From Tubulanus polymorphus (Eukaryota; Animalia; Nemertea), in NCBI RefSeq assembly GCF_964204645.1, contig NC_134025.1, forward strand, positions 22,300,299 to 22,364,298: a DNA stretch of 64,000 nt, written 5' to 3'. Position numbers and translations under genes: made by a program. Below the pieces are notes generated by a model. The model was not told where the DNA came from, searched no databases, and was given only the letters and a program-made list of their open reading frames with translations. This document shows, in pieces, positions 1 to 64,000 of this stretch (within the stretch, counting starts at the first letter, position 1; each line of letters starts with the position of its first letter).

Positions 1-750
1 AAATGACCAGTAGATGGGGGCGTCGAACCGTCGTTCGGGCGCCCGAGGTAGAACTCATTAAACTTGTCACCCACTAAACTACTCAAGCGTGTGACCGAGG
101 CTTTCGAGTGGCCGGCTTCTTTTCCATTTATGTACAACTTCACGCCGTCCTTTTCGCGCCAGGTCGTCGCGACGTGGTACCAGCGATCCGGCTGGACGTT
201 GTTCGACGATACGCGCCACTCTCTGCCGTTCTTTTTACGGAAAACGAACGCCAGTTGGCCCTTTTTGTAAGTCATCGCAACGCCATGGGAGTACGGGGTG
301 TGACCACCGTTGGAGAGGTATACTTTTTCTTGATCACTTGGATTTTTAAATTTCAACCACATGTCCATCGTATATCCTTCGGAAAGATAAGAATACATGC
401 GAAAATTATAAAATGATTGATGAATATATTTCGAACATAGAATAACTTAAAGATATCTACTTATATGAAGTAATAAATTGAAAAACAAATTCGGTGGATC
501 GTTTAAGTTTCTGGGCATCAAATATTCCACATACCTTTGTCACATTTATCCAAGTCGCCAAAACATTCGTAACGTTGTCCGGGGCCGGCGAGTCGGACGT
601 AACTGACCCGTCCATCGAGTTTGATGGCGTTGCCCGATACTCCACGCACCAGTACAGCCGTTCCTTTTACACTAGCATCGAGACCGGAGGGATTCACCAA
701 AGTCGAACCCAAAACCAAATCGAACGGCAAGTTATAATGCGTTGTTCCAC
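1..750 (-). CDS. Two coding exons (535-750 and <1-376) of a LamG-3/concanavalin A-like domain protein; continues off the left edge
   Basis: Minus-strand exon 750-535 has acceptor ttttcag and donor gtatg and encodes GTTHYNLPFD...GNAIKLDGRVSYVRLAGPGQRYECFGDLDKCDKG. It splices in phase to 376-1, encoding YTMDMWLKF...YLSNGGH...WYHVATTWREKDGVKLYING, a typical LamG-3 signature. Confidence 0.75.
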
Positions 751-3700
751 CTGAAAATAGCGTAGCAATTGAGAAATCGTTTTCTGAACTCAATCACTGC
801 AAAAGTAGACTCGGCGATTTTAGGCTATTTATTTAGCCTGAACTTTTGGAGCCCTCCCTCGCTCCAGCATTCGATTCGTCCATTATATTCCCCGGACGAA
901 GTCGGTTGGATATTGAGGTTTTTGCTGTACCCTCGTAACCTCGATAGCTCAAAAATCGGTAGTGAAAAATCCTTACATTTTAAGCAGGTGTGTGGCGACA
1001 TGAAGACGAACCCTTTTTAATTTCAAGGTAATCGCATGATTATGAAGGTAATCACATTCCGTTTAGCTGGCATAATACTGTGAATGTATGTTATGTAGAG
1101 CATTGATATTACACGTGAGAATGTTAGATGAAATTATCTATCGTTAACTGAATCTAGGTAATGATGCCATCCAAGGTGGCTGACTGGTGGCCATCTTTAA
1201 TTCCGAACATGTAAATTTTGTCCTATAACCGTGAATGTATTCTTATTGAGCTATCTTGTGAACTTTTCTGGGAATTACGGATGAGAAACTAAATTTGCAT
1301 AGAAATTTTTGTGGTTTTTGAATCGATCATTCACTGTAAATTATTCATTGATGAAAAGGGATGTTGATGCCGGCCTGAGTTTGAGGGGTTATTCTGGGGA
1401 TGTCCTGGAAATATACTAATTGTGTTCGCAGGGCGAACGTGAAACTCCAGTTTGTTGACCTGTATCTAATACAATTTACAAATTACGTTAAGTAGATATT
1501 ATGAAAACCATACAAATTCCAGTTTGTTTGATGAAAGATCGCTTTGATACAACGTTTGCTTTTCCTATTCATTGCATGGTTCTTTTATGAAATTCGAAAG
1601 GAAATTAATATATTAAACCAGCCAGTCGTTTTTTAAAAGAGAAATCCACTTCGATGATTAATACGCTTAACCCACATTGACACTAGCTCAATAGATCAAT
1701 TAATCTCACACGCAAATCACGTCATTATTATGCATATGAACGTCCGCCTGATTTCATTTATAAGAGGCTTAAACAATCGCAAAATTTCTTTTGTGTACGC
1801 ATAAATAAAAAGACCTATTTTCCCATACAACTAAGACTTGTAAAAAGAAAGAATCGAGGAACAATTATAGGTCGTTTGATCGTAACTTCAAGAGCCAAAC
1901 TTAAAAAATGTCACTCTAAACCAGGTAGATGACACGAATTAAGAAATCAATCATCGTATGATCCTAATCTTTGAAGTCTTTGAACTTAATGATTTTATAA
2001 GGAAAGTAATCGTGGAGATCTCATCAATATGATACGCTTATACCACCATGATTAACGCTGTGTATTGATATCAAACAAAACCGGCTGTGAAAAGCAGGTG
2101 CACCGAACAACTCTTCACTCGACATACATATCCAGTAAAAATACATATCCATCGATATAGATGATCGTGTACTCTGCGTTTACATTCTAAATAGACGAAT
2201 GTCAAGGAAATACATCGCCCCGATTCGCATACTTGTGGTTTGGGACAATCGGATACCCATATCCGTTGAGCTACCTAACATACAGAGAACAAATGAATTT
2301 CAAATAGCATATACATATATGCTATACATATTAAATGACTATCCCCAATACAAGAAAAGTCAATTTATGTACCACTTGTAAGATATGTCAGGATAAAGTT
2401 TCACAAAATTGTATTACTCATAAACCGATTTAATTTCTTCGTTAATTTAATCCATCTTAAATTTAGGCGTATATAGAATATGATCGTTGCTTTGCATATT
2501 CTAACATTTTGATGGCCACGAAAGATCGAATGGTATTGGTTTGTCCAAAGCTTTAGAATATCCGGTTTGTACCATTATTGGGTAATTGGAGAATGTGGTA
2601 AATGAGACGGAATATGCGTATTTTATCACAATCTCTCTTGAACCGTGGTAGGATCCTGGTACCAATTTTAAGGGCAAAGAACTATGTCCAATTATTGCAC
2701 TGTCGAGATAATGATTACACTGCGTACTGCAACGATTTTGTTTTTTATTTCTTTTTGTTAAGTCTGAAGATCTTTCATCAAGTAAGCTGCAGAATGTGAA
2801 GCTTAAATTCAAGTGGTTATTAAAAACAAACAAGTTGTTGCGTGTTTAACGGGAATCTGGCAAACGAGCCTAAGATGGCGGAACCACCAATGTACAGATG
2901 GTATGAAACGATGCATTCTAATTCTAGGTTCGTGAAATTAGGCATTAGCGACCGTTTCGGCTTATTTTAGTAATTCAATTTAGTTATCAACAACACCAAG
3001 AATTTTTTTCGTTTTGAAGATGATAAACATACGTAAAAACATCAAAGTACAAGCAGACTATCTTTAATCATCCAGCTTGTTTAGTTATGTTGCAGAAGAT
3101 ATGTATGTATATAAAATCTAGGCGGCAGACGCATAAAATACAAAGGATGAGCGCGATCCAAACAAACAGACGGCATGTTCCTGTAGTGCCACTACGTCAT
3201 ATCCGGCTCGTAATCTCAGATCGATCCTTGAATTATGAATGGGTTTTTGAAACAGGTCGTAGTTATGCGATTTCTCAATCCTTAAACTGAAAACATATAG
3301 ATATGGAAAATTCTCGTTCGTTAGAACTATGTCTCTATTCATTACTACTTAATCGTATTCTTCAAAGTTCTTCACAACGTTCTTCACATGTAAATTATGT
3401 ATACATATAATACACATAACGAAAGATAAATATTTACGAAATTTTCTCTCTGACACACAGGTAAAGAAAGATACAAGAACAACCACCCCCTTGCACAGAT
3501 GGTTATAGCGTATACCGAACCCTATTCACCGTTTACCGGTTCCAGCCACTATTTCATTACGTACCTATAATCTATTCTGGGAGAGAGTGGTTGCTTATAC
3601 AACTTAAAAGAAGTGGCTTGGAAAGCGAAGCTGGTCTGAGCAACAGCGGAGGAATCTGCCGTAGGTGCACACATCGAATATACGCGGTTGTTTAGAAAAA

Positions 3701-6700
3701 CATACTCTGCCGACAGGATGAGAAGTTGGGGAGTTGGGAAATTAGCCGAATGTTATTTTGCGCTCATATCCTCAACTACCGTTTCATCGAGTCAAGGCCG
3801 TCAGCTCACGTAAGAATAGATGTGGGTGGTGTTCAAATATTTGAAAACAAACCATTCATGAAATCGTCTGTATCATTCGAATAAAACAGCAAAGACAATT
3901 CCATATTGGGCTTAAATTGATTCACAAATCGGCTGATTTAAAACAATTGCGGAGAAAATTGATTTCTTTTTCTGTATTTTTGAATAAGAACAAACGATAA
4001 ATCGGATTCCACGTGTAAATCGATTTCTCTGAGTAACGAATGTGTATATGCATCTCGGGAATCTCGCAGCTGGTCAATGAAAGAGTAGATTTACGCTTAT
4101 GTACTAAGATAAACCTACAACCGTTGTCTAATTACTTCGTTAATCAGCTTCCAGCATATGTATAATATATATGCGACCAATTCGCTATCTCAATGTTTTG
4201 AAAACGTTCAGAATTTGTACGGTTTTCCCAACAAAATAAGAATACGTAACTTCGGTCCAATTGGGCACTGCAGTAGTGTTCTGTCATTGAGCCATTATAC
4301 GTGGACTCATGTAATCATAGTTGGACAAGTGAAAATGAAATACAATCTTTCGATTTTTCACGATTTTCTTATTTCTATTCCAATTAATTTTTTTTCTCCA
4401 TAATCTTATGAAAATTCTCGTAATTCACTCACACAACACAACCACCTCAATCATGAATTCGTCTTCATTGTTAAGGTGAACTACTCTCGTGATTAAACTA
4501 ATAACCGCGTTGAAATAGATGACTCAAGAGGGTATTCTGCCAATACATGAATCACAAACGGTAGTCCGTGAAAGCATTTCATATATACCTGTTGAATACG
4601 TCTATCGCTGTTGTGGTTGGGGATAACTTTCCGAGAAAACACTCCTGCAATTTTTTGTTTTCCTTTTTTATAAATTCAAAAACTGTGGCACAATTTTGCG
4701 TAGGTTTTTATAATCTAACGACGACCCCCGCGCAGCGAGCGCAGATCATGCAGGGTTATATATCATTTACTAATTCGATTTCACAGCTGAATGTCCCTTC
4801 GAAGAAATTTCGAACGATTTCATGACAAAGCCATATTCGACAAGTTGCGTAATCAAAAATTATTATTATCGCGAAGAGTACTTCTTCCATTCAAACGTAT
4901 GCTTTACGAGCCCAGACATACTCGATTGTAGATAGATGGTTAGGTGACATACCAGAGGTTCCCGTCTATAGGTATATCTGCGCCAGTGGGAAGGAGATAA
5001 GATTAGCTTGTTTATTTAACTGTGTATATATATCCTTTTTTAATAACCACCCAGGCTGTTGGGTGCGTGTCGAAAATTGATCTAATGTATGTCCAGGTAT
5101 ATTAATCGTTGTCGACTTTTTTTGATTCGACAGAATCACTAGAGAACGTATTTTCGTGTATTGCTGTAATGCGGTACATAATGAGATGATGATAACATTA
5201 CTATCAATACAATGTACGTTGTTTAATAATGTATATGGCACAACCTTTATCGAACGTTAATTGCACTTAAGACTATAACTGTCATATTGAAAATCTATAC
5301 GAAGCCTGTTTTCGTAGTTGTGGATTTCGTATGGTTTTACCAAACAAAAATTAGATGATTCAGTTGCATAAGCTAACATTTCTACTGACTTCGATAATCG
5401 AAATTAATCATGATCATCTTTGTGGCTCTCAGCGTCAAACTAAGTTTTGGAGAAACAATACATTATTCTATACACGTCCCGAGGCAAATCAAGACCGACG
5501 ACGGAACCGGGTCCAAAATCGTCTGCTTTTGGAATATGCAGTTAAAAAGCCCGATTCCGGGTTGTGACCTTGTGCAGTGATACGTGTTTACTACATTTTT
5601 ATGTATGTTTCTCTGTCCAATAGAATGACACATAATACGACGTTTTGTTCTAAAAATGCGGATAATTGGCCAAATAACAGTAACCTATTTAACACAGACC
5701 ATGGACTAATAAATCGAGGACCACTTAGTAATGATGTAATAGGTAGTAAACGATCTTCCATGTAATTCGTGTAATTAGGACTTGCATATCTCTTTTGTAA
5801 GTCAATTCTCGGTAAAGTAAGGGAGGCCGAAAAATGTCAGCCGCTCAATCATTAAATTTCACTGCACGTTCAGAATTTGTTTTACCATCGAGTTTCTGAG
5901 AGCGAGCGATAGCTGCTTTTTACCCGGTTTAATCTAACCATATTGTCTACGATTTCCATTTCCATCGCTCTGAGTTTTATATCAAAGAATGCTAAATTTA
6001 AAAGCTCTATTTTTGTATCATTGAATCATCGGCATGGATAGTTGTGTTTGGTTTGATTCGCTATACTTGATTCATCTCAAATTCTTCAAAGATGCGTCTT
6101 TTAGAATAACGGAGGCGTCGTTTTTAGATGGAAATGCATCATCTTATTGAATCTTAGGAAAGGAATTCTCCTATAGCCGCGCAACACGTAATTCGATATT
6201 TTACCTGAGAATATTGTGAAAGATCGCAGTAGCGCTTCAACTCGTAGACGGCATAGAGAGAGAGCTTTATTTACGTAGAATTTGTTGTTGTTAATACGTC
6301 TGCTATAATTCACGCCCACTCCAGTACTCACATAATTCGTACATAAGAAACCACAATGCAAAATAGTCTCAACGAACAGTACGAATAGAATTTCTGGCCG
6401 ACAGTAAACGCCGTGACATGTCATTTTTAAATGGTCAACGCCACCGGTCGTTCTGGATCAAAATGTCGGGTCGCACGAAGTGCAAGCGTCTGCGAACATG
6501 TCTCAATCGACATTCACAGTGAAAGTCGTGTTGAATTTATAGGCGTAGTATAATGCTCGTTTAGTTCGAAAGATCGTTTTCAATTTCGAGTACGTCCTGT
6601 GTTCTAATCGTGTACACGGATCTAAGACGCGGAATACATTCAATCAATTAAAAAGAAAAACATGTTCCGATATAACGAAAAAATACCGAGCATAGCTAAC

Positions 6701-6895
6701 TGAGTGTCTGTAAAGAAATTTTTATCTATGACCCTACAGTGTCTTTCCGACTATATTAGATTGTATAATTCGAAAAAGTATATAATAAACCTATTATCCG
6801 TTCGACACGATTCCCATACAGTGAAGACCATATATTTTCTACTTGAAATATCCGAGTATTTGGTGATGCTATCTACGATGTTTTTTTCAACTCAC

Positions 6896-7640
6896 CTGTT
6901 TTACATTGTAGATGCGAACAGTCGCATTCTGGTCCGCGGTTCGTGCTGACGCAGAGGCAGCCCTTTCTACAGTGGTCCGGCTGTAACTCGCAGGCTTCCG
7001 TCGGGGCTCTGGACACGCCGTACGAAGATTTCATCGCGATTCGGACGGCTTCGCACGTACAATTTCGGACGAATAGATTCCTAACATGGCCTTTGAAATG
7101 CGGTTCAAATACTGCTGATGGTAAGGCTAAACCGTGCAAATCTGTGCTAAACGATTCCGGTAAACCGCCCAGATAAATATCGCTGTTATCGTGTTTATTT
7201 CCAAAATTAAAATCCGATCCGAAAGAAACTTTACTATCCGATGCATCGTCGACTACTAATGTCGTCTCCATTCGATTTCTTTTGATTTCAACTTTGTGCC
7301 ATCGGTTGTCGTTGAGATTGCTTCCGACTTCCAAACGTACGCTTCCGTCCCTGCCATCGACAATGTTCAGTCTCAAGCGAATTGTCCCTCGTAAAAGTGA
7401 CAACTCGAAAAAGTCGTAGGTTCCTCCGTCGTCGGTGTACAAAAGTAATCCATTCGACTCGGTGGTTTTGAACTCAAAACTCACAGTCGAATCGATGCAG
7501 GAATGCCATTTTGGAAAACTTGCGAACGACGTCCGGGTGCCCGGTAGGTATAGCGACCGGACCGGCAAAAAAATCGTATGAATATTCAACAAAATCACTA
7601 GCAAAGTGCTACAGCATACGCTGATGCTGAAATCAGCCAT
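6896..7640 (-). CDS. First coding exon of an alpha-neurexin-like protein (signal peptide + LNS/LamG + EGF-like)
   Basis: Hydrophobic N-terminus, then FASFPKWHSC...FEFKTTESNGLLLYTDDGGTYDFFEL...LNDNRWHKVEIKRNRMETTLVVD...IYLGGLP (neurexin LNS1-like), then a Cys-rich EGF-like segment. GT donor (gtgag) at 6895-6894. Confidence 0.8.
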
Positions 7641-9367
7641 GTTTCAGCTGGGATATTGGGAAAGCTTATGAGCGATACTGGTTTATATTTAACTCACCGA
7701 ACGTAAACGCGTTTCACGTACATTCCTTACTCCAATTAAAGTGTCTTATTGCCGATGTTGAATGCGGTCAGGTAAAAAGTAAATCTTCGCCGCTGCCTTT
7801 TAAAAAAACACGGGCGCGTATTTCTCCAACGCGGAAAGTTATTCAACTGGCACGAAACAACCGGCGCGAGAGAGTTTTGCTCGTCACAACTATACTAACC
7901 TCCACCGCGCGTCATTAGTCGGTTTTCAGGAGAAGTTCTAGCCGCCAAAGAGCATTACACACTGCGCGGAAAACAAGGAACTAATGAGGCATACATTCAT
8001 ATTCCCTTTGTTTGTAACATGTAATAATTGCGCACAGGAAAGGCATGCCAGTCTGCATTTCCTGGCTGAATCTCCGTCGGCGTTGATGCAGTGTTGTGAA
8101 TTTTTAATTCCAATGAAACGCAATCCAAAACAACCGTATGTACGTATATACGTATTAGTATAACCTAACAGTATGTGAAAGGCTGGCAGACACTTCAATG
8201 AATGGCACGTTTGTGAACTACACGGCGAAAAAACAAGTACCTATATGAATGTGCGTAGCCTACATGTGACATGTCATTCAGCTTGGTTTTTACGTGTTGC
8301 GGCTAGCTTCGAATTGCCGTAGATATCAGCATATCAGATTATCGACCATTTCGCTTTAAAACTGAGTACATTATACGATATGTGATATGGCTATTCGAAA
8401 ATGGTGTCAAATTGTCACTTTTTCGAGCACTTGTCTTTAATGTCTGCTAGAGGCGATAAAAAGTATCGAAATGAAATAAAAATCATGGGTCAGATATCAA
8501 ATCGTAGTTTTCTGAGTCATTCCTAACTGCGAAAAGCGTATTTTATTCTTTGAAAAAAATAAAAATTCATCGACCATACGTAAAACTGAAATAACCAATT
8601 GTTATATAATCAAAACACAAAAAAGGGGCAGGCCATAAACGGATATCTTCAACCTATCTTCAAGATAAACAACTATAGATCAAAGAACAATTCAAAGGAC
8701 ACATAAGTCAGGGCCATTAGTTTGTTTGTGGTGAGAATTGACTTGTTTGAAAAAGTGTGAAAATCGCCAGACATGAATTTCCGGGTTGGAGAAATAACTG
8801 GCGATGTTTCGCCAACGCAATTCGTCGATTGGAAAGTATTTACAGGCGACGTACGACGTACGCAAACAAAATCAATGATTTCGAGTTTACTTGCTTGATA
8901 TTGTGCTATTCAAGATTTGACAACACGATCTTCAAAAATACCTGCAGCGCACAGTGTTTTGCAAAGCGCGATTCTTGGACATAAGAATTGTCTTCAAGGT
9001 CGAAAAATCGCGAGAGATTTTGCGTGTATAGAAGTTCAGATTTACTATATGTTTTATGTCAATGTCAATCAAAACCAGTCTTAGAAGGAGCTTGATAACT
9101 GTGATCGACGATTTTGCCTTACGAAATAGCCCCCACCAACTAAGATAACGATGATGCGTAACAAATTATCGAACGAAAACGATTTTCGTGTTGGCCCATC
9201 AGTATCAGCTTAAATATTTAGATATTTATCCAAAGCAAAAATATCAACGCATACGAAGGATCGTGAAATTCGAATCTCAAGCGACATCTATACGAGCCAA
9301 ACATGTTTAAAGTGACTCTCACGTTTTCCCTGTATATATCTTGCATGTAATCGGTTATGAAAAAGTC

Positions 9368-10333
9368 TTATATCATTCGATTCTGATAGATACACGATTT
9401 CAATTGGTCTCTGACGTAGCTTCTCACATCATCCCCGGCTATGATGTACACGTAGAAATTAATGGCACTGTTAGCGGCGTAAAGAGCGCTGGTGACGGAT
9501 GAGACAACCGTGATAGTTTCGCTGGAAAATTCTACAGTTGTCGACACGAAGAGGAACAACGCCGTCGGGTAGGTGAAAATAACGAATAGGAACGATACGG
9601 TCATGACCATAACGGTGGCCTTCTTGGCAGACGACGCCTTCGCAGCAGCGCACGAACCGAGAGTGCGACTTCTGCGAATGAAAATTATCAGAATAACGTT
9701 GAGTATCAAAATCGTAATTGTCGGAAAGTAAACGATCACAATAGGGCCCATTTTGTAGTAGATATTCGCCCAAAATGCGGGGAACGCGCATGTGCCAAGA
9801 TGTTCGTTAAATTCAACGGCTTGCAGCGAGAATACGATATCAACAATGCAACTAACTACTACCAGAAAGAAGATAACTCGGCGGGAAAATTGCGGTGTCG
9901 CCAATGTTCTCGCCGTGAACGGCCAGACGACTATCGCGAATCGTTCGACAGTTAAGATTATTACTAACCAGGAGCTGACGAGATCGCATACGTGAGAAAA
10001 GTACTCCATAATCTTACACGAGGCGGTGTTCTGAAACGTAATTACTAGGCGTGGATACGAAACGTAGTTCGCGAACGGTAGAACGTATGCAATCAAAGTC
10101 ATCATATCGACCACTGCCAAAGTGGCGAGATACTGAGAATAAGAAAATACCCGAAATCGCCCGCTTGTCATTACTAAAAAACTGCAGGTATTTCCGAAGG
10201 CCCCGGCAAAAGCGAGCACAGAAAGCACGCACAGATGGAAGTATCGAACATGTGATGAATTGATGAGCATCGGCGTCTCTAAGAGAAGTGACGAATACCA
10301 GGCTAATCGGGCACCACTGTGACTGGAATTCAT
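9368..10333 (-). CDS. Intronless class A (rhodopsin-family) GPCR, peptide-receptor/chemoreceptor-like
   Basis: 321-aa ORF with 7 hydrophobic segments: GN in TM1, LAVVD in TM2, ERF at the end of TM3, NSAINFYVY in TM7. The true start may be the downstream Met (MLINSS). Confidence 0.9.
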   Translation of the reverse strand: MNSSHSGARLAWYSSLLLETPMLINSSHVRYFHLCVLSVLAFAGAFGNTCSFLVMTSGRFRVFSYSQYLATLAVVDMMTLIAYVLPFANYVSYPRLVITFQNTASCKIMEYFSHVCDLVSSWLVIILTVERFAIVVWPFTARTLATPQFSRRVIFFLVVVSCIVDIVFSLQAVEFNEHLGTCAFPAFWANIYYKMGPIVIVYFPTITILILNVILIIFIRRSRTLGSCAAAKASSAKKATVMVMTVSFLFVIFTYPTALFLFVSTTVEFSSETITVVSSVTSALYAANSAINFYVYIIAGDDVRSYVRDQLKSCIYQNRMI

Positions 10334-10970
10334 GCTTGAATAGACAATACGCTATAGATATTTAATGAGAAGTAAGCTTATATATAGCCTACTGTATTGT
10401 TGTTCTTATGATGGCCTAGTACCGGTCGTGGTAATTAATTAGACTAGTTTTGTTTCATATGTAATCATGTTTCCGGCAAATATCTCTTGATGGCATTGCC
10501 ATAATCAGTAGAGGTCCGGTACTAGCGTGAGACTTTTTGTGCAGTTTCCTTTTTGGTGAAACAACGCTCGAAAATAAAAACATCGCTCGCGTTGACAGCA
10601 AAACGGCCGCCATAAACGGCCGATGCCTGGTCGTTATGCCTTTCCGGCCAATTATTGGACGAATATATATATAGGACATAAAGCCCAACATATTTATGTC
10701 GATTTCTGTATGATGTGGATCTTTTCAGATTTTTCGTAACCCCCTAAACTACGGGCCTGGACCGGTTGTGCTTGACTTACCGCGTTTGGATCGGACACTT
10801 CTACTGGCAAGCTAGGATAACTGCGGGCCTGTTTTAGTTGGTTTTGGTGTGTATTTAAGACGATCAGTAACTCCGAGATTCAACAATATTCTCAAGGTTG
10901 CGGACAAACCCGGAAATGTAAAATGTAAAATTCGAAAATATGATACTCATTTGAAGGCCCCCAATCAATC

Positions 10971-13900
10971 ATGATTCCTAAAAATCTATGGATACATTTA
11001 ACAAAAAGACTTGACCAAAGTAACATTCAAACGACACGAAGATACAATTCGCAGTTATTCAGCTCAAAGTTCCCATTTTTGGAGAAACCTGCCGCGAAGA
11101 AAATTGGAGCTTACATTTTAGACAAATCACTTGCTGGTAAATTTTCCACAGGGACTTGTCACAATTGATAGTGAATGTAACCAGTATCAATGACCAACCC
11201 CAGTATCCCTGTATAATCGGAAAAACAAGATATTGTTTTTTTATTATACAGGGATACTGAGGTTGGTCATTGATACTGACTGGTTTAATAAAGCCCAACG
11301 CACACAGCAAAAAATTTGTTTCGCCGAAACAGAAAACACGTTTTTCGCAAAACGTTTTGCCCGCAAATGATAAAATGTCCAACGCACAGGGCATAATGAA
11401 AACGTGCAGAAAACATTTCTTGCACCATGGAATCCATGGAGACAACAATAAACTCAGTTACTCACATCAATCTCAAAATGGCAGCGTCCATGCGACAGCG
11501 AAAGATTTTATTAGCAGTATTGTTAATTTTGCGTAATCGAACACGGCACTGAAAAAAGTTTTTTCACGAGGAAAAAACATTTTTTCGGTGCCGTGTGCGT
11601 TGGCTCTATTCATTCACTATCAATTGTGACAAGTCCCTGTGAAATTTTCATTTAAAATTTATCCATGTATATGGCAACTTAAATGATTTAATCTAAAATC
11701 AATGTTTGAACATTTTACTTGTAGAGACGATAGTTAAAAGTTTAGTCGCCGCAAATCAATTAAAGCAAGATGTAACTCCTTGGCTCGAAGTGAATCCTGG
11801 ACCCGGATATCTATCGGAAGCGCTTCTCGAAGCTGGAATTCGTAGTTTGACCGTAGTTGAACGAAGACAGGAATTTATGCCGTATTTACAGGTAAAAATT
11901 TTCAGTCAATAGAGTAGCTGGTTATTGCTTCCCTCTTTGTGATGGTAGGCTACATTATTCAATAAATAGTCCTTGATTTGTGAATAATTCAGCGAAGAAC
12001 TATTTAGTCGATCAACTCTTTAAGAGAAAATTTGGGTTTGGGGAAGGAAAAGTCAGCTCACATTAGCAATAAGAGTAGATGAGAGTAATGCGCACTGCGT
12101 CTATCAAATCCAAATCTATCGGCCAGAGTTCCGCTCTCGAAAATTGTAGTTGAGTTTGGTAGATTTTATTCTTTTGAACTTTTTTAGAGATTGAAAACGC
12201 AGTATCCGGACTTTTCATTCCATCAGAAGGACTTTTTCAACAGGGGAGCTTTACAGAAAGAAGTTCATGAGTTCTTCAGAGAAGTTGTACCGAATCTACA
12301 AATCCATTCATTCAATGAAAGTAAGTCGGTTTATCTCGAGTGCTAATCGTCGTTTGTATAATCGAACAAGTTATACGGCACTACGTTGAAAATTTTCAGA
12401 ACCGCCTTTGAAAATAATCGTCTCTCCGGGAATCGCTTACGAACGCCGACTCATCAAAATTCTTCTGAATCAACTTTTGATATCTTCGATATCGTTGTTT
12501 AGCTACGGGCGTATGGAATTCATAATGATATTGTCATCGTTAGAAAAACAGGTAATCATGACATATTGATACTCAGTTACTTTAATCGGGGGGAGCGCTT
12601 ATGAACTTTGTATGACATGGAAAACTGCGCTAAGCAAATGAATACCATTACAGTATGAAGACACCGTAGTACTACTGATTTCTCTGCAGCAATCGAGGAT
12701 CCATTAGGGACACTAGTTGTGGATTTCTTCCCCCATTCGATTAAAATCAATCCATAATTTTCTTGGTGCAAATGATTAAGCTTACCCAATCACAGTTAAG
12801 TGGATAATGGATACATCTTTTGTGTAATTTGTGGGAAGGTTAAAGATCATCTAATCAAACGTTATGGATTAAAAATCAACTTATCTTTAATGAATATATA
12901 CTGTTAGGCATCTCGCTGGCTTTGGCAAGTTTTCACATATTCATATAGTTTACTACTTAAGTGTATCATGATCTCACAAGAATTCATTTAATTCATTTGC
13001 AGCGTTTAATGTTGAAATGGCCGATTAGTGCATTTGCGTACAGAGAGAGGAACGCTTTATTCAGTCTAATGTTTGATGTTGACTTTTTGCAAAAGGTGAG
13101 TAATTCAAACTTTTACATCTTTAGTAGGTAAAATAAAACATGATCAGCATCATTCAGAAGTACAAGAATTCTTTTTGGATAAAAAAAGATGAAAATATTA
13201 GTTATTCTTCTTTGCAGATAGATCCAGGAGGAATCTTCCCACCACAAGTTGTATCAAATTACAAAAAGGTAGAACCTCTACACTAAAACTTCAGATCAGA
13301 AATCACCATTGTTATAGGCCTAGTCGATAGTTTGCCTAATATTTTCTAATTTATAATCAAATCAACATTGTGTTTGGTTTATTATGGTACCCGGTAAGTC
13401 AGATTAAAAAGCGTTGACCTTTCAATGCATCGTTTCATTTACTAGAAAACCAAGCAAGGGCAGCAAGTTTCTGAAAGTTTACACGTGGTTCGAATTACGC
13501 CCAAAGAAGGACTGTTTACACATTTGTTCAACCAGCGTCATCTACCGATGTTTGCCTTCTTCGTGAAGGAAATGCTAGTCAAACGCTCGCAGCGATTGAT
13601 ACCCAAAATGGAGTAAGTTTTCTCTGTAAATTTCGTGCCATAAAATACATACCGGTATTCATAATTTCTTATAAAAACTATTTACTGGTTCATATTTCAA
13701 AGCGTTGTTTTATCTCTATATGTGGGTTCCTACTGATAAATGGAGACACTATCTGAAGATGGTATCATCCTAGGAAACCTAAAAATCTAGAAAAAAAACA
13801 TGAGTTTAGAAAACCCTGCGCCATTACCTATTTCTTCTTACTGAGTAGGAAAATAACAATTTTCCGCTCCATACTCAATTTGTACATTTACCTAAAAAAA

Positions 13901-14295
13901 TTACATAGTTGCATATATAGTTAATGAAGAAGCTCTGATAAAAACTTTCCGACTATATAGTGAAAGGGTGTCATTGCATTTCAGGGTTTTCTTTCCTGGG
14001 TGCGGTTTACAGATGATAGATGAAGGTTATACGATGGATCAAATAACAGGAGACATTTCACCAGATGATTTTGTCAAACTATTCAAGGTAAGAGGATTTG
14101 AAAGCATTTCTTGAAATGTTTTGGCGAAAAATTGTCCTACACCCTCTTTAGATATGTTTATCTTTAGATATGTTTATGATTGACTTTTCTACATTTTAGA
14201 ATGTTCTATCATGGCCTGATTTTGAAGAATCAAATTTCATTTCATTGTACAGACGATTTCAAGGAGAACACATAACAGACATCGATGTCAGCTGA
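10971..14295 (+). CDS. TFB2M: Mitochondrial transcription factor B2 / rRNA adenine dimethylase-family protein (multi-exon)
   Basis: Exon 10971-11136 (YILDKSLA) and exon ~11725-11891 (LEVNPGPGYLSEALLEAG...VVE; the NPGPG SAM-motif variant is TFB2M-like). Further GT-AG exons near 12188-12320, 12400-12551, 13003-13095, 13218-13268, 13447-13612 and 13985-14087; last exon 14200-14295 (WPDFEES...TGA). An additional upstream exon cannot be excluded. Confidence 0.75.
11147..11641. mobile_element. MITE with 31-bp TIRs and 8-bp target site duplication (TSD), P- or hAT-like, in TFB2M intron 1
   Basis: The left end CACAGGGACTTGTCACAATTGATAGTGAATG is the reverse complement of 11611-11641. AAATTTTC lies directly on both sides (11139-11146 and 11642-11649). 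Confidence 0.9.
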
Positions 14296-15158
14296 CGATT
14301 CACTGAATATTTTATATCAATAGTGTACATTTTTAAAGATTTTGTAAATAAATTGTTCTGTTGTACTGTAAAGCCCTCCAAGTCCGATTCATTTGGAATT
14401 TATGTAGTTCTACTATTCATTGATGGCACAAGGACAAGTGGACTGGAAGAAGCCATCCAAACCAATTCGAGTATTGTCCTTGGCACCTGATCTACCATGG
14501 CAATCCTGATAAATTGTCTGTAATAAGAGTGCAGTCAGTCAAAACCCTAAAACTTTGCCATTTGGAGCCGGTTTTATAGACCTGGACCCAGTTCAAAGTT
14601 TTCAGTTAAGTTTCATTCATTTAGTTAATTTTCGATGTTTTGAGCAAAATCCCAACTCGTGTAACTGAAAATGGGTCCTTAAACCCAGGGGTTAATTCAA
14701 TTACATGTATTAGCCAATACGAGTTCCTCTGCGGTTAAGCGAATATGAATATGAGATTGTAAAACCATACAACCAAAATAATATAAAACCAAATACAGTT
14801 CAGTCTATCAAAACACTTAGATTCTACTAACGTGACACATGCATCTATTAGTATAAATAATTGTAGAAGTAAATAATTTATTTTCTGAAAAAATTTAAAT
14901 GTACATTACACTAACAAGTACATAACTTTTCTTAGCAATAAAACTCGCACATCTTAATATCTTGGTTTTGTACATTTTGAGGGGAACTTCAATTGTGGTT
15001 TCAATTTTCAGCATTACACTGTAGTACAAGCGACAGTGGTAGCAAAAATTGCATCGCAGAGATCCGAGTAATGCAAACGCATTACGACCTAGCTTTCATT
15101 GAGAGTACTGGCAGAGATTGGAGTGAAAAAATGCTTTTTTCCTTATTCCACTATAGAT

Positions 15159-18100
15159 TCAATCAACGTGCTTCATAATAGAATGTAATATTTCAATTCC
15201 ATGCAACTCACGAAGTCTTTCCAAATGCCTGAAAAAAGGACCATTTGTATTAGAATTTTTCACAGTACAAACATTGATCAATTTTCGCTTGCACAGAAAA
15301 CCTTGAGTCCACTAAATCTTATCCAAGTACAGGTACTCTCTGAATCAAAGATACAGTAAGCAATATTCGGCATGTGTAGGAAAAGACTAAATTAATTCCT
15401 TCGTTAGCTACACATTAAGGTTTGCCTTCAACATGTTATTACCTTGGATCCCCTTGAGTCAACTTAGCGACTAAAATACCAGCATTTTTCTGTACATCCT
15501 TCATTCTGCCATCGCGAACGATCACTAGAAGATTCTGTATGATATTCGTTTTTGCCAAGCGGGAGCATACTTTCGTAACTGAGCAACAGTTGCTCAGACA
15601 GAGAGCCGCGTTTCCAACGATATGTTCATTGTCGTGATTCAGCAGCTCAACCACACTATTCAACCCTGGAAATAATGAAAATTAAGGCAATTCATCGTAC
15701 GTAAACTTTTATCATATGAAGCTTCAAATAAATTTACAGGACACCTACGTACCATCCTTATTATCAGCTATATCCAGTGAACATTGCGAAATCTGTTGAC
15801 TGAAAACAGTTATAACCTTCATACTTGAAGTAACATCCTTTTGATTATCACTCTGAAATTTATAAAAACAATACAGCTTGGAACGAACATTGTATATTTT
15901 CTTGAATCATTATTACTGTACTGTAAACAACAAAATAAATATATTGTATCATTTGGGAACAAACAGATGAAATGCATGGTATCTCGATCCTACAGATAGA
16001 TATAGCATATCCATATTATCCTTTAGATATGCTATAGACAATGACGATATAGCTGTAGTTTATAGTACACTACCTTTAGTAAATTTAGTAATTTCTCTAA
16101 AAAGCTCGTGGTATAGATTGTTTCAGCAGCTTCGCGTGATTTCGGGAATAAATGACTGATTAATGCTAAACTGCGTTGACGTAAATCATTGTGGTCACTG
16201 TTAAACAACTCGACGCAATACGATGCCATTTTCGCCGCAGCCGCTTTGCACTCTTCGGATGGCTCTAACGACATGTTCATAGCTAAACCCAGTAAACTGT
16301 GCAGAGCTTCTTTATGTCGCGTGATAGAACTTGAATTCATGCACGGCACAGCCTGAAATAGACACAAATACGTGGAGATATTCTGCTTTCATGGTGGAAA
16401 CGCAGCACAAAAAAATCGTCGCTGTACTAAAGTAAAACGAATTCTATTTTCTATCAACCACAAGCACGATGATAAACTTACCAGCAAATGGAGGCATCCA
16501 TCCCACATTCCTTTCCTGCATATTATCTTCTGCCTTATGTGCGCATCATTGGTTAGATTGGTCACAGCTGATAAACATAAAGGCAATGTCGACTTACTGA
16601 CATCGCAAGTAATCTACAAAAAGATTCATCAAAATCTATTTCTACTAACTTTTTAAGCTATATACACTTCATTGAAATATAGGCACTCTTCCTTTCTGAC
16701 TAAATTTGGGGTGGGGGGCACAATGCTGATCTAAAAAATTTATCCTACAATTTGGGAACCAGATCCAGATTTTGTACTCACGATGAAATTTTCAAAAGCA
16801 GAGAAAACATTTTCCACATCGGTCCTCAGCTGCGCTTTATACTTGGGGTTCAATGTAAGATTGTTGATGAAACCCATAGCGTTCACAGCCATGAGACCGT
16901 GAGAGTTCATCAGACTGAACACAGATTTTGTAAGACTGTAATAGAAAAACACAAAATTCTTGAAAAAAATCATGTTTCCAGCAGCAGGTCATATAATTTT
17001 CTTTTTCAGGTCTGTACAGTATGGGAAGACTAGCAAAGGATCAAACAATAACAAACCTTGGAATATCAAATTTAGAAATGATTTGGTTTCTTCCTAATTC
17101 TGATTGCGAGACTATGTGAAGAAAATTGATGCATGCCTCTTTAAGCAGCTTGCGTTTTGTTGTAAGTATTGTTTGCAATGTTCCAACATATTTTGATTCT
17201 TCCATAATTTGTTTAATATTCTCATCTGAAAATAACCCTCATTAGACAGAGACCGGTCAAGTATTTGGAAATCACAATAACCATAAATGGGGCGTAGCCT
17301 AGGCTCCACTAAATGAAAGCCCAGTTGCACAGTCATGACTAACAGGCATAAATGATAAGACTATTTTACTGGTTTCGCTTGATTATGGGCAGAATATGAC
17401 AGAATCCAAATCATGATTGTGACAAGTAAGTCATAGCTTGGTCTTAAATCAGAATGACTTTGATAGAATAATCAACTTTTACTGGTCAATATATCTAACC
17501 CATGACTGCGCAATTGACCCCTGCATTGGAACATCAGCTGATAAAAGAGTTCGATCCCTTATCTATCCTTTCCATTCATACCATTGTCGGTACAAGCCGC
17601 TGTATATGTTTCTATACACGCCCAGGTTACATCGCGATCCTCCTTCGATAAGCTATTCACATGAGATGAGAAAGATCTGAAAAAATATACCAGTAGATGA
17701 AATGACTAGAGAATGATTTGCGATGTGTAAAAAGTTTGAGCGCTAGATAAATCAAATTAGCGATTTTCTACAAACCTTGAAACGGCAGGATGAGATTGGA
17801 CGAGTTGTAATCCTCCATGAGTTCGAAATAATGTCCGGTCGTTGGCTGAAATGTAATAATTTGCATAAAATATTTAAATGTTACTAAGATTTTTAGTCTT
17901 TTAGCATTAACACACTCGCACTCATGTTTCCATACAAGATCTTTAGAAGAAATGTGAAAGCGACAAATAATTCTAATGTTCTACATGTACTTACTATTGG
18001 TCAGGAATCTAGTGATGATACGCAGACCACCGCTGTAGTACAAAGGTAACTGATCCGGGCGATTTAATTTATCTAATAAGTCGACAACATTTCCAACTTC

Positions 18101-21100
18101 AGAATTATCTGTTTTAAATGCTTCTTCCGCTGCCAAATCGTCATTTTCAGTTTTCTCGGCCAACTGCACCTCAGCAATATATTCTAAAATGAGGTTCAGT
18201 ACATGTCTCCGGGTAATCATACTGATCAGACTGCTGATATTGCAATCTAGTAATTCTGGAATTACTTAATACAACATGCAACAGAATGTCGCGTAACCTT
18301 GTTCAGCAGCGGTATGTTGTGGAACCTTGTTCTGTTTATTCACCTTTGATAATCGATTCCTTTTTTGCATCGATATTGAGAACTTGTTTATAGCTGTTTA
18401 TTGCGTCATTGTACCTCTTTAAACCAAGGTAAGCTTTTCCTTGATGAACATAGGCTTTCACACAGTTCTCAAATACCTTAAAAACAAACTTTGCTTATGA
18501 TTTCGTTTTAGATAAACTGAATCTTTATTCGCTTTTCCTATAGTTATAATGCTAGACACCAATCTCATATTTTTTGGAACAGATGAAAAAAATATTTTTT
18601 ATTACCTCCTACTGCTAAATATTGTGAATGGAGCAGAAATACTTACTCTTAAAGCCCAATCACAGTCACTTAAGGCTTCCTCATATTTTCCAATCTTATT
18701 GTAAGCTTGTGCGCGATTAGTCCATAGAGCAGTGAGAGTCTTAATTTCTGCTAACCCCTGTCAAATAAAAACAAAATACAGGTAATGATCAGTTTTTTTC
18801 AACATTGATCTAAAGCCTGCTAAAATTTCTAATTAATGTCATTATATCATTTCATTTAGGTAAAGAATTTTATTTCATTTTTACCCCAAACATTGAACTT
18901 TGAATTATAATGACTTTTGATGACTAAACTGCTTAAAAACGATTTCTTCTTAAAAACGTTTGCTTCTTTAAAAGGAGATAGATAAGAATATATTATCATA
19001 AGAAGCAACTGATTGTTATACCCCAAAGTGAAATTAAATTTTAAATAGCATTTCCCCGAGTATAACAAACCAATAGCTTATCAATCAATACTGGTTGTCA
19101 TTGAACAACTTTGATATGGGCCAAAATAATCTGATTGCTAATAACTCAACTGAAGCTCAGTATTTTACCTGGGTATAGAAATCAATAGCTTTTTCGAAAT
19201 TTCCAGCTTTAAACTCAACATTGCCAAGTTCTTTCAGTCGCATGGCTTCCTTTTCGCGAACTACTTTATCTCGATATCGCTCTTCAGCATCTCTCTCAAC
19301 AACGCGCAGGAAATCATCTGGAAAAAAATACAATAAACGAATGACAATAAAATACAAATTCCGATGCATTAATACCGATTACTCGTGGAGATACTAATTG
19401 CTAATGATACCTTTGTCAAGATTTGATGATGGTTCGGTCGGTTCATCGCGAAATGTGGCATGATTGATAACTGTCCTATCGACACCTAAAACAAATAGTT
19501 ATCACCTCATCAATTTTCCAGTCTCAATCATCATTTCCTCTAAAAGACGTTTATCATTGAATAAACTTACCTGTCTTATCTTTTTTGACTTTGCCTTGAT
19601 GTTTGTCTAAGTATTTATCAACTGCTGTATCGCTTCCATCTTTATCGCTCGCTATTCCTTTCACAAGTGATTCTGGAAAGGTTGAGAAGAAATCAGATTA
19701 ACAACTGGGCACAATAAGAACATCCTTATTACCGAGATGACATATTTTACCGAGATAAACCGAGATGAAATGAAATATAGCATATTTATTTATTCATTAT
19801 CGATTTTAACAATTGAAATCATGTTAGATCAGTAATAAATACCTTCTAGTCATATTTAAAAATTTTTTTTTATTAAAAAAAATTTTGACTTCAAATACGT
19901 AAACTCAGTTTGCAATAAAATTTCATTGAATTTCATTGATCGACGATCTCATCTCGGTAAAGTTTAAGTTATTTTCCTGCAAAAATATCCGACAAAATAT
20001 GTAAAATATGACTCCAGCAGGCATTTATTAGATATGATTTCAATTGTTAAAATCGATAAGGAATAAATAAATGTTATATTTCATTTTATCTCGGTTCATC
20101 TCGGTAAAATACGTCATCTCGGTAATAAGGATGACTGAAGAAGGAGTCTTTTTGGTGAAAGTTTGGCGGCCTAGTTAGTCTGAAGACCAGACAATGAAAG
20201 CGTTCCCTTACGACTTACGTTGTTTCAGGAACGATGGCTTATGTCTATTACACCATTGCTTGAGAGGACATCAGGTGGCTTAGCTCAGTCAGTTTATTGG
20301 TACGTACCTGATTAGGTCTAGGATCAACAAGATTTAACTTCTTAAGGGCACACCTCGCCACCCGTTCTGAAACTACCAAAAGTGACTGAGTTAGCCCAAC
20401 CCATGTCCGCTCCAGCAAAGTTGAAATAGATATTACTAGACTTAAGTCAAGCTGCCTAACGCCAAGATAGAAAACACTTAGTCTGAACCTGCTGATGAAT
20501 CAGAATACAAACCAGACTGGCAGAGATTCAGATTAGTTAGAGTCAGAGATGTGTAACTTGTAAGCTACCTCACGCTTCACCCAGTCCTGGCAGTGTGGCT
20601 GTCTCCACAGTGTATCTACGTTGCTCTACGATCCTGTGTAACCACCCACCCAGACACGTTCATTCAAATTCGCGTGACTTTTGCCGACACAACTACTGTC
20701 GGCATTTTTGCCTGTGTTCAAACTGCGATATCTCAGCAAATAAACAACCGATTTTGATAAATAAACTATGTACACTAACCTTATGATGTCTTACGTTTGT
20801 TCATTATATCATTTTGACGATAAATCTGATTTTAGTACGATTAAATTTGAGATACAAAAATGATGCGCTGATTAGCGATGAGACACGCATCGCTCAAGTG
20901 TCTTGTTGCTAACGAACTACAGCGTTACAATGCCTAGTTTCAAAGTGAAAAAATGATGTCATTTTGCTATTTCTGTATTTATATCGCATCAAGCACGGAG
21001 TATGATGAAGGAACCTCCGAATGAACGTAATAATAAGAAAACTGAATATGTGAGGTTTGTAATGATAGTTTATTTTTCACAATCGATTTGGTGAAACTGG

Positions 21101-21380
21101 ATTTCTGGTGGTTTAAAGTCACTGTGATTTAAGAGTATCGAGAAAATGTCGTTCGTGTCTTGTGTCTGTGGTACATCAGACACAAGGTTCTTGGTGAACC
21201 TCACGCCTACGTTACGGGTTCTACTACTTTGATTCCAGACACTGACAGGTTAAGTTGGTGATTGAAATAGCGTAAAGAAAACATGGGCCGAAAACATAAC
21301 ACTGCGCGTATAAACTTACCGACAGTGTCAATTTGATCAAGAAACTTATCGAGACCGGTAAAATCAATTTCCTTCGCCAT
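15159..21380 (-). CDS. TTC12: Tetratricopeptide repeat protein 12-like (TPR + ARM repeats), multi-exon
   Basis: Start exon MAKEIDFTGLDKFLDQIDTV. TPR exons include LKELGNVEFKAGNFEKAIDFYT and ALWTNRAQAYNKIGKYEEALSDCDWAL. ARM-like exons include GNAALCLSNC...VQKNAGILVAKLTQGDPR. The last exon HLERLRELHGIEILHSIMKHVD* resembles the TTC12 C-terminus. Confidence 0.85.
19721..20133. mobile_element. Foldback/MITE with ~115-bp imperfect TIRs in a TTC12 intron
   Basis: CATCCTTATTACCGAGATGAC... at 19721 mirrors ...GTCATCTCGGTAATAAGGATG ending at 20133. Short ACCGAGAT subrepeats occur in both arms. No clear TSD. Confidence 0.75.
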
Positions 21381-21640
21381 GTTGTGTATTAGCAACGCTG
21401 ACCAATTCAATTCAATTCAATTCAATATATCGGCGACCTTGAAAAAAGCAATGGCCCCTTTCTTCGTTACCGTTTATCTATAATTTCCGGACGCACATTT
21501 GGCACCGGGCCCGGCTTCTAACAAATAGCAAATTGTAAAATAGCCCCTGTCGACCAACTGTTTTCGGGGCTTAAGAAGTCTCAATAGCTCCCAAGAAAAT
21601 TCTGAAATTGCAACCAATGGTATTCAGCTGTCCGGCGAGT

Positions 21641-21757
21641 CCCTGGGCCCAGTTTCACAGAAAGGTTTATCTCTTAAATCGATTTAATTTCTTCATTAAT
21701 TCAGTTTATCTTAAATCGATTTAGGCCTTAATCCTTTTTGTGAAACTGGGCCCAGGG
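21641..21757. mobile_element. Short palindromic MITE (GGGCCCAGTTTCAC ends; PIF/Harbinger-like)
   Basis: CCCTGGGCCCAGTTTCACA ... TGTGAAACTGGGCCCAGGG inverted termini. Looser relatives occur near 14581-14680, 58809-58931 and 62594-62690. Confidence 0.65.
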
Positions 21758-22383
21758 TTAAATCTAGATTGGCGTAGGCAGCCCCAACAAACCCCGATCT
21801 ATCTGGATGGAAGACGAACCGGGAATCAGACTTCAGAACTTCTAAAATTCACCTTACTTCAAAACAAAAATTAGCCTATGCAAACTGCAACGGTTTCGTT
21901 CCCAGCAGGTGGTGGTGGGTTTTTGTTGGGGGCAAAAAGATCAAGAGATCAAATAGATCTCTGTTCGATCATTAGATCAGAGTGTTTTTGTGAGGTTTTT
22001 CCTCTACGGCGATGTTTTATGCCGCTATTAGTTTTGTTCCAGGCAGGTGCGTGGTTGGTTTTTAAGGGACACGCTATACATGAAATTGAAATATCTAATC
22101 TAATGATAAGACTGTTTAATCATCCCTTTTCAAAGATAAAATTAACTATTTGCCAAATGAAGTTGCAACAACAGCGCAGACTCTGAAATTCGATGCCGAT
22201 CTTCTTTCTAGATACTGCCGATTCGCTTGGATTCATCATTCTTTCGATGCTAAATTTGAGTCGAAGTTCAAGGACGATGAAAAAGAGGGATTTTTTTCGA
22301 AGTCGTCGGCATTCAAATTAAATGCAACATGATTAGAAAGTTGAAACTGATTCATTTTTCCTAATTGGATGAATTTACGAACG

Positions 22384-22554
22384 AAGAAAGAAAGATGGAG
22401 AGTTAATAATCTAATTAAGCGGATACATATTTCTTAATTAATAAGTGAAATGAATATAAGAAAAGATTTGAATATTGTCTTATATTTAATTCACTTAGTT
22501 AATTAAGAAAAAAGAATCCGTTTATTTAGATTATTAACTTTCCATCTTTCTTTC
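22384..22554. repeat. ~170-bp imperfect palindrome
   Basis: GAAAGAAAGATGG...AATATAAGA, a short spacer, then TCTTATATT...CCATCTTTCTTTC. Confidence 0.7.
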
Positions 22555-22664
22555 ATTGCTAAGTTTCTTTTATCTAATGTCGATAAATTCTAAATTCTAC
22601 TAAAAATAGTCGTGTCACAATTAGTGTTTGCGGATTTATTATATCAGCTGCAATGAAACCGCAA

Positions 22665-23655
22665 TCACGGCAGTTTCCTTTCAAAGATCAAATTACGTAA
22701 TTCTTTTCTGATTTCTTTTCCGGTCATCAGATACAAGTACAGATTAAACGAATAATTTAACATTAAAATATCGGCGAGGGCGGTGAGCGTGTTTTTTAAT
22801 TCCGAATTTATCCCGACTAAAAAGCTGATGACAAATGTTGGGAGCGTTGTAACCATGAAGAAGGTGCACAGCAACAGAACCAACACGGTTACCTGGTTTG
22901 ATTATTTCGATGCTCTGCTTGTTTTTGAGTTGTATTTTTTTCTTAATAAAGTGATAGCAGTAATCGTGGACATGATGGCTAACAAAATAAGCGGGCCTAT
23001 AGAGATAAAGATAGACGATAGCAACGGCTTTGTAAATGTGAGCACATTTTTAAGGATACAACCGTTGTCACTAACATCAATAGTCGCAAATAAAAAGCTA
23101 TAAACCAGCGCTGCGGAGCTGACTACGGAAAAACAGAGCTTAGAAGCAATATTCGGCTTCCAGAAACGTGAGCGCTGAACGGAAATCGAACCACACACAT
23201 TCGATCGGTTGCTACGAGGACCAGCGTCCAGGGACTGCTCGCAAAGCAAACTGCTAACAAATAGTCGAAACATATACATTCAATTTGTGTTGATGGTTTG
23301 ACCAGTAATGTCTTCCCGTAAAATATATAAGATATAACGTTGATGTATTTACTGAAATAAACACACAGAAGAACGAAAGTATCGCAGACGGCTAGTTGAA
23401 CGAACATACGACTGAAAGAACGTCGCCATAGCTCACGTCGCCGCATAACTAAAAGAACGTCGCCATAGCTTACGTCGCCGCATAACTAATATGATTGCCG
23501 ATGAATCCTAGGATTAAACAAAGACTGGCGAATGCGAGGTAAAGCCAGAGATAAGTTCCGTTTATCGTAGTTGCAGCTAGTACAATGGCTATGTATATAT
23601 TCGTAGGACTCGTGCCGTTCTGAGGAATGAAAGTTGGAGCCATTGCGTCGACCAA
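22665..23655 (-). pseudogene. Disrupted intronless class A GPCR
   Basis: Four consecutive ORF fragments give TM1 (GN), TM2 (LAVCD), TM3 (TDRM) and TM7 (NYSFNLYLY). The gene is broken by a 37-bp tandem duplication (23415-23488), a second frameshift near 23180 and an in-frame TAA at 22902-22904. Confidence 0.85.
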
Positions 23656-25296
23656 TGAGACTATACTCTCAATAACAGAACACTAATTATTGAAAATATA
23701 TTCTATATTCAAGGCTATATATGTATTTCACAAACGTCAACGCCTTCTTCTTTCGTTCGTCAATTCAAACGACCTTCAGTTCTATACTTAAGTTGCATGT
23801 GAATTCATCACAGCTGTTTCTAGAGAAACTACGGCTTTCTTCAAAATTTTAAACATTCATTAACAAAGCATCGTTAGTTCTTCATATTTCCAAGCGCAAA
23901 TTATGTGTATGCGTATATTATTATGTGCAAATTATGAATTAGCGGTGCATTACAGTAGAAACCCGATTAATGATAATCTGCAGAATTTCAATGGGGTTCT
24001 TGCGAAAGCAGCAGAAATATATGGTATTCTTCACATTTTCAAAATAATTAGCACGGATACTCAACACGCGCAGATTCTAAGTAATGATCCGATAGCTTAT
24101 ATATTAATTTCTAGGCAATATAAGATACCAGAAAACCGGGAAAACACGAGGAATTTGGAAGTGGATGGATAGCGGTGTCTCCCTGTAACTTTGTCAGAAA
24201 GGTTATTTCGGAGGCATCGTCCTTCATTGCTGGCTTCCAATTCAATTTTCCAAAGGCTGCAGTGAACAAAAGCCCCAGTAAATTGGAATCGGAGAACTCT
24301 GTTTTAACTTGATTTATTGACTTTGCAAAAGCTAGTGGCTATAGCAATTCAAAATTCCCATTTATACCAATTTTCTGAACAACACAAGATTTTATAGAAA
24401 ATTGTGCTACATATATCATGTATTTTGCAACCGACACTTTTACGATTTTGAGGACAAAGCTCGCACCATCAATATCTTCCAGATTTTGCAATCGCCGCAC
24501 ATTGGTGTTGCCAGTAACGATACCAAGAATAGAATACGCCTAGAACGTAACCATCTCTGATTTAATTACGCAAACAAAATGGTTTTAAGATCGAATTTCC
24601 ACAACAGGTGAGAGCGCATCAACTAAAATTAAAAAAGGGTAAAAAATTCTGTAAATTCGACCGTCGATCACACAACTATATCTGTACTTCGATTTGCGAT
24701 ATCAAAATCAAATCCCCTGTTTCGCTCCTGGAAGGTGTGGTTGGTTTGTTAGGGACACTCAATCAAAAAACAAATTAATCGATATTTAACAACCAAAAAA
24801 TAACAGGGTCAATCTCTATTCTAAAGATGAAATAAAACTAAAAAAACCTTCGACATGGGCTGAACTATCGATTTTATACCAGAGTTCTATCCGAAAGATT
24901 GCCAAATAATCTTACTTCAGTTAAAATCTTGACTCAATTCGATCGGGTTTCTCGTGAATTTCTGACTCTTCGGAAGAATGTAACTGATAAAATGTATATG
25001 TACAATGAATGCAAACAACACATATGTCATATGTACATAAACATGTGTCATAAACATTGACCGATTCAGCAGAGCATGGCAACATTTTTTTTTCTCATGG
25101 CAACTTAAGACGCACAACTATGAACTATAAGACCATAGAATATGCTCCCAGTTCTTAGACCTGGATAACTTCATATAGGGGTGTGCAGCATCATTTGACA
25201 AATTGGAATTTGACAGAGTGAAAGGTACCTTTGATTTTGTGTTTGAATCACATCGTACTGATTTACTACATTTTCAGTACATAACTTATACTTTAT

Positions 25297-26331
25297 TCAA
25301 TACGGGATTTGATTTCGGCGCCTGTTTGTCCGACACAGACAATCTCTGAATGCAAGCGATCGGAATCTTTTACTAGACAAACAATAAATTACAAAATTAA
25401 CGGAAGAATCAATCTGAACAAACAGAGCCGCCACAAAGTGGAAACTAAGACCCGCGGGTAGAAATCCTTTAAAATTGAAAAATCTAACAAGCAACTTATG
25501 TACAGTCATTGGCATTTCGAGTAAACTAAAAGTTGTAACAACAGTAAACGCTAGTATTACAGCTTGATAATCATTTGTTTTTTGAGTACTCATTTCTGAG
25601 CGCCGTTTAGACGCCCTATTCAGAGAAAATACAAGACCTGCATTTGCAAGAGCTATACCAAAAAATGGTATGAATATTCCTAATAGGTGCACTAGGCCAA
25701 CTATTTTGGCATTCCAGTAGAACTCAGCCGGTATGTTTGCTCTATAAGGACAACGTACACTAACTGTTTTGATATCTCTAGTAGTATATTGCCAGCCTTG
25801 TGTGGCGACACTTAGACTAACTATACACAGTAAACAGATGTTACAAGTCTTTTTAGTGCAGATAGTTTTCGATTTTAACGGAAAGAAGATGACCGTAAAT
25901 CGTTCTAAACTGATGAGCATCGTGAGAAAATTTCTAATCATTTTGAAAATTTCTTGCACCTGTGTTGTGTGGCGGTGGAGTACAGGACCAACGTAACCAA
26001 AGCGTTCAAGATAATAGATGTATTTACCGAACTTAAGCATAGCGTCGAAATATCTTCCAGATTTTGCAATAGCTACACCCAATAGAAACATATTATCTGC
26101 TATTGTGAGCATGCGTAAAATGTAATACGTGGTTATGTCACTTTTAAAACGAGAGAGTGCGACAAACGTATAACCATTGAGGAAGAACCCCGTTGTCCAA
26201 ATAACAGGAAAACAGTAGGCGTATATGATTATTACGCTGACGATTTTATTGTTGACTAGACAACCTTTTTTAACCGTAGAATTCGGCCATGATGCCGTTC
26301 CGCTACTAATCGTTGGTGTTTTCAGTAACAT
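25297..26331 (-). CDS. Intronless class A GPCR (FMRFamide-receptor-like/chemoreceptor-like)
   Basis: 344-aa 7TM ORF: LTIAD in TM2, SLERF in TM3, DSSVNFVIYC in TM7, SKRFR helix 8. Confidence 0.9.
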   Translation of the reverse strand: MLLKTPTISSGTASWPNSTVKKGCLVNNKIVSVIIIYAYCFPVIWTTGFFLNGYTFVALSRFKSDITTYYILRMLTIADNMFLLGVAIAKSGRYFDAMLKFGKYIYYLERFGYVGPVLHRHTTQVQEIFKMIRNFLTMLISLERFTVIFFPLKSKTICTKKTCNICLLCIVSLSVATQGWQYTTRDIKTVSVRCPYRANIPAEFYWNAKIVGLVHLLGIFIPFFGIALANAGLVFSLNRASKRRSEMSTQKTNDYQAVILAFTVVTTFSLLEMPMTVHKLLVRFFNFKGFLPAGLSFHFVAALFVQIDSSVNFVIYCLSSKRFRSLAFRDCLCRTNRRRNQIPY

Positions 26332-26865
26332 ACTGTAACAGCAGACGTTATAGCACTGTCAGCGTTTGTCTATTACAGCAGTGAATGAAACGTTATCACG
26401 ACTGTGTGGTCACAAATTGTCAGAACAATTACGGCTTTCGAGGCAAAATACTAGAATTTTCCATAGTCACAAATATTTGACGAATAGCGCTGTCGACTCA
26501 TATTAGAATAATCACGTAATAGATAATACGTTTTCCGTAGTGAAAATAACGGCTCATTATATTAAATTTTCAGTGCGTTTCCCCGTATACCCGATTAGGC
26601 CTAGCAATCAACTGAATAAAGTCAAACTATTTTCAACTCAACAACTGATATTTGAATTATTCGTTATTTTTTGGTATATTTTCGTAGAGATTTAAGTTTC
26701 TTCCGATTCTCAAAGAAAGTTTTCAGTTGAATCTCACTGTCACGGATTCCTTTTTAGAGTCGTTGTTTAATTGCCGCCATTTGATATTGACACTGGGTGT
26801 GATTATGGGACTTACTATCCGGGCATGAACTCGGACGTACCCTTGAGCTTGGATAAATCGTTTGA

Positions 26866-27579
26866 CTCCACTAAAAAAGTCTATCCCAGTGGTTATGACC
26901 GCGGCATTTCACTCTCAAAGACCCAGTATCAACAACAATTTAATTGATACTGACAGGTTTAAGTGGTCAAACTCACCATGAGCATCGCTGACTCGCTGGA
27001 CCCCAGCTGCTTGTTACTATGGTTACAGGCAAGAGTGAATAAAGAGCAAAACTTTTCCACACTTAATCCAAGAAAATGAAGTAATAAGCAATGAAAATTC
27101 AGTTTTGAAGTCTTGTTGCATTCAAGAGTGAATATTTCCGCTGGATGCTGAAGTCGGTGTTTACATTATGAAGTGTCTAAACCAATTTCCAAGTTGAAAG
27201 ATTATATTTAGACGGTGTTTCAAGCAAAACAACAGCACTCGACTCATGAGATGATTCCAGATTATATATGCTCACACTCTGAAGAGTTTATAGATGTACA
27301 AAATCAATCAATCAGATTGAATTTGCCACATGACATGATTATTCCCAAAATGAAACTAAAAAATTCAAGAAAGGATTTTGTAAAATTATAAAAATTGGAA
27401 TTTTATATCCTTTAATGAATGGCCAGGATGGTATATTATTCACTCTTGAATGCAGTAGTCGCTTGACCTCAATTACTCGTAAGGCTGAGTGATAGAAACC
27501 ACAGGGATCCCGATATGTTAGTGTAACAACTCTTTGATGCACCGCGGTCATAACTACTGGGATAGACTTCTTTAGGGAG
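26866..27579. mobile_element. Non-autonomous DNA transposon/MITE with ~39-bp TIRs
   Basis: CTCCACTAAAAAAGTCTATCCCAGTGGTTATGACCGCGG (left) versus CCGCGGTCATAACTACTGGGATAGACTTCTTTAGGGAG (right). No internal ORF; TSD not resolved. Confidence 0.7.
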
Positions 27580-28555
27580 CTTGCCTATTCGCTGCAGCTA
27601 CGAGCAATCATCTAATGATCTTAGATAATTGCTCGTAGGCTGCAGGTCAGCTCTCTCCAGACGAAACCAATTTTGAACTTCTGAATAGCTGAATGATTGT
27701 TACATAATTTGATGTTATAATCAACGATAAAAGCAAAAACCAAACGTAGGCGGATGAAGTGGATGTGGATGAAGTAGATGAATTGTTCTAACGGTTCATA
27801 ATAATGTCCGAAATACTGGTTAGAAAAATACGACGTAACTACTGGGTAAATACTAATTACCAACGCGTTCATTGCGATAATAACAATAATTCGTAAAAAA
27901 AGAATAATAATGATAGATGATAATAATCTCGCATCGGGCGAATCTGAGTAGGTGTACCGGGTACATGTACTCTTATGTTTGACACTTGTTAAAAGCCAAT
28001 AATGTTATCTATATATTTAGGTGAAATAAGGAATAAATTGAATTGAATTATCAAACGACACGTGAAGGGCAAGGCCCCAACTACCGTGCGTTCTAGAGAT
28101 ATGGCTACTATTAACCACAACAGGGATTTGTCATGTAGGCCTCGAATGATATTCAGTCAATTTGATACAGATTTGGTTATTCTATTTTTTTTTTCAGAGA
28201 AAATCTAACATTTAGGAAACCATGTGCAATACATAGAATAATCAGATTTTCTACCATGACTTTTCATTTTCTCATTAAAACTTGCCTGCCCTCCATTTCT
28301 TAAATGTAAAGCTTTGACATTCGGTGATGCGAATGTTTGTTTGGTCTGACAATAAAAACATGTCTAGACCCATTTGGAAAATGAATTCTAATTACCAAAA
28401 AAATCCCCGGAGTAATATGTGGAACGTTACAATCGGTAAACGCTGCAATTACCCACTCCCGCGATCTCTGCCGAAAAGACCGAAATATAATTATTTGTGA
28501 ATAGAGAGCTTGCTTGTACACATTCATGTCTAGCAGTTCACACAGTGCAGTCACT

Positions 28556-31500
28556 ATGGGAAAGCTAAGTTTGACTTTCGCAACAATCATCACTGTGAGT
28601 AAAAGTTCTTCGCATAATTGAAACTAAGAAGCAAATATTCCAGAAATTTTACAAGAAAATACCATATATTACGTATTCAGCACACTGCTTGGTATTTTTT
28701 TCAGATCCAGTTTTTCGGATCCAGTGTCGCTATTTGGCAGGGTCGCAGCTCGACTGGGACCCCAGGTTTGTTAGTTTTAGGTTTGAGCAACGAGTATAAT
28801 GATGATAAAGATAATGATAATAATAATAACGTTTATTTATATACCACTCTCCATTGCGTATAACAGCTTTTTACATAAAATACATATATGAACAAAAAAC
28901 GATAAAAAAAAGAGTATGCCTGGTCCATTTTATCTTATGATTCATTTTTTATTACGTAGACGAATTAACTACCGATTTTGAGTTGGATAACTATAAGTGG
29001 AAATCGCGGGGAACATTACGATGGAAGAGAGGACGTTTTGGAACACCCTCTCGACACACCGGTCCAGACGGAGATCATACTAAACCGGCTGGAAATGGTA
29101 CGAACAGTTCCTAACTTCATCATCCATACACCCTTCAACTCAACATTTGAGAATATGAAGTTAACGAGATTGTTGAGTTGAAAATAAGGTTACGGTATCA
29201 CAGCGAACAGAGTTTATATTTACTCTTATTTCAGGAAGGTATGTGTACATGGAAGCTTCTTCCCCGGCAAAAGAAGGGGATCAAGCCTGGTTAGAAGCAA
29301 ATACCACATCATCATCTGACTCCTGCGTCATGAACTTTTATTATAACATGTGTGGTATAACGATGGGGAAACTAGAACTTAAACTCAACGGAAACGTTGT
29401 ATTTTCGAAATCTGGTCGTCGAAGATGTGGATGGAAACAAGGATCAGCTCCAATCGCAAAAGGAAACGCCGCAGTATGTACTCAATGCACAGCTTAGTAT
29501 TTCTTGAATTTGTTGTTTGCTTTAACCAGCAATCAAGGAAATGTATTTTGTCTGTTTTGTTTCAGATCCAGTTTGTCGCTACCCGGGGAAAGTCTTGGAA
29601 ATCCGACATAGCCATTGATGACATTTCTTTTACGGGATGCACCCTGCTACCTGTGGTACCAGGTTTGTTGGTTGCGAGTATTAGTTTATCGTGATTGAAT
29701 AGTGAAAATAGTGGTTAGAAACTGATAACTTATCACGTTTAGAAACGGATTCCTTTATCTAGCGCGTCAAGATACGATGATCAAAGTGAAGACTTGGTGC
29801 GTTTAAACTATAATCCATTTTCTATCACGTAGGACAATTGACTACCAATTTTGAGACAGATAACGGAAAGTGGAACTCGCAGGGATCAATACAATGGACG
29901 AGGCAATCAGGCGGTACAGGGTCTTCTGGCACCGGTCCAAGTGGAGACCATACAACTGGAAGTGGTATGGACAGTTTCTAACTCAAACAACATCGTCTAT
30001 ACACCCCTTACCTCCCTCGATCTTCCAGCATGTGATGTTAACGAGATCATTGAGAGGAAAATAGGTGTTCATACTATTAGGCTAAATAGCATCATGTCGA
30101 GAAGTGTTTAACATTTACTCTCATTTTAGGAAAGTATGTGTACACAGAATCTTCTGGGAAACAAGTGGGTGATCAAGCTAAGTTTGAAGCAGATACCCTA
30201 TCAATGTCTGACTCCTGCGTCATGAACTTTTATTATCACATGTATGGTTCACATATGGGAAGACTTGAAGTTAAACTCAACGGAAATGTTGTATTTTCGA
30301 AATCTGGTGATCAGGGAAATCAGTGGAACCCGGGATCTGTTACGATTGCAAAAGGAAACGCAGCGGTATGTACTCAATACTCAACATAATATTCTATTCA
30401 AAGCTTTACCAACAATGTGTCGGAGGAAATAATTTGTATGTTTTTTTTCAGATCCAGTTTGTCGCCACACGGGGTAACGGTGATAAGTCCAACATAGCTA
30501 TCGATGACGTCAGGTTTACCCCGGAATGCACTGCGACACCAGGTTTGTTAGAATTCGCGACAGAAGTAAAGTTGATCGATCGCAAATAGTGAAATATGGA
30601 GATAATCTAATAACAAATGACGTTTGAAAACACATTCCTTTATCTAACGGGTCCACAAGTATTGTATTCAATGAGTAGGAAGTACCGACGAGCCTCGTTA
30701 GTACGATGTCAGTGGTGAAATGAAAAATCATCGCACTAACCTAATTTCGCATTAACCATTTCATAAAAACAATTCCATAATTACCTCAACGGAGATTCTT
30801 AGAGAAGATTATTGCGAGTGGTCAGCGCCACCACTCAAAAAGACAACTAAAACGACGGATTGATGACGATTTGAACAGAACATTCTGTAAATTCGACCGC
30901 CAATCAAACATATCAGTACTTGCATTTCCGATTTCAAAATAAAACCTCCTGTTTCGCTACCAGCAAGCGTGGTTGGTTTGTAAGCGACTCTAAATCACAA
31001 TATACGAAACGAAATCTACCTATCAATAACAGTAACAGGGTCAATCCCTATCATTTTAAGATTAAAAAGAATAATGCGGACGAGTCGAATTTTTAATAAG
31101 GCGAGCCTCATTATGCACCATCGTACTAAGTATGTTCATTTACTATAGAAATGAATAGATCGTATATTTTACATGGTATTACGGGGAATTTCGTTCTTAA
31201 AAGGTCATCGTACTTAGCTAACATTTTTATAAGACAATTCTTTAAGAAAAGCCGGGATTCTTAAGTTCATCGTATTAGTGAGGTTATCGTTGTAAGCCGA
31301 ATCGTACTAACGAGGTTCAACTGTAATTATGTAATTTTGTTACGTAGGACAATTGACTACCGATTTTGAGACGGATAACGGACAGTGGATCTTACGGGGA
31401 ACGTTACGATGGAAGAGAGTATCAGGCAGGACAGATATTCGTGGCACCGGTCCAAGTGCAGATCATACGACTGGAAGTGGTACGAACAGATTCTAACTCA

Positions 31501-32040
31501 TTCAACATTGTCCATACACCCCTAAACTCTTTTAATCTGCGGGAATATGAAGTTAACGAGATTGATAAGTGACGAGTAGGTGGTCAAACAATTAAACAGT
31601 ATCGCGACGAACATTTTCAATATTTACTCCCATTTCAGGAACGTATATATATGTGGAAACGTCAAGCTTCAAATCTGCAGGTGATCAAGGATTGCTCGAG
31701 GCAGCTACTCAATCAGCGTCTGACTCCTGCTCCATGAACTTTTATTATAACATGAATGGTCAAACGATGGGAAAATTAGAAGTTAAACTCAACAGAGAAG
31801 TGGTATTTTCGATATCTGGTGATCAGGGAGATCAATGGAAACAGGGATCTGTTGCAATTACAAAAGGGGGCGCCATAGTACGTACTCAGTGCACATCTTA
31901 GAATGTATTTTACTTAAACCAAGAATCTGAAAAATGTATTTCGTGTCGTTTTTTTTCAGATCCAGTTTGTCGCTACCAAGGGACCCGCTTGGGAATCCGT
32001 CATAGCTATCGATGATATCTCCTTTTCGTCTAATTGCTAG
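28556..32040 (+). CDS. Secreted protein with three tandem MAM domains (11 exons)
   Basis: Signal-peptide exons at 28556-28594 and 28705-28765 (alternative in-frame ATG at 28526). Then three copies of a 3-exon unit (TTDFE...TGPxxDHT | YVYMEASS...CxMNFYYxMxGxxMGxLEVKLN...W | IQFVATRG...IAIDDISF). TAG at 32038-32040. Confidence 0.85.
30685..31323. mobile_element. Tc1/mariner (pogo/Tigger-like) MITE in a MAM-gene intron
   Basis: TA|CCGACGAGCCTCGTTAGTACGAT ... ATCGTACTAACGAGGTTCAACTG|TA: TIRs flanked by TA dinucleotides, with sub-terminal ATCGTACT repeats. Confidence 0.75.
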
Positions 32041-33593
32041 CGATCTGTCGATTCATAAGATATGTATTCAGTCCTAATTATAAACAAATACGCTAAACAA
32101 ATGCCCATGTTCTATTGTTCAATCACTGAGTCTATTCTCGATTTGCATTTAACATCCAACCCTGGACGAACTAGCAAGATAACATTACACTCCTCTAGAC
32201 GGATACCGGCGATTTCATTTTTGGCAATTCTCGACTCGTTCGATAAACTCTCTGCATGTGTTTGCCATTTCTTCGAAAACATATGTCGTATTATCGCTAA
32301 CCCTTGACGAACTGTACAGTTTCGTGGCAAACATAACTAACCTGATTTTGAAAAACTAAACACTTTGATACGTGCATCGTTGATATGTCCATTCGCCACA
32401 GAAATTCTTTCCAAAGAAAAGATGGTCGTACGCGCAGTTTGTTGCCGAGATACCGAGAAAACGTATACAAGGTAGAATTTCAAGATCCTTCTCCGACCCT
32501 TACGCCGAAGAAATCCTCGTGTAAAGAATTGAATATATAACTGAGTGGTCACAAAATGCAATGGCATTGAAACAAAGGAGTCTTGATAAACTAGATATGT
32601 TATCGAAGTAAACATACATGACGTACTGGGTTAGAGACCTAGTCTTCCGTTTGGATCTTGCTGTCTCGATATGATACAATGGATATTCCTGGCCACGTAC
32701 ATTGTCTAATCTTAATAAACGATACAGTCGAACGATTCTGCTCACAACGTAAACCTCAGTAATACGGTGAATTTAAGAATTTCCGGCTTTTCTTATAGCA
32801 TTTTCATATAGAAAAATGTTTGTGTGGGCTGCACTGCCACTTATGAGGACCAGGTCCGTAAGAGAAGAGAGTAAACCGGGAGAACACGTCTTTACTGTAT
32901 CAGCATCATAAGACAACTAACTTTATTTCCCATAATTTAAACTACACTAAAAAGAGTATATGTGGTCAAGTAATTACATAGATCCATCATCTTGACAGCT
33001 GCGGTTCAAAGACTACTTCAAAGAATACTTCGGCTATTTCCGACACTGCCGGGCGGCAAAGGTGTGGTTTAGCATGTCAAGTCTGGTAGTAAAGTAAACA
33101 AAGTACATAAGTAAATTTAGCAAATACGAGGAAAATTAAAAGTAATTAAAACGTTATACATGAATTCGAAGAAGGCAAATTTAAGTAAGTGAGTATAATG
33201 ATAAGCGATCGTCTAATTTGAATTTCTAACAGGCATTGCGTTGTGTTTGTAACATATTTGATATAATTATGAATTCTAAAATCATATTAGTTTAATGTAA
33301 TCATCATTTAAACATTAATCTACATTTCCTACATTCATTGATTAACATAGTTCATAGAAATGTAATTTATGAAAGCATATTGAAGAAATTGATAAGCATT
33401 TAAATACATGTAGCGGTATATAAAATCATACGTAATTGAGAATTTCAGCAAATTAAGGTTATAGGCGTAAACAGTAAACATTTTAACGAGTCATTAATTA
33501 CAGTCATTAGTTTCATAGAATGAAAATACCATTCTTCGTTAAAAATACCATTCTTCGTTCGATGATCCTCCAGCCGCGAAGGGAATAAACGCA

Positions 33594-35785
33594 TTAAAGT
33601 AAACAGTCATTCAAAACACACGCGCGCGGAGTGACCACGAAGGTCAACGTAAATGTAAACATAAACACGCAGAAAGTTTTGTAACGGGAAATAGTTGTAT
33701 ATACGTACGCAAATAGTTTGTAACACGATAAAACGATGAAGTTCATTTCAAAATATCGGCGGTCCATCGTTTCAAATTTTCTCTCGCAGCGACCGCGGAA
33801 CGTCATTTTGGGAGAGAATTGACGGTCTATTTCGATTTCGCGCCTTACGCGATGTAAATCGGTTTCGAGGACTCTCCATTGCATTTCGAGTTCATCATTA
33901 AGCAGTTCGTCCCATTTAAGATCATTAAGCCACAATTGTTGAATAAATATTTTGGAACTTACATGAACGGGCGACAGATATCCTAGCGGATCGTATAAAT
34001 TCGATACAGATTTAACCACTTCACGCTTTGTGGCGATATTCGCGGGTTTCTGGCCTTGTTTATATTTCAGAGTATCATCTGTTATGTTCCAAATCATACC
34101 GAGATTGCTAACTTCTTCATTTCGATTTAGGGTATTGTTAGTTTCCGCTAATTCGCGTAGAGCGGTGCTGTTGCTTGTCCATTCACATAAATCAAATCCA
34201 CCATCGGACATAATTTTAACTGATTCGCGATAATAATCAAGAGCTTCGGATTCATTTTCAACGGAGGTTATAACATTATCCAAATAGATTTTGGCCTTTA
34301 AATCTGAGGCGACGGGTGAATCATACTGTTCGAGGTGTAATTTCACAACGGCATTGAGAATAAAAGGAGAACACGCGGCTCCAAACAAAACAGATTTAAA
34401 ACGGTATACGATGAAATCACTGTCGGGGTCGCTTGGATCACATAGCCAGAAAAACTTTGTGTATTCGCGATCACGTGTATCAAGTTTGACCATCAGGAAC
34501 GCCTTCTCGATATCGGACGATAAGGCCACGTGACCTGTACGTTGCTGTAGTAGGATGGCCGCTAGATCATTCAGGAGGCGGGGTCCTGTTTCTAGGCAGT
34601 CGTTGATGCTCGGATCAACGCCGGATTGGCGGCAACTACAATCGTAGACTATTCTAATCGGCGTGGTCTTCGAATCCTTTTTCACGGAATGATGGGGCAG
34701 ATAATGACCACGTGTTTCATCGTCGTCGTGTACGCGCTCTATGAAGTCGCGGGAAAGTTGATCCTCGATTATTCGGTTATAAACGTATCTGGTTTCGCTG
34801 ATTACGCGCTTCGTGAAATATTTATAGGTGTACTGTAAGACCAGATTGATCTGGTTCGCCTTTTAACAATGTTCAGATTTGTTGGGAGAGGATCGTGATG
34901 AGATTTCCATGGTAGTTTAGCGATATAACTATTCTCTGATTTCGTCAGGTAGTTTTCACGGTAGTCGTCGAACGTGATTGTTTTTTCGGTGTTGTTTTCC
35001 GACGATTTAATACCCAGAGTCTCGATATCCCAGAACTTATTGAGTTCGTCGCTTTCGCGTCGATAATCAGTTTTAACGAACATAGCTCGTTGCAAATTGT
35101 GTTTCGTTTGTCCGACGATCGGGCCAGATAACAGGTAGCCCAATTTTGAAGCAACGGCAGTCGGACCATTTCCGCGAACAGTTTCGTTTTCAACCAATTG
35201 CCAATAGTAATCAGCGCCAATCAAAATTGATAAATCGTAGGAGTAATCGGTGTAAGTAAGCGGGTGCGCTAATTGCAATCCATTCAAGTAATCGAGATTC
35301 TTCAGATTGTAACTATATGTTTGCATCGGAGACGAAATCGCATCGGTGACAAGAGCTTTTAAGTCCAGAATTGAGCCATTTTTTGTTTTCAATTTTACGG
35401 TGACCTGATCAAACAGTCTGCTACAAGGCGCGGTATCACCAAAGACGGCGAGATTGATGTCTTCTGATGAGTCGATTTTTAGACATAGTTTATCAGCCAT
35501 GTCACGGGTAATGAAAGTCTTGGTGGAACCTTCATCAAACAAGATGAACGCCTGTTCGAAATGGTCATCGTTACGATGGGCGACATCTGCTACTGCAGTT
35601 TTTAACAGTACCGGTCCAGCTGTTCGTATATTGGTATTTCTTTCGGTCAGAATTGATTGATGACTCTCGGTTTTTCGGTCGGTTTCTCTCGGGTTGTTGA
35701 AAACCTCATGTAGAAGAGTATGATGTTTTTTACTTTGGCACTTCCTGCATGAGAAATTCGATCTGCACTCATTTAACTTGTGCAT
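33594..35785 (-). pseudogene. BEL/Pao gag C-terminus, aspartic protease, reverse transcriptase and partial RNase H region (frameshifted, integrase deleted)
   Basis: ORFs 34802-35785 and 33594-34685. Frame disruption near 34810-34850; the coding signal jumps to the Pol C-terminus near 33810. Confidence 0.85.
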
Positions 35786-35786
35786 C

Positions 35787-36342
35787 TGTTGTGGGGTTGC
35801 TTTCGGTTCTCCAACAATGTTGTGGAGTTGAGTTTCTCAACCAATTGTTGTGGGGGCCACGTTGCGTTCTCCCCTCGTGTTGTCGTTGTTGGTTCCGATT
35901 AATCCGATAAGTGATATCCCTCTGACTCCGGAATAATAACAACTCTTCTCGTGGGTCTACGTTCTTTCTTTATTTTCCCGCACAATTCTTATTCCTTCCT
36001 ACAGCTCGTATTTTTAGACTTCTCCGCCACTCTAGCATCTCTCTCCCCCTTACTGTGCTGACCCTCCCTTTTTATCTTATTTCATGTTACTCGTGACGTA
36101 TACTTCTACATATGTTATACGTCACGAGTTTATTACTTGTTTACTTCCTAGCCATACCAGAGCTCAAGGCTGCCGCTATAACCAGCAACCCTACGCAGAT
36201 ACTCACGTCACTTTCACCTATCTTCTATTCAGTGTCTTATGTGCGACGTAAGCATCTACGTAGGTTGTTTACTAACTTCAGCCACTGCCCTGAACTCTGG
36301 CTTCCCTCCCTCTATGCAAACTACTAATTTATCACCCCAATA
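35787..36342 (-). repeat. 3' LTR of the nested element
   Basis: Adjacent to the PPT; copy of 39282-39837. Confidence 0.9.
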
Positions 36343-39281
36343 CTATCCTCCTCCCCAGACGATTGGTCCCCAATCGCCAAAAATTCACAAGACCCTATTG
36401 TAGTTTCCCAAAAAAAAAAATCTTTTCAAAAGTGCACAGGCTTCAGAACATCATTTATAAACAACATCTCTTACAACTCAAAGCCAGCCGCAGGGTAATG
36501 AAAATAACACAAAACCTTCAGAACATCAAGACTAATGATACACAACCACCATTCCGTACATCAATTTACAACACCTGTAAAGTAGCCATAAATCACAATT
36601 TCTGACCCTTTCCCCTATTATCCCATCCCGCATAACTTCTACCTAAACTAAGCAACACACCCCACTCATCATCAGTTCATCTTATTCATCAACGAGACCT
36701 ACATGGACCTCATAGAATTTTACGATAAGCCAAAAAAATTTCTAAATACTTATAAACTTAACACACGAACTTTATCTAAGGAAAAGCAATCATCTACAAA
36801 TATCAAATATGAGACTCTTTTCATCAGTAATATATAACAATTATGAGGCATGTACATCTGTATATTAATCTTACATTTAATGAGAACAAGCCTATACAAT
36901 TGTAGTCATGCAAAAAAAAACATATCAAACACAACTTCCCAAATAGCTTTCATAGACAATCACCCATTTCTCTATATCCACATTTATGTAGTCTAATAAT
37001 TTAACAATATATGACCAACCACTTCAACTTTCTGACTCTTTTCGTTCTCGTTATCTTTACCAAAAAAATAATCAGTGTGTGCAGCCTAATTTGTCTTTAA
37101 AATTACCATTGCAAACACGTCAATTTCCCACTGTCCAAACTATCAGCCGTTACCTTTACCGATATCAGATGATTTGTCAAACCTGTCCCGACCCCAATCA
37201 ACGACGTAAATTAATACAGATGCCAGATACATCATTTAGTTGATTATTATGTGCCCAGCACACGTTGGCAACAGACATGCTCAACAATGAATTCACAAAC
37301 AATTTCATAATAATTTTTCTATGTGTACGTAACATAAAGGTAAGCCAAAACATACCAAAAATGAATATACCACATGCGTACATTCGCATTATTGAGATGT
37401 CAGCTGCTAGTCCCCACCCATTGCCTCAGAAAGCACATTTATCCGTAGTCTAGGCAGGGATAACATGAACTGCTATTTGCGGCTTGGAACCGTTGAAATA
37501 GACAGGCAGGCCGCCATATATTTATGGAAGGATGTCATAAAGTGACCACAAAACTCATTAAGATGCATCACCCAAAAGTTAGGGAAAATTCCTCTGGACA
37601 CTACTCATTCAGTGCCATTCAAACAGCCGATTCTCAAAAATTAACTTTAACTCCTGGGCCTATGGTCTTCCAAACCACCCACATCTGATATTCCAATTGT
37701 TCTAATTCCTTCCCGCAAATCAGGGGATATAACCCCACATGTAAAACGGCCGACGCCTCATCCTGTATATAAACCGGTCAAGACGGACTGAAAGTTCGGA
37801 AAAAAAACATAGCGCTCACACATCCCTGCAATCTACGACCATTCAGTTAAGATACCCAATCTACCGAATAATACTTATCATACTTATTGTATTACGCAAT
37901 GAGCAACCCTTTACTTCTAAAAAACCAATCCCCTGAATGGCCATTTCAGCATACCTAACAAATAGCTGTATCGTGACATTTCTCATTTCCGTATCATCCC
38001 CCATGTCACGCCTTACCGGAGTAAAATAAAATCAATGGATAAATAGGGAACCGGCCGACGAATCACCCATTTGGTATTTCTTGATATTCGACCCTAATAA
38101 TGTCCAACATATATATCCAATCTTTCCCAGAGGCTAGCCATTAAACATTATACTGTTTCAAAGGATCTTCAGAATGAATCCTTCGGGCTATAATCCCCCG
38201 TTTTATTCCGGACCATCCCTAGAGCATCCCTTACTCTTCATCCAGGTCCCTGGTCCACCTTAATTCATCTCATATAAACTACTCTATTCAAACCCCCTCC
38301 GGTAAGATTCACCACTGAGCGCCCAATCTAACCTTTGCACAATAAACATATTCTATACTAACTCGCGATACTCATTATATTTCTTAAAACCACATAAACA
38401 CCACAGTTATTTGTTAGGTATATACAGGCAGTGAGCGCTTTCAACTATCGTTACACTGATAACCGAGTGGCTTACCTAGACTAATAAATCATTCTTTCGC
38501 GAAATACCATCCAGCAAATTTAGCAAACTATAAAAGATTTACGTAGTACATATTTATATCTACGTAGATACAATAACCCAGCACACAAGCAACTTAAAAA
38601 CGCTGAGTATCATTCTACAAAAGCAATCAAAACATGCAGAAATACATATCATATTATTTACAATTACTATAAGCCGCAATCGTAGTCCGTTGAACGTCTC
38701 CAAGGTCGATTTCCCGTAGCAGATCTATGAACTGTCCGATGATGAAATGCGTTTGTATAATGCCTCTAATACTCTACTGTTTTTCATTTATCGCGCTATG
38801 ATCGCAGAATCACTTCGTTTCCGAACGCCATTATGTCCGTTAATTCACACGAATCTAAATTCGGAGTCGTAAATTCAATTTGCTGCCATGTAAAACGTAG
38901 TGTCCAAAACACGATCTTACGAAAACGCCACACCAAATCGGATAATTCAATTAATTTAAATATGGAAAGAAACAACTACTTTCCGCACTGGAAGCTCTAT
39001 AATTCATTTCAACTAAATCTGACGATATGAAGATTACATATTTCTCGAATAAGACAAACAAACAGCTATTAAATCCAGACGGGAATGATTTTTATACACA
39101 GATCGAGTTATCCGCAATATTTCAACTTAACCCGCGGTAGCGGCCCGTATTTCATATAATTATAACGGTTACGGAATGTAACGTTCATCTTACACTTTTA
39201 CTTCACCCCTGCTCTCACTCACCAAATATACACGATCGCTTGGCAGCGAGAGGTGCAGGATACACCACTGTTCTCCACCAA

Positions 39282-39837
39282 TGTTGTGGGGTTGCTTTCG
39301 GTTCTCCAACAATGTTGTGGAGTTGAGTTTCTCAACCAATTGTTGTGGGGGCCACGTTGCGTTCTCCCCTCGTGTTGTCGTTGTTGGTTCCGATTAATCC
39401 GATAAGTGATATCCCTCTGACTCCGGAATAATAACAACTCTTCTCGTGGGTCTACGTTCTTTCTTTATTTTCCCGCACAATTCTTATTCCTTCCTACAGC
39501 TCGTATTTTTAGACTTCTCCGCCACTCTAGCATCTCTCTCCCCCTTACTGTGCTGACCCTCCCTTTTTATCTTATTTCATGTTACTCGTGACGTATACTT
39601 CTACATATGTTATACGTCACGAGTTTATTACTTGTTTACTTCCTAGCCATACCAGAGCTCAAGGCTGCCGCTATAACCAGCAACCCTACGCAGATACTCA
39701 CGTCACTTTCACCTATCTTCTATTCAGTGTCTTATGTGCGACGTAAGCATCTACGTAGGTTGTTTACTAACTTCAGCCACTGCCCTGAACTCTGGCTTCC
39801 CTCCCTCTATGCAAACTACTAATTTATCACCCCAATA
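39282..39837 (-). repeat. 5' LTR of the nested element
   Basis: Adjacent to the tRNA-Ala-type PBS; copy of 35787-36342. Confidence 0.9.
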
Positions 39838-41020
39838 CATCCCAAAGCAATTAAAACATCTTCGCGCGGTTTTTATGATTTCGAGTCGTTTTGTCGGATC
39901 GGTAACGACGGTACAATCCCTGGCTTCGTGTGGTCTTCCGCAAAATAAGCATTTCCTTTCGCACCGAAATTGTTGCCTATTTCTAGGTTCGGTGCGATTT
40001 CGTTGATGACCACGGGTGAAGAGTGAAGTTTGATACGGTTGTAAATCGTGTGTTGCGTGGTCACCCATTCCAATTTCAAGTGCTTCAATTTCTCGACGGA
40101 TAGAATTTCGTAGAGAAGTAAATTTCCACTCCTCTGACGGCGGTTGGTTTCGAGCGATTTGAGTTCGTACTTCGAGCGGAAGTTTGTTCATTATCATCGG
40201 TATGAGTAGCGAGCCGTACGATTCCTCGCTTGTCCCTAAAGCCTGAAGCCCGCGCACGTGACTTTCGATGGTATCGTAGAAGTTTCTCAAACTATCCACC
40301 TCGTAACGCGGTTGTTTCAATTCTAATAGTGCGGACATATAAGCATTCGTGATTTTTTGTTTTTGTCCGTACCTTTCCTTTAGTAAGTCCATAGCGTGTC
40401 CGTAGTTGTTGTTCGTGAGACTTAATCCTTCGATGGTTTTCAGAGCTTCGCCGTGCAATTGACACTGTAGATACTGGAACTTTTGGATCGGTGAAATGCT
40501 GTTATTTTGATCGACAGCGGAATTAAATGCATCAATGAAAGTTATCCAATTTAGTACATTCCCATCGAAATTCGGTAGTACTAATTTCGGTAAATTAGTA
40601 CCTCTCTGGTTCGTAGTTTGCGGCGGTGCGGGTGGCGCGTGATTTTCGTTCGTGTTGTCGTCTGAATCAGTCGGCGGAAGATTCTGAGTGACTGAAGCGC
40701 TGATCGGTTGAGCTACGGCTGAGATTGTCTCTTCTTTCGGTTGTTTCGTGAGTTTTTTGCGCCAGCATTCCATGATAAGTAATCTCTCTTCAGCTTGTTC
40801 CACGAAATCTTCAGCTTCCGCCATAGCAATTTCGAGTTCGTTTTCATCGGTCGAATCGATGATAGTTTGATCGAGTTCAATGATCGTTTGAATCTTCGTT
40901 TTTATTTTCGCTGTTTTCCGTTCGGCCAATGCCTGAAGTTCGTCACCTTGTAATTTGGTTTCGATTTTAAGCTGTTCAAAACCGTCGAGTAATTTCACGA
41001 GTTGGCTCCGGTGCGAGCGT
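39838..41020 (-). pseudogene. BEL/Pao gag N-terminal part (5'-truncated)
   Basis: ORF 39751-40998. RRCFNCFGM joins HKLNECRSNFSCRKC (35785) once the nested element and one TSD copy are removed. The frame stays open to ~41020 (RSHRSQLVKLL) with no ATG. Confidence 0.88.
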
Positions 41021-41106
41021 CAGTAATTGGAAAAGTGGGCTTTCAGATCAGAGGTCAAGAGGTCGAGACACCACTCATCACCACAAGTAATTTGTTTTCC
41101 TTATAA

Positions 41107-41433
41107 ATGGGAGATAGAAAAGCATTCTTAGCAACAATAAATAACAGAATAAAACCAGCAAAAAAACAATTTGAAATAAAAAAGTTAGTTGATGTTACAA
41201 AAGAAATTGAACATAAAATATTGAAATTAGAAAAGATAAAAACTAAATATGGAGAGAAAGTATCAGCTAATTTAAGCTACTGCAATGTTAGTACATCGCG
41301 AGAATTTAAAGTATTTTTACCTGATAAATGGGTTTCATTGAGTACAGAGGAATTAAAAGATTTAGAAGGATTTAAAATAATCTATCATGGAAAAAATGAA
41401 GATGGCCATCATGATTTAGAAATTGTTGATTAA
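41107..41433 (+). CDS. Polinton hypothetical protein (108 aa)
   Basis: Clean ORF starting at TAAATG, with element-like codon composition. Confidence 0.6.
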   Translation: MGDRKAFLATINNRIKPAKKQFEIKKLVDVTKEIEHKILKLEKIKTKYGEKVSANLSYCNVSTSREFKVFLPDKWVSLSTEELKDLEGFKIIYHGKNEDGHHDLEIVD

Positions 41434-41577
41434 ATTTAAAAAAATAAATTAATAAAAATATCTAGAATCCGAAATGACTTATCTGGACAATTTAATTGCT
41501 CCGCATAGATAGACAAAAGTAGTGAGATATTCAATTAATATTCAATTAATTAAAAAAATTTTTTTTTTGCTTTTTTT

Positions 41578-41940
41578 CTAAAATATTAATCCATTTTTTT
41601 TTATTGTCAATTTTGGAATATCAGAATTATTTTCATTTTTGATAGCAGTTGTTTCAGAATTATTAATATCATGAATTTTATTTGATTTCTTATACCAATT
41701 ACACCCAATCAAAATGAATACAATTACAAATCCAACTGTAAAATATAGACATTTATCAAATATTCTATCATTAGAAGGAGTAGAAATAACAATATTTTCA
41801 CCATTTTTATTAACATTTTTATTACTTATTTTTTCTTTTACAGCTTTTTTATATTCTTGTGATTTAATTCCTAATTGTCGAGACCATTCAATTTGTTTCT
41901 GTAATCTCGGTTTTTTCTTCACTTCTTCCACCTTGTTCAT
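41578..41940 (-). CDS. Polinton hypothetical single-pass membrane protein (120 aa)
   Basis: TAAATG start; hydrophobic segment CLYFTVGFVIVFILIGC. Confidence 0.6.
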   Translation of the reverse strand: MNKVEEVKKKPRLQKQIEWSRQLGIKSQEYKKAVKEKISNKNVNKNGENIVISTPSNDRIFDKCLYFTVGFVIVFILIGCNWYKKSNKIHDINNSETTAIKNENNSDIPKLTIKKNGLIF

Positions 41941-42478
41941 TTATTATAGAAATATTTTTACTTTCAATATTTGAAAATGTTATAACCCCAGTTGATAATA
42001 ATGTCATTAATCCACCTAATTGAAATGATAAATATCCAATCCATTTATTTAATTCAGTCATAACTAAATAATCATTTTTTAAATCGGAATATAATCTATT
42101 TTCATCTTGAATTGGCAGCATATAATTACATAATTTACTATAACCTTTTACTACATTTTCTGATATCGCGTCATTAATTCTAGCTGTTCTCGCGGCTTCA
42201 TAAGTCTTAAATAATCTAATAATTTCATCTGATTTCATTGTATCTAATTCATTATAAGTTAAATTTTTACCGACAAAATTTTTACATTTTCCAGATGCTA
42301 TTAATATTTCTAATTGATGTTTACAATAAAGATAATATTCATAATTATTATTTGTTGTAACATTATTTAAAGCACCATCATCTGGAGTTAATTTTGTTTC
42401 TGTTATTCCTAAATCATCTAAAGTTTTTTCAATTGGAACATCACCATTTTTAGATTTTATTTTCTTTTCACCTCCCAT
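41888..42478 (-). CDS. Polinton hypothetical protein (196 aa)
   Basis: TAAATG start; helical protein with a C-terminal hydrophobic segment. From memory it resembles an accessory family of invertebrate Mavericks (unverified). Confidence 0.65.
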   Translation of the reverse strand: MGGEKKIKSKNGDVPIEKTLDDLGITETKLTPDDGALNNVTTNNNYEYYLYCKHQLEILIASGKCKNFVGKNLTYNELDTMKSDEIIRLFKTYEAARTARINDAISENVVKGYSKLCNYMLPIQDENRLYSDLKNDYLVMTELNKWIGYLSFQLGGLMTLLSTGVITFSNIESKNISIINEQGGRSEEKTEITETN

Positions 42479-42509
42479 TTATAAAACAAATAAATTAGTT
42501 GTGTTGTTG

Positions 42510-42782
42510 CAACTAGAATTCAACTAGAATGTAACTAGAATTCAACTAGATTAACAAGCTAGTTGAAATATTGTTGTTTTTGTTTATTTCTTGTTAAATG
42601 TAGTTGATTTTTGTTCCAACTACTAACAACTAGAATTCAACTAGAATGTAACTAGAATTAAACTAGATTAACAAGCTAGTTAAAATATTGTTAAATCTAG
42701 TTGATTTTTGTTCCAACTACTAATAACTAGAATTCAACTAGAATGTTACTAGAATTCAACTAGATTAACAAGCTAGTTGAAT
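42510..42782. repeat. Internal Polinton repeat array: three ~60-bp units built from 11-bp AACTAGAATTC-like subunits
   Basis: AACTAGAATTCAACTAGAATGT(A/T)ACTAGAATT(C/A)AACTAGATTAACAAGCTAGTT at ~42511, ~42627 and ~42725. Confidence 0.85.
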
Positions 42783-43391
42783 TTAAATAAATTCATATTT
42801 AAATGGGTGTTGTAATCTAAATAGTAATTTTGATCTTTTAATATTTTTCAACTTATCCATATATTCATTATGTAAATCATGCGGAATAATATCATTTTCC
42901 TCAAGCGCATTTTTCATAGATTTTCTATCTTTATTGTAGAATAAAACTAAAAATCTAATGTTTTCTCTAAAATCTTTAACAATTGAATTATATTTTTGAT
43001 TTAAAACCCATGTTGTTATCCCGAAATGTCTACCAGAAAAAGCTAAATAACATAACTCACTCTCTCTAATTTTTGAATCATGTAAATTTGCGCAATCATC
43101 TATAATGAATAATGTATTTGATCCTTTATAAATATCAATTGCTATTTTAATACAATTATCTAAATTTTCTTTTACGGTTTTAGGATCTAATATAATAAAT
43201 TTATTATTTCTAGTAATATTTCTATCATAAGTTTGATTAAATTCATATGTTGGACAAAATAATACTATATTATCAAAATAGTTTTTATAAACAGTTTCTA
43301 ATAAATTTAATATAAAATAAGTTTTTCCACAATTTGTTACGCCAGAAATTAACATATTATGAGGCTCAAATATAAATAATTCCTTATTCAT
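42783..43391 (-). CDS. A32/FtsK-like genome packaging ATPase
   Basis: Walker A GVTNCGKT, Walker B LFIIDD, SGRH arginine motif, LNQ motif. Confidence 0.92.
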   Translation of the reverse strand: MNKELFIFEPHNMLISGVTNCGKTYFILNLLETVYKNYFDNIVLFCPTYEFNQTYDRNITRNNKFIILDPKTVKENLDNCIKIAIDIYKGSNTLFIIDDCANLHDSKIRESELCYLAFSGRHFGITTWVLNQKYNSIVKDFRENIRFLVLFYNKDRKSMKNALEENDIIPHDLHNEYMDKLKNIKRSKLLFRLQHPFKYEFI

Positions 43392-44515
43392 TTATATATT
43401 TTTAATTTTACTTGATAATATCCATTCATTGAATTTATCTGGCCATCCAACCCATTTTACTAAAGAATATTTTTTTCTTTTAATAGTTTTTGTTTTTAAT
43501 ACTTTTTCAATTTTATATTCTTGTTCTAGATTTTCAGTAGTTAAACTTCTTCTTCGTAGAAGTAGCCATCAACTTCTTCACCATCTAAATCTTCTAATTT
43601 ATAGACATATGGTTTTGTTGTTATTACCTTTTTTATTTTATATATTTCCCTAGTAAAATTTCGATCGTATCCTTTGTCAAATATCTTTTTATACTTAGAA
43701 ATTCTAACATTTTGACCAACTTTAAATTTAGGTTCACCAAAATCATCTACAAGAAATGCTCCATATAAATTATTCCAAACAATTTCAGCATTCTCAGGTT
43801 TTCTAGCATCAATAGGTTTCATTCCAATAGAAGAATGATAAGAATTATTATATCCTTCTATCAATTTTGGTAAAACATCAATCCATTTAAAAGTATTATT
43901 TGCTGTAAAATATTTCCACATTCTTGTTCTTAATGTTCTATTAAATCGTTCAACAACTGCTGCTTTTTTATCCGATTTTGTTGAAAAATATTTAATATTA
44001 TGATTGTCTAAGAGTTCATGAACAAGTGAATTATCAAATTCTTTTCCATCATCAAATTGTATTTTTTCTGGTTTTAGTTTATCATCCGAAAGAAATTTTC
44101 TTAAAACATTTGATGTTTGTACAGCATCTTTTCTATAAAGTGGGAAACTCCATACATAACGACTAAAAATATCAATTATATTCAATAACCACCAATAATC
44201 ATCATTATCTTTCTTAACATTTTTCATATCAATTAAATCTCCTTGCCACTGTTGATCTACATAACTTACCATAGTTTTACGAGTTTTATATTTTCTAACA
44301 ATTTTTTTATGTGTTGTGTATGTTGGTTGTTCTAACATAAATTCATTTATATCTTTATATTTAACTAAATTTTGTGGGATTATCTTATCTAATTTATCTT
44401 GTTTTACTTGACGCCATATATTTTTAGTAGAAGAATAAGCAACCGAACTCTCAGGGTTGTAATATAAATTTCTTAAATATTGTTCTTTAGTATTAGGAGT
44501 TTTTTTACCACCCAT
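43392..44515 (-). CDS. Retroviral-type (rve/c-) integrase with a C-terminal chromodomain split off by a frameshift
   Basis: WQGDLIDM, IIDIFSRY, IQFDDGKEF, VVERFNRTL (DDE) and YFYEEE. In another frame, 43543-43392 encodes YKIEKVLK...LVKWVGWPDKFNEWI (chromodomain). Confidence 0.92.
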
Positions 44516-44545
44516 TTATATATCGTTAATTTTAACTTTATATTT

Positions 44546-45815
44546 CTAATATTGAATACTATCTAATTGTGAATTTACAATATTTAATTGTGCATCGGAT
44601 ATAATATAAATGTGCATTTTGAAATTTTTGTCTCCTCTTTTCTTTGTCATGAATAATTGTATTCCATCTTTAGTGTTCTGTAGTTTTTTTCCAGAACCAT
44701 GTAATGAATTATCCTCTGTTGTTCTAAAATCTAACCATAATGCATATTTATTGCCGGTATAATAATCAATTTGATTAATATTACAATTTTCAAATGATTT
44801 TACTTTTTCATTCATAAAATGTTTTCTAATTTCTGGCCATTGATCTATCATTCTCATTCCTTGACAAAATATTTTATTTGCTATTCCTTCGATAGTTATT
44901 TCTACTTTTGTTATTTCAGGATTATAATAATTATCAACCTTTATTGCGCCATTAGAATATGTTGCAATGGTAAAAAATATTAATATACCTTTAATAGATC
45001 TTCTTGGGAAGTTAATATTCTCATTAATTATTTCATCATTTGCATTAATAGTTACAGTTTTAAATTTATCAATATAATCATATAATAATGAAAATCCTTG
45101 ATTGTATTGAGTTTGAATTGTGCTAGCAATATTTTCATTAGTTACTGTGTCATATTCTAAACATATATTCGATAATTTATAACCCATATCTTTAACAACG
45201 CTAGATAATACAATTTCATTCACAGGAGCAAATGTTATCTCAAATATAATATCTTCTTGAATTGCGTATTTATATAAATTTGCATTATTATTTATCAATT
45301 CAAAGTCTAATGGAATTTTATATTTGCTTCCATAAATCTTTTTAATCAAATTATCTGTGGCACGAGTTACTATTGCGTCATTAACTCCTGATCTTAATTT
45401 ATTATGGTTTTCCGATTGAATGCCCTGAAATATCATATTATTTCTATTTTCTTTAGTTAACCATAAATCTTTATAATGCATAAATAAATTATAATCATCT
45501 AATGAGAAAACTGTTTCTGGACCAATCTTTATAGTTAACTTTTTAATCAAATATCTTCCAACATTATCAACAACATAATTATTATCATGACCAATTACTT
45601 TTATATCAGCTGATAAATAAATACTATTTGGAACATAAAAAGTATTTTATGTATATATAAAGTATGTTATATAGATATTATGTATATATTTTATATAAAG
45701 TTTCATCGGGATTAATATTTGAAGGATTATGAGTAATTATATGATGTGATCTTTCTGCTTTAATAGCATTAGATATTCTAGAAATCTTAGAAAGACTTAT
45801 ATAACTCCCACTCAT
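44546..45815 (-). CDS. Major capsid protein (double jelly-roll type); 5' part disrupted
   Basis: ORF 44546-45550 plus an upstream segment from TAAATG at 45815 (HIITHNPSNINP...), interrupted by an AT-rich low-complexity patch at ~45645-45700. Beta-rich, with ALWLDFRTTEDNSLHGSG. Size and position fit a Maverick MCP. Confidence 0.7.
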
Positions 45816-45835
45816 TTATTTAACAAAAAAATTAA

Positions 45836-47296
45836 TTATTTATTTTTTATTATTTTTTCTTGATATCTTTTTGATATCATATTCACTAACCCAAAAATAA
45901 TAGCACTTTCAACTGTAATTAAAAATAAAATAATATGTTCAGCAGCAAAGTTAAGAATATTCCCAGCAGATTTCAATATAAAACCAACAATTGATGCAAT
46001 AAATCCTGGTAATGCTGCAGCAGATTTTTTAGATAGTTCCCATAAATATTTTGCTAATTTCTTTAAACCATCCTTAACTTTATCTTGTATAGAATTATTA
46101 TCATTCGGGGGTTTATCTGGTTTATTGGGAGTAGGAGTAGATTTTAAAGCATTTGATATTGCTAAACCAATTGTTGTAAATAACATAGTTACAGCTGTTA
46201 GAATTGAAAGAATTGTTATTCCTTCTAATTTGAATAATAACTTTATTCTATCTTTCAATGATACTTCAGAATTTGGTTTTATCAATAAATCTTTAAAAAT
46301 AACTTTTAATCTATTAATATTATAATCATATAATTTTAATAATAATTTAATTTCTTCTTTTTGTAATTCTATGTTATATTCTAAATCATCTTTTTCTTTT
46401 TCTAAACGTAATTCTTTTTGCCTATATTCTATTTCATCAATTATTTGATGATCTAAATCAGACTTTAATTGTTCTATTTCTTTATTTTTATCAGTTAATT
46501 CTTTTTCTAAAGTTCTAATTTTAAAATCTCTTATACTTTTATCATGCGCAATTTTATCAGATGCATGTCTTATACTTTCAATTTCTCTAATTGCTTTATC
46601 AGAAAATATATCTAAATCTTCTAGTTGTTGATCTGTTGCATCAATTAATCCATTCGGTAAAAGTTTTTCAATTGGAACTTTATTTGATTTAAGTTTACTA
46701 GTTTTGGAAGTTATATTCTGTTCAGAAGTTGTTTCTGTTTCTGATTTCTTTTTGATTATTTCAAATAATTCATTAATTCTTTGTTTAAATACGTCTATAT
46801 TATCATCTATTTCTTTTTGTGTAACATCAGTTATTTCATTACTATTACTTATTATTTTAATTCTATCTGGTTTTAAATTTTTCAAAGTTGATTCCGCTAA
46901 TATTTTTTTTTAATTATTTTTATAAGTGATATCAATATAATAATCACCTTTCAGATTATAATAACATTTACCATTATCTAAAAATCTTAATTTATCTACT
47001 AAAGGTCCAACGTCTTCATCATTTATGTTAAGTTTAGATTTTTCAATTATATCTTCTAATTTAGCTACTTTGTTTAAATTATTTAAATCTTTTTTTACTA
47101 AACCTGGGTCTAAATTTTCAGGATTTAATTGTGATTCTGCATTTTTAATATAATCAGGCATATTTAAATTATTATTATATCCTGGATCATTACCGTCATT
47201 AAAACTTGTTTCACTAAAATCAGGTTGTTGTTCATCAGTTATGCCAGGTTCATTAAAAAGATCCATTCCAATATCTTCTCCACCTTCTACATCCAT
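45836..47296 (-). CDS. Coiled-coil + C-terminal membrane protein (adintovirus 'GasderminX'-like); one in-frame stop at 46910-46912
   Basis: ORFs 46910-47296 and 45836-46885 are in the same frame. Long coiled coil, then LKDRIKLLFKLEGITILSILTA...AAALPGFIASIVGFIL hydrophobic helices. Confidence 0.6.
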
Positions 47297-47312
47297 TTAT
47301 ATAATAAAAAAA

Positions 47313-48639
47313 TTAAAATTTAAAATATAACATTCCTCCTATAACAATTCCTATACAAGTTAAAGCTAATTTAGTATTTTCATGTAATTTATTATCATTA
47401 TCAGTTTTAATTATATCATGTTGAATATTATCAGTTTTAATATTTTCTGTAGTATTGTAATCTTTTATTTTGGAATCATTATCCAATTTAATATTCTTAG
47501 TTTTAGTTTCTGTTGATTGAATGTGTTTTTTATTTTTTTCACCTTCCATTAATTTTGGAGCAGTAATAATCTTTTTATTTATATCATTTAATCCAATTGA
47601 ATTATTTATTGTTGCAGTTTTAATTAGATTATTATAACCAATTATATTTCCCATCTTTAATACTAAATCATTAGAAATAATTAATAGATTAGGGCCTATA
47701 CAATAATTTAGTCTTACATGAGATTTATCTAAATAATTTTGATATCTTACAATGTTTTCCGGAATCGATCTATTTTTATCATTATGAATGGAATCTTCAA
47801 ATAATACTTTGAATTGTTTCTGCGCATCGAATGAAGTGTTATCATTTCCAATTATTGGGGATCTTGTTTCAACTTGCGCACCTAAAATACATATCAAATA
47901 AGTTCTAATAGATTGATTTATTCTTTGTATTCCAGCTTTAGTAAAACCTTCACTATTTTCTAAAATGAAATTAACCCAACCATTATTGTTTTGTTGTTGT
48001 ATATTATTATAATATTTTGGTAATTCATTCCAATTTAGTGTTCTTATATCTGAATTTGTCATTATTTTTCCAAATTCTTTAGTATATAATATTCCTAATC
48101 CACCCATTGTTCCAATTTTTGCTCTAAAATCTTTATTTGAATTAATATTAAATTCATTACATATTTTATAAAACTTAGAAAAATTAATATTATTATTCAA
48201 TTCTTTAAAATATTTTGAACCTGGTAAAGGACATTCTAATTCATCTAATATTAATTTTATTTGAAAATATGTATGAAATCTAAAAAGTTATAACATCAAT
48301 GGTAAACTTGGTTTGTTTAAATGAGATCATTTCACTAATTCCACATCCTGTTGTTGCACAATAAACAGCAAAATTTAATTGGTTCTGCCAATACTTCATA
48401 TTAGATTTCAATAACCATTGTTTTGCCTCATTTAAATTTTTGAAATTAATTGTATACACATGAAATATATTTTCCATCTTTACATGAAAATTATTACTTT
48501 CAGTAACATAAATATATAAATCATTTAATGAATTTAAAACTTCATTTCTATATGTAATATCTTTATTAAAATCTAATGCAGGAATATTATATTTAATTGA
48601 TTTATTATATTGGAAAGCTTTTGGAAAACTATCTACCAT
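47313..48639 (-). CDS. Polinton protein of unknown function, frameshifted near 48280-48320
   Basis: TAAATG start at 48639. WQNQLNFAVYCATTGCGIS, then in another frame HTYFQIKLILDELECPLPG...GFTKAGIQRINQSIRTYLICILGAQVETRS; C-terminal TM segment. Confidence 0.65.
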
Positions 48640-48656
48640 TTATATAATAAAAAAAT

Positions 48657-49090
48657 TAATAATTTATTAATTCTTTTAATAATTTATCTTGTTCTTCAAC
48701 TGTTATATGGCCATTTAAACTTATTATATAATCTAGTGTATTCTTTAATTTATTAATTTCTTTTATATTAGTTTTAATTTTTTCTTTATTACTTTTTATA
48801 TTCAATTTTGAACTTATACCAGTTAAAACACTTGAACTTAATCCTAATACGCCAATTGATATAGCTAAAGGTGTTAATGGGCTGAATATTGCTAGAAATG
48901 TTATTACAGAACTAATTAAAACCGAACCACTAATAATAAGATAATATATAATTTTACTTTTTAAATATTTTTACTTTTTTACTTTTAAGTCACTTTCAAA
49001 TTCTAATATTTGTTTTTCTAAATATATTTTTAATTTAGTTTCACTGATATCATGAGGAATAATATCAATATTATCAACTTTATCTTCCAT
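48657..49090 (-). pseudogene. Small Polinton membrane-protein gene, frameshifted
   Basis: TAAATG start at 49090 (MEDKVDNIDIIP...). The hydrophobic ITFLAIFSPLTPLAISIGVLGLSSSVLTG segment is in a shifted frame. Confidence 0.5.
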
Positions 49091-49110
49091 TTATTTAGCG
49101 AAAAAAATTA

Positions 49111-49533
49111 CTAACTAGTAAACTTATACGCCACAAATATAACAATAACAGTTCCACCTAAAATCCATATTATTTCATATTTCTGTTGTTCTTTACTTGG
49201 GGTATAATAATCTGATATTGTAGGTTTATGTAGATGTAATTTTTCTTTATTGGTTACCGCGTTATATAAACTCATTGCATCATCAACTGATTGAAAATCT
49301 CTATGTGAAATCTTCTGATCATATAATTCCTTGTTAATATAATCCATATAGTTTTGCCTCTTTTCTCTATATTCTTCTGCTGCTTTATTATATTTCTCTA
49401 ATGCTAAGTTATGTCTTTTTTGTTCTGATAATGATCCATTTTTATCAATATGTTTAAATAAATAACCACCACCAGTAAATGCTAAAGCGTTAACAATTGC
49501 CGATCCTATAATAGTTATAACTGCAGAAGCCAT
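49111..49533 (-). CDS. Polinton small protein with N- and C-terminal hydrophobic segments (140 aa)
   Basis: TAAATG start; MASAVITIIGSAIVNALAFTGG...EQKRHNLALEK coiled coil. Confidence 0.7.
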   Translation of the reverse strand: MASAVITIIGSAIVNALAFTGGGYLFKHIDKNGSLSEQKRHNLALEKYNKAAEEYREKRQNYMDYINKELYDQKISHRDFQSVDDAMSLYNAVTNKEKLHLHKPTISDYYTPSKEQQKYEIIWILGGTVIVIFVAYKFTS

Positions 49534-49818
49534 TTATTTAGTAAAATAATTATGCATTTATATGGGAGGAATATATTTTTGTTTTTCTAAATAATCAATA
49601 GTTAAATTAGATAAAGTAACTGCTAACGTTAATTTTAAAATATCATTTATATCAAATCTATCAACATTAATTAGAAGCCATTTATTTAGTAAAATAATTA
49701 TGCATTTATATGGGAGGAATATATTTTTGTTTTTCTAAATAATCAATAGTTAAATTAGATAAAGTAACTGCTAACGTTAATTTTAAAATATCATTTATAT
49801 CAAATCTATCAACATTAA
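49525..49818. repeat. 148-bp-period tandem duplication
   Basis: AGAAGCCATTTATTTAG...CAACATTAA at 49525-49670 and again at 49673-49818. Confidence 0.9.
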
Positions 49819-49926
49819 CACTTCCCATTTTAAATACTTTTCTAATACCATTGAATAACCAACAGTTCCAACTGATAGTAATGCTCCATTATATAATCCA
49901 GTTATTATCCACTTATTATCACTCAT

Positions 49927-50283
49927 TTATTGATCAAAAAAATTACTATCATCAAAATATTTAGTTATCTTATTTATGATTAATTCGACATTTATTTCAT
50001 TACTAGTTTCATTTGTATATATTTCAGTTATTATTTTTTTAATATCATCGATGATAAAATCTTTATCTAATTCATAAAATCTTAAAGATTCTCTAATTAA
50101 ATTAGTAATCTTTTCTACATTAAAAGTTTCTTTATCTATTGTTTTTTCATACTCAAATGTTGTTTCATTAGAAAATGCAATATTTTTGATATGTGTAATT
50201 ACATCATTAACGTTACATTTCATTTCTTTCTCACGTTTAAAATCAAATCCAAAACATATGCTCGGCCCAACAGTTATATTCAT
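49927..50283 (-). CDS. Polinton hypothetical protein (118 aa)
   Basis: Clean ORF with a T-run/TAAATG start; its stop abuts the next ATG (TAAATG). Confidence 0.6.
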   Translation of the reverse strand: MNITVGPSICFGFDFKREKEMKCNVNDVITHIKNIAFSNETTFEYEKTIDKETFNVEKITNLIRESLRFYELDKDFIIDDIKKIITEIYTNETSNEINVELIINKITKYFDDSNFFDQ

Positions 50284-50299
50284 TTATATAATGAAAAAA

Positions 50300-51088
50300 T
50301 TACTCTCTACATCTTATAACTAATTCATATATCACAGGAAAGTTATTCAAATCAATTAAATAACCATTATGATTTCTTATTTCTAATTCAAAATTATTGA
50401 AATGTGGAATACAAGGTTTAAAATCACATTCAGCTAAATTATAATTTATTTGCGTTCCAAATTGTTTAACATTTTTTAATGGTAAAATATTTAATATACT
50501 AGAATTACAAATTGTATCTTTAGTTGCTTCAAATGTTTTTGTAGGATTGATTAAATTGCAATAAATATAAAAATGTGTAAAAGTCATTAAATTTGTATAA
50601 GTTTCGATACTTGAATAATCTCTATCCGGGAGAATTCCAAACAGTTTAGCTAAAGGTTTTCTTACTAGAAATCTATGTTGTTCATTAGTTAACTTTATTC
50701 TTATTTTATTCGAACTATCACTTTTGATAAATTTAATTTCAAATCTAGCAGCTGCGCCCATTTTTAAACGAGCTCTTCTATTAATTTCTTGCGCTAATGT
50801 TTCTAAATTATATAATCCTGGTTTTAGATAAAGATGAAACCATTTATTCAAATTTCTAACATGAATTTTAAAAGCTAAATGATCAAGACTTTTATTCGAT
50901 ATATTATGAAAAGAATTACATAAACTTATATTAACTAATTTTAAATCAACACAATTCTTAAATTCTCTATCTAATTGAACTAGTAAATTATGAGATTTAT
51001 AATTTGTAAGTCTTCTAGAATCAACAAATATTCTGTATTCTTTTAATTCTACCATTATTAATAACATAAAAAAATTACCGCTCATCAC
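50300..51088 (-). CDS. Probable minor capsid (penton, single jelly-roll) protein
   Basis: Beta-rich ~250 aa, with PGLYNLETL, FYIYCNLI and the C-terminal ELEIRNHNGYLIDLNNFPVIYELVIR pattern typical of Polinton minor capsid proteins. The likely start is MVELKEY (51054). Confidence 0.65.
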   Translation of the reverse strand: MMSGNFFMLLIMVELKEYRIFVDSRRLTNYKSHNLLVQLDREFKNCVDLKLVNISLCNSFHNISNKSLDHLAFKIHVRNLNKWFHLYLKPGLYNLETLAQEINRRARLKMGAAARFEIKFIKSDSSNKIRIKLTNEQHRFLVRKPLAKLFGILPDRDYSSIETYTNLMTFTHFYIYCNLINPTKTFEATKDTICNSSILNILPLKNVKQFGTQINYNLAECDFKPCIPHFNNFELEIRNHNGYLIDLNNFPVIYELVIRCRE

Positions 51089-51123
51089 TAAAAATTAATT
51101 TTAATAAAATTTTTCCTAAATAA

Positions 51124-52452
51124 ATGGATGAGAAGATAGCATGCGAAATTTGTGGTGAACTTCTAAGAAAAAGTAATATGGCTCGACATATGAAAAAACA
51201 TGATGAAAATTATAAACCCCCTAAACTAAACTGTCCAAAATGTAATAAATTATTCTCAAGAAATTATGTTAAAAAACATTCAGAGAAGTGTAAAATTAAT
51301 GGCGCAACGGCTAATGTTGATAGTAATGAAAGTAATAGTAATTCTGTTGAAGTTGAACCTGAAATTATTTGGAAAAGACCTTTCTTATTCTATGATAAGG
51401 ATAATATAAAAGATCATTTCTGCGAGCCTTGTCGAATAAAATATAGCCCTGAAAATATAGAAGATTGGGAGAATCATCAATTTCGTAAAGCACATATAGA
51501 TAAAATTTCTAATAAATTTGAAACTGAATTCAATGAAAGAAAAAATAATATATTAGAAAAAATAAAATGTGAGAAAACGTTACCAGATAATAAAGAAACA
51601 GTTGAAAAGTTAGAAAAACAATATAATGAATTAACAAGAAAAACATATTATTGTAAATATTGTAAATTGATTATTACAACAAGTAATTCAAATCTACATA
51701 ATAGAACAATAAAACATAAAGAAAACGTAAGAAAATACCAAGAGCTTAATGAAGATCTATTACCAAGAAATTATGAACCAAAATTCCCACAATGTAGTTA
51801 TGCGACCTTAAGGCAAGAAGGTACTGTGTTATTTTGTGTTGATTGTGGATGGCAAAAGAATTTATGGGGTGAAGAAAAAACTAGAAATTTTCTCATAGAT
51901 CCAAAATTAAATTATCTAGATGAAATTTTTAAAGTATTTTCTATAGAAGATCATACACCAGAATATATGCAATGGCTTGAAAAAATGAAAATAATAGAAA
52001 ATAAAAATGGTGAAATAACTAAAAAAGATATTATAAAAACAATTATTCCGTCAACTATTAACACAAAACAAAAGAAAATGTATTTATATTTATTATTTAA
52101 CGATTATTATGAAAAACCTAAATTAACAGAAGAAGATATGGAAAATATAAAAAAAATATTTAAACAAATATTAATGTATCATTTGGAAAATAGAATAACA
52201 GATTCAATAAATTATGAATTCTTTTTAAATAAGATTGTAAATTATTCAAACATCGATATTATAATTCCATTTGATGAATTAACGAACAAAAAGAAACAAA
52301 GAGAGCGAGATGAAATGTGGTACAAGGTAGAACTATATTTAAATGAGAAAAATGAAATGGAAGAACCTAAACAAATTATACAAGAACAATTAAATGAAAA
52401 TGAAGAAGCCAATAGTGATTTCGAGTATGATGATATTGATTTTATGTTTTAA
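51124..52452 (+). CDS. Polinton multi-zinc-finger protein (442 aa)
   Basis: CEICG...HMKKH, CPKC...HSEKC, CEPC...H...H, CKYC...HNRTIKH and CVDC; acidic tail; TAAATG start. Confidence 0.8.
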   Translation: MDEKIACEICGELLRKSNMARHMKKHDENYKPPKLNCPKCNKLFSRNYVKKHSEKCKINGATANVDSNESNSNSVEVEPEIIWKRPFLFYDKDNIKDHFCEPCRIKYSPENIEDWENHQFRKAHIDKISNKFETEFNERKNNILEKIKCEKTLPDNKETVEKLEKQYNELTRKTYYCKYCKLIITTSNSNLHNRTIKHKENVRKYQELNEDLLPRNYEPKFPQCSYATLRQEGTVLFCVDCGWQKNLWGEEKTRNFLIDPKLNYLDEIFKVFSIEDHTPEYMQWLEKMKIIENKNGEITKKDIIKTIIPSTINTKQKKMYLYLLFNDYYEKPKLTEEDMENIKKIFKQILMYHLENRITDSINYEFFLNKIVNYSNIDIIIPFDELTNKKKQRERDEMWYKVELYLNEKNEMEEPKQIIQEQLNENEEANSDFEYDDIDFMF

Positions 52453-55400
52453 TGGCCATAAGGTAATGTTTTTATACCATCATCTAAAATATGCCTTTTA
52501 TCATCAAATGGATTCAAACTAGTTTTTTCAACTTCATTAATGTACATCTCGTGATCTTCTGATCTTAAACAATTCATTTTATGTTTCATTACAATTGATT
52601 TATATAAACACTTTATATATAATCTTGAAATTCTATATGTTTATCGACCACATGTTTTGTTATTCCTTTTAACTTTTTAGCTTCATGATCTTTTGTTCTA
52701 TAACTATACATTTATTTCTTATCCCAACAAATTCAATCATTTCATCACCCCCTAATTCATCTTTAAATTTACCAGGAATCTTTTTATTATCATTGCTAAA
52801 TAGTTCATGATCTTTGGGATAATTGCTAAAATCAAAATGATGTTTTAATGTTTTTAAGTCTTTTGTTACATCATTTGTCTTGATTTTTAGTATGTACGCG
52901 TCAGTATTGAAGCAAATTAATGGAAATCCACAGTTAAATGTACCATCTTCAGTTGATAAATCATAAACATAATCTGATGGGTTATATATTTCAAATAAAT
53001 CTTTAACTTCTTCAGTTAAATCTTTTTCTGTGTGGCTTAGATTAAAGCAATTTGGTTTAGATTTAATCAATCCAATATTCATATTGAAGCCTAATGAATT
53101 ACATAATATATTTAACCCTGATATAGCATCTTTTCCTTTCTGTGCAAAGGTTATCTTTTTATCCTTTGTAAATTTTTTAGCACCATCTGCTGCATAGAAT
53201 CCAATGAAGAACCATTTTCTTAAATTATTTTTTGCATTCAATACATAATCTGGAACTATCTTTTCTTTTGTCGAAGTATTACTTTTCACTATTGCATGAA
53301 TATAGAATTCATCATTATATTTTATAGCAAAATCTTTAGGATTATTTACAAGTATTCTATAAACTGCTGATGATTTCATAACACCCATGATTCTAAATGT
53401 TTTATGTGAATAAACTTCTTCACAGAATTTCTTAATTCTTTCTAATAATTTTAAGTCTTGATTGCATAAATACCAACAATATTTATTACCCCAAACATAT
53501 TTATACACACCTGCTGAACCATCACCCATGAAAAATCCTTTGATAAAATATTCTTTTTCTTCTAATGTTTCGGGTTCTATATTATAAATATTATCAATAA
53601 TTTCATCAAATGACTTATGATTCATTCTTTGGAAAAATCTTTTATGTAATAATTCATCTCCAATTTTTATATCAGTTGGTTTTATTTCATCACCATTTCG
53701 TTTAATTAAACTATGATCTTCTGTAACATCTACAAACCCTAATTTAGTTCTAACTCTATAGATTTTCTTATTTGTTTTATGCCTAATAATATTCTTTAAT
53801 TTTTTCCATCCATTTCTTGTCCAAACATCCATTAAACCATTTATTTGTATTAATTCTTTTTCACCATATGAAATATAACATTCATTTTGTTTTGGAATTA
53901 TTTCTGAAATTCTTCTTATCAATATTTTATCATTACATTTTAATAATATTGGGGTGTCAGCTGTTACAGAATCAAAATATAATATTTCAATATGCTTTTC
54001 CCCAAAAAGTGGTTGTAAAACATTATAATAAAAATCATACATTAATAATTTTGATACTTCTAAAACAGTTGAACCAATGAATATAGGTTTATTAAATTTC
54101 ATTGACGTTCTTTTTAATTTAACTGCTGTTAAATAATCTTCAAATCTTTTATTTCCTAAATGTCTAGGACTTGATTGTAAATGTCTTAATCTTTCAGAAT
54201 TATTTACTAATTCAATATCATTTCTATTTCTAATATTTTCACATGTTTTACCATAAAAACTATTATTAATTTGAAGAAATCTTTTTCAAAATCTGTTTTT
54301 GATATGGTTCTCTGTTGAGTATTAAAATCTATATATTTTTCTAACCACTTCGATTGATTAAATTCAATATATCTATGTACTTTCTTTAATTTCATTCCTT
54401 GTTTTAGATAAAATTTTAACATTCTATAATGAACAATATAATTGTATTTATTATTTTGAGTAAGTATTAATTTTTCTGTAAAAACATGATCTTTCGGTTT
54501 TATTTTCTTCTGGTATTCACTTAAATAACTATCATCTACAGTTAAATGTTCTGGGCAATAAGGTAAGTTTCTTGTTTTAAACTTTATATTTTCAGGATAT
54601 TCTAAATCAACTACAAAGAAATAACCAATTGGTGCTTCATCTTCTAAACTCATAATTGCGCTTTCCCAATTAGTTTTATCATCATTTTCAACTTCTGTTA
54701 ATATAAAATTTTTATATGGTTGAGGTTGCATCATTGCCCAACTATATAAATTATTGGCGTCAATATATAATTATTTATATTCATCATTTGCTTTAAAATA
54801 CCTATCTCCCATAACACCACTAATTCCACCTCTAATTGATTTTTCAAATAATAAAACCATGTCTGGTTCTTTTAATAAATCTAATTCTACATTTGTATAT
54901 TTCAAATCACATTGCCAGGTTAAACCAGGACTTGAATAACAATAACAAGGATCAACATTAAAATGATTTGAATTAACTTCTCTAAATTTTTCAAATATGT
55001 CAGCCAATATCATAACATCTGATTTTAAATATAAATCAACTAATTCACCATGATTTTTCATCTTAAAATGGTTCCAAATATTTAATGTTCTATTAAACAC
55101 TTCATCTTTCACATACTCCTCTTTTAATTGATCATAAAATTGATCTTTTAATAATTCTGTTACATTAAAATCATTGTGTGTTTTATAAAATGAATAAGGA
55201 ATTGCACCTTTATATCTCAATAATTTAAAATCTTGGTCATTTGGATAATAATATCGAGTTATAACAAAATCATTATCAACTAAACTTTTTGATAAATTAT
55301 CTAATGAACTTGCTAGAAATCTATAAGAATCTAAAAATCTAATGCAACCAAATTGAAATGAAATATAATTTTCAGATGTTTTAGCTAATAGTTTAAAATC

Positions 55401-57275
55401 ATATTTCCTTACATTTACACCATTCATAGCATTATGTTCTTCTATTTCTTGATTAATTGTGCCCAATTTCCTTGATAATTGTTTTATAAATGGATGGGTA
55501 TCATAGCCTGATAAATTATGAAATAATATTGGAACGAAATTTACTTTTTTAGCTTGTAAATTACAATCTTCATGAGCAGCTCCACGATATTTTGAATTTA
55601 AATGATCATGATCTCTAACTTTTTTATCAAATGAATAAAAACGTTTTTCACAATAACAACAATGAGTTGCATAATTAAAATCAATTTCATCTTCTTTTGT
55701 CATAACTATTCTTTTATTTTCGTTTAATAATTTTGCAAAATCACTTTCTAATTCAATCATTTTGTTACAAAAATCATTAACTACATCTTCACCTCTAAAA
55801 GAAATATATTGACTTTCATATAATTCAGGATAATTTGATGTTATATAAATTCCATAAGCAGCAGCTCTTTGATGAACTTTTTTAATTGTATTTATAATTG
55901 GTGGGTCTTGTATTGTGTCTTCATTTAATTCATTTCCTTTATCCATTGATTTTAATAATTGCTTTTTGTTATATATTTCTTTTCTATCTTGATCAGTTAA
56001 TTCTTTATTCAACGATTCAAAATCCCCATAAATTACAAATGGAACAATATTCTTAAATTTATGATTAGTAAATTTCAATTTATAATCTTTTTCTGTTGGC
56101 ATTATTAATTTACAAAAATCTTTATTATCACATAATTCTTTATGTTTTAATAATGTATTCTCAGTCATAAATTTAGATAAACATTTTCTACATAGATAAA
56201 TTTTATGATGATGATCACTTTCTGTTCTAAAGAATAAATCAATTTGTTTTAACCACATATAATGTTCATTTTCATCTTTTTTGTAATATAACAAATCTAT
56301 AGCATTTTCATCATCATAATATTCTGTTAAATATAAAGCTTCCAATGTATAATCTTTAATATTTTCACCTTTTGTCTTTGGTAATTGCATTAATTCGAAT
56401 ACATTTATTTTTAAATTATTAACTTTTTCTATTTTAGAAATCATTTTTATAGTTACTGGATATTGATCAATTTTATATAATGTTTCATATTTCCGATAAT
56501 CTGTTATTCTACAAACATTTCCTGTGTTGGATGTAAGTAACTAATAATTGACCATAGAAAACATTTATTATCTTAATTTTGATTATTTATTACTGCTTTT
56601 GTTGTAAATGGTAATTTAATATAAGATGATGCTTTAATATCCTTTTCTGTTATAAAGTTTGAATCATTTTTAAACATTTTATTACTTTTTGATGTTTTAT
56701 TTCTTTTTGTATTATAAACATTTAAATCTAAATATATAATTTCATTCAATGTTAAGCCAGAACCCTCAAAATATCTTTCTTCAATATGACGTTTAAATTC
56801 ATTAAATATTTTTTCTAACTTCTCTTTTATTTGTGTTTTTGAAATTATTTCTTCAGAGAGTGTTTGAATATTATAATTCATTTTTTCTTCTGACTTTATA
56901 AAACTTACTTTCCCAGAGATACTAATTTTTGGATATTCAACATCTATTATCAAATCTAGTATTTTTTCTATTATTTCATTAAATGTACTATAATCTTCTA
57001 TTGTTGTACCTTTAAAAAATCTAAATATAATAGCTGCAGGACCAATTTTACTATGTAATGTTTCTAAAATTTCAATTGTATCTTTTATTTCTAGTGAATC
57101 AATATAATTTCTAACATTTTCCATGTAAGGTTTATTTGAAATGGATTTAGTTTTTGAAGTTGGTTTTTTTACTTTTTGAGGTTTATCGTCAAAATAATCT
57201 TTTCCTAAAACATTATTACTCAAATTTTGGTGGTGTTTTTGTGATTCGAGATGTCTATTATAATTCCTTTTTACT
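52449..57275 (-). pseudogene. Protein-primed family B DNA polymerase (pPolB) with an intein; multiple frameshifts, 5'-truncated
   Basis: Fragments in order: EGSG, DNKCFLWS...HYMWLK, Endo VII-like CCYC...RDHDH...AHEDCN, Exo FHNLSGYD / FLDSY / YLKSDV, IRGG, motif A YIDANNLY, motif B K..NNSFYGKT, motif C YFD|intein|TD, and the terminus FDDKR...TLPYGH*. Confidence 0.93.
52906..53970 (-). mobile_element. Intein (355 aa) with LAGLIDADG homing endonuclease in pPolB motif C
   Basis: Block A SVTADTPILL; block B VDVTEDHSL; LAGLIDADG-like FIKGFFMGDG and FFIGFYAADG; block F YVYDLSTEDGTF; terminal FN followed by +1 Thr. Removing it restores LYFDTDAY. Confidence 0.93.
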
Positions 57276-58641
57276 ATCGCGAGAAATACTGTAGGAATTT
57301 GTATGTGTGTGAACTAAACGCCACGGGAGAGCGCTTCTTAGCCGGAATGCGTGAGTTTCTAACTTTTCATATATACCGGTACTTTGCATTGATTATAAAT
57401 CATTAATTTCTAAATCCAGCGTGGGACGTTTTAGGTTCGAACCCTACGCCGTTGTTCGCACAGTCGGGTATCTGGTGCTGTAAGGTTCGAATCTCTGGAA
57501 AGATGTGATATGAGATTTTCAGAAAGAGCACTTTCTCGTTCGAACGGACTCGAAGCCCTGACTACGGAAGGAAACGTAGATCACTGACTGATAATCTTCT
57601 CGAACTGATCATAATCACTGTTTCTATCGCAGATTATGACGGGATTGACGCTGAAACAATACAGAGAATTTCCGTTGAAGATCTTGAGTGTTTGAGGTTT
57701 GATAGAATGCAAAGAGGTTACGCTGTTGATTACAAATGTCGTGAATGTACGAGAAATACAACTGATGACACGTACACCTGCCCGAGTTAATTAGGTCTAG
57801 TGTCTATCGTGATTACCGTGAAACAATTGATTCATTCATATTAATCAATGTTGTAATAATCATTGATAATAAAGAGTCATTCTCTGCAAGATTCGAGTCA
57901 GAAAGTGCTAGTTTTTGGCGGGACCGAATTGGTTTTAGGCGAGTCAGGAGGCTTCGGTTATTCAGGAATCATCAGTTTTAGGCCGGAGAAGCGCAGGATG
58001 AATTTTACGTACGAACTCGTTTCAGTTAGAATGGGAATGCAGTCTGATCAAACTACGGCCGTGCATGATAAAAGGGGCGCGAAATCGAGCCGATTCGACT
58101 GTGACACACTGTTTCACTGGGACCACTGGTGGTTTCTTAAGCCTTGTTGCACACGGCACCGAAACATTTTTTCCCCGAGAAATACATTTTCGTTTTGGTC
58201 ACGCCGTCGTGTGTCAGTGAAGTTTTTGTTTTGGTCAAACATCTACGGGTGTGCGGCGGCGGCTTAAAAAGGGAAAAAGAGTGAGAATCCGCAGATTTTT
58301 GACCCCGACTATACTTCCTGCGATGAAACCGAAGGAATTCTATGCACTGTGAAATGAAATCGGCCAGCAGGATAAAATGCCAGAACCTCAGTCCGACAAA
58401 TAACGACTGACATCCTAATTTTAGTGTAGCTGCCGCCTGAGTCCGAGCCCATGCCCATATCTGTCAGACACGTTTTAGGGTGGCCGTAACCACACATCAA
58501 TTCAATCCATTCAATTTATTCAGCCACAAAACCGCTTAATTCGAATCGTTTTGGGCCAATGACACTGATTTCGTCTATGAGAATCCCACATTATACATTT
58601 CTCGGAAGCCGAATCATCTTGTATTCTGACCAGATCCGAAC

Positions 58642-61600
58642 ATGTCAGTTGTTGTTTTACAAGTTGGTCAGTGCGGCAACCAAATCGGCCAAAAGTTTTG
58701 GAACTTAAACCTGCAAAACTCGCAGTCGCTTGAAAAGTAATAATACTTCACCTGCTGGCAAAAATTATGACCAAAGTTATTGAGTGAATTCCTCAAAAAA
58801 AATTAGCAGCCAGTTGCTCACAAGTTGGCTAAAGATAACCAGTGGATAAATACCATATAGTCTATGAACTTCACTTTAAATGTCAACTTTCCACTGGTTA
58901 ACTCTAACCAACTTTTGATCAACTGGCCTCAGTATTTATGTTATGTTTTGTTTATGTTCGCTAGTTGTGTGTTTAATCATTTGGATGGGAAACTTCGTTC
59001 TGTAAATATCGATGCCGAATCGAAAGTAATTCGCCGACTGCAGAAGGATATCAAGAAGTCGTAAGTTTTTCGATTTGTTTCAAAACGAGAATAAAAGAAA
59101 GATCTTCTATGCAGGTTTTGATTGAACAAAATATTACGCATAAGGAAGAGCAATTTCGGATTATGAATTCTATCGGCCTACTATAAGTTCTATTGAGTTT
59201 ACAGTACAGGGTGTAGGTAGAGTGTATTCTTTTCAAAATGAAAATTAACGCGCCAGAAGAGAGTTTGGAATCAGTAGAGACCAATTGAAACCTGCCATTC
59301 AATCGTCCTAGAAATGTTACTGGTTATTGTGGTTTATTGATTGGTTGTATTTTACATTTTTTTCAGCAATTTGCGGGAAAATAATGTGGTTTTGGGGAAG
59401 AGAGGATGTGGTACTAATTGGGCTATCGGTAGGTACCTGATCATTCGAGCTTACTTTATCCACTCAAAACGCATCCTCGCCTGCCAGGGTTTGATTGCCT
59501 CCCACCAAAGTTCACGCCAACACTAACCCTGGCCGCAGACCCTTTATTGGTCTATTACACTGCCAAGTATTGCTCGGGTGGACAGGTAATCACTCAGCGG
59601 CCACCAGGCTATGTATTAGGCCAACCAGATGCATAACAGCAACCTGTCCGCCCAAAAAATCTTGGGCAATGTAATAGACCAATGAAGGGTATGTAGCCAG
59701 GGTTTGTATATGCCCCAGCATTGGCAGGAGGCAATCAAACCCATTGGCAAGCGGGGATTCTCTTGACAAGGTTCTCAAAATTAGTCCACTGTTACCAGAA
59801 GAGTTAGGCCTACCTTTGCCTGGCTAATCATTTAGTGTTTTGACATCATCTCATGCTTAGGTTATCACGGCTTAAAATCCAGTGGCGATCATTTACTAGA
59901 AGGATCTCTGGAGTCTATAAGAAAAGAAGTTGAAAGATGCGACCGATTCACTGGTTTTTTAATGATGCATAGTTTAAGTGGTGGAACAGGTTCAGGTTTG
60001 TTGATATAGCCAGTATTTATTTATCAATGGGCCAGTTACTCGAAGTTAGTTAAATGCGGTCTTAGTAGTAGCGGTCTTTTCACTGTTTGATATTTAGAAC
60101 TTTGCCATTAATGTAAATTTTGACGTTATATAACTAATTGTAAAATAAAGCATATAAACATGAAGTTAGCCGGTAAATGCTGTTTGATTGAATATCTTTA
60201 ATGGCAACGAAGGCCCCAGTCACCCGCTATCCCGATAAATGGCCTGCATAACAATTGGATATCTCACTCGCTGATCTAGACTTTTTGCCTCCCCACACAA
60301 AAAAATTAGGCAAATCATGTCTAGGTAAACTTAGATCTTTAGGGCTCTGATATAGCACAATTCTTATAATTCAAAGAATTTGAGACATTACAGAAAAGAT
60401 CTGGCATTGTAGACCAAATGGATATTGTTACTTACCGTTGGATCTTTGCTTGCTAGTGCATTCTGCTGGATTCCTCTTTGAAATCATATATTATCTTGTA
60501 AAAATACCTCCCCAGCAGATATTGCCTTGCTTGATATTTTTTTTCTAAGTTAAATTATTTATGTCTTTCCTTATTTTCTAGGTTTAGGCTCACACATACT
60601 GGAGTGTTTACGAGATTTGTACCCTCTCAGTTTTACTATTTCCAACGTTGTGGCTCCGCATTTATCTGGAGAAAGTCCGTTACAACATTATAATGCTCTC
60701 CTTACAATGGCTCATCTTCAAAGGTATTTGTTTTGAATGGATCCGAGTATTATTTTGTTATTGATTCATTTTCTTTACTTTAAAAAAGTCGGGGATTTTG
60801 TGAAAAAGCTAAAAGTCAGGGAAATTTGTTGAGATAGTTAGATCACGCGTAAAATTCAAACAGTTTCTGTGTTTTTCTTCGTATTTGACTGCGTTAATAG
60901 ATTGGATTTATAGCAGATCAAGTTCAGGAAAACAACGAGCATTTCTCGCAAAAAGCTAATCGAATAAAACTGATACAGGTACTTCTTAGTCACAGCGTCC
61001 AGGTTAATCGTTATTCTAGATATTCATTTTTATCAAGTTTTGCAGATGGAATTTTACTCATTCAAAACGATGAAGTTCTTCACCAACTGTCGAAAGCGAA
61101 GAAAGACTCTGGTATCTCATTCGCGCACATGAATGACTATATTGCGTCATGTATGGCCGGCCTCTATATGCCGACTGATACACTCGCCTCGAAAAAGTAA
61201 TTATCAGAATCATCTTCGTGAGAATATATCTAATATACTTGGTTAATTACATTATATCTTGTTTCTCATTTCTGCTGAGCTTAAAAGTTGACCCAGCCAG
61301 ATGCCTATCTACCCTGTGTGTTACTGATGTTAAGATCATGATCAAGCTATCTTTAACAGACCCGGCAGTAGAAATTAACTGATAACAAATTTCATTGCAG
61401 TTTACAAAATGACCCGGCCAAGAGAAACAAGATATCATGTTCGTTTAGCCTTACCTAAGATTTTAATCTGTAATTACCAGTGATATGAAATGAATTCCTA
61501 TTTCAGTGGATTTAAAATCGGCCTAGAACCTGTGGAATGTATACAAGCAGTTTGTCCGATGCCACCTGTGAAATTCTTCACCGTTAATCAGGTCTCAAAA

Positions 61601-62887
61601 AGGCAAGTTTCATAGGATCTGTCTTTTCATCTGTTTTGCGCAGGTATTAGTGATATTTTTCAAGTTTTTTTTTTTCAGGAAGGAAACTTGGGACTCGTTG
61701 AGCAAGTCATTGCTGCAAACAGTGAATAAATATGATTTGGATGGTATTCCTGTATCCTTTGAATTTTGTGTCCATAAAATAGAACGAAATGTTTTGTGCG
61801 TGAATCATTATGGCAGAATGTATTTTCCTTGATGGTTGTGAAGTATGCTTCATTGAGCAATTTAGTAGTTGCCCGCGGTGATAAGACGCACTCGTATCGG
61901 TATAGTCAAGAGAAGATCGTTGAAAAAATCAAAACCAGTTACAATTGTGTGAAATGGAATCCATTTCCGGTCGATACTTGGACAGGTATGTTGATATCCA
62001 GGAAACAGTTCTGAGTAAAAAAAATTGACAAGGGCCAATATTTTGGAAAAAAAAACTTATTTTAACCTTACGACGGTAACTCCGCCAGAACTGGGTCAGG
62101 GTTAGATTCACTCATCGTTTTCTCGTCTTGTTTAGCTCAAGATAATCATTCCGGGATGAAAGATTCGTCGTCATTAACAGTAGCCGCAAACTCCTCATCG
62201 GTGGTCACTTATTTAGAACATGTGTTTGATCGAGCCAAAACTAAATACGAAAACAACGCGTATCTGCATTGGTTCTGGAAACATGGTTGTTGCAAGGTAG
62301 GTTTGGATGTGACCACTATGTCGCTTGATATAGAGTAGACTCTGCCAATAGTACTACTGTACTTATATTCCTTCCATACTAAGCTTCTGTCTACTTAACT
62401 AATACCGGTATTCCTTCAACCAACTTGAGTGTTTTTCACACCTTAGAAAGAAAATCGCCAGTCGAAAAATTAGTTTATTAGTTTGTAAATATGTATGTGA
62501 GGTTGAGAGAAATGAAGATTTTGAAGGCTGTCTGCAAATTAGTCCACACGAATTCACTTGTAGAAGAGTCTAGAGTAAAATAGAAAAGCAAAGACCTGGT
62601 TCCACAGATGTGAGTTAGGGTTAACTCTGAGTTAAAATTCAGTTTGTTTTCAATGAGTTAAATCTTAACTCACACCGTGCAACTGGGTATAGGGAGATAA
62701 TGCTTTGATACTACGATTTTAGTCCACTTCAAGTTGGATGGAATTAAAAAACATACCAGTAACTACTGATTGTGCCTTTTTTGTCTCAGTATTGAATGAC
62801 TTCAAAATTCAATTTCAGACTGACTTTGAAAATGCATTCGATACAATCAACTCGGTGATTGATAGTTATAAATCAGCCACAAGTTGA
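58642..62887 (+). CDS. Zeta-tubulin-like (delta/zeta class) tubulin, multi-exon
   Basis: MSVVVLQVGQCGNQIG, IDAESKV, GKRGCGTNWAIGYHG, HSLSGGTGSGLG (tubulin signature), GESPLQHYN, NDE, AYLHWFWKHG...; TGA at 62885-62887. Confidence 0.85.
61752..61843 (+). other. U12-type (minor spliceosome) GT-AG intron
   Basis: 5' splice site GTATCCTTT (61752-61760); branch site TTCCTTGAT (61825-61833) just upstream of AG (61842-61843); no polypyrimidine tract. Splicing keeps the frame (DGIP|YASL). Confidence 0.85.
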
Positions 62888-64000
62888 AAGCTGATCGAAG
62901 ACACTGGACCTTAATGCTGGACATTAATGATGATTTATCATACTCAATGCTGGACATTAATGATGATTTATCATATTGCTGGCATCACTGGATTTTGCCA
63001 GTGGAATATTTTCTATTGTTCTGTTCTATTATATACACAGTTATATATATTTTCATACTTTTTTTGATATAATAAAGATAACTATAACTTTAATACAATC
63101 TATTTCTTCTATATGATGTGTTTCTAATTCTGTTAGTCACCTGATTAAGTGAGGTCCCAGTCTATTAGATCTATTTATAGCCACTATTAACATAAATTTA
63201 TGAGAAATGCGTTTAATCCTGATTTTTCATGAACTGAATTAAAGTTAATCCCACCTAACTGGGACATGGATAGCCAACATGGATTCTTGATTAACTCGGA
63301 TAGAAATGAACATATTTCCAGACTCCTTTACATTTTTCTGATCCTCAACTCGCACCAGTTTTCCCAGACCCAGTCTGGGCTATTGAAGCAATGTTTAGGG
63401 ATCATTCATTTATTACGTACGCATAAGATTTTTCAACTCCCCCTCCACCTCTGTACGCAGAATCGGCCATTTTATCATATGCATTACAGTATGCAATTGC
63501 ACTGACCCCTCCCCTAATGCGTACGTTTTAAATGAATGACCCCTTAAAGTATTTCAATTTCTCCCTGATAATGTGGGTTTTACTAGATAAAGAGGAAATG
63601 TCTGGGACTCAGTGTAGCTGATTTTCTATCCAAATTTTTCGTGGATCATCGATTGACACCTGATAATCGCAAATTCAAGAAGTTGAGTGTCTCTCAAGTT
63701 AGTTGGGAATAGCAAGGATGCCTGGCCACCGCTGTGGAATTGTATTACTGATGCCAGGTAGAGACCAATTAGCGTAACAAATGAAGCCATGCCGGTAGCC
63801 TATGTATGAACAAACAAACAAACGAATTCAAGTTATATATTATATTAAAGAACTATTTTATTTATATGCACCATTATACCTTCATCAACACTGCAAAATA
63901 CATAATGCAACTAGCAGGCAATCATTTTTCAAACTGACCACATCGTGAAAACTACATCTATAATGTATATCAAAAGTGGAAGATCTGTGAATTGAAATAC

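Follow-up and report, generated by a model that had tools for sequence, protein, structure and literature searches.

Evidence for a pol-c intein, predicted to splice and likely mobile, in the catalytic motif of a Polinton polymerase from an animal genome

Introduction

The protein-primed DNA polymerase of a Polinton-type element residing in the genome of the nemertean Tubulanus polymorphus is very probably interrupted, inside its catalytic motif, by a LAGLIDADG-bearing pol-c intein that is predicted to splice and likely homes. The gene lies in a window of 64,000 nucleotides of contig NC_134025.1, the whole stretch analysed here, to which all coordinates refer. On sequence grounds we consider the pol-c intein to be real; no earlier report was found of one in this class of polymerase or in this kingdom of hosts, and the evidence for its mobility is good but indirect.

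The Intein: Boundaries, Fold and Residues

The insert is encoded on the minus strand at 52906..53970, where the translation gives 355 residues with zero stops (SVTADTP...GFPLICFN) in one frame with both halves of the polymerase (...EILYFD / SVTADTP ... GFPLICFN / TDAYIL...). With Ser1, Asn355, Thr+1 and a Hint fold joined to a two-motif LAGLIDADG fold, it is placed among the class 1 inteins. Its N-terminal Hint part, which would carry out splicing, comprises residues ~1-112 (53635..53970, minus strand), is all-beta in the structure model and matches TIGR01445, the profile of intein N-termini, over residues 2-88 with 30.9 bits, above the cut-off of 24.5. The endonuclease domain, residues ~121-313 (53032..53610, minus strand), has both LAGLIDADG acids (Asp150 and Asp262) and matches Pfam LAGLIDADG_3 with 28.3 bits, above the cut-off of 22.5, and the C-terminal Hint part with blocks F and G (52906..53013, minus strand) closes with a G-F-P-L ending common to the sister clade described below. 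The Pfam Intein_splicing profile is also matched (E 4.3e-8), at 33.5 bits slightly below its cut-off of 35.8. Structure prediction from ten relatives (pLDDT 82, pTM 0.86) gave a model whose top matches in the PDB are endonuclease-bearing inteins (TliVMA, E 3e-16; PI-PkoII, 1e-15), and I-DmoI was likewise matched. Matches to the Tissue-factor and Toxin_R_bind profiles were dismissed as due to chance or a shared fold.

Block B Thr83 and His86, F4 Asp337, Phe354 and Asn355 are all present in the window intein. In addition, Arg63-His64 aligns with the RH of PI-PkoII and the KH of Aes123 PolB1, two solved Ser1 inteins. The accessible part of one study describes Arg or Lys before the motif NX His in Ser1/Thr+1 cysteine-independent inteins (PMC10189870), and in our reading, which relies on alignment, Arg63-His64 would be motif NX and fit that class. 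From 121 relatives, 8 with unclear ends were dropped and 113 aligned, including 2 retained with mis-picked starts. His86, Asp337 and the terminal Asn are invariant among them (113/113 each), and the LAGLIDADG acids are nearly so (Asp150 in 107/113, Asp262 in 108/113). By site, 109 of the 113 lie at D|TD of polymerase motif C and 2 in topoisomerase II, the other 2 being those with mis-picked starts.

Alternatively, the insert might be an intein that has decayed and does not splice, or a Hint domain alone, its filled copies being dead and helped by the polymerase of empty copies. This reading, which we judge very improbable, draws on the assisting His residues at F13 and G6, neither of which was found in the window intein (Gly343 and Phe354 are there instead), on the Intein_splicing score just mentioned, and on the facts, detailed below, that the window copy is a pseudogene and that empty helper copies exist. 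It has to contend with the presence of Ser1, His64, Thr83, His86, Asp337, Asn355 and Thr+1 together, and with a family of seven full-length filled polymerases whose exteins are nearly identical. Furthermore, hedgehog-type Hint domains, to our knowledge, have no LAGLIDADG domain and split no catalytic motif. Both His residues are likewise missing from 64/113 aligned relatives, in which the penultimate residue is Lys 49 times, His 40 times and Phe 6 times, and according to the accessible text of a review neither His is needed by every intein (PMC4031507). Since the catalytic residues are present and the two missing His are dispensable in some inteins, splicing of the intein is likely.

The Insertion Site

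The intein splits polymerase motif C at D|TD, which is the pol-c site; the Mimivirus PolB intein is described at the same site, YGD|TDS (PMC549080). Each flank was compared on its own with 120 polymerase relatives, of which 88 spanned both sides; the gap is 0 in 87 of them, while the 88th contains a 354-aa intein. Among the remaining 32, in which the site is not spanned on both sides, one (P0269) contains an intein piece. The preliminary description, made from the sequence alone, had proposed an intein with block B, LAGLIDADG helices, a Ser start and an Asn before Thr, located at the pol-c site. Profiles (two of three above their cut-offs over the 355 residues), residues and fold bear out the first proposal, and the second is confirmed by the flush flanks and the site shared with Mimivirus; exteins that fail to align contiguously after excision had been named beforehand as one possible refutation, and contiguity was found.

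Where motif C could be read in empty Polinton polymerases (P0156-P0274), it is D-C-D and not D-T-D in 31/83, possibly an escape from the endonuclease.

The Polymerase and the Element That Carries It

The protein-primed family B polymerase gene (52455..57277, minus strand; PF03175, E 1.2e-9), mapped against intein-less relatives, is broken. There are frame changes near 56515, 54270, 52711 and 52610, one stop near 54771 and, by comparison with the same relatives, a loss of about 72 residues at the N-terminus. Owing to these five breaks, which include a stop upstream of the intein, the window copy would be unable to make the precursor: it is, as the breaks indicate, a pseudogene polymerase, a dead fossil of its family. 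The open intein frame was considered as a sign of selection and the argument dropped, as 1065 unbroken bp are often expected by chance at that rate. The window polymerase also holds an HNH/endonuclease VII-like insert (PF02945, E 0.014).

This gene belongs to an AT-rich (20-26% GC) Polinton/Maverick-type element of ~16 kb at 41076..57277, the left end being approximate and the right end supported by read depth and loose read ends; sharp GC steps mark both ends. The element encodes, on the minus strand, a retrovirus-like integrase (rve; 43541..44515; PF00665, E 1.9e-10), an A32-like packaging ATPase (42783..43391; PF04665, E 3.3e-13) and a probable double jelly-roll major capsid protein (44546..45815), whose gene starts with TAAATG at 45815, is apparently broken near its start and matches its profile weakly (PF16903, E 0.023); its Atlas look-alikes (0.97) are of low recognition value. 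A candidate minor capsid (penton) gene without profile match, at 50300..51085 on the minus strand, is assigned to that role by resemblance. No cysteine protease was found by Pfam or PHROG match among the frames of this truncated copy. Terminal inverted repeats were not detected (best inverted score 33, against a shuffled mean of 28.7 and maximum of 37), and a target-site duplication was looked for at the element and not found. Because the copy breaks off within the polymerase gene, we class it as a truncated element of Polinton type. The protein-primed Polinton polymerase suggested at the outset is thus sustained by PF03175, the rve integrase and the A32-like ATPase; the family is the one proposed, but the broken state of the polymerase, the truncation of the element and the missing His at F13 and G6 of the intein had escaped that first reading.

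Ten of the 11 whole-looking gene starts in the element (41107-51124) read TAAATG, compared with 55 of 659 ATGs over the element as background; over all ATG frames of at least 100 aa the count is 10/18, the 7 left out being pieces of broken genes. These starts resemble poxvirus late promoters. Neither promoters nor TAAAT were found mentioned in PMC11296320, and TAAATG goes unmentioned in the further papers screened for it.

Side by side with the polymerase lies a gene for a zinc-finger protein of 442 aa (51124-52452, plus strand), on the opposite strand and tail to tail with it. The element also contains an exact 146-bp tandem duplication (49525-49818) and a 97-bp three-copy repeat (42465-42781).

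Residence in the Animal Genome

The element is flanked by animal-type sequence. To its left end adjoin the remains of a BEL/Pao retrotransposon (33594..41019, minus strand; PF03564, PF05585, PF05380), itself carrying a younger insert of ~4 kb with 562-bp direct repeats (35787-36348 and 39282-39842) that are 99.8% identical. The interior of this insert (35787-39842) is strongly C-skewed and without long frames. To the right of the element a host gene of the tubulin family, with several exons, runs over 58642..62890 (plus strand, ends approximate; PF00091, E 2.6e-10 for exon 59881-59997); it is probably delta- or zeta-like. Further host genes at 6873-31898 comprise laminin G frames, rhodopsin-family receptors (one of them broken, 22668-23485) and three MAM exons, and the Atlas neighbours of one of these receptors are all animal clusters among the matches listed. 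The host is an animal, and the gene that the intein occupies is that of an endogenous virus-like element rather than a host gene; the animal host and nested transposon setting first described are in agreement with the flanking genes and the BEL/Pao neighbour.

Raw reads from another study of the same species (X5) cover the polymerase at a mean depth of 298, the intein at 182 and the flank (950 bases) at 8.1, that is, ~37 times the flank depth over the polymerase and ~22 times over the intein, with family variants 90-99% alike. The element family numbers dozens of copies in this animal genome. At the breaks most X5 reads disagree with the window sequence, and the breaks are therefore largely confined to the window copy. 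In six reads 52868 is joined to 53971, and in 8 to 53967; the 33-37 different letters that bridge the two sides stand in for the downstream flank, have the same length and, read by eye, encode D|TDS in frame. The same empty-site variant is seen at 78 loose read ends. These joining reads mean that empty copies exist in the species and differ right beside the site, and hence the copies with and without intein that the preliminary description wished to see compared are both visible in X5.

A different explanation would make the AT-rich block a free virus, symbiont or contaminant misjoined into the assembly, and we give it the lowest probability of the readings weighed here, regarding it as scarcely credible. 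It would account for the sharp GC steps at both ends and the missing terminal repeats and target duplication, as well as for the summed contig depth of a further read set, X1, which over 52500-57349 is some 400-2500 times that of the flank and far above X2 or X5; this value is not a copy number, and it possibly reflects amplification or free viral DNA in the sample. Moreover, in X6, a run with the same species label, the element was not seen, which is no proof of absence. On the other hand, an X1 contig crosses the element-to-flank junction without difference, with ~30 letters on the element side, X1 being possibly the source sample. The depth and variant spectrum of the independent X5 study also speak against a contaminant, the five inactivating changes fit a resident copy, and no close match was found in prokaryote genomes, phages or giant-virus contigs. 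Misassembly, raised at the start as one possible refutation, is therefore countered by the X5 reads and by the X1 contig across the right junction, both of which fit a resident copy.

Filled and Empty Copies: Signs of Homing

Signs of mobility come from the P0003 cluster (136 members, of which 15 are listed), where 7 of those listed are filled, 6 empty and 2 partial. Filled and empty members are 98.5% alike over residues 1-949, and all 10 fixed differences between them fall within -7..+44 residues of the site, with none in the 1034 before. Three site sequences occur among the six empty copies. The seven filled polymerases (1537-1539 aa) are unbroken and form one family with exteins 99.2% alike. 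Bunching of fixed differences at the site is what would be expected from co-conversion with the donor and survival of resistant sites. In the P0007 cluster an empty member equals a filled one at 142/142 upstream residues; two other clusters hold filled members only, among those spanning the site.

In a flank tree with 96 rows (13 of them filled) and 167 columns, the intein state takes 10 changes, 8 of which are forced by starred branches, and the nearest relative of the window polymerase is empty. Such counts cannot tell gain from loss, and many of the changes could be losses. This gives room to the rival view of a single early entry followed by inheritance and many precise deletions, with an endonuclease that does not home now, which we find improbable. 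Consistent with it, the Polinton inteins form one clade, and the identity between the window intein and that of P0002 (228/353) is near that of their flanks (59/105 and 37/62). It fits poorly, however, with P0005, a polymerase of another type, in which the flanks are ~20% identical (18/94 and 13/52) and the intein 48% (163/342). Filled copies on different backbones, in addition, have in common a YMD|TDSFVLSV flank unlike that of their empty neighbours, and both LAGLIDADG acids are retained. Some of the scatter is explicable by losses; the differences centred on the site in a family otherwise 98.5% identical are not. Taken from these sequence patterns, mobility by homing between Polinton copies is likely.

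The model that we favour, a splicing and homing pol-c intein, would work as follows. Ester-based splicing at Ser1 and Thr+1 with Asn cyclisation would restore the D-T-D motif, and because polymerase work requires D-T-D, a spliced filled element is predicted to be still able to replicate. The excised endonuclease would then cut the empty YxD|TD sites of other copies, whether these sit in chromosomes or in linear DNA under replication, and a filled copy, serving as repair template, would pass on the intein with a short flanking tract. Empty copies with altered sites would persist as escape alleles. Polintons would have received the lineage a single time, the donor probably being a large DNA virus that replicated in the same cell, and the TAAATG gene starts would be in line with an entry in a cell shared with such a virus.

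Relation to Known Systems and Significance

Inteins of invertebrate iridoviruses were reportedly the subject of work by Bigot et al. in 2013. Inteins in viruses that infect animals are thus known; those of the iridoviruses belong to large non-integrating viruses, whereas the intein described here occurs many times over in DNA of the animal itself (PMC5784728). This and the following comparisons draw on the accessible portions of the papers cited. The pol-c inteins of Mimivirus, other giant viruses and archaea share with ours the YxD|TD site, the Ser1/Asn/Thr+1 residues, the LAGLIDADG domain and the length (351 vs 355 aa), and relatives in giant-virus-type polymerases are 29-43% identical. Unlike the RNA-primed polymerase that hosts the Mimivirus PolB intein, the host protein here is protein-primed (PF03175); the element that carries it integrates, is 16 kb long and resides in an animal genome; and the Gly of the known YGD site is replaced in Polintons (YFD, YMD, YLD, ASD) (PMC549080).

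In algae and protists, inteins of nuclear viral-type polymerases, and those of Anaeramoeba, have likewise reached the nuclear genome via the polymerase of an endogenous virus, and homing-driven spread within the genome has been proposed (PMC10710043). Their hosts, in contrast, are not animals, and the portions available of that paper and its two supplements mention neither Polinton nor Maverick nor Metazoa. Within Polintons, HNH/VSR nuclease inserts have been described in the protein-primed polymerase, and the window polymerase too has an HNH-like one; those inserts lie elsewhere with no Hint domain reported, whereas here motif C is interrupted by a full splicing domain and alleles without it occur (PMC10748475). 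It has been suggested, in one sentence, that Polinton nuclease inserts stem from intein invasions (PMC11071308), a guess that now gains direct sequence support. With Polintons/Mavericks and adintoviruses in general the element shares the protein-primed polymerase, integrase, packaging ATPase, probable capsid genes, AT-richness and multiple copies; it differs in that the window copy has no recognised protease and no terminal repeats (PMC8502044). The word intein occurs 0 times in that paper, and in the accessible portions of PMC12220804, PMC3671162, PMC13768754 and PMC5718144 an intein in a Polinton polymerase or animal genome was not found. More widely, no report of either was found in the openly accessible literature.

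According to reviews, inteins are absent from metazoan genomes (PMC5784728, PMC8529194). This claim, on which work on intein inhibitors is based, is now to be qualified: the statement that inteins are essentially unknown in animal nuclear genes, with which the preliminary description started, holds for host genes, but animal DNA does contain inteins within Polintons. Protein-primed polymerases are thereby added to the host proteins of inteins. As filled and empty copies occur in one genome, homing, co-conversion and escape can be put to the test one copy at a time. In addition, the family is a source of Ser1/Thr+1 inteins and of LAGLIDADG enzymes whose hosts live at moderate temperature.

A Clade of Inteins in Polinton Polymerases and Its Origin

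Searches for proteins of near or greater length, and among 50% representatives, yielded 36 protein clusters with a Polinton-type intein in Polinton-type polymerases (10 from the first protein search, 24 from a later one, plus P0269 and P0295). Many of them probably come from few host assemblies, and the hosts of related clusters may not all be animals. One such filled Polinton polymerase, P0010, is filed under the bin of a clam bacterial symbiont; the DNA is probably that of the host, which would then be a mollusc.

The full-length Polinton inteins form one clade, both in the tree of 113 rows (10 of them, SH-aLRT 100) and in a rooted one (13 of 70, SH-aLRT 100). The latter, a quick tree of 70 rows hand-picked from the 113 inteins, 3 more Polinton inteins and 10 GTDB loci, was rooted on seven archaeal pol-c inteins, with a long outgroup branch. 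In it the Polinton clade is sister (93) to the inteins of delta-like (giant-virus) and T4-like polymerases, with which it has a G-F/Y/T-P-L ending in common, and the near IMG/VR matches are mostly giant-virus bins. In an AU test, monophyly of all non-Polinton viral inteins was not rejected (p-AU 0.40). On account of the shared ending and of a diversity that is much higher among the viral inteins, transfer from giant viruses to Polintons is the likely direction, with the long outgroup branch and the p-AU of 0.40 speaking for caution. Composition gives no sign of a recent foreign origin, since GC/GC3 are alike in the intein (25%/15%) and the polymerase (21-25%/6-15%). The crossing first envisaged for this one element would thus concern a clade spread over many Polinton polymerases and not this element alone; the phylogeny that had been called for places the clade beside giant-virus and T4-like inteins.

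A Polinton context was seen in 0/117 of the IMG/VR and metagenome loci fetched, and queries with the capsid and with the intein-less polymerase found no viral contig. A prokaryotic source was considered and rejected: full-length matches among 25 GTDB loci reach at most 36%, and phages gave 1 record at 29%.

On a wider reading, for and against which we see the chances evenly poised, inteins would have crossed from large DNA viruses into Polintons and would still be homing in animal germlines, in an arms race that reshapes motif C (the 31/83 D-C-D polymerases) and has given rise to a free-standing form, a poxvirus-like helper factory being the meeting place. Were it true, protein splicing and natural homing would be native to animal genomes. 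The intein is a trace of genetic exchange between Polintons and large DNA viruses, which bears on the question of a dependence of animal Polintons on helper viruses.

Several members of the wider intein family deserve mention. P0016, P0017 and P0018 are polymerases of the sister intein group, and as the best match of P0018 is gp43 of T4/RB69, the family spans phages too. P0099, named DNA polymerase delta of Chloropicon primus, holds an intein of the same pol-c family, and in the type II topoisomerase-like P0008, P0098 and P0102 the family sits at D|TD too, a jump to a non-allelic position. Finally, in the P0414 cluster (55 members; P0414, P0471, P0472 and P0474, also P0418 and P0429) the intein is found as a short separate gene, with a Met 11 residues ahead of the intein and a stop 4-7 residues behind it, possibly a free-standing homing endonuclease derived from a Polinton intein.
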